64,000 bases of DNA from positions 372,001 through 436,000 of the forward strand of contig OZ251245.1 in the NCBI GenBank assembly GCA_965240325.2, read 5' to 3'. The position numbers and the translations under genes are program-made. The DNA comes from Rebecca billardiae RCC1528 (lineage: Eukaryota > Protista > Haptophyta). Shown piece after piece: positions 1 to 64,000 of this stretch (position 1 is the first letter of the stretch; each line of letters opens with the position of its first letter). The notes beneath the pieces are model-generated. The model saw only the letters and a list, made by a program, of their open reading frames with translations. It made no database searches and had not been told where the DNA came from.

Positions 1-263
1 CGACGGCGACGGGGCGGCGGCGTCGGTGGCGACGCAGGGCGCCATCAACGTCCGGGCGTTGCTTGTCCGGGTGCGTGTGCACAGCGCCTCAGCGCAGCCT
101 GAACTCTCCTAGATGGATCAGTCCCGCAGTATTCGCCCGGACCGACGCCCGACCACCCGGACGTGCATCCACATCATTAGATGCTGGCGTAATATCGCGA
201 GGCGGGGAAATCATCGGCCTCGGCGCCTCGCGGTGCGGACCCCGGTTGCGTCGTCAACTCACG

Positions 264-1798
264 ATGCGCGCTCTCCGTGTGGCCCTCGCGCTTGCGCTCG
301 TCGCGGTGGCCGGCGCCTACGTTGGGCAGCCGGCGTGCCGCGCCTCGCGCTCGCGCCTGGTGAAGCCCTCGGCGGCAGTCATGCTCGCCAAGAAGTGTAC
401 GCGCACTGCGCGGGGCGCGCGCGCGCGCATCGGAGACCGGGCCTCCCGATGGACCCTTCGAGCGCTTGCCGCCGCGGTGTGCCCTCGGCAACGGCGTCGC
501 CTTCGCGGGCCGGCCGGCGCGTGCGAGTGTGGGGGCATGCTCCTCGGCGGCCAGCGGCCCCGCCCGCCGTGCCGCCGTGCCCGTGCCGACTGCCCTTGTC
601 ACGCTCACGACTGTCTGTCCGCCCTCGCGCGCCGCCGATGCGCGTCTCTTGCGCCGCGGCGCCGGGCACGCAGCGCCGGGCGGTGGCGAGAAGCTCCCGT
701 TCAACGCGCCGCCGAAGCGCGTGAAGGGCGACTTCAAGTCGTCGCCGCTCTACCTGCAGGGCCTCACGGAGTGGGACTCGCCGGAGGAGTTCAAGCGTCG
801 GTTCGCGGTCACGGCTGCGTTTGGCGGTGAGCGGCGCGAGCGAGCTAACCCTAACCCAACCCTAAACCCTAACCCTGCGCGCGGGAAGGGGCAGCCGCCG
901 CGCGAGACGCGCTGCGTGCGTGAGGGGCGTGGGTGGCGTGTGGGAGGGCGCGCGAGCCTCGGGCTCCGCGCCGCGCGGGCCGAATCGCTCGCACGCGTCG
1001 GCGGGCGCACGCGCGCCGCCCTGGCCTGGCGCTCACACGCGGGCCCGCGCGCGCCACGCGCACCGTGCGCGCCCGTCAGGCTGGGCCGCGGCGTTCGGCC
1101 TGTACGCGGTCGCGAGCAGCAAGGGCGGCGTCACCGCTCCGTCGGAGAAGGCGACTGCGCCGCGCCAGTCCAAGTATGCCAAGCCTCCCGAGAAGAAGCC
1201 TGTGGTGCGCGCACAGGCGCCCCGCCCTACGCAGCGCGGCGCACTTGTCCCTCAGCCCGCGCGAGCCGAGCACGGCGCGTGCACAGCCGCTGGCTCCGAG
1301 CGGCGCCGCGCTCAGCTGCCGTGCCGAGCGCGCTGCCGGGCTGTGTGCCGGGCGGTGCGGCACGGGAGCCACGCGGCGCGGCGGCGCTGGTCCTGCCCGT
1401 GGCCCCCGTGCCCGCACACCTGCCGACCCTGTCATGCCCGTCAAGCCATCAGTGCCCCTCGCGCCCCGCAGCGCGTTGCGCCCTGCCCTGCGGTCCCTCT
1501 CACAGCGCTCTCCCGCGCGGCGCCTCCCGCGCGCCCGCCGCGCCCCGTGCGCCTGGCGTCTGAGCAGAAGCTCGTCCGGCCTGGGGACAAGACGGAGCCG
1601 AAGAAGCTCAAGTACAAGGGCGAGAAGAAGGGCGCGGCGCCGCCGCCGCCGCCGGAGGCGAAGGCGCCGCCGCCGCCGCCGCCGCCGCCCGCTGTTGAGC
1701 CGCCGCCGCCGCCGCCGCCGCCGCCAAAGGCCGAGGCCCCGCCGCCGCCGCCGCCGCCCGCGCCCGCGCCCGCGCCCGCACCGGAGCCCAAGGCGGCC

Positions 1799-1852
<54 letters not shown>

Positions 1853-2102
1853 GCGCCCAAGGCGAAGGCGGTCAAGGCAGACACTGCGGAGGTGTGTGTG
1901 TCGCCCCGCCGCGCCGCGCAGACTGCGCAGAGAGCGCGGCCACGCGCACGCCCCGAGCCTCTCGCACCGCGCCCGGCCGTTGGCAGCAGCCCGCCGCTGA
2001 CGACCCTCCCGCCCGTCCCCGCGCTCGCGTCCGCCCGTGCCCGCCGCGCCTCGCCCGCAGGCGGACTCGCTGCGCAACATGCTCCAGTCCGTGCGCAAGT
2101 AA
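264..2102 (+). CDS. Secreted or plastid-targeted Pro/Lys-rich protein, 5 exons (~258 aa)
   Basis: Signal peptide MRALRVALALALVAVAGA followed by an Arg/Ser-rich transit-like stretch. Exons 264-396, 674-826, 1080-1204, 1568-1891 and 2061-2102 join in frame through GT-AG introns. One hydrophobic segment (FAVTAAFGGWAAAFGLYAV) and a poly-Pro C-terminal region. Confidence 0.7.
845..876 (+). repeat. Interstitial telomere-like repeat (CCCTAA/CCCTAAA) inside intron 2
   Basis: ctaaccctaacccaaccctaaaccctaaccct read directly from the sequence. Confidence 0.8.
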
Positions 2103-2780
2103 GCGCGCCCCGAGCGGACGCGCAAGTAAGCGCGCCGCCTGAGCGGACGGCGCCGCGGCCGCGCCGCGCGCCTCCGCCAACGGGTGGCTCCCGCGCGCGC
2201 AGCCGCCGACTGAGGACTCGACGCTCGTGCCGAGCGCCTCTGTGTGCTGTGCGTGTGGGCTGCAAGGCTCTGAGTGCAACGCACCGGGGTGCTCGCGACC
2301 CTCACCTCGGACAGTGCCGCACTGGCGTCGTTACCAGTCGGCCGCACCGTGACGGGCACGGTCGCGGATCGCGCGGATCAACGCAGCTACTTATTGCGCG
2401 CATTTATTCTTTCGCAGAGTCGCGCTAAGCGCAGCTTCATCTCGTGATGTGATATATCGTCGGCATACATGTGCAGAGTCTCAATCTGCACATGTATCAT
2501 CCAGCCCGCACGTCGCGGGCGGCAGCTAGATTGCTCTGTTGACCTCGGATTAATACAACACTGTGCCTGCTGTAGACTGAAGAACTACAGTTTACTAAGA
2601 ATAATAAGAGACGACGCACACAGCTCAGGCAGGCGAGGTTACTGATTGTGACAGTATCTGCGCATGTCCATTGTCGTCAACCGAGATTCAGCGACGCCGC
2701 TGAATCTTGGTTGACGCCCCCGGTCTGGTGACTTCGTCGCCCGGCCGGGGCTCATCATCAAAAGCGAGACGCACACGACG

Positions 2781-4397
2781 ATGCCGGTGGGAACGTGCGC
2801 GTGCGCGAGGCGAAGCCTCGGCGGCGCTGCCGCGCTCATCCTCGCGGTGGGGTGTGCGATGCTCCTCGTCAGAAGCCGTTGGTCAACGCCGACTTGGCTC
2901 CTGTCGCCCACGACCGAGAGCGCACCCGTGCCGCAGCCGCTTGAGAAGGCGGGCGGCGGATGCGCACGCTGCCTGGCAACTCGGTGCCACGCACACCACA
3001 CGTGTGGCCGCTTCTTCTCCGAGCCCGCGGGGTGGCAGCGCCCGTTCTGCAAGTGCGCCTGCTGCCGCCTGCCGTGCGGCGTCCCGCGCCGGTGCCACGC
3101 CATCCCGCCTCACGCGCGCGGCTTTGCCATTAACGTGAGCACGCTCGTTGCCCGCGAGGACGGGGCGAGTGCCGCCTTCAAAGCGGCGGACGTGGGGCCC
3201 CAGCGGCCCGGCTCAGTGACGGCGGTCGCGCTCACGCCCGGCGCGCACGAGCTGATGGTCGCCGACGAGGCCCAAGGGGCCGTGCGCGTCGTCGGGCCGC
3301 TGCCAACCGACGTCGCCGACTCGGGTTCAAGCCCGCTGCGTCCGCACGTGCTTCGCGTCGGAAGCGGCGGGCGGCCGCGCGGTCTGGGCGCACGCGCCGC
3401 GGCGCATCCGAGCGTGCTCGTCGCGGACACGTTCGGCAGCGTGGTCCACCACCTCGACCTCGCCTCCGGCCGCCTCCTCCTCACCATCGGCAGCGGAGAA
3501 TGGGATCTCGTGGACGGCGCGCCCGCCACCGCAGCCTTCGCCTCACCGACCGGAATTGCCGTTTCCACCGATGGGGCCTTCGCGGTGGTGGCTGACACGG
3601 ACAACAACGCCGTCAGGCGCATCGAGCTGCCGTCCGGCCGCGTGCGCACGCTCGCCGGCGCGTACACCGAGCAGCCCGTCGACGGCCCCGTCGACGGCGT
3701 CGGCGCCGCCGCGCGCTTCTCTGGGCCTATGGGCGTGGCCCTGTCGGCGGATGGCGCCACGGTGTTCGTCGCAGACACGAGCAACCACGTGATCCGGGCC
3801 GTGGACGTGGCGACGGGGCGGACGAGCACGCTCGCCGGCACCGGCGAGCGCGGCGCGCGCGACGCCGGGGCTGGGGGCCACCGGCACGCCGAGGGCCAGT
3901 TCCACTCGCCGCGCGCGCTCTGCGTAGCGCCGGGCGGCGACGCGCTGCTCGTGGCTGACACGGGCAACCACCTGGTCCGGATGGTGGACATTTCCGGAAA
4001 TTGCCGCAGCCAGTGCGCGGTCTTGACACTCGCGGGGCAGGGCACGCCGGGCCACCGCGACGGCATCGCGCCCGCCTCGCTCTTCAAGTGGCCCGCGAGC
4101 ATCGACGCATCGTTCCTCGGCCCCGCCGACCGTGCCGCCGCAGTCGGTCCAGCCACCGATGCGGCCGACCGTGCCGCCGCAGTCGGTCCAGCCACCGATG
4201 CGGCCGACCGTGCCGCCGCAGTCGGTCCAGCCACCGATGCGGCCGACCGTGCCGCCGCAACGCACGGCGGCGCGAGTCCACTCGCCCACGTGTACGTCGC
4301 CGACGAGGGCAACGCGCGCGTGCGCCGCATCGTGTACGACGTGGCCGCGGTCCGGTGCAAGGCGACGCCGCATGCGCGCGAGTGCCGCCACGCGTAG
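2781..4397 (+). CDS. NHL-repeat beta-propeller protein with N-terminal anchor and Cys/His-rich module
   Basis: Repeated PxGIA...VADTxNxxVR motifs (VADTDNNAVRRI, VADTSNHVIRAV, VADTGNHLVRMV, VADEGNARVRRI) and an N-terminal hydrophobic segment. Confidence 0.88.
   Translation: MPVGTCACARRSLGGAAALILAVGCAMLLVRSRWSTPTWLLSPTTESAPVPQPLEKAGGGCARCLATRCHAHHTCGRFFSEPAGWQRPFCKCACCRLPCGVPRRCHAIPPHARGFAINVSTLVAREDGASAAFKAADVGPQRPGSVTAVALTPGAHELMVADEAQGAVRVVGPLPTDVADSGSSPLRPHVLRVGSGGRPRGLGARAAAHPSVLVADTFGSVVHHLDLASGRLLLTIGSGEWDLVDGAPATAAFASPTGIAVSTDGAFAVVADTDNNAVRRIELPSGRVRTLAGAYTEQPVDGPVDGVGAAARFSGPMGVALSADGATVFVADTSNHVIRAVDVATGRTSTLAGTGERGARDAGAGGHRHAEGQFHSPRALCVAPGGDALLVADTGNHLVRMVDISGNCRSQCAVLTLAGQGTPGHRDGIAPASLFKWPASIDASFLGPADRAAAVGPATDAADRAAAVGPATDAADRAAAVGPATDAADRAAATHGGASPLAHVYVADEGNARVRRIVYDVAAVRCKATPHARECRHA
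4125..4259 (+). repeat. 39-bp coding tandem repeat x3.5 (ADRAAAVGPATDA)
   Basis: Unit gccgaccgtgccgccgcagtcggtccagccaccgatgcg repeated identically in frame. Confidence 0.92.
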
Positions 4398-4863
4398 CCG
4401 AGCAGACCGGGCTCCCGACCCCTGGGCCCTGCCGCTCAGGTCCCTCGATCAGATTCTGTGCCAACCCGCTGCGGGCGCTGTCCCGCACTCCTGCACTCCA
4501 TGCAGTCAGCAGTGGTGCGCTCATCAGCTCTCATATCATAGTATACAGGGCGTCGACATCGTCATTCCGGGGCGCTCGTGCTGGGAGTGGGAATCGGAGG
4601 CTACCCAGTCCCAGTCCGGCATCGTCAGGAGCAAACTGCGCGACGAATCGAATGTCGACTGCCACTGAGTACTGTCGACGGTCTCGACGGAGTGTCCTCG
4701 CCCTGGTCCGGAATGCGTTGCTCAGCCAGCCGGACTTGAGACTGCGCCCCGAATGACGGTTGGCCTTGGCGGGCGCGCGGCCACTGGTCGACGTAGTATT
4801 CTTAGCAGCGTCGCCGGCTTGCCGCCCACCCGCCAATCGTCTCCGCGCGCACCGACAAGCCAC

Positions 4864-5688
4864 ATGCCGCCGAAGAAGGGGATCACAAAGGCGTCCAAGG
4901 TCGCGTTTGTCAACAAGGCGCACTCGCAGGCACGCGCCAAGACAACTAAGCCGCTCACCGTCAAGCGCACGCCCTTCCGCGCGGAGTACTCGCTTCCCGG
5001 CCCGCCGCGCACGGTCGACCGCCCTGCCGAGCTCGAGGTGTACGTCGGCGACGACGGCCTGCCCCTCTGCCTTCCGCGCGAGGCCAACGTTTGGGACAAG
5101 GAGGTGCGCAAGAATGCCGTTGCGCCTTCGAACGATCTGCTCGGGCGGACCACGTGCCTCATGATCCACAGCCCGGACAACAGCCGCAGCCGTGACAACA
5201 CCGCTTTGTCGGAAGCCATCCGCGGTGTTCTTGGGCGCTGCCCGAAGCTCACCGAGCTGCACTGGCTGAATGCCTTTGACGTGCCCGTGGTCTTCGCGCA
5301 CGCCGAGACCCCGCCCCACCTCAACGCCCAGCTGAAAAAGCTCTCGCTCCTCGGCGCGGATCTGTGGCACGAGCAACTCCTCGAGCTCACCGGCAAGCTC
5401 AGTGGCCTCGAGGAGATCGACCTGCGCCGCGCCATCAGCAGCGAGGGCCTGCCGTGGCGCGACATCTACCTCCCAGCCGAGTGTCATGACGACCGCGCGC
5501 CCTGGACCGAGCCCCTCGAGACCTTCGCCGCGAGCTGCCCGATGCTGCGCACCATCGACATGCGCGGCATCATTGACAAGTGGGACACGTTCAACCACTG
5601 CCTCGACGACGACGTGATCCTCACGCTCGCCAAGCGCGGCGTGCAGCTCAAGGGCACCGAGAAGAAGTTCATGTTTGTTGGGCGTTGA
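4864..5688 (+). CDS. Hypothetical protein with LRR/RNI-like C-terminal repeats
   Basis: Coding-like codon usage from ATG 4864 (MPPKKG...). LxxLxL patterns: CPKLTELHW, LKKLSL, LEEIDL, CPMLRTIDM. Confidence 0.65.
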   Translation: MPPKKGITKASKVAFVNKAHSQARAKTTKPLTVKRTPFRAEYSLPGPPRTVDRPAELEVYVGDDGLPLCLPREANVWDKEVRKNAVAPSNDLLGRTTCLMIHSPDNSRSRDNTALSEAIRGVLGRCPKLTELHWLNAFDVPVVFAHAETPPHLNAQLKKLSLLGADLWHEQLLELTGKLSGLEEIDLRRAISSEGLPWRDIYLPAECHDDRAPWTEPLETFAASCPMLRTIDMRGIIDKWDTFNHCLDDDVILTLAKRGVQLKGTEKKFMFVGR

Positions 5689-6969
5689 GGACAAGGATGC
5701 GTACCGCTGCACCCCGCAGGCTCGTCATCATCCTCAGGAACGCGTATTCGGTGCTTGCTGACAGACTTTGATGACTTGCCCCTTGCCCGTTGACGGTGGC
5801 ACAACAAAGCTGGACCTGAGTGTACTCATTATTAGTCATTCTATTGATTGAACGTCACAGGTAGGACGACGCGGGTCTCCTGATTCGTCGGCGGCAGTGC
5901 CCGGTCGCCGACACGAAGTCGGCGTTGGTGGCAGAGCATACTGTAGCCTGCACCGCAATCGAAAGCCGTGCTCATCATCCGTGCTGGGGCGGAATTGATA
6001 TTCGCTGACCGGGCATTACGTGCCTACGCTTTCTAGTAAGTTTTGCCGGACGAACATAGAGTCTAGATGATGCGCTGCCTTATGAACAGGGCGCAATGAT
6101 CATCAATAATGATACCGAGATGAATAGAAGCAGCAGTCGTAGCTCGGATGTGCTCGGAGCCGAGAGCCCAGTCTGCGGAGTGCCGCAGCTCCTCGGTCCG
6201 CGCCGCGCGCAGTCCACGATGGCCCATGCCCGTCTACATGACGATGTCGTCATCGTATATCATCAAGTTCAACGTGCGTGATCGTGGCGGCGATGATCGG
6301 CCCGGTCGTGATGCTGCCGAGTGGGACCGATGACGCGGGCGGCGGCGGCCGGGGCTGACGCCAGTGCTCGCACTGAGTGGAGTGTGGTCATCACTGTGCT
6401 CGGGCGGTCTCGATCCTATCCGAATAATCATCGTCGGCGGATCGTCGAGTAGGATCGCGATGACTGCTGACGATGATTATGATGCGCGCGCTGCATATGC
6501 GGTAGTCGCACTGCCAATATATATATAGTGCATAGCAGTATGATGATGCGCGCGCCGCCGAATGAAATGCTGCGCGCGTATATCGGCGCTGTATGATCCG
6601 CTTGGACGTTTGGACGATCGACTCCGAATTCGACGATGATCGTCATCGCGAGTAGTGAGCGCTAGCGCGGATGGAGTACGTGCACGATGCGCGCGCGGGA
6701 CGCAGTAGTCACCGACGTGATATAGACTATACTGCTGATGTATCATAGACTATCAACACCATCTACCGCGTCGTCATCAGTTGGACCAGTGTGACTCGCT
6801 GGCGGCACGGCATCAGCACGGTGCGCCCGAGAGGCAAGAACCGCCGAGATCATCAAACGTAGTGCGCGCCCGCTCCGAGTGGACCAGCCTGAGCCAGCCT
6901 CCGCCATCAGTCGCTCCGGCTCGTGGCCACACGGCCGAGGGCGTGCGCCCGCCCTTGCCGGCGCGCGCG

Positions 6970-8202
6970 TCACGGGCTGAAGGTGTAGTCGATGGTTGCG
7001 GTGATCACGATGGCGCTGGCGATCACGATGGGAACCGACATCGGCCCGGCCAATAGAATGTGCCCCGCAAGGACCGTGAGGACGATCGATGTGGCGACCG
7101 CGACAGACTTGATCACCGAGTCGAACTCGACGATGGTCAGCGCGACGAGCAGCCCGCCCATTGCGCCGAGGACGCCGATCGCCAGCTCGAACGGCCCCCA
7201 GCCGCGGAGCGGGTCCTCGGGCGAGTCGTAAATCGCCATGGGCACAAAGATCAGAAGGGACCACGCGGCGAGCTGCACGTTCCTGTGCCAGATGGTGAGC
7301 GGGGTCGACTTGAGAACCTTCTCAAAGTAGACGGTTGCGAAGCCCGAGAGTAGCGCCTCGAGCAGCACCGCGCTCACGCCGATCAGCATGTCCGCCGCTG
7401 CTCGTCTCGCCGCCGCGCGCGCCAGCGCCGACGATTCGCCGTGCGACAGCGTGGCCGCGAGCCCGGCGCTCAGCTGCCCGTCCTCGGCGTCGGTGACGTT
7501 GGCGGCGCCGATGATGGCGTCGAGCCGGCGGCGTCCGGACGCGCCCTCGGAGGCCATGCGGTTCCCCTCGTACGTGATGAGCACCACCCCGGCGAGCAGC
7601 AGCAGCAGCGCGCGCCACTTGGCGAACGAGAGCTGCCGACTGAGCAGCAGCCGAGACAGCACGGCCGTGGTGATCAGCTTGCACTGCTGGAGCACGGCGA
7701 AGAGCCCGGCGGGGATGTGCGCGAGCGAGATGAAGCCGAGGATATTCATGCACAGGAAGATGGACGCTGGCACGAGCATCTTCGACGAGTGCGCGCTGAC
7801 GAAGCCAAACAACGAGCCGTACTCTTTCCGACCTTCCACCGTGCGCACGTCGCGTAGCATCATCGAGAACGAGGTGACGAGCTTGATGAGCTCGCCGAGC
7901 GCGAGCATGCTGCTCGTTGTGGCCTGGTCGTGCGAGACCGCGGTCACGTAGCGCCGCAGGATCGAGAAGCCCGCGTTCTGGATGCACACCATCGCCAGCA
8001 GCAGGAAACGACGGTTCATAACGAGCGACGCGAGGCTCGGCTCGCTCTCATCCGTGTACGAGCGCAGTTGTGCATGTCTGCTATGTGGTTCGGAGCTGCT
8101 CATCCCGGCATGCTTCAACGGCCTCAGCTCAGGGGAGGACCCGTTGCGTACCTCCTCGTCATCGTGGTGCTCGTCGTCGCTGGTGATCAGCGAGGTGCCC
8201 AT
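6970..8202 (-). CDS. Nucleotide-sugar transporter (SLC35A-like, CMP-sialic acid/UDP-galactose family)
   Basis: Family motifs ELIKL, VPASIF..MNIL, QCKLITTA, SGFATVYFEKVLK, IWHRNVQLA, GGLLVA and DSVIK; multiple TM helices. Confidence 0.92.
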   Translation of the reverse strand: MGTSLITSDDEHHDDEEVRNGSSPELRPLKHAGMSSSEPHSRHAQLRSYTDESEPSLASLVMNRRFLLLAMVCIQNAGFSILRRYVTAVSHDQATTSSMLALGELIKLVTSFSMMLRDVRTVEGRKEYGSLFGFVSAHSSKMLVPASIFLCMNILGFISLAHIPAGLFAVLQQCKLITTAVLSRLLLSRQLSFAKWRALLLLLAGVVLITYEGNRMASEGASGRRRLDAIIGAANVTDAEDGQLSAGLAATLSHGESSALARAAARRAAADMLIGVSAVLLEALLSGFATVYFEKVLKSTPLTIWHRNVQLAAWSLLIFVPMAIYDSPEDPLRGWGPFELAIGVLGAMGGLLVALTIVEFDSVIKSVAVATSIVLTVLAGHILLAGPMSVPIVIASAIVITATIDYTFSP

Positions 8203-8345
8203 AGTGCGGCAGGAAGAACGCGCTGGTATCTGGCCGCGAGATTCCTGTTTTCACTTTTCTTCGCTGTTCAGCCGGTGACGCGAGCTCGCGACGACACCGG
8301 ACGCACGAGTGCTGTGCGCCCGGATCGGCGCGCTCGCTTTCGGCG

Positions 8346-9419
8346 ATGGCCTCCTCGAGCGCGGCCGATGCCACCGCGATCGACGCCAAGGTCGCGCGCA
8401 CGGACACGCGCATGGTGATCGTCGACGCGTTCGAGCGCAAGCTCGAGTCCCTGCGCATGCAATCGGAGGCGATCGACGAGGAGCGCGAGCTCGTGCTCCG
8501 TGAGCTCCGCGAGCTGCGCGAGCGACTGGGCGAGGAGTCGGAGGACGAGCTGCCGCCGCGCGGCGCGGGCAGCCCTGCCGGCGCACCGGCGAGCACGCCT
8601 GTACCCGTCGCCCCAGTGTCGCCCCTCGCGCTCGCCGCGTCGAGCCGCCACCCCGTGAGCCAGGCGCTCACCGTCGACGCCTTCGACACGCCGTGGTCCC
8701 AGCTCGGCGATTCGATCGCGCTGCACGTGTCTCCGACCGTGGAGGAGCACGTCCTCACGGCGTGGCGCGTGTGCGCAGGCCTGGGGAGCGAGCTGCGCTG
8801 CGTGGCGCTCGGTGCGGAGGGCGAGCTGTGCGCCATCATCGTGCACGCCGAGGGCCAGTCCTGGACGAGCGGGCTCCCGGACATGCTCTCCTCCGCACTG
8901 CACACACGCACGCTCACGTCGCCCGCGGTGCGCGCGACGCACGTGGCGATGGGCACGGACGAGCGGTACTACGTGCGGTACACGAACGGCGTGCACGACT
9001 GGGTCGCGAGCGACGAGTGCTCCGCCGCGATCGAGAGCAAGCCCCCCGCGCAGCTCGCCTTCGGCGCGGAGTGGGGCTCGTTCTGCGCGCTGTTTCAGGA
9101 CGGCTCGGTCGAGTACGCGCGCCTGCCCCCGGGGCTGGAGGCGGAGCTGGAGCGTCGCGGCGCGGGCGACGCCCGGCTGAAGGACGTCGCGCTCGGCCCG
9201 GTGGGCGAGTGGTGGCTCCTCTACGCCGACGGCAGCAGCCGGTGGGGCGGGCTGAGCGACGCGCTCATGGCGCGCCTGCACACGCTGCACAGGACTGGGG
9301 GCATGATCACCGCGCTCGCGTTCGGAGCGGACGGAACGTTTGTCTTGCGGTACGCGAAGGGCTCGCCCGCCGTGCGCGCGCTGTGGCCCGCGGCGCACAC
9401 GGAGACGGGCCCAGCCTGA
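8346..9419 (+). CDS. Hypothetical protein (coiled coil plus repeated VAL/LAFGxxGxW/F beta motifs)
   Basis: Long coding-like ORF with an N-terminal coiled coil. Repeats VALGAEGE, VAMGTDERY, LAFGAEWGSF, VALGPVGEWW and LAFGADGTF. Confidence 0.7.
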   Translation: MASSSAADATAIDAKVARTDTRMVIVDAFERKLESLRMQSEAIDEERELVLRELRELRERLGEESEDELPPRGAGSPAGAPASTPVPVAPVSPLALAASSRHPVSQALTVDAFDTPWSQLGDSIALHVSPTVEEHVLTAWRVCAGLGSELRCVALGAEGELCAIIVHAEGQSWTSGLPDMLSSALHTRTLTSPAVRATHVAMGTDERYYVRYTNGVHDWVASDECSAAIESKPPAQLAFGAEWGSFCALFQDGSVEYARLPPGLEAELERRGAGDARLKDVALGPVGEWWLLYADGSSRWGGLSDALMARLHTLHRTGGMITALAFGADGTFVLRYAKGSPAVRALWPAAHTETGPA

Positions 9420-9865
9420 AGGGTGTGCGCAGACCGCTGGCGGCAGCGGGCAGCCGGTGAGGCAGCTGATTAGCAGCGCTGAGCGGCCTCATGACGACGA
9501 GCCGTCAGATCGCGGGGCTAGGGCGGGGCAGCCTCCGCCCTCCATCGGCCTCCATGGGCATGGGCATGGTAACAGTCAGCCTGATGAGCCTACAGTACTG
9601 CCACTACGGACCGCCTCGTCTGACGAGACTGCCGCTGATGCGGCTCCGCGAGTGCCGGGGGCGACTCGATGCAGCCTCTGGCGATGCGTCACCTTGACTC
9701 ATCGGACGACTGCCTCGAGGCTAAAAGTTCTACATCAGGTACCGGACTGTAGTCTGTACTCGGCTGGACTAGCTAGTAAATACTCAGCATCTTCGGGAAC
9801 AGTGCTTCCTCACTCAAGAACTGTGCCGCGCCGACCGCAAAGCAGATCACGCTCAATCAATCAGC

Positions 9866-10687
9866 ATGGCGATGCCGCCGCCCGTCATGCGGCCGAGGAA
9901 GCCAGCCAGGCAGGCGACGCTGGGGTCGGACACGCTGCTTCGCGCGCTGATCCAGGCCGCCGAAGACGGCGACGCGCTCTCGCAGTATAGCCTGGGCGCG
10001 AGGTACGACGAAGGTATAGGCGTCTCCGTCAATCACGCGGAGGCGGTGAAGTGGTTTGCGCTCGCAGCTGAGCAGTCGCATGTGGAGGCGCAGTTCGCGA
10101 TGGGTTGGGCGTGCGCGAACGGCGAGGGGACGCAGCAGGACGACAAAAAGGCGTTCGACTGGTTTTCCAAGGCCGCGGAGCACGGCCATGCCGACGGAGT
10201 GCACCAGCTCGGCATCTGCTACGCCAAAGGATGGGGCACGCCGCTGGACGAAAGCGCGGCGGCGCGCTGCTACCGCAAGGCCGCCGAGCAGGGCCACGCC
10301 GAGGCGCAGTGGGCGCTAGGTATGGCGTACGAGGGCGGGACGGGCGTCGAGGAGGACGACGACCAGGCCGCGCACTGGTACAGGGCCGCCGCCGAGCAGG
10401 GCCACGCGGAGGGCCAATTCAGCTACGGTGTTTGCCTATCGATCGGAGCTGGCGTGCCGCAGGACGCGGCCGAGGCAGCGAGCTGGTGCCGAAAGGCCGC
10501 CGAGCAGGGGCACGCGGAGGCGCAGTTCTCGCTGGGCAAGCTCTACGCGCAGGGGAAAGGCGTCGCGCGCTCCGAGGCAGACGCGCGCGGCTGGTACCGC
10601 AAGGCGGCAGAGCAAGGCCACAAGGAGGCGCGAGAGGCGCTCGATCAAGCGACCGCGGCGAGATCACGATCTGGGTCGACGAGCTGA
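9866..10687 (+). CDS. Sel1-like repeat (SLR) protein
   Basis: About six repeats of AxQGHxxAQxxLGxxYxxGxGVxxDxxxAxxWYxKAA. Confidence 0.95.
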   Translation: MAMPPPVMRPRKPARQATLGSDTLLRALIQAAEDGDALSQYSLGARYDEGIGVSVNHAEAVKWFALAAEQSHVEAQFAMGWACANGEGTQQDDKKAFDWFSKAAEHGHADGVHQLGICYAKGWGTPLDESAAARCYRKAAEQGHAEAQWALGMAYEGGTGVEEDDDQAAHWYRAAAEQGHAEGQFSYGVCLSIGAGVPQDAAEAASWCRKAAEQGHAEAQFSLGKLYAQGKGVARSEADARGWYRKAAEQGHKEAREALDQATAARSRSGSTS

Positions 10688-10969
10688 TGAGTCACATACG
10701 TACATCAGTACGTCATCAGACTAATTCTATGATTTAAAGACACAGGCACGAGGGCGCAGCTCTCCTGATTCGTCTGTAGTGGTACTGGTCGAAGCTTGCA
10801 GCAGTGGCAGTGGTGTGAGCGCGTTGATGTTGGTCCCCATGCGTCGTCATCGGAGTCGATTTATTTATTCTGACTCAGCAGTTCACAATAATATGCATGT
10901 CGTCGCGTAGTTATTATATTATTATAAGTCATCACAGACTCACAGTGTCACACAGCATGAGCATCAATA

Positions 10970-13248
10970 CACAGTGAACAGATGGACCTCAAAATGTCTA
11001 CTTTAGAAGCCCCCCTCGATCGGCCACAAAGGGCAAGATGGCGGATTGCGGCGGCCCGCCGCCATCCCTCAGTGCCCGCCCATCAGGTGTCCATGACCGA
11101 CGTCACACTCGATCTCGAGAGAGCAGACCAAGACGGCGAGGCGGGTGACACGACCCATTGCATCCCCGAACTCGGTCGAGAAGACGAAGCGGCGCTACAA
11201 CGCGCGTGGCAGCAAGCTGCGGACGGTGCCCGCGGTGTGCTGCTGTCATGCCACCTCGCGCGCGCACATGCGCGGCGTCCCGAAAACCTTCGGTCGATGT
11301 CTCGCGAAACGGGCCGAATGGGAGGGAGACACATGCGCGCACCCTCCCTTGAATTTGCAACCGGCATTGACCGGCCAATCTCGCGCGATGTCCCCTGCTG
11401 CGCAACCTCTCCGGCGCGCTCGCGCAGAGGTGAGATGGTGCAGTCGCCGCAACTCAAGCTGAAGCACCAGCAGGAGGCGCCGAAGGCCGCGGCGGGTGAC
11501 AGAACACTGCCGGAGCAGTACCAGGTGCGATACGAGGCCGCGCCGTTCGCTCGGCAGTGCAGCTCTCTCTTCTCTTTCGTTGCGCGCCGGATCAATCTGA
11601 GGGCGGGCGCGTGGTGAGCAGCGCAGCTCGACACTGGCCAGTGCTCGCAGAGCACCAGATCCCGAGGATGGACAGCGGCGTGGCGGCGAAGCTGATGGCA
11701 GCGATCAGCGCCCCACCGGGCTACATCGTACCGCCGGGGTGAGCGTCGGGAGTGATGCGCTCTCTGATGTGGGCGATCGCGGGCGCGCATTCTGATGTGC
11801 GCTCGTGGATGCAGCTCGAGGCGGGGAGGGCCATCAGCTGGTGTGACCCTCAGCCGTGCCCTGCTGCGACAGGGGCGGGAGCTGATGGAAGATCCTGTCG
11901 CCGACGCAGTAAGCGCGCCGTTGAGCACCTCGGCCTGCAGGAGTCCGTGCTTCGTTCGGCATCATGGCGAGCAGCGCGCGGAATCTGGGCGCGACGAGCA
12001 GCGTGATCGGATGCGCGCGTCCGGACGAGCCGATCATGTCTTTGTCTTTGACTGTTTCAGCCCTCCGCGGGCTCCCGTGCGCTTCGGGCAGGAGCCCTCA
12101 TCATCAAGTCGTCTGATGCCCTGCATGACGCTGCCATACTACTACGACACACGTACGCGTGAGTCACTGTGAGTCATATCGATGCGATCGTCGCACAGCA
12201 GTGGCGCTGCACGGCCGCGGAGCCCAGGGCTGACGATCAGTGTGGACCGAGCCGTCGGCAGACGCAGAGTGGACACGACGAGGTCGTAGTGCGCGCCGCG
12301 CGCGGCCAGGTACCGCCAGGGCCAGGGCCACGCCGGTGACGGCGGGCAGCAGAGGATGCAGCACGCGCGTGACGCCAACGTGCCGTGCGAGGGCTACGCC
12401 AACGCTGCTCAGGCACCGCAGCAGCCGCAGCTCACGCGTGAGGACTTCTGCCGACTGTGGTTGGCGGCGGTGCGCGAACTCGTCGGCGGCAGCCGACGAC
12501 CGCCGCGGAGGTGAAGGTGATGGTGCTTGCTGCGCTCAACGCCAGGTGCGCGTATGCGCGCGAGCTCAAGCGGTGGACGAGCACGGTCGCGTGCTACCCG
12601 CACGTGGTCGTCACCATCGCCCCTCGCGCCATCGTGCGACTCGGCGGCGCGCTGCACCGCGCGAGCACACAAGCGTCGGAGCACGACGGCAAGATCATCG
12701 GCAACACGTTCCGCGACCGCACGTACCGGGCGGGCGGGCTGAGCTCGAACAGACGCGGCACGAGCATGCCGCGAGCTGGCCGCGTCGAGCAGGCCGCCAA
12801 GCAGGTGATCGTGGGCAAGATCATGAAGAAGCGCACCAACACCGTCGACAAGAACGGCCGGCTGCGACTGCTTGCAGCAAAGACGGTGCAGCCGGGCGCA
12901 TCCAGTGGCAGCGGGCCTGCGCGCGAGGTGCGTCTGCGCGAGATCGTCCATGCGCGTCGCACCGCATCTCCACCTCCGCCATCTGACGCCTGCGCACCGC
13001 ATGCGCGCGCGGCCGCCCGGTCGCGCGACGCACAGGCGATTGAGATGACATTCGCGCGTGTCGCGGGCAGTAACAGACGAAACGACGAGGTGGCAGGGGC
13101 TGGTGAGCGGTGTCTGAAGCATGTATTGGGTGGTTGCGCACCTGCCAGTGCCCGTCCGCGCCGGCTCAGGGTTCTTACTAGGCCGCCGGCCCGCGTCGCG
13201 CCGGCGGCACCCTAAAGTGGACATTTGGCCGCCATTCTGTTCACCGTG
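10970..13248. mobile_element. TIR DNA transposon (degenerate or non-autonomous), TA flanks, CACRGTG termini
   Basis: Left end TA|CACAGTGAACAGATGG..AAATGTCTACTTTAG. Right end read inward TA|CACGGTGAACAGAATGG..AAATGTCCACTTTAG, giving a ~36-bp imperfect TIR. The interior has only broken ORFs. Confidence 0.8.
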
Positions 13249-13581
13249 TATTCAATAACCATCAATTGACTAAGTTGAGTCAAGTCGTCTCCATCAGGCA
13301 TCACCCGTGAATCGGAAGTCATCAGTGACGGAGTCTCAGGCTTCGTGACGCTCGACTACGACGACACCGCGTCCGTGACTCGTGAGTAGTGAGTATTGAG
13401 TCCCGCGGGGCCGCCGTCCCGCGTCTGGCGTCGTCAGCAGATCCAGCAGTGGCTGATGAGCGGGCCGTGCCAACCGCCCCGCAACGGCCATCCGTGCGGT
13501 CCACGTGAACCTCCGTCGACCCCACCGCAGACGACCACGGGTCAGCCTACAGACGAGCGCGCCGCGTGAGAACGCGCACGC

Positions 13582-14217
13582 TCACGAGGAGCTCCCCGGC
13601 AGCGGGTACCTGGGCCGGCGGCGCGCTGTCCGTGCGTTCGTCTTCGTGCGAGCCTTGAGCGGCAGGCCAAGCCTGTGCCTCTCGCCGCGGTAGAGGCCTG
13701 AGTTCTTCAGGTTGTCGATGTTGACGCCGTACTGCTCGGCGAGACGCTGGCCGACGACGAGCACGTTCCGATGCTCCGCGTCCTCGTTCGCCTCGTCGCT
13801 GCTCAGCGCGCGCAGCGCAGTCGTCAGGCGCTCGATGTCGCTATTGTCCAACTGCCGCACCTTCAAGTTCGGGTTGAGCCGGGCATGCGCGGCGAGGCGC
13901 GTGGCCTGGTAGTAGCCGACGCCGAAGATCGAGCGCAGACCCTGAATCAGCCTCCGCTGCGGCGGGATGGTGAAGTCATCGATGCGAACCGCCGACCCGC
14001 GCCCGCTGCTACCGCGCGGCCCGATTGTCGGAGTCGGCAGCTTCAGGACACGACGTGCTGTGTGCAGCCCCGTCGACGGCTGCGGGGGGGCGGCGTCGCC
14101 TGATGGAGGCGTATCCACCTGCTCGCTGGCAGGTGCCGCCTTGGCATCGCACAAGGCGCGGCACGGGGCCCGTCGTGGCGCGAGCGGCCGTACGCCGCGC
14201 GTCAGGCGAGCGAGCAT
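13582..14217 (-). CDS. rps13: Organellar (probably mitochondrial) small-subunit ribosomal protein uS13 with presequence
   Basis: GLRSIFGVG, KVRQL and YRGERHRLGLP..RTKTNARTARR are uS13 motifs. Arg-rich N-terminal presequence MLARLTRGVRPLAPRRAPCRALC. Confidence 0.88.
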   Translation of the reverse strand: MLARLTRGVRPLAPRRAPCRALCDAKAAPASEQVDTPPSGDAAPPQPSTGLHTARRVLKLPTPTIGPRGSSGRGSAVRIDDFTIPPQRRLIQGLRSIFGVGYYQATRLAAHARLNPNLKVRQLDNSDIERLTTALRALSSDEANEDAEHRNVLVVGQRLAEQYGVNIDNLKNSGLYRGERHRLGLPLKARTKTNARTARRRPRYPLPGSSS

Positions 14218-14595
14218 CGTGATCTCGATGTTGATGGGGCAGGCGTGCGTGCGCGCACCGGAACTCGTCGCCGAGCTGAATTTCATATTGAATATGGGGG
14301 TAGCGCGAAACTCGTCACGCAGGAAAAAAGCAGGGCCGAAGGAAATTGAAAATGGCGGCGCGGTTTTCGTTTCATTTCGCTCATCATATCGCTCATCATG
14401 CATCATAGCCAGATAGCCTCATATATTATCTCTCGTCGTGAGACGTGACACGCTGTCACTGATTGCACGACACACAGCAGTACTCGTTATTTATGCCTTC
14501 AAGCTACGGTCGTAGTCGTACATCGGCAGGCTACCGCCGGTGATGATGACGACGATTGACTTACATATTGATATTACAGCAGTTTAACTGCGTGT

Positions 14596-14785
14596 ATATA
14601 TATATAATAAATATAATTTGTAGTTTTAACGTGCGTACTGGTAAGGCTCACGGTGGCAGGTTGCCGCGCCATCCTTCCAGGTTATTCATCGCACGCTCTC
14701 CGAAGAGAGACCTGGAAACTGGTTTTGAACCCATCATGACCTCAGACGCAAGAGCACGCCAGTACTCCCACTCGGCCACTCAGCA
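14596..14785 (-). mobile_element. tRNA-derived SINE-like element / Pol III transcript
   Basis: Minus strand carries an A box TGGCCGAGTGG, a B box GGTTCAAAACC, a hairpin CTCTC-TTCG-GAGAG within TTCCAGG/CCTGGAA, a 3' GCACGTTAAAA and an AT/(TA)n tail. Confidence 0.65.
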
Positions 14786-14844
14786 GTGACCAGTGTCGTA
14801 TCATCGTCAGATTCATTAGACGACCGAGGGCGGCGGCCGTGCCA

Positions 14845-16620
14845 TCACATCGCGGGCCGAGGTGGCTGCGCGCGCGGCGGCAGCCACGGCGACGGATTCC
14901 AATCGCGCCCGTCGAAGCTGATGCCCTCGTAGTCGTGCTGGGTCTCGCCCCCACCAGCCTCCGCCTTCGCCGAGGCATCTCCAAATCGGGCGGCGGCGGT
15001 GTCGTCCTTCGGCCCAGGTGAGCGGCGGCGGGGCGGCGAGATCTTCGATCTCGGCAGCGCGCCCTTGCTCTCGTTGTGAGCCTGCGCGATCAGGTGGAGC
15101 AGCTGCGGGCTGATTGGCCGAGAGCTCGAGCGGCTGCGGTGCATCAGCACGAGCTGTGACGACGAGAGCCGCCGCGGCGGCACGAAGCCAGGCTCCGACG
15201 CCACGCCACCTCGCGCGCCCAGCGCGGATGTCGCGGGTCGTGCGGCCGCCGGCGCCGCCCGGCGCGTGCCTGCCACCCACTGCGTGGCCGGGTGCACGCC
15301 AGGCCTCCGGATCGGCGAGGTCGGATCGGTGCCGCCGCCGCCGTCAGCGCCACCACTCAGGGCGCTCGCCTGTGTGAGCTGACCCCAGAAGCTCACAGAG
15401 TGGCGCGGTGAGCCTCCGCTGGTGCGAGCACGGCCGGTGCCGGAGGCGCCCGCTGGCGGGGACGGCGGCACGCGCGGGCCAGCAGTAGACGCGCCCGCTA
15501 GCGGGGACGGCGGCACGCGCGGGCCAGCAAACGTGCCAGTGCCCAACGGGCGGCCGCCGCCGCCGCTCCCGCCGCCGCTCCAGCCGCCACTGCCGCCGCG
15601 GCGAGCCGGCGAGGCCAAGGCGAGAGGTGGCCCGCGGGGGGCGCGCCCTCGGCTCTCCTTGCTCGGAGCTACGAATGGCGGTGCCGGGGGCGATGGCGCA
15701 GCTGGTACCATCGAGGCGTGCCCCGCGACACCGCTGCGCATGGGCCGCGCGCCCTCGGCCGCAGCAGACACGCTGCTGCCACCGCCGGCAGCGGCGGGAG
15801 CAGTTGACATGCCATCGCCGCCGCCGCCGGCAGCCGTTGACGCGCCAGGCGAGGCGCCTCGGCCGCGGCCGGACTGCGCGCTGCGCCGCGCGCGCGGTGG
15901 CAGCGGTGTCAGGTTGAGCGAGACCACCGGCGGCATCGGCTCGTGCGCGTGCAGCGGCACCGCCGGGGCCACGAGCTGCCTCTGAAGCTCTCGGCGCGTC
16001 GTCGGAATTCCAAAGTTCGACACGGAAGCGCCAATGTCTCGAGCCTCCAGGCGGCGGTAGCGCTGCGTGGAGAGGCGCGTGTTCTCGCCGAAGTCGGCCA
16101 TGAGGTACCGCGCGTGCGCCTCCGAGTAGCTCCGCAGCCCCTCGTCCGGACGGCTGTCGTCGCCCAGAGTCCGGTGGTACAGCGCCTGCTGCCGCGCCTC
16201 GTCACCCGACAGCAGATCCTCAAGCATCTGCCGGCGGCGGAAGCCGCGCATCATCGTGCCGAACGAGACGAGCGCGAACGGGTTGTTGTGCGAGATCGCG
16301 TTGCGCGCCGCCTCGCCCGACGCCATGATGTCGATGAACTCCTTGAACTCGATCGCGCCCGAGTCGTCCGCGTCGAACGTGCTGATCAGCTGCTGCGCGT
16401 GCTCGTCGCTGAGCGTAAAGCCCATCGTGGTGAAGAGGTGCTGCAGCTCGCCGGTCTTGATGGTGCCCGTGCCGCGCGTGTCGATGAGCCGGAACGCGTC
16501 GTACGCGCGGGTCATGTCTTCCACGTTCCCCGTGCGCGTCTGCGCGCGCTTGCGCGCCGCCTCAAGGCGCCGGTCGCGCCGCGACTCCGCGATGCCGCTG
16601 CTGCCACCTCCGCGCGGCAT
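14845..16620 (-). CDS. EF-hand (calmodulin/centrin-like pair) protein with long disordered C-terminus
   Basis: EF loops DTRGTGTIKTGE and DADDSGAIEFKE. Start taken at the first ATG (MPRGGG). Confidence 0.8.
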   Translation of the reverse strand: MPRGGGSSGIAESRRDRRLEAARKRAQTRTGNVEDMTRAYDAFRLIDTRGTGTIKTGELQHLFTTMGFTLSDEHAQQLISTFDADDSGAIEFKEFIDIMASGEAARNAISHNNPFALVSFGTMMRGFRRRQMLEDLLSGDEARQQALYHRTLGDDSRPDEGLRSYSEAHARYLMADFGENTRLSTQRYRRLEARDIGASVSNFGIPTTRRELQRQLVAPAVPLHAHEPMPPVVSLNLTPLPPRARRSAQSGRGRGASPGASTAAGGGGDGMSTAPAAAGGGSSVSAAAEGARPMRSGVAGHASMVPAAPSPPAPPFVAPSKESRGRAPRGPPLALASPARRGGSGGWSGGGSGGGGRPLGTGTFAGPRVPPSPLAGASTAGPRVPPSPPAGASGTGRARTSGGSPRHSVSFWGQLTQASALSGGADGGGGTDPTSPIRRPGVHPATQWVAGTRRAAPAAARPATSALGARGGVASEPGFVPPRRLSSSQLVLMHRSRSSSRPISPQLLHLIAQAHNESKGALPRSKISPPRRRSPGPKDDTAAARFGDASAKAEAGGGETQHDYEGISFDGRDWNPSPWLPPRAQPPRPAM

Positions 16621-17072
16621 GGCGTCTCGAGCTGGTGCTCCGGCCGCAGCAGCAGGGTCTGCGCAGACGTGGGCAGGCCGAACGATGGGGGGAGCCACGC
16701 GCGGCTCGCTGATGACGAGCGCGCCCCGCGGCCCTTCCCAGCGACCACGAGGAGTGACGGCTCACAGCCGGGGCGGGGCGGCTCCCCACCTTGGCCTGCG
16801 CAGAGGTAACGTAAACGTAAACGTTCAGCAGGGACGCGAAACGTCCGCGCCATCTTTCAGCAGACGGATTTCCGTCGCGGGCTGCGTGCGCGCGCTCTTT
16901 TTGTCGTTTTACTGTATTCCCCAGCATCCGCCGGCGGCTGCTGCTACTAGCTAGCTAATCTAGCAGTCAGTGAGTGACGAGTCATCAGTCGTCAGGACAA
17001 CGCGCGCGATACAGCATATAGTATGCTGCGGGACAGCGGTTCAAGTCATCACGTGTCCTCAGGGAGTGCTGG

Positions 17073-20000
17073 CTACCACGAAGCCAGGGCCTCCTCCACA
17101 CCAGCATACTCGTCCTCCTCCTCGCGTCGCCATAGCGCTGCGGATGCCGGGCCCGCCTGCCACGCGCCATCGGCGCGCGCGGCCTCCATCGAGGCAGAGA
17201 CGGTCACAGAGCCCGAGGCGGCTGCCGCTGCGCCGCCTGCAGACCTGACCGTTGGCGCGGCCGATGGCCACAGCGCAGGCAGCCGCCTGCCGCGCGTCCG
17301 ATCGCGCGGCCGGAGCCGATGCGCCCGGCGCGCTGCACGGTGATCGGCCGCGCCGCCATCGTGGCGCCCATGTCTCTTCTCGCGCAGCGCGGCTGCGCCG
17401 GGGTCTGCGGCGCCACGGGCGGGGCTGGGCGGCGGCGGCGGCGGACGCAACGGAGGCATCAGGGGCGGCGGCTGCGGCGCGACCGGCGGCGGTGACACCG
17501 GCGGCAGCAGTGGCGGCGGCGAGTTGGGCGAGGGTGGCGGCGGCGCGAGCGGCGGCATGAGCGGTGGCGGCGAGTTGGGCTCCAGAAAGGCTGAGGGTGG
17601 CGGCGAGAGCGGCGGCAACAGGGGCGGCGGCGAGTTGGGCTCGGAGGGTGGAGGGGGTGAGAGCGGAGGCAACAGGGGCGGCGGCGAGTTGGGCTCGGAG
17701 GGTGGCGGGGGTGAGGGCGGCGGCGGAGGTGACAGGGGCGGTAGAAGAGGCGGCGGCGAGTTGGGAGTGCTGAGTGCAGGCGGCAGCTGCGAGGGCGGCG
17801 GCGGCGGATGCAGCGGCGGGGGCGTTGGCGGCGACGAATTCGGCGGCGGCGGGGCGTGTGGCGGTGGCGCATGCGGCGGTGGCGGCGACGGTGGGAGCGA
17901 TGACGGCGGCGAATTCGGCGGCGGCGGGGCGTGTGGCGGTGGCGCATGCGGCGGTGGCGGCGACGGTGGGAGCGATGACGGCGGCGAATTCGGCGGCGGC
18001 GGGGCGTGTGGCGGTGGCAGTGGCGGCACTGGCGGTCGTGGCGATGGTGGCGGTGGCGGCGAGGGTGGGTTTGGTGATGGCGGCGATGGTGGGTTTGGCG
18101 ATGGCGGCAGGGGTGGCGACCGCTGCTGTGATAGCATCGGTGGCGACGGCGGCCGGAACGGAAGCGGGGGCGGTGGCGAAGGCGAGGGCGGCGGTGGCGA
18201 GGGCGAGGGCGGCGGCGGCGGCGAGGGCGGTGGCGGGGATGGCGAGGGGGGCGGCGGCGGTGGCGAGTGCGGCGGTGTCGGCGGTGACGGGGGCGGCTGG
18301 GGTGCCGCATGCTGCGGGCTCGGCGGCGGCGGCGGTGACGGCGGCGACGGCGGTGCTGGCGACGGCGGTGGCGGCGGCGAGCCAGGCGGCGGGCTGGGTG
18401 GCGGCGGCGGCGACGGCGAAATCTGTGCCCTGGGCGGCGGCAGCGGCGATGGCGGCGGTAGGGGCGAGGACGAAGGCGGAGGGTGTGGCGAGGGCGCGGG
18501 CGGCGGCGAGGGCGAGGGCGGCGGCGGCGAGGGCGAGGGCGGCGGCGGCGATGGCGAAGGCGAAGGCGGCCGCGGTGACGGCGGCGACGGCCGCGGCGAC
18601 GGCGACGGCGGGGCCGAAGGCGGGACACCGAAGAGGAAGAATGGCGGCGGCGGCGGCGGCGGTTGAGGCGACGGCGGCGGCGAGGGCGGGGGCGGCGAGG
18701 GCGAGGGCGGCGGCGGCGGCGGCGGTCGCGGCCCCGGCGGCGGCGACGCCACTCGCACCGGCGGCGGCCGCGGCGGCGGCGGCGGCGCTGGCATGCCCAG
18801 GCACGAGCCGTCGTCCAGCACCGCCTCGAGTTCGTAATTCCTCGCCGCGAGCAGCGTGCAGCCCCACTTGGGCGGGAACGCCTCCTCGAGCAGAGCGCGG
18901 CCGAACAGGGCGGAGAGGCGGGCGCGGCCGATCGCGCGGAGCGTGTCAAGCGCTTTCGTGCCGTCCGCCCGGTGCTCCACCCTGAGCACCACGTCGACTG
19001 CGCCCAGGTCGGGCCTCGGCCGGACGAAGGCGACGTGCTCGTGCGGCGCGGTCACGTACAGCACGTAGGCCACGCCCTGCAGCAGCTCCGACCGCGCGTC
19101 GTCGCTGTACAGCAGCGGCCAACCGTCCGCCTCCTCGAACCGAAACGCGACATACTCTGAGCCCGCGCCGCGCGGCGCGGCGAGGAGTCCCGTGGAGTCG
19201 CCGTCGCCGGCGATGCGAGCGGTGTTGTCGAGCAGCGGCGGCATGGGCGGCGGCGGCGGCGCGGGCCAGCTTGGCGGCGGCGAGGGCGGCGGCGGCGAGG
19301 GCGAGGGCGGCGGCGGCGGCGAGGGCGGCACGCGTGCGTGCGGCGAGGGCGACGCTGCCGGCGACGGCTGCGCAGGCGGCTGCCACGTGACAAAGGGCGG
19401 CGGCGCCGCCGCCGCCGGCTGCTGCCGCGGAGGCGACGGCGACGGTGGTGGCGCTCTCTCGCCCGCTCGCGCGCCCGGCGGCGGTAACCTCGGCGGCAGC
19501 GCAGGCGGGTGCGGCGGCGGGGAGGCCGCGCCCGGCGGCGGGAACCTCGGCGGTAGCGCCGGCGGGTGCGGCGGCGGGGAGGCCGCGCCCGGCGGCGGCA
19601 ACCTCGGCGGTAGCGCAGGCGGGTGCGGCGGCGGGGACGCCGGGCCGCTCTGGAATGGCGGCGGTGAATGCCGATGTCGCGACGAGCTGGGAAGCGGCGG
19701 CGGGCTCGGCGGCGGCGGCGACGGGCTCGGTGGCGGCGGCGGCGGGCTGGGCGGAGGCGGCGGCGACGGCTGCTGCCGCGGAGGCGAAGGCGACGGTGGT
19801 GGCGCTCTCTCGCCCGCTCGCGCGCCCGGCGGCGGTAACCTCGGCGGCAGCGCAGGCGGGTGCGGCGGCGGGGAGGCCGCGCCCGGCGGCGGCAACCTCG
19901 GCGGTAGCGCCGGCGGGTGCGGCGGCGGGGACGCCGGGCCGCTCTGGAATGGCGGCGGTGAATGCCGATGTCGCGACGAGCTGGGAAGCGGCGGCGGGCT

Positions 20001-23000
20001 CGGCGGCGGCGGCGACGGGCTCGGCGGCGGCGGCGACGGGCTGGGCGGAGGCGGCGGCGACGGCGGCGGCGGAGGCGTTGGCGGCGATGGGCTGGGCGGC
20101 GGCGAGGACGGGCTCGGCGGAGGCGGCGGCGACGGCGGCGGCGGAGGCCGTGGCGGCAGCGGCGACGGCATGGCAGGCGGCGGCCCAGGCGGCGGGGTCG
20201 GAGGCGGGCCGAGCGGCGGCGAGGGCGGCGGTGGCGAGAGCGCAACGCCTGCCTGGTTGATGTCGGCGTCCGCGTCCACGAAGATCTGTGCGACCTGCGC
20301 CGGGCTGAGCGCGCGCACCCAGAAGCCCACGTCGTCCAGCGTGCCCACCAGCGGCGCGCTGCCCGGCCGCACGCCCGCGCCCAGGCGCACCGGACCGGCC
20401 GGACTGGTGGAGAGCGGCACAGTCGTCACGCTGCTCGACGCAGCAGGACTGCCGTTCACAAAGAGAGTGAGCTCGCCCGCACCGGACTCGCCCGGACCGG
20501 ACTCGCCCGGACCGGACTCGCCGGACTCGTACGTCGCGACCACGTGCACCGGCGTGCCCAGCGGGTAGGCCGCAGCGTCGCACAGCGTCTGCGCGCCCGT
20601 GCTCACGCACACGCTGCCGCCCGCCGTGTGCACCTCGAAGAGGCCACCCGGGGAGTCCGCGCCGTACGACACCAGACCCGCGTCCGCGGCCGACGGGCCG
20701 GGCTGCTCGAACCAGAACGCCACGGTGCGCGAGCTGCCGCCCGTGGAGGGCGGCGGGCCGTCGAGCAGCTGCAGGTCGCCGTCAAAGCGCACGCACCGGC
20801 CCACCTTGCACCGCGCCGCCTCCTCGTAGCCCCAGCCCTCCACGCCGCCAGAGGCGCCCTCAAACCCAACGCGCGCACCGCCGGAGCCGTCGAGCGGCGC
20901 GAGCGCCGACGCGCCGCCCGCGTCGTCGGCCAGGCGGCCGTCGAGCGTGAAGTGCCGGACCAGCTCGGCGGGCGGTGGCGGCGGCGACGACGGTGGCGGA
21001 GGGGGCGCGGCCGGCGGCGCGGACGGCGGCGGCGGCGGCGAGTCGTCGCAGGCCACCGACAGCGCCTCCTGCGTCCCCTGCCGCGGGCCGTCGAGAACTT
21101 TCCACGAACCTTCCGGCGGCGGCAGCTCGCACAGCACCACGCCCGGCTCGTCCTCATCCGCGAGGCAGCCCTCGACGCCCGCGGCGAGCATGGCTGTGCA
21201 CTCCTCCGCAAAATGGCGCACGTCCGCCTTCGACACGTGGCAGATCTTGAGCGTCCAGCCCGTGCGCGGCAGGAACGACAAGAAGACGCGCTCGGCGCCG
21301 TGCGCGTGCGTGCCGACGCGCTCAGGAAGGCAGCGCGTGCCCTGCACGTCCGAGGCGTCGCACTCGTAGACGGGGCGGTCGTGCCGCAGCAGGACCTGGC
21401 GGTAGGCGAACGCGCCGGAGATGCGCAGGTGCTCGCAGCCCTTCCGCCCCGGGGCCGTCTCGGGCGGCGTCGTCCTCGGCGGCGTGCCGTGACTCGGGCG
21501 CGGCGGCGGCGGCGGCGCCCGGGGCGTCAATGGCGGCGGCGTGGTCGCGCCGATCATGCCGCCCGTGGAGGGGGAGGGCGAGGGCGGCGGCGGCGAGGGC
21601 GGGCTCGGCGACGTGCGCGGTGGAGGCTGCGCGCGAGGCACCGGCGGACCCGGCGAAGGTGCAGCCGACGGCAGGGGAGGCGGCTGGCCGGCGCGCGGCG
21701 AGGGCGAGGGCGATGACGCCGACATACGCGGCAGTGCAGGCGGCGGCGCCGGCGGCGATGCCGATGGTGCCGGTACGGAGCCTGGCGGCGTCGAAGGCGC
21801 TGGCGATGGTGACGACGGCGAGGGCGGGGGCGACGGCGCTGGAGCAGAGGCGGGCGAGGACGCGGGCGGCGCGGTCGACGCGGCCGGCGAATGCGGCAGC
21901 GGCAGTGGCGGCGGCAGCGGCAGCTGAGCGGGCGCAGGCGGCTGCGTTTGCCGTGCGGACGGCGATGGCGGCAGCGAGGCCAGGGACGGTGGGTGCGTCG
22001 GGGATTGTGGCGGGGGCGACGTCGAGGGCGGCGGGCTCGCTGGCGGCCGCATGGGCGGGAGTGGCGGCAGCGAGGGGAGCGGCGCTGGCGGCCGCGGCGG
22101 CGGCGACGGCGGGCGCAACAGAGGATGGGGCGGCGGCGACGGCGGGCGCATCGGGGGGCGGGGCGGGAGCGAAGGCGGCGACAGTGGCGGCCGAGGCGGC
22201 GGCGGCGCGGGCGGCGCGGGCGATGCGCGCCCAGACACTCCCGGCGGGAACGATGGCGGCGAAGGCGGCGAGGGCGGCGGCGAGGGCGGCGGTGGCGGCG
22301 GCGACGGGCTCGGTGGCGGCGGCGACGGGCTCGGCGGCGGCGGCGGCGACGGCGGCGAGGGCCGCGGCGGACTCGGTGGCGGCGACGGGCTCGGCGGTGG
22401 CGGCGGCGACGGCGGCGACGGCCGAGGCGGGCTGGGTGGCGGCGAGTCGTCGCACTCGAACGACAGCGCCTCCTGCGCCCCCTGCTGCGGGCCGTCCAGA
22501 ACTTTCCACGAACCTTCCGTCGGCGGCAGCTCGCACAGCACCACGCCCGGCTCGTCCGCAAAGCAGCCCTCGACGCCCGCGGCCAGCACGGCTGTGCACT
22601 CCTCCGCAAAATGGCGCACGTCCGCCGTGGCCGTGTCGCACTTCTTGAGCGTCCAGCCCGTGCGCGGCAGGAACGACAAGAAGACGCGCTCAGCGCCGTG
22701 CGCGTGCGTGCCCACGTGCTCGGGCAGGCAGCGCGTGCCCTGCACCTCGGACGCGTCGCACTCGTAGACGGGGCGGTCGTGCCGCAGAACCAACTGGCGG
22801 TACAGCAGATCGCCGCCGACGCGCAGCTGCCTGCAGCCCCTGCTCTGGGCGCCGCCTTCGGGCGGCAGGCTCGCGCCAGGCATGGACGGGTCGAGCGGGC
22901 CCGCGCGGCGTGCCTCTGGCGCGGGCGGCGCCTGCGGCGGCACCGGCGGCGACGGCGGCGACGGCGGCGACGGCGGCGGCGACGGCGGCGACGGCGGCGC

Positions 23001-24560
23001 CGCGGGAGAGCCCAACGCCAGCGGCGGGGGCGTCGTTCCAAAGAGTTGGTCAGGGGGTCGCGATGGCAGCGAGGGCGAGCGCGCGGGCTGCTGCCGAGGC
23101 GAGGGCGCTGGGCCCGTGCGCACGGCGCCGGGTGGCGCGGGCGGCGTGCTGTCGGCCGCAGTCGGTGGCGGCTGCGGCGCGCCCCTGGCGCCGCCACCCG
23201 TCGGCGTGGGAGATGGATGGCTGCGCGGCGGTGGTGGCGACGCCGGCGACGGCGAGGGTGACAACGACGGCTGTCGGCGCGCAAGCGGTGGCGTCGGCGA
23301 GGACAGCGCTGGTGGCGCCACGGGCGCCCTTGTGGGCGGCGGCATCGTCGCGCCAATCATCCCGCCGCCCGACGACGGCGACGGCGACGGCGACAATGCC
23401 GGCTGCCGGCGAGAGAGCGGCAGCGGCGACGACGGCGATGGCGACGGTGGCGCCACGGCCGGCAGGACTGACTCGCTCCCCGGAGGCGGCACGGGCGCTC
23501 GCAACGTCCCACCGCCAGGCGAGGACCTGAGCGATGGCGACGGCGAGGGCGAGGGCGGTCTAGACGCCAGCGGGTTCTGCGCGGGCGGCGGCGAGCGTGC
23601 ACCCGTCGTCGCGCCAGGGCCGGGAGTCGGCGACGGCGACGGCGACGGAGACAGTGACGGTGATGGTGATGGTGTGGTCGCCCCGGGAGGTTGTGGCGGC
23701 CGTCCGGGCGGCGGGCTCCGGGGCGAGGGCGGTGGGAAGGGCGGGTCGTCCAGCCCCTCCAGCCAGCCAAGCCCAAGCCTGTCCAGCCCGACAGGCGGCG
23801 GGGGCGCGGGGCTGGGCGGGGGCGGCGAGGGCGGCGGCGGGTGGGACGGCGGGGGCGCTGACGGCGGTGGCGGCAGCGGCGGCTCCGACGGCGGCGCGCT
23901 GGGCGGCTCGGCCAAGTAGTACGAAAAGTAGCGGTCGCCGTACCCGTCGATCCCCGTCGAGTACCAGCGCGCGTACCCGTGCGCCGTGCACGGCCCGTAC
24001 CCGAACGTGAGCCCGTCTCGCGCACCGGCCAGGTTCTTGCGAGCGACGGCGAGGCAAACGTGTGTGCACTGCCGCCCGATCAGGCGGATGGCCTCGAGGA
24101 CGACGCCGCCGTGAGGGAAGGCGGTGCGGCACGGGTTGGGCGCGTCTCGCGGCACCTCGACGGTGAGCGGCGACTCCGTGCCCGACTGCGCGCCCTCGCT
24201 GAGCTGGTTGAGGTCGACGCCATCCATCGAAGCGGGGTGATTCGCGCAGCCGCGCGGCAGGCCGCACATGACGCGGCAGCACGCGCACTGGCAGTACGGG
24301 ACCTCCGAGAGCGGGAGCAGGCCGACGGTCGGCCGCAGGTAGCACCGCGAGAGCGAGTGGTCCGTGTGACACCGCCGCTTTGTGCACGTGTCGCACCAAT
24401 GGCCGCGCTTCTCGATTGCCGCAGGCACGGGCGCGACCGCGCGCAGCCCGGGGGCTGCTTCGCCCACTCCGCGCGCGTGCTGCGCGCCACCGGCGAGCAG
24501 CACGAGCACGGTGGCACACGAGGCGAGCACCACCACCGCGCACGCGCTGGCGCGCTCCAT
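17073..24560 (-). CDS. Giant Pro/Ser-rich (extensin-like) extracellular protein with Cys modules and a LamG/pentraxin-like domain (~2,495 aa)
   Basis: N-terminal hydrophobic segment MERASACAVVVLASCATVLVLLAG and abundant SPPPP repeats. Two copies of a ~130-aa Cys domain. LamG-like motifs RTVAFW, HVVATY, LFVNG and GTLDDVGFWVRALS. Confidence 0.8.
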   Translation of the reverse strand: MERASACAVVVLASCATVLVLLAGGAQHARGVGEAAPGLRAVAPVPAAIEKRGHWCDTCTKRRCHTDHSLSRCYLRPTVGLLPLSEVPYCQCACCRVMCGLPRGCANHPASMDGVDLNQLSEGAQSGTESPLTVEVPRDAPNPCRTAFPHGGVVLEAIRLIGRQCTHVCLAVARKNLAGARDGLTFGYGPCTAHGYARWYSTGIDGYGDRYFSYYLAEPPSAPPSEPPLPPPPSAPPPSHPPPPSPPPPSPAPPPPVGLDRLGLGWLEGLDDPPFPPPSPRSPPPGRPPQPPGATTPSPSPSLSPSPSPSPTPGPGATTGARSPPPAQNPLASRPPSPSPSPSLRSSPGGGTLRAPVPPPGSESVLPAVAPPSPSPSSPLPLSRRQPALSPSPSPSSGGGMIGATMPPPTRAPVAPPALSSPTPPLARRQPSLSPSPSPASPPPPRSHPSPTPTGGGARGAPQPPPTAADSTPPAPPGAVRTGPAPSPRQQPARSPSLPSRPPDQLFGTTPPPLALGSPAAPPSPPSPPPSPPSPPSPPVPPQAPPAPEARRAGPLDPSMPGASLPPEGGAQSRGCRQLRVGGDLLYRQLVLRHDRPVYECDASEVQGTRCLPEHVGTHAHGAERVFLSFLPRTGWTLKKCDTATADVRHFAEECTAVLAAGVEGCFADEPGVVLCELPPTEGSWKVLDGPQQGAQEALSFECDDSPPPSPPRPSPPSPPPPPSPSPPPSPPRPSPPSPPPPPSPSPPPPSPSPPPPPPSPPPSPPSPPSFPPGVSGRASPAPPAPPPPRPPLSPPSLPPRPPMRPPSPPPHPLLRPPSPPPRPPAPLPSLPPLPPMRPPASPPPSTSPPPQSPTHPPSLASLPPSPSARQTQPPAPAQLPLPPPLPLPHSPAASTAPPASSPASAPAPSPPPSPSSPSPAPSTPPGSVPAPSASPPAPPPALPRMSASSPSPSPRAGQPPPLPSAAPSPGPPVPRAQPPPRTSPSPPSPPPPSPSPSTGGMIGATTPPPLTPRAPPPPPRPSHGTPPRTTPPETAPGRKGCEHLRISGAFAYRQVLLRHDRPVYECDASDVQGTRCLPERVGTHAHGAERVFLSFLPRTGWTLKICHVSKADVRHFAEECTAMLAAGVEGCLADEDEPGVVLCELPPPEGSWKVLDGPRQGTQEALSVACDDSPPPPPSAPPAAPPPPPSSPPPPPAELVRHFTLDGRLADDAGGASALAPLDGSGGARVGFEGASGGVEGWGYEEAARCKVGRCVRFDGDLQLLDGPPPSTGGSSRTVAFWFEQPGPSAADAGLVSYGADSPGGLFEVHTAGGSVCVSTGAQTLCDAAAYPLGTPVHVVATYESGESGPGESGPGESGAGELTLFVNGSPAASSSVTTVPLSTSPAGPVRLGAGVRPGSAPLVGTLDDVGFWVRALSPAQVAQIFVDADADINQAGVALSPPPPSPPLGPPPTPPPGPPPAMPSPLPPRPPPPPSPPPPPSPSSPPPSPSPPTPPPPPSPPPPPSPSPPPPSPSPPPPSPPPLPSSSRHRHSPPPFQSGPASPPPHPPALPPRLPPPGAASPPPHPPALPPRLPPPGARAGERAPPPSPSPPRQQPSPPPPPSPPPPPPSPSPPPPSPPPLPSSSRHRHSPPPFQSGPASPPPHPPALPPRLPPPGAASPPPHPPALPPRFPPPGAASPPPHPPALPPRLPPPGARAGERAPPPSPSPPRQQPAAAAPPPFVTWQPPAQPSPAASPSPHARVPPSPPPPPSPSPPPPSPPPSWPAPPPPPMPPLLDNTARIAGDGDSTGLLAAPRGAGSEYVAFRFEEADGWPLLYSDDARSELLQGVAYVLYVTAPHEHVAFVRPRPDLGAVDVVLRVEHRADGTKALDTLRAIGRARLSALFGRALLEEAFPPKWGCTLLAARNYELEAVLDDGSCLGMPAPPPPPRPPPVRVASPPPGPRPPPPPPPSPSPPPPSPPPSPQPPPPPPPFFLFGVPPSAPPSPSPRPSPPSPRPPSPSPSPPPPSPSPPPPSPSPPPAPSPHPPPSSSPLPPPSPLPPPRAQISPSPPPPPSPPPGSPPPPPSPAPPSPPSPPPPPSPQHAAPQPPPSPPTPPHSPPPPPPSPSPPPPSPPPPPSPSPPPPSPSPPPPLPFRPPSPPMLSQQRSPPLPPSPNPPSPPSPNPPSPPPPPSPRPPVPPLPPPHAPPPPNSPPSSLPPSPPPPHAPPPHAPPPPNSPPSSLPPSPPPPHAPPPHAPPPPNSSPPTPPPLHPPPPPSQLPPALSTPNSPPPLLPPLSPPPPPSPPPPSEPNSPPPLLPPLSPPPPSEPNSPPPLLPPLSPPPSAFLEPNSPPPLMPPLAPPPPSPNSPPPLLPPVSPPPVAPQPPPLMPPLRPPPPPPSPARGAADPGAAALREKRHGRHDGGAADHRAARRAHRLRPRDRTRGRRLPALWPSAAPTVRSAGGAAAAASGSVTVSASMEAARADGAWQAGPASAALWRREEEDEYAGVEEALASW

Positions 24561-24759
24561 CGGCGCTGCCGATGCGCCGAGACGGACTGGCAGCCTGCAG
24601 CCGCGCGTTTGTCTTCGCTCGTGGCCACCGGAAAAAATCGGCTGCCCAGCCAGCGAGCTCGCGCGGGCCCAGCAGGCGGGTCCGGGTGTGCACGCAAGAG
24701 CGTCCGGACTCCGGAGCGTTCGCCCAGCGCCGTGCCTGGGCGCGCTACAGAGCAGCCAA

Positions 24760-27288
24760 ATGCCGGGTGTCGCGCCGTGGTGCACGCTGCTCGTCGCGGC
24801 GGCCGTGCGCGCGCCGACGCGCGAGATCGCGCTCGTCGAGGTCGGCTTTGGCGAGCTCCTCGCGAGTGACGCCGCCGCCGCGGCTCGGCTGCGCGACGCC
24901 CTCGCGACGACGGGCGCGGCCGCCATCGCGGGCGTTCCTGGGCTCGACGGCGCGCTCGACTCGGCGCTGCCGTCGGTGCACGCGTGCGCATCGGCGGCCG
25001 AGGCGGGCGGGGCGGAGCGCGCGGCCACCTGGCCGCCGTTGCGTCGCACCGTCGCAGGGCGCACCATCGCCGGCCGCCAGCAAGAGCTCGAGCCGAAGCA
25101 GTGCGCGCCGCCGCTCGCGCCGCTGCGATCCATCGTGCACCACACCTCCGAGCTCGTCCTCGCCGCCATCGACGCGTCGGGCGAGCTGGGCATGCGCTCG
25201 ACGAACGGCACGCGGTACGCGGGGCTCTCGGCGCTCGCGCGCGCCGGCGAGATCCTCGAGCACTTCCACGCCTACCCGCTTCGTTCGGGCGATGCGGACG
25301 GCGCGCCGAGCGCCGACGGCGCCGAGCGCTCGCCGCCCGCCGCCGCCACGGCGGACGGCGGCGGCGGCGGTGGCGACGGCGACGAGCCTCACGCGTGGAC
25401 GCTGCCGATGCACACCGACAGTGGCGTGCTCGCCATCATGACCCCCGGCGTGTACGTGCGCGCGTGCGACGGCGCGCGCGTGCCGCCGCCCGCGGAGACT
25501 GGGCTGTATCTCGAGCTGCCCAGATCGTATCTCGAGCCGCCGAGATCGGGCGTGGCGCACGAAGAGCCCGCGCCGCACGAAGAGCCTGGGCCTGCGCGCG
25601 CGCGCGCGGTCGCGCGCGTGGCACAGTCCGTGCGCGCGCGCCCGTCTTCGCTCATCGTCCTTGTGGGCGAGGGCGGCGCGCAGTGGCTCTCGCCCGCGCA
25701 GCCCGCGGCGGGCGGCGCGCCCGCGCGCCCCCTCCGCGCCGCGCCGCACGCGATGCGCGTCGGCGCGCGCGCCACCGACGGCGCCGGCGGCGCGTGCGCG
25801 CTCGTGGTGCGCGCGTGGCACGGGCGGATGGTCCTGCCGCCCGCCGACGCGCAACTGCCGTCCGGACTGCCGTTTGGCGCGCAGCGCGCGGCGGAGCGGG
25901 CGGAGCTCGCGCGCGCCAGCGGCTCGGCCAGCGCGCGCGGCATCGTTCGCGCGCCGGGCCGCCGGCTCGCCGCCGCCGCCGCCGAGAGCGCGTGCACCAC
26001 CGCGCACGGCGACGAGGGTATCATGTGCTGGACGATGTGTATGAGCGTGTCTTCTCTCGGAAGGTGCGCGGGCGGCGCAGCGCCGGTCTGCTTCGACACG
26101 GTCACGAACGAAACGGTGGACGGCGGCGCGCACTGCCCGTCACAGCCCATGTCGACGTCGTGCGAGCCGCGCTGCCCGCCGCCGCCCGAGCCGGAGCCCG
26201 GCGGCGGCGGCGGCGGCGGCGGGCACGATCCAACGCCGGGCGGTGACGGGCCGACCCCGCCGGCCACCAAGCGATTTTGCTCCGGTCCGGGCGTGTCGAT
26301 GTACATGGAAGGGTTCATGAGTGCGCTGCTGCAGGGCGAGCGCGCGCCGTGCGTCGTGCTGCTCCTCCCCGGCCTCGTCCTCGACTCCGGCCCGCGCCTC
26401 GCCCTCGGCTGCGCGGCGTGCATCGCGCTCGGCGCGAGCGTCGAGCTGCTGGCGCGCGGCCGCTCGAGAGCGTTCCGCCGAGCGACCCTCGAGCGCCGCC
26501 GCCGCGCGCGGCTCACGCTGTTCGCGCTGCACGCTGCGCAGCTGCTCATTGGCTACCTCCTCATGCTGGCGGCGATGACGTACAATCTCGAGATCTTCGT
26601 CAGCGTGCTCGCCGGGCTTGCCGGCGGGTACGCGCACACGCTCGGCACCGAGCGTGCGGGCCACCCCGAAGCCTCGCTGGAGCCGTGCTGCCCGCCGCGC
26701 GCGGACGTGGGCGCAGACAACGCGAGTAGCACGGGCGGCGGCTCAGACTCGGGCGGCGCGGCGGGCCGCGCGCAGGGCGGGCTGCTGCAGCCGCCGCCGT
26801 CCCTCGCGCCGCTGCTCGCGGGCGGCGGTGACGGCGGCGGCGGCGGCGGCGGCGGCGGCTTCACACCGTTCGGCGCGCAGGCCGGCCCCGGCATGCATAT
26901 TCCAATCGGCGGGCAGCAGCAGCAGCAGAATATGCCGGCGATGGCCGTGATCGGGATCGAGGGGATGCACTGCGAGGCGTGCGTGGCGCGTGTCCACGCG
27001 GCGCTCGAGCGGCTCGTCGAGAGCGCCGGCGGCCTCCCGGCCGACGACGTGAGCGTCAACCTCGCCGCGGGGCGCGCGTACGTGCGCGTGCGCCCGCCCG
27101 CCTCGCCGCCGAGCCGACGGCTGCGGAGCGCAGAGCTGGTCCACGCTGTGCAGGCGGAGGGCTACTCGGCGTGGGTGGCCCACGAGCCGATGCCGACGTC
27201 CGCGCCGCAGCCCTCGGCGAGTGCGGCGCTCGGCCACGCGCAGCACGGCGCCGACGGCGCGGCTCATCACCGACCGCACGTCGAGTGA
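24760..27288 (+). CDS. Fusion: signal peptide + 2OG-Fe(II) oxygenase-like domain + Cys-rich linker + Ctr copper transporter + HMA domain
   Basis: HxD (LPMHTDSG), distal His (AAPHAM) and RxWxGRM. Ctr features SMYMEGF, three TM helices, LMLAAMTYN (MxxxM) and GLAGG. HMA motif [10 protein letters not shown]...[10 protein letters not shown]...AVQAEGY. Confidence 0.85.
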
Positions 27289-27430
27289 CGACAACGACGA
27301 CACACGTCGGAGTGACGTACGGTCCGACAGTAGTCTCGGAGTGACCGGGACTGCTCAGAGACTCCGCCGCGGGTGACCGGACCCCGGCGAGGTCGATCCG
27401 ATCTGCCATGTGGCTGGTAGTGACCGGACT

Positions 27431-27493
<63 letters not shown>
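27431..27493 (+). repeat. Poly-G homopolymer (63 nt)
   Basis: Uninterrupted G run. Confidence 0.95.
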
Positions 27494-27495
<2 letters not shown>

Positions 27496-27520
27496 CGAAG
27501 CCGGAGCAGCCTAGTATAGC

Positions 27521-27668
<148 letters not shown>

Positions 27669-28420
27669 ACACGCAGCTCGACGCCAGGGCCCCGCCGCGG
27701 ATGATGATTGATGAGGCTGTGCCCACGTGGTACCGACTCCGAGCAGCACCACGAGCAGTGTGAGCTGCTGGTCGTGGTCAATGTATGTATCATAATGGGA
27801 TCGTTGATCAGACGAGTGGCGCGTGTCCGCAGTGGGAGTGGCCGGCTCGGTGATCCTCGTTGAGGCACTCACTGTGGTCCCTGGTCTGGACCCGCATGGC
27901 GCTGTCCGCGCGCCCACTGATGAACAGGCCTCTGCCCGCTCTGGCTGGCAGGACCGGCAAGCCAGACAGACAGACAGACAGGGGCGGGAAGGGCGGGCCA
28001 AACAAAGCAGCTGCTGGTCGTGGCAATGCGCGGCTCGGGCGTGCGGCGGTAGGCGCGCAGCCGAGCGGCTTGCTGAGACGAGTTGGGCATCCTCTGCTGG
28101 AGGTCGAGGCGATAGGTGTCTCGGGCGCGCAGCTGTTGTGCGCTGCCGAGTCCTACCTCGCGCGGATCGAGGAGCGAGGTGCGCGCCGATGATGCCCGCT
28201 GAATGCCCCCTTTTGGGGCTCCGACGAGGCGGCAAGAGCCAGAGCAGCTCGCCTTGCAACAAAGAGGAATGGCTCGGGGGCGCCCGAGAAGCCACTCTCA
28301 CTCCAGGTGATGCAGCAGCCAGCCGTGTACCCGTAGAAGGTTCATGACGAATTCTGCGAGCTGGGTGCAACAGAGTGAGAGGCCACACGGCGAGCCCCGC
28401 CGTCACGCAGCTCGTACACA

Positions 28421-28961
28421 CTCAGTTATTGTACCAATAACACCACATATATATATATATATAGCAGCTTGGACGACGCAGCTCGAGAGCCGCCAAGCCA
28501 CACGACAGCGAGGCACGAAGGACATCGCGCACAGGGCGCCTCGAAGCTGCGGGCCGCCGGAAACAGCTGCAGCCATCAGGACAGTGGGCGCTTCCGACGG
28601 GTGCTCGCTGCGAGTGAGCGGGAGGCATGCAGCAGCGACGGTAACGGTTGGCTCGGCGCCTGATGAAAAACCCAGTTCACGAATTGGCCGTCCTGACCGC
28701 CATGCCAACCATGCCTAGTTAGCCTATGGCCCAGGAGCAGCGCAGTGAGTAGGTCGTTCTAGGCCGCCGTGCGTGCACACAGAGCACGGGCTCGAAAGTC
28801 CCTTGTGGCACGAGAAGAGGGTGGCCAAGATGGCAGCCGGACTTGAGCTCGACCGCCTGGCTCAGGCTGAATGGCAGGCAGGTGTTGATACGGCGCATTG
28901 CGCTCCCACCGTCCTCTTAGACAATCAGTTATTGTGCCAATAACCCCACATATATAGCAGT
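28421..28961 (+). repeat. Pair of direct repeats, each with a hairpin and a (TA)n tail (28421-28468; 28926-28961)
   Basis: tcaGTTATTGtrcCAATAACmccacatatatagcag occurs twice. Confidence 0.75.
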
Positions 28962-29465
28962 AGGCGTCACCGCGTCATCACTCGTCCGTACTCACTCGGC
29001 GCGCGGGTCTGGCATCAGCCGGTTATTATTATATTAGCATGCTCGGAGTCGGACTGCGGCCCCGGCCGTGTCACGCATCGTGATATATCGTCTGGCGGCT
29101 GATGCGCCTGAGGCTGATGATGCTGAGCATCACCCACATCAGACCGTACAGTCAGATTCAGATGCGACGCGCGGATCGACTATCGAGCGCGGCGGCACCG
29201 TGCCCGTGCGCTTGTCATCAATAGATATAGCAGCATATCCGACGATTCATCGCGTCATGATGCTTATTTCCCGCCCGGCCGCCGGCGCGGGCGCGGGGGG
29301 CATCATGCCGACGCTCCGGACGCTGTCGCGACTCACTGATGGCTGTCGCGGCAGCCGCCGCGCTCGGTGGAGCCCCGCCCTGCACGCACCGTGGCCATCC
29401 CTTGCCACAGTCCCGCCCGCAGCCGCGCTGCGAGCTCACAGTCGGTCGGTCGGCCGGCGCGGCCG

Positions 29466-31189
29466 TCACGGGTGCAGCTCTGACCCCGCCTCCTCGAGCG
29501 ATTCTCGCGTGGCGTCGCTGAACCAGCCCGCGCGCAGCATGAGCGTCGCGAACATGGAGGACCAGATGACGGCGCACGTGACGAGCAGCAGCACGAGGGT
29601 GAAGACCGGCCACTCCTGCGCGTGGCCGCAGCAGCCCATCCGGACGCGCTTGTCTCTGGCCTGCTGCCGCTCGGCGAGACCGCTCACGCCGTCGATGGCT
29701 GCGTGCACGTGGTGCAGCACTGGCCTGGCCCCGCCGCGCGTGCTGTCCCCCTGCCCGCCCTCCGAGTCCGGCGCCGTGGCGGCCGCCGCCCCGGACTCCT
29801 GCCGCGCCTCGTACGCGATGTCCTCGTACGCGAACCACAGCTTCGAGTAGATCACGACGGCGAGCACGAACATCGCCGTCTCTGCGCAGTACGACATGAT
29901 CAAGTAGGCATACTTTTTGGGCGCGCCCAGCTTGAAGAGGACGTACAGGCCGAAGATGAACTCGACCACCTTGGCGGAGGCGTACGCGCCTGCGCGCGTA
30001 CGCGCGGCGCGGGCGCGCGGGGGGCGGCGCGGCGCGGCGTGGCTCAGCGCCCCGCGCTCAGTCACTGGCGTGAGTGCCCAGTCGGTCTGGGGGGGCCGGC
30101 GCGGAGCGCGCGTGCACGAGCGGTCCGGCCAATCACGGGCACAGCCGGGCGTGATGGCCCTCCGGAATCGGTGCCGACTGTGCCCGAGCCCACAGGCAAG
30201 GCCGCGCGGGCTCGCCGCAGGCCCTCGGCAAGCTGGCGCGCGCGCGCGCGTGCGCGCACAGTTGACCAGGATGAAGTACCGCGTCGTCCAGTGCCGCTTC
30301 TTGTGGATCGCCGTGAGGAAGAAGACGTTGCCCGAGATCATGCAGATTGGCAGCACAATGTCGTTGCCCAGGATCTCGGTGAGCTCGGCGCTCCAGCTGC
30401 GCAGGCCGTAGTACACGAGCACGCACATGTCCGCCAGCCCGACGCACAGCTCGAGGATATAGAACCCGTCCGTGATGTATAGCCTGCGCGGGCGGGCGGG
30501 CGGGCGGGTGCGCCGAAAGGCGTGCGCGGACGCGCGTCGGCGACGAGGCCGCGCACGCCCGTGCGCGCGCACGCGCGGCCGGCCGCATAGCAACTCGGTG
30601 GGCGCGCACGCGCACGCAACACGCACGCGCCGCGCACGCGCGCGCGGCCCGCCGCGCACCAGTGCACGCGGATGTGCTTCTCAGCCTCGTGCACTTCCAT
30701 GGAGCGCGGGCTGGCGGTGCCGCTGCGCGGCGTGTCCAGGAAGTCGGCGGGGCCCTGCCCGAGGAGGTCGTGGAAGATGAGCCCGAGCACCAGGAACGGG
30801 ATCGTGCAGAGGAAGCAGAACCAGTAGAACGGATTGAACCGAACGATGGGCGACGCCACCTGCTCCTCGTACGGCTTGCGTGCAAAGACCGGCGGGCAGA
30901 TCCAGATGAAGAGCATCGCGTGGGTCTCGACGGTGGACCACTCGAGCGCGGCGCAGAGGTACGCGTACAGCGTCGGCCCTCGGAGGCAGCCGCGCACGCC
31001 GCCCTCGTCCGTGCGCGCCAGGCGCATCACGCCGCCCGGCGTGTCGGTCTGATCGAGCTGCAGCTTTGGGATCTCCGGCGCGGGCGCAGGCGCGGGGGCT
31101 GCGGCGGCCGGCTTGCCACGCCGCTTGCCGAACGACTTGAAGAAACCGCGGATCACGCGTGGGGCTTTCGGCCTGCTCGGCCTGCCCAT
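29466..31189 (-). CDS. Multi-pass membrane protein of unknown function, 3 exons (~425 aa)
   Basis: Exons 31189-30660, 30483-30260 and 29989-29466 splice in frame at GT-AG sites. About 6-7 hydrophobic segments. Confidence 0.75.
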
Positions 31190-31423
31190 CGCGCCGTCCG
31201 AGGTGTGTGCTGACCAAAGCGCTGGCGCACGGGCGGCTCAGCTCAGGCAGCCAGCCATGCTGCCACTGAAAAGGCAGGCGCCTACAAGAGCTGTTCGATC
31301 TCGGCCACGAGATTGCTGCTGAAAGCTGCTCAGATTTCGCCAGACGCGCGCGGGGCGGCCCCCTTTTTGGCCCGCGCGGGTGCGGCGTCTTCGCTCCGGT
31401 TCGGGACCGCCCCCTGCACTCCT

Positions 31424-34400
31424 ATGGACACGCTCGACCACCCCGAGGCGCCACTGGCGTGGCAGCTGCGCGAGCTGTGCGAGCGCTCGGCGGCCGAGCA
31501 CGGCGACACGGAGGACGTTCCGAGCGACTACTTCCTCGCCGTGCCCTCGGCGTGCATGCGCGCGGACGACGCGGTGGCCGAGCCGTCGGACCAATGGAAG
31601 TCGACGCCCTCCGAGGTCGAGGCGGTGGTGTCGCGCATGCGCGACGACGGCTTCGTGGTGCGGCTGTACACGTCGAGCGTCACCGACCCCGACCACGTGC
31701 CGCTCGTCCTCTTCGTCGAGCTCGGGCTCACCGAGGCCGAGCTGATGGGCGATGCCGAAGCGCTGCAGCTGCACAAGCGGTGCAAGCGGTTCTGGGGCGG
31801 GCGGTACGGCTTCCTGCGCTTCTCGACGGAGCGCGCGACCGTGGACCTGCGCGAGCACGAGCCCGAGGCCGAGCACAACGGCGTCGGCATCTTCGCGTGG
31901 TGCTCCGACGCCGCGCGCACGTCGTCGCGCGACGACGAGCGCGCGTGCCGCCACCGGCGCTTCACGTCCGCAGAGCGCCTCCGGATCCTGCTGGACAAGC
32001 TGCGGCTCTCGACGGCGGTGACGCGGCTGAACATCGTCGACGCGAGCACGCTCGACGGCTACCCCTCCACCGACGAGGCCAACGACAACCTGCCGCCGGC
32101 GACCGCGGCCGCTGACGAGGCCGCGCTGTGCGGCGGCTGCTGCCGGCGGCGCGCGCGCGTCGCCGCGGTCCGCGCCGCGCAGCTCAAGCTGTCACGCGGC
32201 GTGAAGGGGCTCGGCTGCATCAAGGTGGCGGGCGGCGGCGCCGACGGCGCGCCCGGCCTTCGCGTGCCCGCGCTCTACTTCTCCGACGCCTCGCCCATCC
32301 ACGAGAGCGGCCGGCGGCGCGCCATCCGGAACACGTGGGTCAACCGGACGCTCTCCAAGTCCGCGTTTCGTCAAAAGTGCGCGACGGTCGAGGGCGACGA
32401 GGGGGACAACGAGCTGATGCGCGAGCTGGACGACCTGAACGACTACTTCGGCTCGCAGGTCGCGCTCTACTTCGCCTTCGCCACGCAGCTCATGATGTGG
32501 CTCGCCATCCCCGCCGTGATCGGCGGCGTGTGCTGGGTGGTCGGCTGGTGGATGCGCCGGCTCAACGTGTATCTGGTCCCTGCGTACTGCACCGCGCTCA
32601 TGGTGTGGGCGACGCTGTTCGCGGAGTACGTGGAGCGGCTGAAGGAGATCTGCGTGTTCCGCTGGGGCGGCGCCGCGCTCATCGCCGACGCCGCCGCCGA
32701 CGACGACGGCGGCTCCGCCGCGCTCGGCAGCCCGGCCGGCACGCACATGCGCGCAGAGTACAAGCAGCTGCTGCGGGAGGCCGGGATCGATCCCGACGAG
32801 CCGGATCCTATTGAGGTCTCGACGCGGATCGAGCGCACGTGGCGGCGGCGCGCGCGGATGCTGGTGTCGGCGCTGACGATGCTGCTCTCCACCACCGCGG
32901 TCATCCTCGTGATGACCGCCAACCTCACCTTCCGCCTGTGGCTCGCGCGCAACATGCCGCAGAAGGGACCAATTTATGGCGGCCTCGTGACCGGCCTCAC
33001 AATCTCGCTGCTTGGGATGACTTTCCGCGGGATCGCGGGCGCGCTCACGCGGTGGGAGTGCTGGCGCACGGAGGCGCAGCACGAGGACGCGCTCATCGCC
33101 AAGATCTTCATCTTCGAGGTCTTCAACAACTACTCGTCCCTCTTCTGTGCGCGCGCGCGCGCGCGCGCGCTCGTGGTGGTCTCGACGCGGCGCGAGGCGC
33201 GCGCTCGGCGGCGGTCGGCGCTCGGGGCGTGGCGTGCGGGCACAGCGCTGGCCACGGCCCCGCCTGGCGGTCGCCGCGTGCCCGAGCGGGGCCCTGCGCC
33301 GCGCCGCGGGTGCGGATGGGCGCGAGCGCCCGCTCACCCGCCCTCTCGCTCACGCCCGCCCCACCGCGACGCCGTGCCCCTCGCCGCGCCCGGCGCCACC
33401 CGCCGCCGCCGCTGCCGCCACGCGCCTCCGCCGCCGCCGCCGCCACCCGCCGCCGCCGCCGCCGCCGGCAGACATTGCCTTCGTGCGCGCACACATTGGG
33501 CGCGTGGCGCGCGCGCTCGGCATCGACGCGCCGGACTCGGAGGAGTGCGACACCTCGGACGAGTGCCTGCGCGACCTCGAGCTGCAGCTCGGCGCCATCC
33601 TCTTCGCCAAGGCGATCCTTTTCAAGATGATCACGGTCGGCACGATTCGGCTCACGCGCGCGGCGCGCATGCTGTACAACTCGCACATCGTGCCGTGCGT
33701 GAACCGGCTGCTGCGCCGGCGCGCGTTGGAGGCGCGCGCGCCGGCGGGCTCGTCGCCGACGCTCGCGCGCTGGCTCTCCAACGCGTCGTCGTCGTTCAGC
33801 TCGCTCTCCTCGCCCAAGCCCGGCAGCCATGGCGTCCTCAAGACGCTCTGGTCCGGTGTCGGGCCCCGGACTCTGTCACAGGAGTCGGTGGACGCGAGCG
33901 CCTCCCTCGCCTCGCCCGCGCCCGGCGGCCTCAAGCCCGACGGCGCCGCGCCAGCCGACGGCGCCGCGCGGCGCCGCCGCGACGCGTCCTGCGCGGCCGA
34001 GTCCGAGTTCTCGCGCCCGGCCGCCAGCACCGTCGTCGACGAGTACAAGGAGCTCGTGGTGAGCCGCGCGCCATCGACGCGTGGCGCGCGCGCATGCGCG
34101 GCTGCTGGAGCCCCCCGGCTGAGCGCGCGCGCACACCCTGCCCCGGCGCACCCCGCAGATCATGTACGGGTACATCGTCCTCTTCGCCTCCGCCTTCCCG
34201 ATCGCCCCCTTCCTCTGCATCATCTCGACCGGCCTCGAGATGCGCGCGGACGCCTTCAAGTTTTGCGAGGCGCGCCGCACGGTGCCGCGGCAGGCGCGGC
34301 ACCACCCGCTGTGGTTCCAGTGCGCGCAGCTGCTCACCACCGTCGCGGTGATGACCAACATCGCCCTCGTCCTCTTCACGGTCCGCGCGCGCGCGCCGCG

Positions 34401-35120
34401 CCGACGGCCGCACACCCGCCCTGCGCGCGCGCGCCCGCGTCGCGTCGCGCCGACCCGAGCGATCGCGCGCGCTCCCGCGGCCGTGGCGCTGGGCAGGTGC
34501 CCGACGCGCTGCCGAAGAAGATGCCGCTCTCGCTCAAGATCGGCCTGCTCCTCTTCGTCGAGCACGCCATCCTGATCGCGCGCTGGATGCTGCAGGTCCT
34601 CGTCCCTGACAAGCCGATGGAGGTTCTCCGCGGAATGCTCGAGTCAAAAAAGGCGTTCAAGACCCTGCATGCGCAGCTGCTTCGCGCGCACGCGGACGGC
34701 CGTGGCGGCGGCGGCGGGCTGACCAACCTCGAGCTCATGCAGCTCGGGCTGCACTCGATCGTCGCGCAGGGCCTCAAGGCGGAGCGCGACAGGATGGGCA
34801 CGACGTGGCGCAAGCTCGCGCTCGGCGGCTCGAGCGCGCGGCAGATGCTCGCGAATGCGGCGGGCGCGGGCGCGGGCGCGGGCATGAGCCCGCTGCTTCG
34901 CGCAGCGCGCGCCGCGGCCGCCGAGGCGGCCGAAGCGGACGGGGACGACGCGGGCGGTGACGGGACGCAGCCCCCGCAGGACGCGCCGCCGGCCGCGGCG
35001 CCGGTCGTCAGGTCCCCGGGCCACGACGGCTCAGGCATGGTGGCGATGCTGTGGCAGCTGGCCGCGCGCCGCTCCGCTGGCGCCGCCAGCTCCCAGCAGC
35101 CGCATGCACGCATGGAGTGA
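31424..35120 (+). CDS. Anoctamin/TMEM16 family channel or scramblase, 4 exons (~1,051 aa)
   Basis: DYFGSQVALYFAF, LTRWECWRTE, KIFIFEVFNNYSSLFYIAF (across intron 1), EYKELVIMYGYIVLFASAFPIAP, EMRADAFK and IPD-like VPDKP. Exons 31424-33146, 33472-34058, 34159-34380 and 34497-35120. Confidence 0.93.
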
Positions 35121-35781
35121 GTGAGGGTGAGCTGTCGTGGCCCTCTCGTCTGTTCTCACGGGCTCGTCGTCCGGCACGCGGTCCGCCAACGACGGGCAGC
35201 GCGCGGCGGCCGCCGAGGCGGCGGCCGCTTCACCACCATCGCCGTCGCCTGCGTGCACGTGCGCGTGCCATGGCATCGGCTGCCACACCGGACTGGCAGC
35301 GGGCGACAGCAGCGGATTCTGGATCGTCACTACTCACTGAGCCGTCCGCGGGCCGCCGCGACAGCGTGGCTGTGGCGGAGCCTGTGGACCGTCGCCATCG
35401 GATCGGCGTCAGCCGCATATCGTGATGATGACTTCGTCAGACGTGAGATCGGCGTCGGACGGCCCTCACGGCCCCGGGCCCCGGGTTCCCGGAGTGGCCC
35501 GCCACGGTAGTCCCGGAGTGGCGGCGCGGTTCACGCCGGTTCGCGGGCCACCGGCACGGGCACTACGGGCAGTCCGGCACCGTGACCGGGTGTGACCGTC
35601 TGCTACGTACGTGCCTACTACTATATCGATATGATGATATGAATGATGCCAACCGTGACGCGACCGCGTATGTACGGACTACGGCGTCGTGGCACTATGG
35701 CAACATCATGCAGCCGTAGTGACACTGGGGTCGCGGTGGCGTCAGCAGGGCGACACCGGGTCTGATAGCTGGAGTGTGTCA

Positions 35782-36510
35782 CTACCTCCGCGTACGCGTC
35801 GTCTGCTGATGATGCGAAGTCGTAGCCCATCGTGGGCTCGTCGAGATGACGCCGCGGAATGCCCAAGGCAACCGGCTTGGGCTCGGCGTCGACGGCTCTC
35901 CCCAGTGAGACTCGGACGCCGCCGACGATTTGCTCCCGCTGCTGCTGACACTGCTGCTGGTTGTGCTACGGCTCAGAGCCCTGGCGCGCTCGCTAGCCCG
36001 CCGCGCCATCCACGCGCGCACGGCCTGCAGGTCGTCGTCGACGAGGCCACGCCGCCCCTTCACGTGCATGCTTGCCGCGCCGATGTGCTTCTCCGTCTCC
36101 ACGCACGCCTTCTCGTCGTCGTCCACGATGATCACATCCTCGCCGCGCAGCCCGAACGGCTCGATCAGCAGCTTGCGGATCAGCACGCTCTTCCGCGTGC
36201 GCACCATCGAGTGCCACTCGACGTCCTCGCGGCCGTACACGCGCGGGCCGAAGAGATCGCCCCAGCCCACCTTGGCGACGGCCTCTTGCACGAGCTGCCG
36301 CACATTGCGAGACACGATCGCGAGCAGCGCGCCTTCGCCCGCGAGGGCTTGCAGCCATGTGGTCAGCGCCGCCACGCGCTCCGCGCCGCCGAAGGCGACG
36401 TCGACGGCGTTGTGCAGGTGCCACGGCGCGACATCGCGCACGGTGAGCGTCTTGTCAAAGTCGAGCACCACGATCGCGCGGCACGGCGCCGGCGTGAGAC
36501 CGGTCATCAT
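35782..36510 (-). CDS. HAD-superfamily phosphatase-like protein (copy A)
   Basis: Motif I VVLDFDKTL, motif II AIVSRN, motif III K and motif IV IIVDDD. Confidence 0.8.
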   Translation of the reverse strand: MMTGLTPAPCRAIVVLDFDKTLTVRDVAPWHLHNAVDVAFGGAERVAALTTWLQALAGEGALLAIVSRNVRQLVQEAVAKVGWGDLFGPRVYGREDVEWHSMVRTRKSVLIRKLLIEPFGLRGEDVIIVDDDEKACVETEKHIGAASMHVKGRRGLVDDDLQAVRAWMARRASERARALSRSTTSSSVSSSGSKSSAASESHWGEPSTPSPSRLPWAFRGVISTSPRWATTSHHQQTTRTRR

Positions 36511-36871
36511 TGTCGTGACGTCACAGGAGAGACGAGGCCGTGTGGCGCCCAGTCTGCTAGGGTATCCAATTGGGTCTGTTTTGCCGACGGCGATCTGTTC
36601 CAGTGATCCAGTCTCTGGGTTCGGGGCAGTGCATCTTTCGTTGGTGCGATGCCAGTCGGCAGAAGATTTGACGAATGGTGAAGCGGCTCGTTTGGCCGTC
36701 GGCCGAATATGATGATGGCCGATCTTCTTAACGATCTCCATATTGATCATGAGAATGATGATCGAGATTCTTCAACAGGTCGGTGCGACCACTCGACGAA
36801 AGACCGCAGGCGGGGTAATTTTACGTGTTCATAACCAACCAAAACCAGTATTTTCTCGGTCACGCGCAGCA

Positions 36872-37360
36872 ATGGTGGGTGGCCCGCCCGCCGCTGACCA
36901 GGTGATGGGCGTGCCGGCGGGGGAGGGGCCGACGATGGCGCGCAGGGTGGTGGACGAGGTTGCGCAAATCACCTCCCTCATGTGCGACCGCATCGACCCG
37001 AGCCGCGGCTTCACCTTGAGTGTGAAGGCCACCGGCGGCTCGCTGAAGTCGGCTGCGGGTAGGCGTCGGAATACACGTGCTGGCACGCCGGCGAGTGCGG
37101 GCCCGATGCCGCAGCTTCACAACTCTGGCCCCTTCCGCGACCGCGCGCCTGCGGCATCGTCGGAGCTGTCGTCGCAACCGTCCCGCATGTCCTCGGACCG
37201 CCACGAGGCCGGGGGCGGCCATCACCCTCAGGGTGATGGCGCCCCGGCTGCGGCGTCTGGGCGTGAGGGCGCGGCGTCGGCGATGACCGACGAGATCGTG
37301 GGCGAGCTCTTCGCGGGCCCACTCGTCCCGATGGGGCGTGAGGTCGCGCCTTTGCACGAG
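36872..37360 (+). CDS. Hypothetical protein, probable first exon (downstream structure unresolved)
   Basis: Coding-like ORF from ATG 36872 after an AT-rich promoter-like stretch, with a GT donor at 37361. No recognisable domain. Confidence 0.35.
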
Positions 37361-38212
37361 GTGTGTATGTGTCCACGGGCAGTGAGCGCGCGTCACCGAA
37401 GGGATGGGTGGGCAGCAAGGGCTGGCGGCAACCGAGAGGGGCCGCTTTTACCCAGCTTTTACCCAGCCCCGCTGCTGCGAAGGCGGCGTGGTGGCGCTGC
37501 TTGCCTCCGCAGGCGAGCAGCGCGCAGTTTACGCCGGGCATGTGGACCTGCCCACCCTTCATCTTCCAGTTCTTCCCTTCGGCTGGGGCTCGATCATTCG
37601 ACGCGGCGTCGCTCACAGCGTAGGCAGGTGTTTGGCGCGGCTGCACTCTCGAGGTGGCTGAGATACAGAATCCAGGTGCAGTAGGCAGTACCCTCCCCGT
37701 ATGGTGTCAGAGCGCGCTCTCGAGCGCGTGCCTCCGAGCGTCGCCGTCGCGAGGGCGGCGGCCGTTCTTGCTGCATAGCCGCCTCGCCCTCCGGAGGAGG
37801 TGCGCGGGCTGCGGCACTAACCGCCTCACGCGCGCCACTCACCTTGGTTGCGCCGGTGTGTTTTGTGGCCCGGTGTCTTTGTGCAGTGTTGGATGCCGTC
37901 AATCAGGCCAAATCGTGTGCACGTTATATCTTCGAGTAAAATGTAGGCACGACCGCCCGGCGTGGTGCAGCCTGCCTCAGTGCCTCCCCATCCGCTTCTC
38001 GACCAGCAGCACGCTGGTCGGATGGAATGACGATTCGTCATCGCCGATCACCGACGAAGCAGTTCCGCAATCAGTGAAGAAAACTCAAAACTGATATATA
38101 TATATATATATATGAAAAATGGACGCAGTCCGCGGACAGCGGCACAACAATAAGGGATCAGTGCGGCAACGAGCTGCCGTCGTCGGCATCGTGGCGACGA
38201 CGCGCCACGACA

Positions 38213-38944
38213 ATGGGGGGCGCGACGGATCTCGCGCTGGCGCCGTATCGCGCGATCGTGGCGCTCGACTTTGACGGCACGCTCACCGTGCGCGATGTCG
38301 CGCCGTGGCACCTGCACAACGCCGTTGATGTCGCCTTCGGCGGCGCGGAGCGCGTGGCGGCGCTGACCAAATGGCTGCAAGCCCTCGCGGGCGACGGCGC
38401 GCTGCTCGCGATCGTGTCTCGCAACGCGCGGCAGATCGTGCAGGAAGGCGTCACCAAGGTGGGCTGGGGCGATCTCTTCGGCCCGCGCGTGTACGGCCGC
38501 GAGGATGTCGAATGGCACTCGATGGTGCGCACGCGGAAGAGCGTGCTGATCCGCAAGCTGCTGATCGAGCCGTTCGGGCTGCGCGGCGAGGACGTGATCA
38601 TCGTGGACGACGACGAGAAGGCGTGCGTGGAGACGGAGAAGCACATCGGCGCGACGAGCGTGCACGTGAAAGGGCGGCGTGGCCTCGTCGACGACGACCT
38701 GCAGGCCGTGCGCACGTGGATGGACGGGCGCGTGGCATCCGCGCGCTCGGGTCACCGGGCGGAGCAAGGGACCGCGCTGATCCCCGACGGCGTGCTCCTG
38801 GGCGCGCCGCATCGCCAGGATGCGTTCGCATCGCCGCCGTCGCTGCGTCGCCAGTACACGCAGCCGGTCTCTGCGCCGCGTACATTCCCTGTACCTTGGC
38901 GAAGAGGGGAGCGCCCGCCAGGCTCGTCTGCGTCGGCCACATGA
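38213..38944 (+). CDS. HAD-superfamily phosphatase-like protein (copy B)
   Basis: VALDFDGTL, AIVSRN and IIVDDD motifs; near-identical core to copy A in inverted orientation. Confidence 0.82.
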   Translation: MGGATDLALAPYRAIVALDFDGTLTVRDVAPWHLHNAVDVAFGGAERVAALTKWLQALAGDGALLAIVSRNARQIVQEGVTKVGWGDLFGPRVYGREDVEWHSMVRTRKSVLIRKLLIEPFGLRGEDVIIVDDDEKACVETEKHIGATSVHVKGRRGLVDDDLQAVRTWMDGRVASARSGHRAEQGTALIPDGVLLGAPHRQDAFASPPSLRRQYTQPVSAPRTFPVPWRRGERPPGSSASAT

Positions 38945-39124
38945 TCGCGCAGTGCTGTGATTCGCAGTCTGAGACTCTTATTAGGAGCCAGTACAACTTA
39001 AGAGTGATCATCGTCAGTCACTGACCCAGTCGCCGGCGGAGACAGTAGTCTGCCTGAGTCTGAGAGCGTCGTGGCAGCAATGACGTCATCATGATTCATG
39101 CGCAGGCCTCTCCTTCCTGTCTGA

Positions 39125-40022
39125 GGCCTGTTTTATTTCTACGAGAGCCCAACGGCGACATTCGCCAAAACGCGGTAAAATGGCGGCGGCTTGCCCGCTG
39201 GTGGTGGGTACCGGCGCGAGTGCGGAGTAGTGATGGCACGTCGTTGGCGCATGTTCGTACTAGGGCGCTGAGCTGTAGCGAAGGGTGTTGCCAAGGCATG
39301 CTGCTTAGCCTTGCCATGGTGCTTCGCCATGACACAGAGGTCACTCGCAGCGCACGGCGGTGTGACGATCGCCGCGCCGCGGCGGCAAACCGAGTTGCGG
39401 GCGCGCTGCGAGCTGCAAGCACTCTGCCTTGGCTGCGTCGCGCCCATGTCAGTTGGTGAACCAAGACTGTTGAACGACAGATGGACTGCAAACGATACCA
39501 GCTCCACTCGCTCCGCCGCCCCTTCCTTGTCGAGCGTGAGATGTTTCCGTTGCGTGCGCTCGCACTGCAGCCTGCATTTGAACGTGGTCACGGCAGGTTG
39601 GTGGGCTGGTTGCTCAGGCCTCCTCGGCGTGGATGACGGTAAAGTGCGCACCTATGACGCGCGGAAAGGCCGTGCACACGCGTCCTCGCGCATCTGGCAG
39701 GCTGCAGTCTTGGCCAAGATGATGAGAACAAGCCTGCCAGTGCCTCGCCACGCGGGCGCGAGCGCGCACAGAGATCTGGCTTCTGACCCGTGCTCTTCAG
39801 TGTACCTCGTGTGCGACGACGACGAGGCGGACGAGCGCCGCAACTGGATTCGTGCACTCACCGGTCACCGAGGAGTGCACGAATCGCATTCCTCACGCAC
39901 GTGGGGGCCGCCATCGGCCGTGAGAGGTACACTGAACGGGGCGTGACACCGATTCCCACTGGCGGGCACGGGGTTGTCGCCGTGACATAGTAAATGGAAT
40001 CTGGTAGAAATAAAACAGGCCC
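39125..40022. mobile_element. Non-autonomous PIF/Harbinger-like TIR element (~0.9 kb)
   Basis: Perfect 18-bp TIR GGCCTGTTTTATTTCTAC / GTAGAAATAAAACAGGCC, with (C)TGA on both sides. Confidence 0.8.
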
Positions 40023-40302
40023 TGAGTCACACTGTCTCCAGGGCTTCGGCTTAGTCGGGCGGATTCGGTGTCGGTTGGCGCTGTTCGGACGACCCTGTGT
40101 CGCGTTTTCTGCTGTCTGTCGACTACTGTCTAGTCATAGTGTCTGTCGTAGAGAATCGTAGACGTAGTCGATCAGTATAGTCTGAATAACTCATGCATCA
40201 GATATCCGCGCGGGACTCTTACTTTAATAAATTATTATAATGTACATACTTGTCCGATGCTGCCACGTCGTTAAATATATTTTAATTATCTATATTATTT
40301 AT

Positions 40303-41975
40303 GGCCCGCGGTGCAGGGCGGAGCGCGCAGCGTGGAGCCCGCACCAGCGGGCCCGAACAACGTTTCAAAAAGATCTTTGATCAAGAAAAAAGGGACGGGG
40401 GACGATTTTCATGGCTGGAGGAGACCGAGTTTCGAATTTTGAGACCCTCTCTAACCGATGCATCACGGCCGAAAAAGGTCGCGCCCACGGCAAGTTCATA
40501 GTAAAGCGTGGAGTGACGCCCGTCCAAAAAACTTCACGCCCTTTAGGATCCCTAACGTAACGAACCGTTACAAGCGATTTTTCCGGCCAATGAGATTGCA
40601 GCAAGGTCCAAGGAGCGATGACGTATCTAGATACAGATTGCCGCGAACCGATGTGACCATGTACGTCCCTTGAATCAGTTGAATCAACTATTCAATCGCG
40701 CCGTGTCTGTATCAGGAGCCGACGAGGCAAGGGTCAGTAGCCGATGGGCCAACCTCGGCGAATCTCAATACTATCTGACGCGAACGGACTTGGTTGGGCG
40801 CGCGCGTGGCCCCGGGGCGGCGGCCCACCAGAGGCGGCCCGCGTTTGGAGGCGAGCCACGGGCACGAGGCTCGAGGACCGACGGGTGAGGACGGCGATGG
40901 GCAGGTGCGCGCGGCGAATGGCGCCTGGAGCGCGCGGCTGCGGCGGGTCCCGACTGCCGTCGACATCGCGTTCGTCGTGCCCCCGCTCACTCCGCGCGCC
41001 CCCGCCGCCCCTGCCGCCCTGTCGATGCCTCGGCGCGGCCTTGCGCGGCCCCGGCGTGTCCGCGAGCCGGCGCCGCAGCCGCCGCCCTGTGTTCGGGCTC
41101 TCGCAAGCTCGGGGGCAGCGGCGCCTGATGCCGGACTGATCGATCTCTGAGCCTTCGACTTCACCACGCGCCGCCCTTGCCATGCCTTTCCGGGGTCTCC
41201 CAGAACTCTTCTTGATTGAGAGAGAGCAGGCGCGCCGACGATCCGAGTCCATCGTCGGTCGACTCTGAGCGAGGGCTACGCCTCGGAACTGAACGGTACT
41301 CTACGAGGAGGACGAGCTGCGCGGGCGACGGTGGTGCGTGACGTCCCCAGAGCTGGCCGTGCCTCTGCAACGCGTGCCGAGCCTGATCGAGGTGTGTCAG
41401 CTGCCCGTGCACGCGCGGCGAGTGCGCGAACCGGATCACCGGTGCCCTCGCACCTCGGCACCGTGCTCCCTCGGGCTGTCAGCTCCGCGTGGCCTGGCGT
41501 GCACGTAGAGTTGCGCTCATGCGTCGATCACGCCTCGCGCCCGCCTGTCGGCCGTCGCGCAGGCGCTGGTCGAACCCTACTCGGACCCTACTCCTCCAGC
41601 CCTACTCCCGGGCGCTGCCGGCGCGGGGGGTGACCCCGGGGACAGCGGTCAGCAGCAGCGGCCCGAACGAATCCGCGGCCCCGCACCGTGCTCCCTGGCT
41701 GTCAGCTCCGCGTGGCCTGGTGTGCACGTGGAGTCGCGCTCATGCGTCGATCACGCCTCGTCGCATCCGCCTGTACACAATCGGCGCCGCGCCGGCGGCT
41801 GCAATGGGCCCGCCCGGCGCGGCGGGCGGCGGCGCGCCGCTGATGGAGTCTAGTTGTACGGGCATATGCAACTGGTCTGTCAATAGACGACTGCGACGGA
41901 GGGTGCACCGCCACCGCGGGCCCTGAACTACGTTCGTTCTACGGAAAAAGGACCGCGGAACGCGGTCATTTATTT
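40303..41975 (+). mobile_element. Helentron/HINE-like (Helitron2-type) non-autonomous element
   Basis: 5' GGCCCGCGGTG directly after a T-rich flank, and its inverse CACCGCGGGCC at 41912-41922. Then a perfect hairpin GACCGCG-gaa-CGCGGTC (41951-41967) and a T-rich end. Internal ~80-bp direct repeat. Confidence 0.55.
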
Positions 41976-42165
41976 ATTTACTCATCGTCAGTCAATCACA
42001 TGACGGTGCAGCCTGCCGAGTCGATCTTGCCGTGTCACGCGCCGCGGTCAGTGTAAATATACCTAATACCGCGCGAGCTTGTTGGCTGCCGGGCGGTGGG
42101 CTTCGTCTTGTCGGGCTGCGATGATCGAATTGATCGATCTCGTCGCGCTCGGCCACTGCTCACCG

Positions 42166-44076
42166 TCAGCCCGCACCGGCGTTGCGCTTGCAGAAGTGCT
42201 TGTGCACGGGGCGGTGCTCTTGCTGGTGCTCTCGAGAGCAGTAGCGCGCGAGGCCGGAGCAGCCGCCCGCGCACAGCCGGAGCGGCAGGACTGCGCCGCC
42301 ATCGCTGCCGCCGCTGCCCGCGAGCGTCGCGCGCCCGCACGAGGGCAGCGAGCACGTCATGCCTGCATGCAGGTCGTAGCGGAGAAGAGGGCTCGCCTGC
42401 TCGGCGGGCAGCGCCGGCGTCGCGCCGCTGGCGAACGCGTGCACGATCGGCAGCACGTATGCCAGCTGCGGCTCGCGCGCTGCCCACGCCTCGAAGCGCG
42501 GCACGTACTCGGCGAAGCACTGCCGCACGGGCTCCGAGTAGCGGGCGGCCTCGGCGGCGCTGAGCGCGAGGTGCGGGGGCGGCTTGCACGGGATGCGCGC
42601 GCTGGACACGTCAACGCCGCGCGTCTGCCACCGGCCGAGGGTCTCGACGAGCGCGCCGATGCACGCGCTCACCGGCCGCCGGCGCAGCAGCGCCGCGCCC
42701 GCGGCGCCGTGCAGCGCGAGCGTGTGCACGCCGCAGCCGTCGAGCTCGGGCGAAATCGTCAAGTCGACCGGCGAGTCGGGCGCCATGTCGAGATCGACCT
42801 CGTGGAGCAGGTTGAGGGCGAGCGACGCGAGGGTCGCGCCAAGCGGCCTCGCCGCCAGCCAGCGGTGCGCGCCGCGCCAGTCGCCCAGGTGGTACAGCAC
42901 GGGCGTGAGCGTGAGCAGCTGCGCGACAGCAAAGCGCTCCTCCACCACGCACGGCCCGGTCGCGAGGACCATCATGCGGCCGACGTACCAGTTCAGGGCG
43001 CGCTCGGTCTCCGCCGGGTCGAGCTGGGGCAGCACGGCGGCGGGGCGGCGCGCGGTGAGGCAGCTGAGGAGCGCCGCCGCGTGGCCCGCCACCTTGGGCA
43101 GCAGCGTGTGGCAGTTGTCGATCAGCCCGACGAGCAGCACCGAGATTGAGTTGGGCCGTGCCTCGTCGTGCTGGTGCGTCTGCGCCACCCACACGTGTAT
43201 GTGCCGGGCCAGCTCGGCCGGAGGGTCGGCGGCGAGCAGGTTGAGCAGCGCGCGCTGCCCGTCGGCAAGCCGCTGCGCGCGCGCCACCTCCTCGTCCTCG
43301 TCGCCGCCGCCGCCATCCTCTCGCCCCCCAGGCCGCTCGTGCTCCGCAGGTGCCGAGGCCGCCGCATGCGCGCGCGAGCGCGAGGCCGCAGGCGTCCACA
43401 TGAGAAGCTCGCGCACGAGGACGAGGCGGTAGAGCGCGTCGTGGGCCGCGTGAGCCAGGTTGGCCGCCGACTCGTCGAGCGGCACCTTTGGGGGCGCGCC
43501 CTCGTGCATGCAGCCGCCATTGTCGAACGGCGTGTTGCAACCGTCACACGGGTGAATAGCCGTGCAGCCGCGCCACGCGGGCGTGTCGCGCAGCGCCTGG
43601 GCGAGCGAGCCCGCCACGGCAGCGGCCTGCGCGAGCGTTACGCCGAGCATCTTGGTCCGATCTGGGTGCTCGAGGATCACGCCAACGTCCGCGTCCGTCG
43701 CCCACAGCGGCATGCACTCAAGCGCGTCGTGCACGACAACGGTCGGGGCTTCGGGAAGGCCCTGCCCCATGACGAGCTCGCCCAGGATCCTCGGCCCGAG
43801 TTCACGCAGAGTGTCAAGCGCGCGCGTCGACCTGGGAGGCCTACGCGCGTGCGGCACGATGCGCAGCCGACGCGACGGCACCGTGTGCACCGCGCCGCCG
43901 CGCTCCAGCCGCACGTCGCACTGGTTGGTGTGGACGTCGATGCGGATGACGCGACCGTCTTCTGGGCCCGGCTCGTCGTCGGGCTCGGAGAGGATGTTGA
44001 CCGTGCGCCCGACGCCGATCCTGACCCCGTCCGCGCTGTTCACGCCCATGTCGTCGTCGTGAGCGTGCGCGCTCAT
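42166..44076 (-). CDS. MYND zinc-finger protein
   Basis: C-terminal CSLPSC...LCAGGC...YCSREHQQEHRPVHKHFC. Confidence 0.85.
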   Translation of the reverse strand: MSAHAHDDDMGVNSADGVRIGVGRTVNILSEPDDEPGPEDGRVIRIDVHTNQCDVRLERGGAVHTVPSRRLRIVPHARRPPRSTRALDTLRELGPRILGELVMGQGLPEAPTVVVHDALECMPLWATDADVGVILEHPDRTKMLGVTLAQAAAVAGSLAQALRDTPAWRGCTAIHPCDGCNTPFDNGGCMHEGAPPKVPLDESAANLAHAAHDALYRLVLVRELLMWTPAASRSRAHAAASAPAEHERPGGREDGGGGDEDEEVARAQRLADGQRALLNLLAADPPAELARHIHVWVAQTHQHDEARPNSISVLLVGLIDNCHTLLPKVAGHAAALLSCLTARRPAAVLPQLDPAETERALNWYVGRMMVLATGPCVVEERFAVAQLLTLTPVLYHLGDWRGAHRWLAARPLGATLASLALNLLHEVDLDMAPDSPVDLTISPELDGCGVHTLALHGAAGAALLRRRPVSACIGALVETLGRWQTRGVDVSSARIPCKPPPHLALSAAEAARYSEPVRQCFAEYVPRFEAWAAREPQLAYVLPIVHAFASGATPALPAEQASPLLRYDLHAGMTCSLPSCGRATLAGSGGSDGGAVLPLRLCAGGCSGLARYCSREHQQEHRPVHKHFCKRNAGAG

Positions 44077-44259
44077 GGTGGCAAACGCGCGTTGATCAAG
44101 AGCGGAGGTTGCTCAGAGGGGCGCGCCCTCCAAAAAGGAGCTAGCTCGATCGCTTCGAGCCGGTGCACCGAGTGCCGACCGCCCCCGCGCCCGCCGGCCA
44201 GGGGCGGCGGCGGCGGCACTGGGCGAGCGGCACGGGCGGCGAGCGCGCAGGCGCCACGC

Positions 44260-45075
44260 ATGGCGCTCGTTCCTGCCGCGCAGCCCGCGATTGGCGGTGC
44301 TGCGCCCACGGTGGAGGCGCTGCCGCCGGTGCAGCCCAACCCTCTCGATGCTGTGCTGCAGCAGCAGGCGGCACCGGTCCGCTTCGTGGACGCCGAGCTG
44401 CGGGGCTGGGCAGAGGGCGGCGTGGACGTCGAGCGGAGGGCCAACGTGCGCATCAACACGGGCCGAGGCATCAAGCGCATGCTCGAGCTCGCCCGCGGGC
44501 CAGTACCGGCGCCGGGCCAGCTGCAGAACTTCCTCAGCAACGATCCGGGCGGCCAGGAGCTCGTGAAGCTGGCGGTGCTCGGCGAGCTGCACGGGATCGA
44601 GCGGTGCAAACGCCACCAGCCGAGCGGCGCTGGCGTCGGGCAGGCAGCCTCGGTGCCGCAGCCCGGGCCAGTCGACACTCCGCGCGCTGCTGCGCCGGCT
44701 TCCGAGAATGCGTCTCGGCCGCCGCCGTTGAGCATGCCTCCGGTGGCGCCGGGTGCGGGGCAGGAGAACTCTGCGCCAGCCCAGATGACCACGCCGACAG
44801 CGCCGCCGCCAGAGCGCGCCACCACGCCCTCGCCTGTGCCCGGCGCCCAAGCCCTGGGCACAGCTCAGCGACCCGCCGGCGACGACGACCTCGAGCCCGC
44901 AGGTGCGCGCGCTGATGCTGCGTCCTGCAGTCGCGACGGTGGTGCGCGCGCGCACGCACCGCCGCAGTTTATGCCGCCGCCGTCATCTTCTCATCAGACT
45001 CGGCGAGCGTCGACGCGCGGCGCCGGTGGCCGCGCGCCCGCGGGCGAGCAGCCAACTCACGCATCGGGCGCGTGA
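44260..45075 (+). CDS. Hypothetical protein (3' structure uncertain, possible intron from 44903)
   Basis: Coding-like ORF from ATG 44260, divergent from the MYND gene. No recognisable domain. Confidence 0.45.
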   Translation: MALVPAAQPAIGGAAPTVEALPPVQPNPLDAVLQQQAAPVRFVDAELRGWAEGGVDVERRANVRINTGRGIKRMLELARGPVPAPGQLQNFLSNDPGGQELVKLAVLGELHGIERCKRHQPSGAGVGQAASVPQPGPVDTPRAAAPASENASRPPPLSMPPVAPGAGQENSAPAQMTTPTAPPPERATTPSPVPGAQALGTAQRPAGDDDLEPAGARADAASCSRDGGARAHAPPQFMPPPSSSHQTRRASTRGAGGRAPAGEQPTHASGA

Positions 45076-46441
45076 GTCAGCATGCGTAGCAGTCATCAAT
45101 CGCCTCGTATCAAGGCCATCCTCGCTCATCACGGCGCGCGCGCGATTGACATCGCGACATTGCAAAAGGCCCGCCGCCTCATCTCTGCAGGTCTGCTGCT
45201 TATAATACTGGGCGTCCGAGCGGCTACCGACTTGACGCGGCCTTCCTCTCATGCGGACCTCTCCAAGCTGGCTCTGGCTCCGGTTGACCCCTGCCACGCG
45301 GTCCGGTCAGCATACTCTGCATAGAATAAACCGGGCGTACTGTACCCGGAAAATTATTATGATCTTATTCGCATTCCTGCGCGGCCGAATGACGAACGCC
45401 CGAAGTGCCACCACAGGGCCCCATCAAGTAGGGTTGCTATGGATGGGCTTATTGGACGGGATGGCCAATAGTTAAGTGCCGCCACAGGGTGTGAAACTCA
45501 GTTATATTTATTGTGATGACCTATATGTTTCATATATATATAGCTAGATTTAGGGAGTCCGGTGACACATTTCCAATAGCTACGGGTGCATCTGAATCGC
45601 TCCGGCGGACCGTGTTCTGACCAGAGTCTGAAATGGGTAAATACATAGTAACATTAGATCGAGTCTGAACTATAGAGGAAGTGCTTGTTGGCCCAACTCA
45701 TCGCTCTGAGGTCATCATCTAGGCATCCATTGACCATTCACCATATTGGCATTGAGGTCCTCCTGTGCAGTTTTCACGAGTGACTTCATGAACCTGGATG
45801 AGCTCAGCATCACAGTCGGCCCGTCTCTGGCAGGGGTCAACCGAAGCCAGAGCCAGCTCTTCTATATAATATGTACCCGCTCCTGTCTACGAGTCGAACT
45901 CGAGGACGAGGTCGTATCTGCTGCTGCAAGTGCAAACGGTAGGTGTCGGGCAGCTTCCGTCATCAATGTTCCGACCGTCCGCAAGTGACGCCGCAAGTGA
46001 CGCAAGTGAAACGGTCATCGACGGCTCATTTGTCGTCACTGCGCACTCACCTTCGGCGCCGAGCTATTCCGCATCGGCGACTGCTGCTTGCTTCATGGAA
46101 TCATGCTCATGCCTCATCCGCAACGCACAGTGCCGCCTCTTTGCAATAAATTGCTCGTCGCGCATATAAATATATAAATAATTTTGCTGAAGTATATATA
46201 TATATATATTAAATTATATTTAAACTACCATGATCCACCCTCGTGCCTGTGTCTCGGTTTAAAATCATATAATTGGTCAGCCGATGCCACTCCTAAGTAG
46301 AGCTATCTAGCTATATATATACTATTTCGCTATAATAATTAATTATTATTTTAATAATAATTAACTGCTGCTAGAGTGCTAGTACACCGGTCCGGGTCAC
46401 CCGCGCATATTATAAGTCCCACTCCCAGCAGGAGCAGCCGT

Positions 46442-47731
46442 CTAATGTCCTTGTCTTGCCATCAGCGGGTCGGGCAGGGTCGAGTCGCAGTGAATGTGAT
46501 GCTGCTGATGCTGATGAGGATCGCCGACGAGCAGCTCAGCAGAATTATCATCAGCAGTATCACTGCCGCCGCTCACGCTGGTGACCTGAGGCGGCCTGGT
46601 GCCGCACATCAACATGTCCTCCGCCTTGCCGACCATCTGGCTCGCAGTCAGAATGCTGTGCGGCAGGCGGCTGTTGATGAAGCCCAACGCTGCACTGTAC
46701 GCGTGCTCAAAGTAACCGTGCACAGCAGCGCGCACATCCGCACTCACGTCCGCACACCAAGACTGCAACCAGTCGCCGCAGGGTTGCAGGTTGTGCGGGA
46801 TGAGATCTGGATGCTCCACGGCGTGGGGCGCGTCCTCGAGGCCGAGCCATCTCGTCAGCCTCAGAAACGCGCTCATATGGTCGTGCTGGACCGCCTCCAG
46901 ACTGACCACGATCACGCGTTGGAGCGCCTCCGCCGCACCCACGTTCTCGTTTTGCATCACGTGCTCCAGTGCGCGGGGCAGCGTGTTGTAGTGCTCACGG
47001 TCCAGCCAGTCCCACCTGCAGCCGAGCGCGAAGTCGGCGAGCGTGGGCGGGTTCGACGGCGTGTGATTAGCCGGGCAGCCCGCGGGCGGCCGCCGCCCCA
47101 TCCGCACGATGCCCCTCCTCCGCTGCCGTTCTGCCACCATGAGGGCCGTGCGGACCACGTGATTGCGGGCCGATTGCAGCCACGCGATCGGCTCCCGTAT
47201 GCACACGACGGCGCGGGCAGAAGGGATCTGCGCAAGGTTGCCGTACGGCTTGACTCTCCACTGGTCTCGGGTCAGGTACAGGGGGTCCCCGATCATCACG
47301 CGCCTCGTCCCGTCGCCAGAGGCCTCGGCCGTCGCGCACAGCCGGCGCACGATTCCTTCTGGCGGTGGGCCTTCCTTTTTGAGGTTGTCTCGGTCCTCTG
47401 GGCAGTCTCGCTTCTTCTGCAGCACCATGCCCGGGCATGCAACCTTCGGATGCCTTGCCAGTGTATTCCGAAGGTTGGTCGTGCCGGCTTTGGGCAGCCC
47501 GACGACAGCAATGTCGAGCCGCACCTCACGCCACGTCGTCGCCGACACGTTACTGACGTTGCAGCCGCCGTGAGGAGCCGCAGCTGCTGGCCGGGGTGCT
47601 GAGCAAATGAGCATCATGGCGGCGGCAATACCCTGCACACGGCGGTGTGGCACGCTCCGCCATGCCCCCGCGCCATCTCCGTCGTCTCGAGGGATGCGCG
47701 CGGGAGGATGGGCGCGGCTCGGTGGCCGCAT
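46442..47731 (-). CDS. Sulfotransferase (P-loop, heparan-sulfate/Sulfotransfer_1-like), probable type II membrane protein
   Basis: 5'-PSB loop AVVGLPKAGTTNL..HP and 3'-PB motif CIREPIAWLQS. Start at ATG 47731 or 47617. Confidence 0.78.
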   Translation of the reverse strand: MRPPSRAHPPARIPRDDGDGAGAWRSVPHRRVQGIAAAMMLICSAPRPAAAAPHGGCNVSNVSATTWREVRLDIAVVGLPKAGTTNLRNTLARHPKVACPGMVLQKKRDCPEDRDNLKKEGPPPEGIVRRLCATAEASGDGTRRVMIGDPLYLTRDQWRVKPYGNLAQIPSARAVVCIREPIAWLQSARNHVVRTALMVAERQRRRGIVRMGRRPPAGCPANHTPSNPPTLADFALGCRWDWLDREHYNTLPRALEHVMQNENVGAAEALQRVIVVSLEAVQHDHMSAFLRLTRWLGLEDAPHAVEHPDLIPHNLQPCGDWLQSWCADVSADVRAAVHGYFEHAYSAALGFINSRLPHSILTASQMVGKAEDMLMCGTRPPQVTSVSGGSDTADDNSAELLVGDPHQHQQHHIHCDSTLPDPLMARQGH

Positions 47732-48500
47732 CCCCAGTGCCGGCGTACGTACCGGTTCGCCGTTCGCTCGACGTGTACATTGAAAACTTGTACAGCTTAC
47801 CCCCCATACTATAATGTATGGTATGGAGCGCACGTTGGAACTGTCTTCAGGATGGAACTTGAGCCCGCATTTCCCAGCGAAGCGCCCCATCTTGGCGTGG
47901 CTGGCACGGTCGGCACACGCTCCTTAGCGCTCGTTTCGCGGTGCGGCAGGCATTGGTCAGACCAGGCAGACATGCCGCGCCCGAATAACCGGGCCATGCG
48001 CATCCGCGCTGCGCGGCCTGCGCGCTGGACGACTGAGAGTCAGTGCCGACCCACTGCATTCCACTGCCCCGCATGCACCCCGAGTCACCTTCAGAGGGCG
48101 TCGACGAGCGCAGAGCGGGTGCGCGGGAGTTCGACCAATTCGTTCACCTTCTTGTAAGCACCAGCGGCGAGGTCGCAAGCCGAACCTTGACCAGCCGTGG
48201 AACTTGAGCTGGTCGGCAGGAAACCACCGCTTGGCACCAGATCAAGTTAGCAGCGTGCGAGGAGGAGGCGCGGTGCGCGTCCGCAGCTGGCGAGAAGCCT
48301 CCGGACCGTGCCGTTCTCAGCCGCACCCGCGCGCTTCCCGCCGCCGCCGGCCCCGTGTACGCCCGTCGTCGCCCTCGCCGCGTGGGCGCCAAACCGGGCT
48401 CAAGTTCCAACGAGCGCTCCATACATGCGCAAGTGGACGCACACAGTTCATTCGACCGTTAACGAGTACAGTACGTATGCTGTGCGGTGGCGATCGCGAC

Positions 48501-49215
48501 ATGGAGGCAAAGAGGCGCGATCGCAATGCCTCTTGGAAGCGCAGCCGCTCACCGGCCGAGCTCGAGGCGTATCGCCGCACGAACCGCGAGCGTGAGCGTG
48601 CGCGACACCGCGGCAGGTCGCCCGATGAGAAGCACTTGCGCGAGGCAGCTCGCGACCGTCGCGTCCGCGCGGTGCCGGCACCACCGAGTCTCAGAACGCC
48701 CTTGCCGCTTCGTGGATGACCAGCACGCGGCGCGCGTCGCGCGCGAGACGGATCGATTTCGAGCTGCGCATGCGCCGCACGTCCACACACGATACACGAC
48801 ATCAATACGCTGCGCACATGCCCACGCCCAGCATTGGCTGGGCAATCAATCGCGCAAGGCCGCGCGCCAGGCCCAACAGCGCGTGATTTGTCATTCGGCC
48901 GGACATATTGATGATGGCGCACTACGTAGTACTTGGATAGATCGTGTATCTCCCCTACTAATAATGTTGCCGCGAGATCGCGTCGAGATTGAGGTCGTAT
49001 ATCTCGTCCGCCAGTATATATGTGTGACATTTTCTCGCGCAGAAGTTGTCAGCGTGACCCCAGGTCATTTCGTCAGCAGGCGATCATCGCGAGCGCGAAT
49101 ATTGACATCCGCGCCGCCCGCCGACGAAGTTTGAGCAGTAGAGCCTCATCTCATGCAATATCAGATTTTGACGATCGACAGGAAGTTATCATTGGCGCGG
49201 ACGCCGCCGCCTAAT
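48501..49215 (+). pseudogene. Degenerate Helitron Rep/helicase N-terminal fragment
   Basis: Charged repeat leader (SPAELEAYRRTNRERERARH), then a frameshifted CAHAHAQHW..ICHSAGHI..PLL..LVRQY..FS..PGHF..PHLMQ..ID. This resembles the Helitron C-x-HC-x-A-x-W...CC-x-x-G...IRxYN...PxFAQxYxxD region, but is disrupted. Confidence 0.5.
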
Positions 49216-49498
49216 TTTGGGCCACACACCCCACAGTGGCCCGACAGTGGGGCACGTCTGACCGGTGACCCCTCTACTGATATGATGTCAGTCTACCAGT
49301 CGTACCATCGTCAGGCGCGCTACTGCAGAATAAATGCTGCTTGAGTACTTACGCTTCATATGACGACGATGCATGCCCATGCCCGGGCCTGACCATCATG
49401 GGCGGTGACAGTTCTGAGTGCGAGTTCAGTCGCCGCACGCGGGCGCCCGGGTCGTGGTCAATCCGCCGCCGTCGTCGCCTGCGCCTGCTGAGCGCGCG

Positions 49499-49643
<145 letters not shown>

Positions 49644-49669
49644 ATGTATATATATATCGCTTATAGTTA

Positions 49670-51702
49670 CACAGTAAAGAAATCGATTTTCGGCGTTACC
49701 GTAACCCGTCCGCACTTCCGCCCAGTGGGGATGCGGGGGAATTTTTTTCATGCCGCGTTCGCGGCACTTCGCGCCGCCACAGTGGAGAAAGATCGGGCCG
49801 AAGCCGTTTGAGCATGGTCGGTTGTGGGCACGCCCATTCGAATCGATGGCGCGCTCCGAGCGGCGGGCATGCGCGCATGTGTGCCGCGAGGGGGGCTGCG
49901 AGGCGTCGGCCGGCTTGCCAAGGCGGTTCCCCGGGGCGGCATCACCCTCGCCCGCCCCTCCTCGCCCACCCTCGCCCCACGGGCGGCCACACGTGACCTG
50001 TTAAGATGAGTTCACGGGAGCCGCACGGCACGCGCGCGGAGAGGCGAGGAAGTGGTGTTTCGCGGAAAAACGCTCTATAGCATTGTGCTCAACCCATGTG
50101 GGCACCCGCTCCACAAGTTTGTACGCCGCCAAACCGCACACAGCGGCCTGAGCAGCTCCCAGACTGAGTTTCGCTCTTGAAGCCTGTTTTTGGGCCAGAT
50201 CTTGGTGTGGATGTAGCGCGGCGAGGAGGCGCCGGGCGCGCGCCCGAGCTGCGTGCTGGCACTCGCCATGACCCATAGGCATCGTCCGTCGCGAACGACC
50301 CGGCTCGCCTCGACCTCTCCGACCCGCCGGGCAGCCACGACCGAGCACGGCACGACAATGGCCAAACCGGGAGGCTTCTCAGACCCCGCGGGATGGGCAT
50401 AGGCGCGAGAGAGGGCGCCCAGCGCGCTCTTGAGATGCACCGGAGCACGCACTGATGCGTATGGAACCATCCCATCACGATCGCCCCGACCTGGCGCGCC
50501 CTATCTGGCCCGTCAGGCTGCCCGCGCCGCCGCCGCCGCGCCACGCCGCCACCACGGGCGCCGCCGCATCGCGGGCACGTGGGTAAGTCTGTATTCAACA
50601 AATACAGAATTTCCGGTGCGGCCCTCTGTTGGGCGGCAAGGTCGATCTGGTCGACACCTGCCACGCGGCATGGGCCACGGCGCGGCGAGGTGGCGGCTGG
50701 CGCACCGCGGCGCGGGCGGGATGGCTCGAGGACACCACCGCCCCGCCTCCCACGCCGCGCCGTGCGCGTGCGCCGTGCTCTCGTCGCGTACCGAATTTCC
50801 TGCGGCGAGCGACAACACACAGCGCGACCATGCCATCGCGCGACGAGGTGCGTTCAGCTCGGCGATTTGTCGTATTTGTTGAATACATGCGGGTACGAAT
50901 CCGACGCACGACGCCCTCGACGCACACGTCGAGAGCCACGCGCGCGGCGTGGACTGGCACGCAACGCGGAGATGGCGGGCGCGGTGCCGCGGGCGCGCGA
51001 CTGGTCTAGAACAGCCCAATGAAGCGCGGGACGGCGCCGCGCGCGTGGGCTCGCCGCCGTCTCCTCGCAGTCGAATATTTCTGTGCACCCTCCTACCAGG
51101 TCAGTCGACCGACTTGCACGCGGCATGCGAGCACTGCGTGCGGGGAGGAGTGTGACATGGCAGGCTGTGGCGAGGTGGATGGCCGTGCAGGAGTATGCTA
51201 GGAAGGGCCGCTCCCGCGCTCGCGCGGTGCCTCGCGCACGCCTCGTCGAGGACGAGCGTGTTTGAATGGCTCCGGGGAGGCCTGAGACTTCGCTTGTTCA
51301 CAGCAGCGCGCGACAGGTGCACACAACGGAGGTGACGACCAGGCACTCCGGCGAGGGCGGCTGTGCTGGCAGCAGACTGCATTCGGAGTAAGATGCGCCA
51401 TCTTACGCGCCGCTTCGCCTCGCTGCATCGCCGCACTGAGCAGCAGGGCTCCACGCTCACGAATGGCTCACCACGAGCTACGTGACCGGCCAGCCGCGTG
51501 CAGCCCGGCGAGGCAGAGAGGGGCGGAGGGATGGGGAGGCTGGGTGGGATGTTGCAGTCCCATGCCCGGGGCACTCGTCAGGCGCCTGCGCGGCCACCGT
51601 AGCGTCTTCTGTGCGCTCGTGCGGCCCGCGCGAGAATTTCCCCGAAAATCGGCTCGTGTCGGACGGGTTACGGTAACGATAATCCCGTTTTTGTTCACTG
51701 TG
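49670..51702. mobile_element. TIR DNA transposon (non-autonomous or degenerate), TA flanks, CACAGT termini
   Basis: TA|CACAGTAAAGAAA..CGTTACCGTAACCCGTCCG on the left. TA|CACAGTGAACAAAAA..CGTTACCGTAACCCGTCCG on the right, read inward. No intact transposase. Confidence 0.85.
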
Positions 51703-52067
51703 TATATATCGTAGCTTGTCGAGTAGTGCGCCGCGGATCGGCGTCGTCTCTCACTAGTCTCAGTCTCCGTCTCGATCTCGGCTCTCTCATCACTCTACTC
51801 TCTCTCTCTCTCTATTCGCGACGATCTTATTAGCGTAACAAACTGTCAGTGATGACACGGCGGTGCCACTAGCAGCAAGCTGAGTGTAAGCAGCTAGGGC
51901 TTCGCGCCTTGGGCTTGGCTGCTCGGCTGGCGGCCGCCCCGCCCCGCACCACCGCCAGGGCGCAGCCTCGCCGCGCGCCTACGGCGCGGCGGCACGCCCT
52001 CCCTAATCCCTTCCCCGCCGCGACCCTCCCCCCGCCCTCCCCGTCCACACCGCCGTTCACTCGCCAG

Positions 52068-54593
52068 TCAGTACTCGCCATCCTCCATCGCCCACTGCCG
52101 CTCCTGCGCGGCGCGCTTTGCGCGCTGCGCCTGCAGCTTGCGCTTGTGCACGAACGGATCGCCGAACGGCCAGAACTCGTAGCGCTCCGGGTAGTACTTG
52201 CGCCAGATCTCCTCCTGCAGCGACTGCTTGTGCTCCTCGTCCTCCTCCTCCGAGTCGTCCTCGCCGCCTCTGCCCGCCTTGACGTCGACACCCTCGTCAT
52301 ACGCCGCGCGCTTGTTGCCATCGGAGAGGACGTCGAAAGCCTTGGCGATGCGCTGGAACGCGGCGGTCGACTCGGTGCCGGCGCGGTCCGGGTGGAACTT
52401 GAGGGAGCGCAGGCGGTACGCGGTCTTGATCTGCTTCTCCGTCGCGTCGACCGTCACGCCGAGCACCACGTAGTGGTCGGGCTCGCGCGCGATCGACTCG
52501 ACGTCGTCGAGCGACGGCGCGGCCGACGGCGGCGCTGGCTCCGAGCGGTGCCGGCCGTGGGCGTGCGCGGCGCGCGCCGGCTTGCCGCCGTCGACGCGGC
52601 GCTGGGCGGCGTGCGCGCGCAGCAGCCACTCGGGCAGCTTCGCCCAGCCCCGGTCCACGCGGTACAGCGCCTCGAACGCCGCGATCGCCTCCTCCGGCCG
52701 CGCCGCCTCGAGCAGGCAGACACCCTTCCGGAAGAGGGCGCGGCAAAAGCGAGGCAGCAGCGCGAGCGCGCGGTCGCACGCGGCCACCGCGTCGGCGGGC
52801 TTGCCCTCGCGGCGGAGGCACGCGGCGATGTTGGCGTGGAGCGCGGCGCGGCGGTGGCGGTCGTCGCGCGCGCCCGCGTCCACGCACTCGAGCGCCGCGC
52901 CGTACGCCTTGGAAGCTTCGCCGAAGCTTCCGCGCTCGTACAGGCCCTCGGCGCGCTCCTGCCATTTCGCGGAACTTTCCTCGGCGCGCAGCATGATGGC
53001 GGCGAGCTCGCGCGCCCAGGCGGAGTCGGCGAGCTCGGCGCCCGGGGCGGCGGAGGGCGGCGCCGCGGCGCGCGCGAGCTCCGCCTCCGCCTCCGCGCGC
53101 CGGCCCACGCGCAGCAGGCAGCGCGCGTGCGCGAGCGCCGCCGCGGGCGCGCGCGGATACCCGGCTTTCAGCGCGCGCGCCGATTCCAGCGCCGCGCCGT
53201 CGCGCCCGGCCTTGAGGTGGGAGAGCACGATGGCGGCGCGGAGGCGCAGCGCGTCGTCCGCGCCGCCGTGCGCGCGCGCGCCCGTCAGCTTGCGCCGCGT
53301 CTCCGCCGCCTCCTCGTCCTTGAGAACCTTCTCCAAAGCTGCGAAGCCGTTGGCCGACTCCCGCACTGACACCTGCGACGCCGCGGCGCGCGCGGCCGCG
53401 GCCGCGCGCGCGCCGAGCGCGCCGTGCCTGACGAGCGCGTCGGGCGCGAGGGCGGCGCGCGCGGGCGCGGCGGCGCTCGGCGCGTCGCTCGCCGGCGCGG
53501 CCGCGGCCTCGCCCTTCGCCTCGAGCGCCGCGCGCAGCGCGCTCGCCGCCGACGTCGCATGCTCCCACTGTCCCTTGGTGCTCACCCCGTCGCGCTGAGC
53601 GGCGCGCAGCGCGGCCTCGAGCGCCGCGGGCGGCGCGACGGTGCCGCCGACGCCGAACCCGTCGGCGCGCGGGCGCGGCGCGCGGCCGCCGGCGGGCGGC
53701 GCGTCAAGCCCGAGGTCCGCGCGCGTGAGGCCGAGCACGCGCAGCTGGCGCGACGTCTCGTCTTCTTGCGGCGCCGCGCCGCCGCCCGTTGCTGCCTTGC
53801 CGCCCTTGGCGCCGGCCGCGCCGGCGGCGCCGTCAGAGTCCGCCGCCGCGCCGGCCGGCTTGGGAGGCGCGGAGGCGAGGTTGACGATGCGCGGCTGGAT
53901 CAGCTTCCCGCTGAACGGCTTGGCGAGCCGGATCCCCTGCCGGCCGTCCTCAGTGACCGGCGTAAGCACGATGCCGCGCGTGCCGTTGTACTGCGGAGTG
54001 GCCACGAGCCCCGAGACCGTCACCTCGGCGCCGACGGGGAGCGCGTGCGTGTGCGCCGCGGCCGCGACGCGCAGCTGCTCCGCCTCCGCCTCGGGCGAGA
54101 GCGGCGCGGCGGCGGGGGCGTCCGCGTCGGCGGCGGGGGGCGCGGCGGGCTGCGGCGCGGCGGGCTCGCCGCCGAGGCGCGGAATGAACGGCGCGTCGAG
54201 GAACGCCCCGGCCAGCCGGTGTCCGACGCGGCGCGGCGCGCCGTCGCCGGCGGCGGAGGGCTCGGCGGGCTTGTCGTCGTCCGCGCACGCGACCTCCTCG
54301 CGCTCGCCCTCGATCAGCGTGCCCTCCAGGTGGACGCAGTCGGCATCCTCGAGCTTGCGCAGCGGTAGCTCCATGCCGTCCGCGCCGCCGCGCGTGAGCT
54401 GCACCCACAGCTGTGCGCGCGCGCCCGCCGCGTAGTCGGCGTTCAGGTACCGGCCTCGCGCGCGCCGGCGGCGGCCGCCGCCGCGGCCGCCACCGCCGCG
54501 GCGGCTGCTGAAGAGGCCGCCGAAGCCGCCGTAGAAGTCGTCGTCCAGCTCCTCCGCCGCCGAGTCGGAGCCGCCCCAGCCGTCGTCGCCGTC

Positions 54594-54624
<31 letters not shown>

Positions 54625-55648
54625 CCGTCCTCGTCGTCGTACTCGTCGTCGAGGCCCTCCCAGTTGGGCGCCGCGCCGCCCGCGCCGTCGTCCAGCGCGC
54701 CCGTGCCGAGCTCGTCGAGCGCGACGGGCTTCGCGGGGTCGTCCAGCCGCAGCCACTGCGCGCCGTCCGCCGCCTGCCGTAGCTCGAGCCCGCGGACAAA
54801 CTCACCGCGCGCGCGCGTGCACGCGACCGGCGCGTTGGGCGAGGGCGCGACGCGCACGAGGAGCTTCTCGGAGACCACCTCATACGTCCACCGGTCGGTC
54901 GCGAACGCGCCCTCGAGCGAGGTGAGCGCGGGCGGGCCGACGGCGTCGCCCTTGCCCGAGACCGCCTCGTCGCACCGCTTCTGGTGGTACCACGCGCCCG
55001 CGTGCAGGTCGGAGAGGATCCCCTGGTCCAGGATGGCGATCACCTGGCGGGTTGGGGCGGGGGCAAGCGGGGGATGAGCGGGAGTGGCCGTGGCGGGGGG
55101 GGAAGGGGGAGCACGGGGATCGCGATCACCTGCCAAGGCAGCTCCTCCTCGTCGTCGTCCTTGGCCTTCTCCACCGCGCCCGCCGCGCCGCCGGGGCCGC
55201 GCGGCCAGGCGGACGCGCCGCCGGGGCCATGCACGCCGGATTGCTTGTGCACGTGCTTCCAGCGCACGCCCGCGCCGGGCACGATCGTGTCGCCCACGTG
55301 GCTGAAGCGGTCGACTTTGTCCGCGTCGACGATCAGCCAGTTGCGCTCCGGCTCGGGCGCCCACGCGGGCAGGTCCTCGTCGGCGTCCTCCTCCTTCTCG
55401 GGGCGCTCCTGCGCGAGCATCATCGTCCACGTGTGGTTGAGCGAGTGCTCGTAGTACAGCAGGATGTCGCCGTCCTCGCGCACGCGGCCGCGCGGCCGGT
55501 TCTTGCGCACGTACACGCCGTTCATCTTCTTGAGCGTGCTGCCGGCGATGAAGAAGCCGAGCGGCGGCTCGTCGACGTAGCAGGTGCCACGCGAGCGCTG
55601 CCGCCGGCCCTGGCCCTCGGGCACGAGCATGTTCGTCTGGCTCAGCAT
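52068..55648 (-). CDS. TPR + J-domain co-chaperone (DnaJC7-like C-terminus) with extra N-terminal domains, 2 exons (~1,164 aa)
   Basis: TPR helices (AEGLYERGSFGEASKAY, LHANIAACL, ALFRKGVCL) and J domain DHYVVLGV..AYRLRSLKFHPDR..FQRIAKAFDVLSD. Intron 55129-55044. Confidence 0.9.
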
Positions 55649-55935
55649 CGCGGACGCTCGGGCGTTGCCTCGGCGGGGGGCGCTGGAAGGCAGGGCGGGC
55701 AAACGCGTCGAGCGCGGGTGGCCGCTCTGCGCGTGCGCGGCCCGACTTTGCTGTACACAGCAGCGCGTGCGCGGGTACTTACTTGGTTACTGTCCAAGTG
55801 GCGAGCGGCCTGGGCGGACGAGTCCGGAACCACTGCGCGCACGCGATCAGCTTGAGTCAGCTTGCCCGGCTCGGCAGCGGCGTGCACCGCCTGCGTGGGC
55901 CAGTCGCCGTCGGCACGCGGCGCGACATGGCTGGC

Positions 55936-58134
55936 TCAGAAGCGGTCCGCCTCGAGAAAGCGCGCGACGTACTCCTCAAGCACGCCGGGCTTCTCGAGCG
56001 GCAGCTCGCCCAGCTCGGCCTCCGCCTCCGCCTCAGCGGTGGCGGCGGCGGCGGCGGCCGCTGCGGAGGCGGAGGCGGCAGGTGGGGCGGCGGCTGGCGG
56101 CGGCGGAGGCGCGCCGGGCGGCGCCGCGCCCTCGGCCGCGATCACGGTCCGTGCCGCCTGCTGCGGCGCGCGCAAGTCGCCCGAGTCGCCCACCTGCTCG
56201 AGCCCGCTCAGCTCGAAGCCGCGCGGCGGCCCCTCCGCCTCGGCGCGCGCCGCCCACGCCTCCGCGCGCCGCCTGAGATCCACGGCCGAGCCGTCAGGGC
56301 CCGGCGCGCCCCAGTGCGTACGCGAGAAGCGGCGGCGCGCGCGCTCGGACTGGGGCTCGGCGGGCTCGTCGTCCCCGCCGAAGCGCTCGTCCAGGGCCTG
56401 CAGGATCGGCAGCGGCACCACGCCGTCCGCGCCTGGCGAGTCGGCCTGCTCCGTGACGGCGGAGTCCTGTGCGCGCGCTGACCGCACGCGCGCGGCGCGG
56501 CGGCGCCGTCGGCGCGCGCGCTCGGCATCGGCCGCGGCGGCGGAGGCGTCGTCGGGCGGTGCCGCGTCGGCGTCGGGCGCGGCGTGCTCCGCCCACGCCT
56601 CCTCCGCCCACTCCTCCTCCTCCTCCTCCTCCTCCAGCTCCGCCGTCACGCCGTACACCGCCGGCCGATCCCGTGGGTCAAACGGTCGGAGCAGGTCCGG
56701 CTGAGACGCACCCCAGCCGACGGCCGAGTGTAGCGGTAGCGACCCCGCGGCCGTGGCGGCGTAGTGGGTGGCGGCCGGGCGCAGGCGGAGGCGGGCGAGG
56801 AGGCGCGCGCCGGGCGTGCGTGCCGCCCACGCGTACACCCGCCCGCGCCCGCGCCGCGCGCCGCTGTCCAGCGTCGGCCGGAAGCAGCGGCGCCGCCAGT
56901 CGCAGCCGCCGACCGCCACGAGATCGGCACAGCACGCATACGCGGCCGATCCGAAACTGCATGCGCTCAGCGCCGGGCCGAGGAGCGGGTGCGCGAGGCG
57001 CGCGCCGAGGCGCGCGGGCGGCGCGCGCGCGAGGCCCGCCCACACGCCCCCGCGCGACACCGCCAGCGCGCCCGCAGCGCACTGCGCGAGGCCGAGCACG
57101 GCAAGAGCGCCCGCCGCGCCGCGCCACGCTCCAAACAGGCGGCCGACGCGGCCGCGCGCCGCGGCCGCCGCGTCGTCGGCCAGGTCGAGCCACCAGCACA
57201 GCGCGCTGAGCGTGAGCAGCTCGCGCAGCGCGAGGACGAGGACGAGCTGCGCGCTCGCGCTCCGCGCCGCCGCCGCCGCCGCCGCGCCGCCGCCGCCGAG
57301 TGCGCCCGCCACCGCCGCACCGCTCGGCGGCGCCGCCGCAGTCGCAACCGCCGCGCACGCGAGCGCGCGCGCGCCAAGCGCCGCGCACAGCAGAGAGCCG
57401 GCGGCCTGCACGAGGAGCGCGTCGGCGAGCATGAGCGGGATCGCGTCCCGAGGCTCGCGCAGCCAGATGTCGCGGCGCCAGAGGCAGCCGGCGAGCAGCG
57501 CGGGCGCGAGCGCGGCGTGCAGCACAGCGCGCGCCCGCTCGCCAGCCACAAGCACCAGGGGTGCCGCGCGCGACGCGGCCTGCGCCGTCGCGCGCGCGCC
57601 GACGGCGTGCAGCGCGCACGAGGCGGCGAGCGCGGCGAGCGCGCCCAGCGCGAGCCTCGACACGCGCCGGGCGCGCGCGCGCCGCGCCGCGTCGCGCTCG
57701 GCCGCGTCGCAGAGCTCGCGGATGCGCGCGCTCGCATCGGACTCGCGACGATCAGCTTCCGCGCCCTCGTCCTCGTCGACGTCGTCGTCGTCGTCGTCGT
57801 CGACGATGCGAATGATGGGCGGCAGCTTGCCAGTCGCCTCGAGCGAGTCTGACGCCTCGTCCAGCTCGTCGAGCATGCCCTCCGGGAGCATCGCGCCCGA
57901 GAGCTCGATGCCGCGCCACACGACGACGTCTCGGTCGGTCGCGCGCTCCACCCAGCCGCGGAGCAGGCTGTCGGAGAGGGCTCGGCCGAGCTCGCGCGGG
58001 CCGGGTGGGCGCGGGAGCCATGCCAATCGGCGCTGGCGCAGGTGGGCACGCAGGGGTAGCCGCGAGCTCGCGGCAGGCCGCACGTGCGCCGCGAGCACAG
58101 CCAGCATGACCAGCCGCTTGGGGGAGGGCGCCAT
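55936..58134 (-). CDS. Hypothetical membrane protein with N-terminal signal/transit-like leader
   Basis: Long coding-like ORF, hydrophobic leader and several TM-like segments. No recognisable family. Confidence 0.6.
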   Translation of the reverse strand: MAPSPKRLVMLAVLAAHVRPAASSRLPLRAHLRQRRLAWLPRPPGPRELGRALSDSLLRGWVERATDRDVVVWRGIELSGAMLPEGMLDELDEASDSLEATGKLPPIIRIVDDDDDDDVDEDEGAEADRRESDASARIRELCDAAERDAARRARARRVSRLALGALAALAASCALHAVGARATAQAASRAAPLVLVAGERARAVLHAALAPALLAGCLWRRDIWLREPRDAIPLMLADALLVQAAGSLLCAALGARALACAAVATAAAPPSGAAVAGALGGGGAAAAAAARSASAQLVLVLALRELLTLSALCWWLDLADDAAAAARGRVGRLFGAWRGAAGALAVLGLAQCAAGALAVSRGGVWAGLARAPPARLGARLAHPLLGPALSACSFGSAAYACCADLVAVGGCDWRRRCFRPTLDSGARRGRGRVYAWAARTPGARLLARLRLRPAATHYAATAAGSLPLHSAVGWGASQPDLLRPFDPRDRPAVYGVTAELEEEEEEEEWAEEAWAEHAAPDADAAPPDDASAAAADAERARRRRRRAARVRSARAQDSAVTEQADSPGADGVVPLPILQALDERFGGDDEPAEPQSERARRRFSRTHWGAPGPDGSAVDLRRRAEAWAARAEAEGPPRGFELSGLEQVGDSGDLRAPQQAARTVIAAEGAAPPGAPPPPPAAAPPAASASAAAAAAAATAEAEAEAELGELPLEKPGVLEEYVARFLEADRF

Positions 58135-58470
58135 CGTGCCAGGCTACTTGCTTCGTGTTCGTCAAGAGAATTCTGTTGGCGGCACTCCGAGCCGGGCCTT
58201 CGAAGCGGCAATAATTCCGGCGGGATGCAATCGCGAGAAACTACGCGGTACCGGTACTACGACGCTCCGGTGTACTTGTACGGGAACGTTCAGTCCGTCT
58301 CCACCATCACAATCTTGTCAATCTAAAACCCAACCGATGCGAACAACAAAACTGAGTTGGGCGGGCGGGGTAACGAATCGTCGCCTTTCGACGTCCGAAC
58401 TCCGAAGGCGTCAACTCGTCGGTTTTATTATTTGCGGCCGCCTCGGCAACGTACACGTCGAGAAGAGAGC

Positions 58471-61400
58471 ATGGAGGAGAGGGGGCGCCGCGCACGCGTG
58501 GCCCCTGATGAGGGCTCTTCCGCTGCGGCCGCGGCCGCGGCGGAGGAGGGGCACTCGCCAGGCGCGGAGTCCATCACCCCCGCCCCCGACGCCGCCGCCG
58601 CGGACGACCTGCCCGCGCTCGACACCGAGCCGCTCGAGCTCACGTGGTACGGCCGTTTCCAGCACGCGGCCAACGAGCGCGAGTACCGCGACGTGGAGCT
58701 GTCGGCGCACTTCTGCCGGCGCGGGATGGGGATGTCTGGGCTGCTCGTCTTGTTGGGCGTGATCATCATCACCGCGGACGCGCTCCGCAACTCGCAGCAG
58801 AACGTAGGCTGGCTCATCGTCACCGTGCGCTCGAGCATGATCATTGCCATTCACATCATCGCGCTCGCTGGCTTCGGGCTCGCGCGCGCGGGCGAGCTGT
58901 CGCACGCGCGGGCGCAGCAGTGCGCGGCGGTGTGGCTCTGCGCGTTCCTCTCGCTCATGGTCTTCTTCACGCGCGGTCGCGCCGTCTGGCTCGTCACGGG
59001 CATCGAGGACTCGACGACGCTCGGCATCGACCCGCGCTCCTTTCAGGCCGAGGCGATGATGACGTCGGCCGTGCTGATCACGTCGGGGCTGTACGTGCCG
59101 ATGGACGTGGTGTGGTTCCACGTCGTCCTCATCTGGGGCGCGGGCTCCCTCCTCGCCGGCGCCTTCGTGCCGCCCTCCCCCTCGGCCGCATCGTCGCAGG
59201 TGGACGTGCAAGACGTGATCGCACTCGTCGTCGTCTTCGGCGTCATCTCGTGGGCGGTGCGCACGCGCGCGGCGACGGAGCGCGGGCAGTGGTGGTTCCG
59301 GCGCACGGTCGCGCGCTCGGCCGCGCAGCGCCGCGCCGCGGCGGACGCCGAGCTCGAGCTGCGCGTGCGCGCCACCGCCGCCGAGCTCGCGACGCAGGCG
59401 CGCGCGCGGCTCATCCGCATCGTGATGCACGACCTGCGCAGCCCGCTGCTGGCGGTGCACCAGCTGGCGAGCGGGCTGGCGGAGCGCGAGGGCTCGACGG
59501 CGCTGGAGGAGGCGGGCGTGCAGCGCGCGATCAACGCGCTCGTCACCTGCGCCTCGCTCATGGAGGGCATCGTCTCCGACATGCTCGACTTCGAGAGAAT
59601 CGACTCGGGACGTTTGATTCTCGTCCGGCAGCCCTTCACGCCGGCCAAGCTGATTGATGATGCGCGCGACGCGCTCGGCGCGCTCGCGGGGCGCAAGGGC
59701 GTGGCGCTCGAGTTCGAGGAGGTGCCGCCGGCGCTCGCGGCGACCACGTTCATCGGCGACGCGCGACGCATCCTGCAGTGCCTCGCCAACGGTGTGCGCA
59801 GCACGCGGCGCGCGAGCGCCGAGGCCCGCGCCGGGCGGCGCCGCCCCCGCGCAGCGCGCCGTCTGCGCGCGGGGCGGGCAGCGGGGGCCGCGCGCGCGGG
59901 CAGGGTGGAGCGGGCATGTGGGCCATGGGCGGTGTGCACGTGGCCGGGCGCGCGCGCCCGCTCGCCCGAACCCTCGGCTGCAGGCCGTCGGCCCGCCCTC
60001 GCCGCCGCGCGCCGCGCTCGGCCGCGCGCTCGCTGCGCGCGCGCGCGCTGCGGGGTGCGCACGCGCGCGCGCGCTCATCCCGTTGAACCAACCCTCTCCG
60101 CGTGCCGGCGCGCTGCGTACGCCCGCCCTCCCCCTCCGCGTGCCGCTCCTCCTCCCCCCCCGGGCGCAGGCGTGTCGAACGCCGTGAAGTTCGTCGAGCC
60201 CGCGGGCGGGCGCGTGGTCGTGCGCGTGTGGGAGTCGGCGCACCCGAGCCCGCCGCCCGGCGACCCGACGTGGTCGACGCTCCACGTGTCAGTTGAAGAC
60301 AATGGCATCGGGCTGAACGCGGACGAGCTGGCCGCGCTGGGCGAGGGCGAGCTGTTCAAGCAGGTGGGCCGCGGGCAGATGCAGGGGAGCGGCGGCACCG
60401 GCCTCGGCCTCGCCATCGTGCGGTCCATCCTCAAGCAACATGACGAATCCGAGCTCCACCTACACTCGGACGGGCACCGCAAGGGCACCACGTTTGAAAT
60501 GCGGCTGTTCGTGAAGCGAGCCGAGCTCTCGAGGTCGCAGTCGATCTCCGGCTCGCCGTCGACGGCGACGTCCGCGACGCGCTCGGCGCCGCCGTCCGCG
60601 CCGAGCTCCGGCCAGCTCCCCTCGCGCCGGCTGCCGGGCGCGCGCGGCATGCCTACGCGCCTCTCGCGCGGTGTCTACTCGGCCGGCTCGGCCGTCGCGC
60701 CGCCGGGCGGGCCGCTGTGGGACGCCGCCGAGCGAGTCGAGGAGTTGCCGGAGGACCGGGAGTCGGCGAGCGAGCGCACCGCGAGTGTGAGCAACAGCGG
60801 CGCGTGGAGCCGGGACCACTCGCCCGCGTTCGGCATGCGCGGGGCGGCGGGGCCGCTGGCTGGCGCGGCCGCGAGCGCGGCGCAGCAGCAGCCGCTGCCA
60901 GAGCTGCCCGCGTGGCGCGGCGACGGCGCCGCGCCGCCCGAACTTCCAAATGTGAGCACGGGGCCTCAGCCGCGCGCGCTGCACGTGGAGGACGACATGA
61001 TGCTGCAGCTGACGATCGGCGAGCAGCTGTTCAGGCGCGCGGAGGTGGACTGGGCGACGGCGAACAACGGCGTGGAGGCGCTCGAGGCGGTCAAGGCCGC
61101 GGAGGAGGAGGGGCGGCCCTTCACTTTCATCGTGATGGATAACCAGGTGCGCACGCGCACGCGCACGCGCACGCGCACGCGCACGCGCACGCGCACGCGC
61201 ACGCGCACGCGCACGCGCACGCGCACATGCGCACGCGCATGGGAGAGGCCTGCGCGCCCGCGCCGCGTGAGCACGCGCGGAGGGCAACGCGCCGGCTGGC
61301 GTGCACGCGCGCGCTCCGACAGGCAGCGCAGGAGGTGGGCACCTCGCTGACGCGCGCACCGCGCCCCCTCCGCCCCTGCTGCAGATGCCGCGCATGGGCG

Positions 61401-61618
61401 GCACGCAGTGCGCGGGCACGCTCCGCTCGCGCGGCTTCCGAGGCACCATCGTCGGCGTGACGGGCGACCCGGCCGGCTCGCCCGACCGTGCCGAGTTCGA
61501 GGAGGCCGGGCTGGACGTCTGCCACGACAAGACGAGCGAGGGCATGGCGGCGATCGAGCGGCTGCTGCGCGACCACATCGTGGCGTACGCGTTCGACGGC
61601 GGGCTGCACTGGTCATGA
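58471..61618 (+). CDS. Membrane-bound hybrid sensor histidine kinase with receiver domain, 3 exons (~843 aa)
   Basis: About 6 TM helices. H box MHDLRSPL, N box [12 protein letters not shown] (spliced), G1 VEDNGIG, G2 GTGLGLAI. Receiver LHVEDD..IVMDNQMPRMGG..VTG..K. Exons 58471-59791, 60170-61146 and 61385-61618. Confidence 0.93.
61147..61226 (+). repeat. (GCGCAC)n intronic microsatellite
   Basis: About 13 copies directly after the GT donor of histidine kinase intron 2. Confidence 0.9.
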
Positions 61619-61855
61619 GACCCAAGCTCACTACTGGCCCACTGTGATGAGCGCGTTATTGGACCGTTGCTGGTCGTCAGGTAGCAGCTGGCACTGGAAG
61701 CAGGCTGAGCTCAGGGCCTCGCGCCCGCTGGCAGCGGCTCAGATAGCACGCACCGTCGCCGGAGTCTCGGCGGCTGCCGTCCGGCCGTCCGGGACCGGGG
61801 CCGTCCGGGACCGGGTGGCCCGGGGCGCCCGTCGTCACGTCGCGGGATCTGATGA

Positions 61856-61960
<105 letters not shown>

Positions 61961-62136
61961 AAATAATATATATATACATATTATAATCATTATGACGATC
62001 GATATAGACTATTCGATATATCGTCATCAGTGGCGCGGCCAATCGCGGCGCGGGCGTCGTCGAGCAGTAGGAATAGTACGCCGACTCGGCCTCGGGCTGC
62101 TCGGCAGTGCTGCGCGACTGCTGCGGCCGTGCCTTG

Positions 62137-63090
62137 TCACTGACGCGAGGGTGGCCGCCCAAGCAGCCGGTCGATGACCGGGTCGATCCGACGTCGGATC
62201 GCGCGGCGCATCGAGTCCTTCGCCGCGCGCCAGAGCATGCTGCCAATCAGCCCGCTCGCCTGCCGCATCGCCTGCCGCGCCGCCTCCTGCTGCTGCCGCA
62301 TCGCCGCCTCCGTCTCCGGATCCATGGAGGCGCGCCGCGCGCCGCCGCCGCCGCCGCCGCCAAAGCCAAACGGCCCACTATCAAAGCCACTTTTACCAGC
62401 GCCGAGCACCTGCTCGTGCACCTCGACGTGCGTCTTGCCGTCCGGCCCGACGGTGCGCGTGGTCGTGCGCACCACGCGCTCGCCCTTCTCGTTGGTGGTC
62501 ATCTCCTGCATGACCGACTTGGCCGTGCCGCCGCCAAAGCCGCCGCCGTGCCCTCCAAAGCCCCTGGGCCCGGCGCCGAAGCCGCCGCGGCCGGAACGCT
62601 GCTGTCGCTCCATCTCGCGCATGAGGTTGTCGATGTTCCCAAAGTGCGAGCCGAAGATCTCCTCGAACATCCGCCGAGCCTCCTCGTCGCTCGCGAAGCC
62701 GCCGCCGCGGCCGAACGGGTGACCGCCCGAACCGCCGCGGCCGCCGCCGCCAAAGCCGCGCCCCTCGCCAAAGGGCGTGCGCGCGCCGCCGCCGCCGCCG
62801 CCGCCTTCGGACAAGGTGCGGTACGCCTCGCTGATCTCCTTGAACTTCTCCGACGCCTTCTCGTCACCCGGGTTCCGGTCTGGGTGATACTTGAGCGCCA
62901 GCTTGCGGTACGCCGACTTGAGCTCGTCCGCGCTCGCGCCGGGCTTGACGCCGAGCACAGCGTACGGCGAGCGCGTGGAGCTGAGCGCGCGGATCGGCGC
63001 GAGCAGGCGCGGGCGCTCGGCGCTCACGGCGTGCGCCCTCGGGGCCCGCAGCCGGAGCGCACCCGGCGCGCGTGAGAGGAAGCGCAGCAT
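62137..63090 (-). CDS. J-domain (DnaJ/Hsp40 class II-like) protein with mitochondrial-type presequence
   Basis: Leader [15 protein letters not shown]; J domain [32 protein letters not shown]; G/F-rich region. Confidence 0.92.
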
Positions 63091-63223
63091 ATGTTCGTGC
63101 GTCTGGCGGACGTCGCGGCCCGTGGCGTGCGCTGCTCTGGATCCAGGATGGCTGCCCGCGCTTTTTTGAAAGCGGGAGGGAAGTCGGCGGCGCTCTCGAC
63201 CGGCTTGGGCCTCCTCGGCTGCG

Positions 63224-64000
63224 ATGGCGCCGAGCTGGGCGCCGTCGAGCAACGCGTACACGCCGAGCAAGGCGGCGCCGAGCGCGCTGCCCGGCACGCG
63301 GCGCGGGCCGCCGCCGACGGTGACGCGTCCCGACCTCTTCCCCAAGTCGGCCGACCAGGCGGACCTCCTGCGCACCACGAAGAAGGGCACGCTGTGGACG
63401 GACCCCGACTTCCCGCCGACCAACGCGTCGCTGTTCGGCAAGAGCGGCAAGGGCTCGAGCGGCATGGCGAAGGTGAGCGCGTGGCTCCGGCCAGATGAGT
63501 TCGCGCCGCTGCAGCCCGGCGAGACGCACCGCCTCGTGTACGGCGACGCCGCCGCGGGCGACGTCGTGCAGGGCGGGCTTGGGGATTGCTATCTGCTCGG
63601 CGCGCTCTCGACGGCGGCGGCGAGCCACGTGGACGGGTACTCGCGGCTGAAGCAGAACGTGCTCCCGTCGGACGGCGAGTCGTTCGCCGACCCGCCCGAG
63701 TGGCGCGAGCGCGGCTTCTTCACCTTCCGCTTCTACATCTTCGGCGAGTGGGTGCAGGTGAGCGTCGACACGCTGATTCCGTGCGGCGCGGACCGCCGCC
63801 CGGCGTTCGCGCGCTGCGTCGACCCGCGCGAGCTGTGGGTGCTGTACCTGGAGAAGGCGTACGCCAAGCTGCACGGCTCGTACGCGGCGATCGAGGGCGG
63901 CTCGCTCACCGCCGCGCTCGTCGACCTCACCGGCGGCTTTGCCGAGGAGATCGACCTTCGCTCGCCGAGCGCGCGCGCCGAGGTCGAATCTGGCCGGCTG
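63224..64000 (+). CDS. Calpain-family cysteine protease (5' part, runs off the window)
   Basis: [12 protein letters not shown], catalytic [40 protein letters not shown] and DLTGG. Confidence 0.93.

Follow-up and report, generated by a model that had tools for sequence, protein, structure and literature searches.

Sortilin, a single-pass protein, carries ten conserved cysteines between its beta-propeller ectodomain and its membrane anchor, in the module known as the sortilin/Vps10p 10CC. CFEM domains, which are about 60 residues long, helical, cysteine-rich and lineage-restricted, are found on extracellular membrane-linked proteins of fungi. The LRRCT and LRRNT caps and the modules of the TNFR and EGF type are also small, disulfide-rich and extracellular; they adjoin the membrane or come after LRR arrays, and shuffling has spread them among surface receptors. 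Pavlovophytes branched off early as the sister class of all other haptophytes, and to our knowledge almost nothing is known about their surface proteins.

Here we describe a cysteine-rich module of about 50–60 residues that is carried by two proteins encoded in a 64-kb stretch of the Rebecca billardiae genome (the whole stretch analysed, hereafter the window) and by many others in the same genome. With the 10CC (Sortilin_C) it shares only its logic, that of a ten-cysteine module set between an ectodomain and an anchor. The 10CC has about double the length and is invariably preceded by a Vps10 propeller, whereas the pavlovophyte module is found with many partners and in both orientations. It resembles CFEM in size, predicted helices, cysteine richness, lineage restriction and surface setting, but CFEM has eight cysteines with another spacing. 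Neither the LRR caps nor the EGF and TNFR modules match it in sequence or fold, and the folds of EGF and TNFR modules are beta-rich, in contrast to the three short helices predicted for the pavlovophyte module.

Two unrelated proteins in the window share a ten-cysteine module

The features of the window that bear on the module are as follows.

2781..4397, + strand: single-exon gene for a 538-residue protein (the NHL protein) with an N-terminal anchor, a ten-cysteine module and an NHL beta-propeller, from the open frame, Pfam and homologues
2820..2870, + strand: N-terminal hydrophobic segment of the NHL protein, a signal anchor or signal peptide, from the translation and from a hydrophobic segment at the equivalent place in homologues
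2922..3095, + strand: ten-cysteine module, copy 1, residues 48–105 of the NHL protein, comprising the APVP..EK lead plus C1 to C10
3123..4394, + strand: NHL-repeat beta-propeller region, from Pfam (NHL, SGL and TEN_NHL at residues 243–400) and alignment
17073..24560, − strand: giant Pro/Ser-rich protein of 2495 residues with copy 2 of the module, from one uninterrupted frame, Pro-rich blocks and Laminin_G_3
20289..20747, − strand: Laminin_G_3/concanavalin-A-like lectin domain of the giant protein (Pfam PF13385, E 8.6e-13, residues 1272–1424)
23946..24137, − strand: second small Cys-containing module, directly after the ten-cysteine module of the giant protein, from its recurrence in a paralogue on contig C23 and in protein P0046
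24246..24434, − strand: ten-cysteine module, copy 2, residues 43–105 of the giant protein
24489..24539, − strand: N-terminal hydrophobic segment of the giant protein, from the translation

A sequence-only reading of the window had claimed that the NHL protein and the giant protein share a module. We find it in both proteins at the positions listed, with translations that agree, and pairwise BLASTP of the first 140 residues of each gives E 2e-16 with 30 of 76 residues identical (39%). The aligned span is exactly the Cys-rich stretch; outside the module, comparison of the two proteins gave no significant similarity (best E 0.18), which upholds the same reading's view that the remainders are unrelated. 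It also holds for both copies that the module follows the N-terminal hydrophobic segment, at a distance of about 30 residues in the NHL protein and about 18 in the giant protein. Both copies have all ten cysteines and match a nine-copy profile at 1e-21 to 1e-24. In the giant-protein copy C4 is displaced by about 3 residues and a 5-residue insert stands before C5. The two window copies also have histidines in common.

The NHL protein matches Pfam NHL at E 1.3e-11. Six homologues are colinear with it from the anchor through the module to the last propeller blade, two of them paralogues in the same genome and four from other sources, one of which is an MMETSP transcript at 54% identity. Because the alignment with these six runs end to end and includes the module, the NHL copy belongs to real coding sequence; in the subfamily alignment all ten module cysteines are invariant. 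The N-terminal 230 residues of the giant protein align with a 234-residue protein of another source (E 2e-6). The concern that a copy might lie outside its true coding sequence is dispelled, as both window modules lie within it.

At about 4119–4260 (+) the NHL protein contains about three in-frame tandem copies of a 13-residue, AADRAAAVGPATD-like unit that is absent from both paralogues and all four homologues (alignment columns 535–575). These units have the look of tandem 39-bp repeats that were recently inserted into a propeller loop.

In the giant protein, extensin-like SP(n) blocks, with up to 156 Pro per 250 residues, alternate with Cys-containing globular islands. This haptophyte protein is reminiscent of hydroxyproline-rich wall glycoproteins known from green algae and plants. 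Its second small module, of the pattern NPC ... C..VCL ... G.G.C..GY and about 65 residues long, is present twice in the C23 paralogue (L027:1334-2731, +; E 1e-11 and 5e-10) and once in P0046, a 234-residue protein from another source. It has no Pfam match.

The module belongs to a family of about 27 copies in the genome

A profile built from the two window copies was searched against the organism's own 72-Mb assembly and found eight further convincing copies (10 in all). With a nine-copy profile the count rose to about 27 copies, spread over 15 contigs and more than 20 open frames, with E-values from 1e-6 to 1e-26 and many copies between 1e-12 and 1e-26. The pair in the window is thus far from isolated, and the sequence-only reading's own reservation that no further copies might exist falls away.

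In the 27-copy alignment the core is C-x2-C-x4-C-x5-10-C-x~14-C-x-C-x-CC-x3-C-x5-C. Eight of the cysteines are invariant, and C9 and C10 are kept in at least 90% and at least 70% of copies, respectively; copies that lack C10 at the usual site have another cysteine 9–22 residues further on. Exactly ten cysteines were counted in 51 of 70 module cores. Conservation also covers an R-x-G-aromatic-x-D-P-x-G loop, the Arg that precedes C3, the Ala that follows C4 and a Gln before C9. The module cores are basic, with a median net charge of +3 and a positive charge in 86%. The histidine columns are occupied in only 4–5 of the 27 genomic copies, and the original description of the module as Cys/His-rich has to be given up: it is a Cys-rich module whose conserved core is ten cysteines.

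Some proteins carry tandem pairs of modules with Pro-rich linkers between them (contigs C7, C1 and C24). At G000:C27:1098758-1100223 (L026), two tandem genes about 1.3 kb apart each encode an anchor, a module and a poly-Gly/Pro-rich region, and their modules are nearly identical; here a module-bearing gene has recently undergone a local duplication. On contig 23 (L027:1541-1906, +), a Gly/His/Lys-rich low-complexity insert of about 60 residues stands between C3 and C4 of the module. Either the loop tolerates such an expansion, or an unrecognised intron has been read through in frame.

The module is usually close to a membrane segment

Transmembrane and hydrophobic segments were assigned by a simple hydropathy scan rather than a trained predictor. 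By this measure about 16–65 residues separate the module from the membrane segment, which is either an N-terminal anchor ahead of it or a C-terminal transmembrane helix behind it. An N-terminal hydrophobic segment comes first in the NHL, giant, Gly-rich and several other proteins, with the module some 24–62 residues further on, and in beta-helix, LRR and other hosts the module stands 16–64 residues ahead of a C-terminal transmembrane helix, after which comes a short tail. Among the database matches, 46 of 56 modules are within 65 residues of a hydrophobic segment (median gap 34.5 residues). In proteins of at least 300 residues, 21 of 28 modules are near a membrane segment, compared to 6.0 expected under random placement; none of 20,000 simulations reached 21, a significance that the kinship of paralogues overstates.

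The family had been described from the window as an N-terminal module. This is correct for about half of it and does not stand as a general rule, since the module is membrane-proximal in either orientation. Proteins P0002, P0065 and P0070 have, in order, an N-terminal signal-like segment, the ectodomain, the module and a C-terminal transmembrane helix. Because the module lies between the ectodomain and the C-terminal helix in these three, we place it on the ectodomain (exoplasmic) side, and we infer that it would be exoplasmic in the class with an N-terminal anchor as well. Exceptions are found in proteins of about 800–890 residues whose module is at the extreme C-terminus, far from the predicted transmembrane segment (C20:86833, P0047, P0053, P0059 and P0060). 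Because of this C-terminal subgroup and of the internal tandem copies with Pro-rich linkers, membrane proximity is a strong tendency and not a rule.

In a maximum-likelihood tree of 70 modules, which is based on few columns and leaves many forks unresolved, the modules that precede a C-terminal transmembrane helix form a clade of 30 rows (support 92/95) in which LRR and beta-helix hosts are intermixed. A clade of modules that follow an N-terminal anchor (18 rows, support 89/77) includes the NHL clade (96/97) and the copy from the giant protein.

The module is combined with many different partners

Pfam scans of the host frames, several of which were read only within about 1.5 kb of the module, gave at least seven distinct partner architectures typical of surface proteins. 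The shuffling that had been proposed from two proteins is therefore seen across the family. The partners are as follows.

NHL propeller: the window gene and its paralogues on C11 and further along C29 (Pfam)
Right-handed beta-helix/PMP repeats (Beta_helix): C17, C22, C1 and C20 (Pfam)
LRR: C24 and C10, and the Diacronema proteins P0066 and P0011 (Pfam)
LVIVD, a weak match: C32 (Pfam)
Laminin_G_3 (ConA-like): the giant protein (Pfam)
GT29 sialyltransferase-family domain: P0045 (Pfam)
Pro-rich or Gly-rich hosts: several proteins in which a Pfam domain is absent

The NHL, beta-helix/PMP, LRR, Laminin_G_3 and GT29 partners are all extracellular or luminal domain types.

One deposited protein, P0001 (Diacronema lutheri KAG8465141.1, 1506 residues), consists of three units of beta-helix plus module; modules 1 and 2 are identical, and a hydrophobic stretch follows each of these two. 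The gene model may have joined three tandem genes into one.

All matches with an organism name come from Pavlovales

When 1.84 billion representative proteins were searched exhaustively by HMMER with the 27-copy profile, only 61 matched at E<=1e-3, of which 21 reached E<=1e-10. Wherever a match has an organism name, the organism belongs to Pavlovales, namely Diacronema lutheri, Pavlova sp. CCMP459, Rebecca sp. RCC1486 and Pavlovales sp. CCMP2436. The rest are transcriptome, metagenome or read-assembly proteins without an organism name. Among the named matches in these 1.84 billion proteins there was no prymnesiophyte and no other eukaryote from outside Pavlovales. Frames of this genome match nine database proteins at 100% identity, and the deposited D. 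lutheri proteins are distinct from those of this genome, at 30–68% identity. As far as named sources show, and judged by sequence matches, the family is restricted to pavlovophyte haptophytes, in agreement with its earlier designation as lineage-specific.

The module and its predicted fold matched no known family

AlphaFold2 was run with the 27-copy alignment on two modules. The NHL copy of the window was predicted with a pLDDT of 81.8 (five models ranging from 54 to 82), and a consensus-like copy, one of those ahead of a C-terminal transmembrane helix, with a pLDDT of 86.1 (five models, 81–86). Both models have three short helices, with C1 and C2 in helix 1, C4 at the start of helix 2 and C5–C8 in helix 3.

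Neither window module matches a Pfam family at E<=1, so the possibility that the module is a known Pfam domain can be set aside; for the 27 genomic copies, the only Pfam match at E<=10 was one stray (Ribonuc_red_lgN, E 0.18). An hmmsearch of PDB sequences with the module profile gave no match at E<=10. Foldseek against the PDB gave none at E<=10 for either AlphaFold2 model. VIA-align against 48,161 representative chains gave one model a best Z of 2.3 and the other no match, and the ESM Atlas returned no match, only meaningless helical fragments. For a predicted model of about 55 residues, the absence of a structural match is weak evidence of a new fold. Full-text literature searches found no published description of the module. 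As far as these searches go, it is a previously undescribed domain family.

The described systems with which it might be confused can be set apart. No Sortilin_C or Sortilin-Vps10 domain was found by Pfam in any of the host proteins scanned. Membership of CFEM (PF05730) was rejected on the lack of a Pfam match and of a PDB fold match. The module is not an LRR C-terminal cap (LRRCT), since it also occurs with NHL, beta-helix, Laminin_G_3, Pro-rich, Gly-rich and GT29 partners.

The same genome also contains a YCACCxCY ten-cysteine repeat, found at least seven times in tandem at C11:1210149-1212922 and twice at C18:993005-993519 (L057-L059). It is like the module in having about ten cysteines, an APVP-type lead and a CACC core followed by a QCG motif. 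Homology of the two was rejected: hhalign aligned 16 columns with a probability of 1.8% and E 0.028, and the module HMM does not pick up the repeat. Going by these profile comparisons, we treat the YCACCxCY repeat as a separate module.

Discussion

Our preferred reading, which we hold to be probable, is that the module is a lineage-specific, exoplasmic, membrane-proximal domain with five disulfides, forming a rigid basic knob on which diverse ectodomains are mounted. In single-pass membrane proteins it would lie on the exoplasmic side, near the anchor. There its ten cysteines would pair into five disulfides, and these would hold the predicted three helices together as a compact knob. The knob could then serve as a pedestal or adapter, rigid and basic, that joins the membrane to ectodomains that differ greatly from one another. 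It is tempting to speculate that what the module most likely gives its hosts is a common membrane-proximal surface for handling or association.

Much the same observations could be read as those of a sorting or retention tag, by which a shared partner delivers or tethers diverse proteins to a pavlovophyte-specific surface structure (the knob-scale layer or periplast), possibly through intermolecular disulfides or the basic surface. That one module is found on many unrelated ectodomains, in only one algal class and in a constant placement relative to the membrane, would suit such a tag, as would its basic character (median net charge +3, positive in 86%) and its co-occurrence with extensin-like Pro-rich and Gly-rich wall-type sequences. 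However, the even and conserved number of cysteines leaves no obvious free one for intermolecular bonds, and the tag overlaps the pedestal or adapter and does not exclude it; as the main role of the module we regard it as rather unlikely. A bolder form, in which the module is a class-specific address or docking domain, a new fold through which one partner or self-association assembles dozens of unrelated ectodomains, from propellers, beta-helices and LRRs to lectins and extensin-like rods, into the distinctive pavlovophyte cell covering, strikes us as distinctly unlikely. So, to a slightly greater degree, does a metallothionein-like cysteine cluster that binds Zn or Cu and senses or buffers metal at the membrane surface. 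Its appeal comes from the CxxC, CxC and CC motifs, which resemble metal-thiolate clusters, and from the histidines common to the two window copies. Because the histidines are not conserved (4–5 of 27 copies), the idea of a Cys/His metal site is weak. The module's probable exoplasmic site beside LRR, beta-helix and lectin ectodomains is one where cysteines are normally oxidised, and their number is even, with a displaced cysteine compensated. Moreover, AlphaFold2 predicts a helical fold with confidence and without metal, and no Pfam metallothionein or zinc finger was matched at E<=10.

We give almost no credence to two simpler explanations, a capping motif of one repeat family (LRRCT-like) and compositional chance in a GC-rich genome. 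In two LRR proteins the module does take the position of an LRR C-terminal cap, but the NHL, beta-helix, lectin, Pro-rich and GT29 partners speak against a cap for one repeat family. The base composition of the window, 60–80% GC, favours Ala/Arg/Gly/Pro/Cys-poor bias artefacts in general; chance would nevertheless have to account for E-values of 1e-12 to 1e-26 in many copies, for an invariant cysteine spacing and for homologues in the transcriptomes of other species.

The family is new and its type is familiar, that of a small disulfide-rich shuffled surface module. Broad principles are unchanged by it. It offers a candidate new small disulfide-rich fold and a clean case of domain shuffling within one algal class. 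For pavlovophytes, the domain singles out a set of single-pass surface proteins, more than 20 per genome, and none of the other named lineages searched has it. Used as an HMM, epitope or bait, it could help to catalogue and purify the pavlovophyte surface proteome, and it opens a route to asking how unrelated ectodomains are mounted on a membrane.

Follow-up and report, generated by a model that had tools for sequence, protein, structure and literature searches.

Ctr channels carry only Cu(I). The canonical members of the Ctr/COPT family (yeast Ctr1 and Ctr3, human CTR1 and the COPT proteins of plants; PF04145) have three transmembrane helices that bear an MxxxM-x12-GxxxG signature, with a Met motif before the first helix (TM1) and a Cys motif after the third (TM3). 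Their N-termini are short and rich in Met or His, and the copper that they import is passed to a separate chaperone of the Atx1/Atox1 type. In the sea copper is present as Cu(II) on strong organic ligands, and the way in which algae bridge this gap, with FRE reductases, is only partly understood (PMC9502191).

Two kinds of algal and protist Ctr protein depart from the canonical plan. Chlamydomonas CTR1 and CTR2 (Page et al. 2009; Strenkert et al.), which have a CTRA-CTR architecture, carry a large Cys-containing extracellular domain that is thought to collect copper. Strenkert et al. (bioRxiv 10.1101/2023.10.19.563170; Metallomics 16, mfae013, 2024) further described a ‘protist cluster' of CTRs, found in green algae and assorted protists, that have a C-terminal HMA domain and an "unannotated N-terminal domain" unrelated to CTRA. 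They also report that CRR1, the copper regulator, targets a stand-alone version of this N-domain, Cre05.g236039. That account gives the N-domain neither a fold nor residues nor an experiment. Here we describe a gene from the haptophyte Rebecca billardiae RCC1528 that belongs with these proteins, and assign a fold and a conserved metal site to its N-terminal domain.

A single-exon gene for a Ctr channel with an HMA tail

The window analysed is a stretch of 64,000 nucleotides (contig OZ251245.1, positions 372,001 to 436,000), to which all coordinates refer; every feature described lies on its plus strand. The complete coding sequence occupies 24760..27288 and consists of 842 codons plus a stop in a single exon, with the frame unbroken across three domains. 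The start codon at 24760 is the first ATG of an open frame that extends from 24382 to 27288, and homologues begin at the same point in the alignment. An exact look-up of the 842-residue product returned no public record.

It could be argued that such a long frame is a by-product of high G+C, or reflects read-through of two or three adjacent genes. The locus is 69-77% G+C and long ORFs are present in all six frames of the region, and thus ORF length alone is no proof of a gene. It should be emphasized, however, that homology spans the whole frame in one register, that transcript-derived proteins of other species display the same domain order, and that the inserts of low complexity consist of trinucleotide or 21-bp units in tandem, which leave the frame intact. 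Validation of the frame comes from its matches to the Pfam Ctr and HMA families and from full-length homologues with E values down to 1.7e-92. An artefactual origin is already refuted in practice, and we give it a negligible probability. Introns hidden in the low-complexity inserts were also considered and judged unlikely because of the repetitive make-up of these inserts.

The preliminary description of this locus had proposed that all three domains reside in one chain. This is borne out by complete MMETSP transcripts of relatives, which carry the same domain order, and by a paralogue in Diacronema lutheri, a species with several, that is annotated as a single 2790-nt exon. All of the positions given in that description agree with the translation of 24760-27288. 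We conclude that this is an authentic nuclear gene with a single exon, from a haptophyte of the Pavlovales type, and, as judged from sequence, very probably a real fusion that encodes a copper channel with an HMA acceptor.

The Ctr membrane core, which comprises three helices, extends over residues 531-629 (26350..26646). The match to PF04145 has an E value of 3.6e-12 (47.5 bits against a cutoff of 25.3) and covers residues 574-624, and the Ctr signature at residues 602-623 (26563-26628) consists of MLAAM (602-606; 26563-26577) and GLAGG (619-623) at a measured spacing of 12 residues. The Pfam match, together with the exact MxxxM-x12-GxxxG, supports the identification of this region as a Ctr domain, as originally suggested. 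Helices were placed at residues 544-574, 581-606 and 610-629 in a low-confidence model, a first AlphaFold run on five sequences (pLDDT 43) from which only secondary structure was taken, for the Ctr and HMA regions, and hydropathy agrees with these positions. Like canonical Ctr proteins, the channel has a Met motif ahead of TM1 (M514-Y-M516) and a Cys motif after TM3, the cytosolic C643-C644 (26686..26691), for which the family consensus is DPCC. The Met motif is part of a pore-mouth motif at residues 506-519 (26275..26316), where all 35 sequences compared share C507, M514, M516, G518 and F519. In contrast with the canonical channels, a folded domain of ~365 residues and an eight-Cys module precede the pore, and a domain of the chaperone type is fused behind it.

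The channel is connected to this last domain by a Gly/Gln-rich linker of low complexity (26692..26940), partly made up of in-frame (GGC)13 and (GCA)5 repeats; the equivalent linkers in 27 homologues are 44-122 residues long. The HMA (Atx1-like) domain, residues 728-809 (26941..27186), contains the motif GMHCEAC at residues 735-741 (26962-26982). It scores above the Pfam cutoff for PF00403 (E 7.2e-06, 26.7 bits against 24.8), which upholds its earlier identification, and can be aligned with the HMA tails of 27 family members, in each of which GMxCxxC is present. The low-confidence model mentioned above gave the order beta-alpha-beta-beta-alpha-beta (block pLDDT ~53-79). Both this order and the motif are those of the chaperones Atx1, Atox1 and CopZ and of the HMA domains of P1B ATPases. 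The chaperones, however, are free proteins and the ATPase domains are attached to exporters, whereas the HMA domain described here is fused to an importer.

An oxygenase fold on the probable outer side of the channel

The N-domain, residues ~20-385 (~365 residues; 24817..25914), has an isopenicillin-N-synthase-like, DOXC-type 2OG-oxygenase fold in which an N-terminal alpha/beta part is followed by a double-stranded beta-helix. When searched against the PDB, the profile of an alignment of 83 homologues (alignment A3) matched the Neurospora crassa pyrimidine nucleoside 2'-hydroxylase PDN2'H (9hdl) with an E value of 4e-8. An AlphaFold2 model (pLDDT 78.8, pTM 0.76) was superimposed on 9hdl by VIA-align with a Z score of 22.6 and an rmsd of 3.2 A over 267 residues, within the model range 16-381. 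Foldseek returned more than 200 PDB matches at E<1e-3, and the 50 matches listed were all 2OG oxygenases or their relatives. The profile match, the model and the fold searches concur with the initial view that this region is a jelly-roll resembling 2OG-Fe(II) oxygenases. The best matches were 9hdl, rice GA2ox3 (6ku3), DAOCS, T6ODM and ACC oxidase, with Z scores of 19-22.6 over the whole domain. Pfam, in contrast, detected no significant match in the N-domain of this protein, PF03171 and PF14226 included, and nothing significant among the 83 N-domains, with 2OG-FeII_Oxy absent from 82 of them and the one remaining member at E 0.037. In UniRef, some oomycete relatives have been given automatic names of the type ‘Fe2OG dioxygenase domain-containing'.

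The residues of a 2-His-1-carboxylate facial triad are close to invariant. The HxD element (H218, T219 and D220; 25411..25419) ends the strand 215-220 and aligns in the HMM comparison with H-L-D of PDN2'H, and the distal His, H330 (25747..25749) within RAAPHA, aligns with the His of AVPHF in the same enzyme. Among the 83 homologues H218 is kept in 82, D220 in all and H330 in 82. The last barrel strand (349-359 in the model) contributes R351-A-W353-H-G355-R-M357 (25810..25830), where conservation is again nearly complete (R351, W353 and M357 in 81/83, G355 in 82/83). From the order of the strands, R351 appears to be the equivalent of the arginine in the RxS motif of 2OG oxygenases. The HxD...H pattern and the downstream Arg noticed at the outset are therefore features of the family, present almost without exception across the 83 homologues. 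As in the IPNS-like and DOXC enzymes, HxD...H occupies equivalent strands and an Arg lies on the final barrel strand. Further invariant arginines are R95, R123 and R326.

Several features set the N-domain apart from these enzymes, which are soluble and cytosolic, whereas the N-domain is tethered to a channel and presumably secreted. It contains a conserved pair of cysteines, is missed by PF03171 and PF14226, and has an additional invariant LEHxH motif. In this protein the motif is LEHFH, residues 166-170 (25255..25269), on the first long barrel strand of the model (164-174); E167 is retained in 82/83 homologues, H168 in 80/83 and H170 in 83/83, and position 172 is Tyr in 76 and Phe in 7. The alternation of side chains along the modelled strand suggests that those of LEHFH point to the interior of the barrel. 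The order of the strands and the alignment to PDN2'H are consistent with a clustering of H170 with H218, D220 and H330. Finally, Trp353 (81/83) appears to stand where the RxS motif has Ser, with the Arg retained, and because of this replacement the binding of 2OG is uncertain. With the barrel Arg, Tyr172, R95, R123 and R326 all kept, the conservation pattern looks more like that of an enzyme that binds an organic acid than that of a simple metal trap.

The exchange of Ser for Trp in the co-substrate pocket, and the loss of recognition by Pfam, could be taken to indicate that the N-domain is a pseudoenzyme with a purely structural or sensing role, for example in trimer assembly, in gating by external metal or in binding to the cell covering. 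The packing of the adjacent Cys-rich module on the N-domain in the model (pTM 0.76) would also be in accord with such a role. Pseudoenzymes, however, usually lose their metal ligands, and here the ligands of the triad are kept in 82-83 of 83 sequences, along with H168 and H170. We consider this explanation improbable.

The Cys-rich module itself, residues 412-472 (25993..26175), has a CWxxC motif and eight conserved cysteines (412, 423, 427, 436, 444, 459, 468 and 472), most of which lie in the pieces CWTMC (423-427), CFD (444), CPS (459) and CEPRC (468-472). It was modelled as small beta-hairpins against the N-domain with pLDDT 73-85. An atlas feature search with the module returned only noise (scores 0.62) and no match. 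Kinship with the ectodomains of Chlamydomonas CTR1 and CTR2 was considered and rejected, since a pattern search did not find the CTRA motif CxxMxxMxxC-x5/6-C in the protein.

The protein probably enters the secretory route. Residues 1-18 (24760..24813) resemble a signal peptide: residues 8-16 form a hydrophobic stretch (Kyte-Doolittle hydropathy 2.58 over 9 residues), a comparable stretch is present at the N-terminus of 90 of 115 Met-started homologues, and the first strand of the model lies at 21-29. Plastid targeting was considered and, by inference, rejected; the conserved fold starts ~3 residues past the presumed signal peptide, and as the conserved domain begins at about residue 21 there is no room for a transit peptide. 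Hydropathy detected TM-like segments only at 531-621, with none ahead of TM1. The topology of Ctr proteins is N-out/C-in. Given this topology, the putative signal peptide and the lack of a hydrophobic segment before TM1, the oxygenase-fold domain would be located outside the cell or in a lumen and the HMA domain in the cytosol. The Cys pair C76/C115 in the N-domain and the eight cysteines downstream, conserved across the 83 homologues, fit an oxidising compartment. Taken together, these observations make it likely that the N-domain adopts an oxygenase fold, faces the extracytoplasmic side and has a metal site that is functional.

This topology places the N-terminus equally well in the lumen of an internal compartment, and thus the protein could, like yeast Ctr2, export copper from a vacuole or acidocalcisome, with a lumenal oxygenase-fold domain that mobilises stored copper. 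Strenkert et al. (10.1101/2023.10.19.563170) report that Chlamydomonas CTR2 is needed for remobilisation of acidocalcisome copper, and the several paralogues of D. lutheri would allow a division of labour. A stand-alone relative, however, is described by these authors as predicted secreted, and we regard an internal location as unlikely. Such a location would alter where the protein acts and not its mechanism.

The role of the ectodomain

In marine algae, Cu(II) on organic ligands has to be processed before copper can enter through Ctr as Cu(I) (PMC9502191). The best overall explanation, to which we give somewhat better than even weight, is that the protein is a Ctr Cu(I) channel with a copper-capturing ectodomain of oxygenase fold and an HMA acceptor. 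Three ectodomains would stand over the trimeric pore, their metal centres taking up copper either as Cu(II) or bound to a carboxylate ligand lodged in the 2OG pocket. After reduction, the copper would pass to the Cys/Met gate and, as Cu(I), through the MxxxM filter, and from there by way of the CC motif to the tethered HMA domain and on to cytosolic targets. From the Irving-Williams series, a 2-His-1-carboxylate site in contact with oxic seawater is expected to bind Cu(II) much more tightly than Fe(II). That the ectodomain serves mainly to bind copper, and not in catalysis, we judge to fall a little short of an even chance. Whether by capture of Cu(II) or by catalysis, the ectodomain may contribute to the self-contained copper acquisition unit that was envisaged when the gene was first described.

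It could instead be argued that the ectodomain functions as an oxygenase or oxidase, which would use Fe(II) or Cu, O2 and 2OG, ascorbate or another acid to attack the organic ligands of Cu(II) or otherwise yield Cu(I) at the pore mouth, and would thereby partly replace or assist a cupric reductase of the FRE type. The retention of the triad, the barrel Arg, Tyr172 and several invariant arginines over deep divergence argues for this, as does the fact that the whole fold, with its N-terminal part and a C-terminal segment that resembles a lid, can be superimposed on active enzymes with Z scores of 19-22. Marine algae, moreover, have to reduce ligand-bound Cu(II) at the cell surface, a step that is poorly understood (PMC9502191). 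Against an active oxygenase, little Fe(II) or 2OG is available extracellularly, and Cu(II) or Zn(II) would displace Fe(II) from a labile site; in 81/83 sequences Trp takes the place of the RxS Ser; the absence of a Pfam 2OG-FeII_Oxy match in 82/83 indicates that the N-domain has diverged far from known enzymes; and no substrate can be named. On balance catalysis of this kind is doubtful.

A bolder version, which we also hold to be rather unlikely, sees in the ectodomain a metalloenzyme of 2OG-oxygenase descent that works outside the cell. Directly above its own channel it would break or oxidise the strong organic ligands to which nearly all copper in seawater is bound, or reduce Cu(II) itself. 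In a variant of this proposal the barrel may be a two-site copper relay, with Cu(II) at His218, Asp220, His330 and His170 and a second, CusF-like site for Cu(I) that may involve Trp353 and Met357. If the metalloenzyme reading were true, a three-step machine for copper acquisition would reside in one polypeptide, with Cu(I) delivered by the channel to a chaperone domain of the same chain, and phytoplankton would be seen to have a new answer to the problem of reaching ligand-bound copper.

A widespread protist family

Word-indexed searches with the whole protein or with alignment A3 were dominated by low-complexity words and yielded three to four matches from 8000 candidates; homologues were collected by an exhaustive search and with a cleaner alignment. 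At E<1e-10 there are 348 cluster representatives, which belong to haptophytes, pelagophytes, brown algae, oomycetes, dinoflagellates and Paulinella, and fold-cluster labels extend this range to chlorophytes and diatoms. About a quarter of the family also has the HMA tail; among the 167 proteins that had been fetched when architectures were counted, 61 were N-domain plus Ctr and 19 N-domain plus Ctr plus HMA. Like the ‘protist cluster' of Strenkert et al., the family combines a non-CTRA N-domain, a CTR channel and an optional HMA domain, includes stand-alone, presumably secreted relatives, and has oomycete, chlorophyte, diatom, haptophyte and pelagophyte members. The two N-domains are equated by matching description and taxa. 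The examples named by these authors are the CTR of Albugo candida and Cre05.g236039, and the word-indexed search with the cleaner alignment had no Chlamydomonas or Albugo entry among its matches. A search of the literature on 9HDL/9HDM, Cre05.g236039 and Ctr plus dioxygenase did not turn up a paper in which the N-domain is characterised.

The architecture had been put forward as unusual and uncharacterised. It is neither rare nor new, being widespread in protists and already noted by Strenkert et al., without a fold or a function. The proviso that it might prove common and already described holds as far as its frequency and its having been noted are concerned, and not for its fold and function. 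The gene is a further member of a noted, uncharacterised class, and what is new here is the assignment of the fold of the N-domain and the recognition of its conserved metal site.

This study indicates that a large family of protist copper channels, which takes in major groups of marine phytoplankton as well as oomycete plant pathogens, bears a well-conserved metal centre of the oxygenase type on what would be its outer side. The IPNS-like fold, the intact triad and LEHxH supply concrete residues for mutation, and the fused HMA tail provides natural ‘Rosetta stone' support for direct hand-over of copper from the C-terminus of Ctr to a chaperone of the Atx1 type. As the gene is one more member of its class, the value of the finding lies in a hypothesis about the family rather than in the single locus.

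Reading frame, domains and genomic setting

The window has a G+C content of 59-80%, and long ORFs are present in all six frames around 24760-27288, so that an open frame is by itself no proof of a gene. The frame considered here is open from 24382 to 27288 on the forward strand, and translation from its first ATG, at 24760, yields 842 residues. When 1.84 billion cluster representatives were searched exhaustively with phmmer, 993 proteins matched at E<=1e-3, of which 348 reached E<=1e-10 and 61 reached E<=1e-30. Most of them are about 550-750 residues long and align over the N-terminal domain (residues ~20-385) and onward through the channel, which, at the level of sequence, indicates that the frame is a real gene; a database record of the exact 842-residue product was not found. 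The motif coordinates in the preliminary description agree exactly with the translation, which places HTD at residues 218-220, the distal His at 330, the four Cys-rich pieces within 423-472, MYM at 514-516, MLAAM at 602-606, GLAGG at 619-623, CC at 643-644 and GMHCEAC at 735-741. The assignment of 2OG-oxygenase-like, Ctr and HMA domains was also right. Pfam identified Ctr (PF04145; E 3.6e-12, 47.5 bits, cutoff 25.3) and HMA (PF00403; E 7.2e-06, 26.7 bits, cutoff 24.8) and had no match within residues 1-570, the N-terminal domain being recognized by profile and fold matches. The protein possesses a Ctr core with all of the sequence signatures, to which an HMA domain is fused.

Among named sequences, the nearest relatives come from Pavlovales sp. 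CCMP2436 and Diacronema lutheri, and the query falls with proteins of both in a five-member clade (support 99). The D. lutheri paralogue P0152 (929 residues, 37% identity to the query by BLASTP) carries the same three parts, including GMVCTAC, and its gene is annotated as one uninterrupted exon of 2790 nt. Compared with its homologues the query contains inserts of (CGG)n, (GGC)13, (GCA)5 and a 21-bp tandem duplication. These in-frame arrays, at 25349-25381, 25506-25548, 26199-26222, 26821-26859 and 26913-26928 (CGG units, the 21-bp duplication that yields [20 protein letters not shown] x13, and GCA x5), are absent from the homologues and encode poly-Gly or poly-Gln loops and linkers. Their sequence points to frame-preserving repeat expansions within loops and linkers, and they are not likely to be introns. 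Among transcriptome-derived proteins of other species, the fusion of the N-terminal domain to Ctr sits on single mRNAs: Aureoumbra lagunensis Transcript_258 (617 residues, 'type:complete') comprises both, while MMETSP Transcript_17555 (743 residues) has Ctr and HMA by Pfam and also the N-terminal domain motifs.

Several other features lie nearby. An EF-hand protein of 617 residues (14848-16698, reverse strand; EF-hand_7, E 1.7e-13 in Pfam) is encoded upstream of the Ctr gene at a distance of about 8 kb, and a 615-residue relative (5847-7691, reverse strand, of the D. lutheri locus) lies 54 bp beyond the paralogous three-domain gene of D. lutheri. The two share 37% identity over 182 residues (E 2e-37) and a second conserved block, and the EF-hand/Ctr gene pair may be an old segmental duplication that was later rearranged. 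On the reverse strand a giant open frame of 2712 residues (17073-25211), consisting largely of Pro/Ser-rich repeats, holds a Laminin_G_3/concanavalin-A-like domain (E 8e-13). At its upstream end it runs, on the opposite strand, across the first 450 nt of the Ctr gene; this part is probably non-coding, and the true start of the gene likely lies further in. Some 140 nt past the Ctr stop codon, at 27431-27668, a perfect run of 63 G is followed by (TA)59 and (TG)13, and a forward-strand open frame at 31313-34348 contains an Anoctamin/TMEM16 domain (E 6e-35 in Pfam).

Fold and conserved residues of the N-terminal domain

Pfam failed to recognize the N-terminal domain in 82 of the 83 family members aligned, which comprise query residues 1-500 and N-terminal regions cut from 82 homologues. 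When compared with all PDB sequences, the profile of this alignment matched 9hdl, the Neurospora crassa pyrimidine nucleoside 2'-hydroxylase deposited as 'clavaminate synthase-like protein' (E 4e-8), with the family HTD aligned with H-L-D and RAxPHA with AVPHF; weaker matches were to thymine dioxygenase, GA2ox3 and deoxypodophyllotoxin synthase. The AlphaFold2 model built from the alignment (mean pLDDT 78.8, pTM 0.76) is poorly modelled only in the repeat-derived loops and the linker. Foldseek found more than 200 PDB matches to it at E<1e-3, and each of the 50 matches listed is a 2OG oxygenase or a close relative of one, including GA2ox3, DAO, ethylene-forming enzyme, DAOCS, T6ODM and T7H; a fold search of Swiss-Prot models agreed. 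VIA-align superimposed the model on 9hdl with a Z of 22.6 and an rmsd of 3.2 A over 267 residues, covering model residues 16-381, and dozens of enzymes, among them IPNS and ACC oxidase, scored a Z of about 19. In a language-model feature search 2OG-FeII_Oxy clusters ranked first (score 0.95). The jelly-roll proposed earlier is thus borne out by profile, model and structural comparison, and the domain is more precisely of the isopenicillin-N-synthase-like/DOXC type, including its N-terminal alpha/beta part.

The predicted metal triad is almost invariant across the 83 sequences (H218, 82; D220, 83; H330, 82), as are R351 (81), W353 (81), G355 (82) and M357 (81) on the last long strand (349-359) of the model. 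The first long strand (164-174) bears LEHFHAY, in which E167 (82), H168 (80) and H170 (83) are conserved and position 172 is Tyr in 76 sequences and Phe in 7. Elsewhere R95 (82), R123 (83), R326 (78), C76 (79) and C115 (80) stand out, and residues 412-472 contain eight further conserved Cys, with CWxxC almost invariant. In the model HxD is at the end of strand 215-220 and H330 at the start of strand 330-333. This order of HxD, distal His and Arg strand is canonical for 2OG oxygenases, and we infer from it that R351 occupies the place of the RxS Arg that binds the 2OG C5 carboxylate, with Trp in place of Ser. With side chains pointing alternately to either side of a strand, L166, H168, H170 and Y172 would share one side, as would R351, W353, G355 and M357. 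Should these faces line the inside of the barrel, as they do in known enzymes, the predicted metal site would have two additional invariant His, a Trp and a Met around it.

Topology and a possible copper route

Ctr proteins have their N-terminus outside and their C-terminus inside. A hydrophobic N-terminal stretch occurs in the query and in 90 of 115 Met-started homologues, and the TM-like segments of the query are confined to residues 531-621. Together these features would place the oxygenase-fold domain, with its conserved predicted triad, and the Cys module on the extracytoplasmic side, and HMA in the cytosol. The conserved Cys pair (C76/C115) and the eight-Cys module would fit an oxidising compartment. 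A plastid transit peptide was rejected, as the fold begins about 3 residues past the presumed signal-peptide cleavage site, leaving no space for one.

On the cytosolic side, Cu(I) leaving the MxxxM filter would be taken by C643/C644 and received by the tethered MxCxxC domain; a hand-over of this kind has been suggested for free Atx1/Atox1 at the C-terminus of Ctr1. On the outer side, Ctr can work only once the alga has dealt with Cu(II) held by organic ligands (PMC9502191). The triad, perhaps with H170, could bind Cu(II), or a complex of Cu with a carboxylate, in the site that once held Fe and 2OG, from which copper would be relayed to the Cys/Met gate. We favour this role, tentatively, on two grounds: by the Irving-Williams series a 2-His-1-carboxylate site open to oxic water poor in iron should hold Cu(II) and not Fe(II), and the predicted site has extra invariant His, Met and Trp. 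That the domain is still an enzyme, oxidising ligands or generating Cu(I), is a less likely reading, favoured by its retention of the barrel Arg, Tyr172 and the other invariant Arg, and a non-catalytic structural or sensing role seems improbable. A vacuolar (lumenal) location is compatible with Cu(II) binding, catalysis and a structural or sensing role alike.

A widespread class of protist copper transporters

In a first set of 167 retrieved proteins, 61 combine the N-terminal domain motifs with the Ctr signature, 19 have in addition MxCxxC past the channel, and 24 have the N-terminal domain with no detectable channel, some of these being fragments. Around GMxCxxC the 27 HMA tails can be aligned well, and the linkers ahead of them span 44-122 residues. 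On a FastTree phylogeny of 79 complete members, computed with the HMA tail left out of the alignment, HMA presence requires at least 7-9 changes and is found on both sides of the midpoint, a distribution indicating that the tail is of old origin, with repeated losses or gains. Members were found in Diacronema, Pavlovales, Aureoumbra, Paulinella, Ectocarpus, Ochromonas, Phytophthora, Aphanomyces and Peronospora, and also in clusters dominated by Chlorophyta, Bacillariophyta and Oomycota. They include CAK9019786.1, presumably from a dinoflagellate and annotated automatically as 'High affinity copper uptake protein 1', and the AlphaFold DB cluster entries A0A7S3JW09 ('Copper transporter'), A0A7S4QLB2 ('HMA domain-containing protein'), R1CZ96, probably from Emiliania huxleyi, and W4GK05, presumably an Aphanomyces protein. 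Automatic annotation has given some oomycete entries names like 'Isopenicillin N synthase-like Fe(2+) 2OG dioxygenase domain-containing protein'. Two paralogue pairs of N-terminal domain proteins (P0101/P0169 and P0168/P0170; 419-482 residues, no Pfam Ctr match on record) each share a JGI contig, of 69,237 and 4,657 bp, which suggests that a soluble form has been tandemly duplicated in some organism.

The architecture is neither unique nor new to the literature. Strenkert et al. (bioRxiv 10.1101/2023.10.19.563170; cited as Metallomics 16, mfae013, 2024) reported a 'protist cluster' of CTRs that end in HMA domains and begin with an 'unannotated N-terminal domain'. This domain is represented by the Albugo candida CTR and, according to them, has no relationship to the CTRA domain found in Chlamydomonas CTR1/2; they describe Cre05.g236039, a predicted secreted protein and CRR1 target, as its stand-alone homologue. 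In layout and taxa, the published description fits the present family. The layout had already been noted in that one paper, which gives neither a function nor a fold for the N-terminal domain, and our literature search found no paper characterising this domain. The R. billardiae protein is a new member of a widespread protist class in which this domain precedes a CTR, with or without HMA, and the value of the present work lies in the fold assigned to that domain, the list of its invariant residues and the topology inferred.
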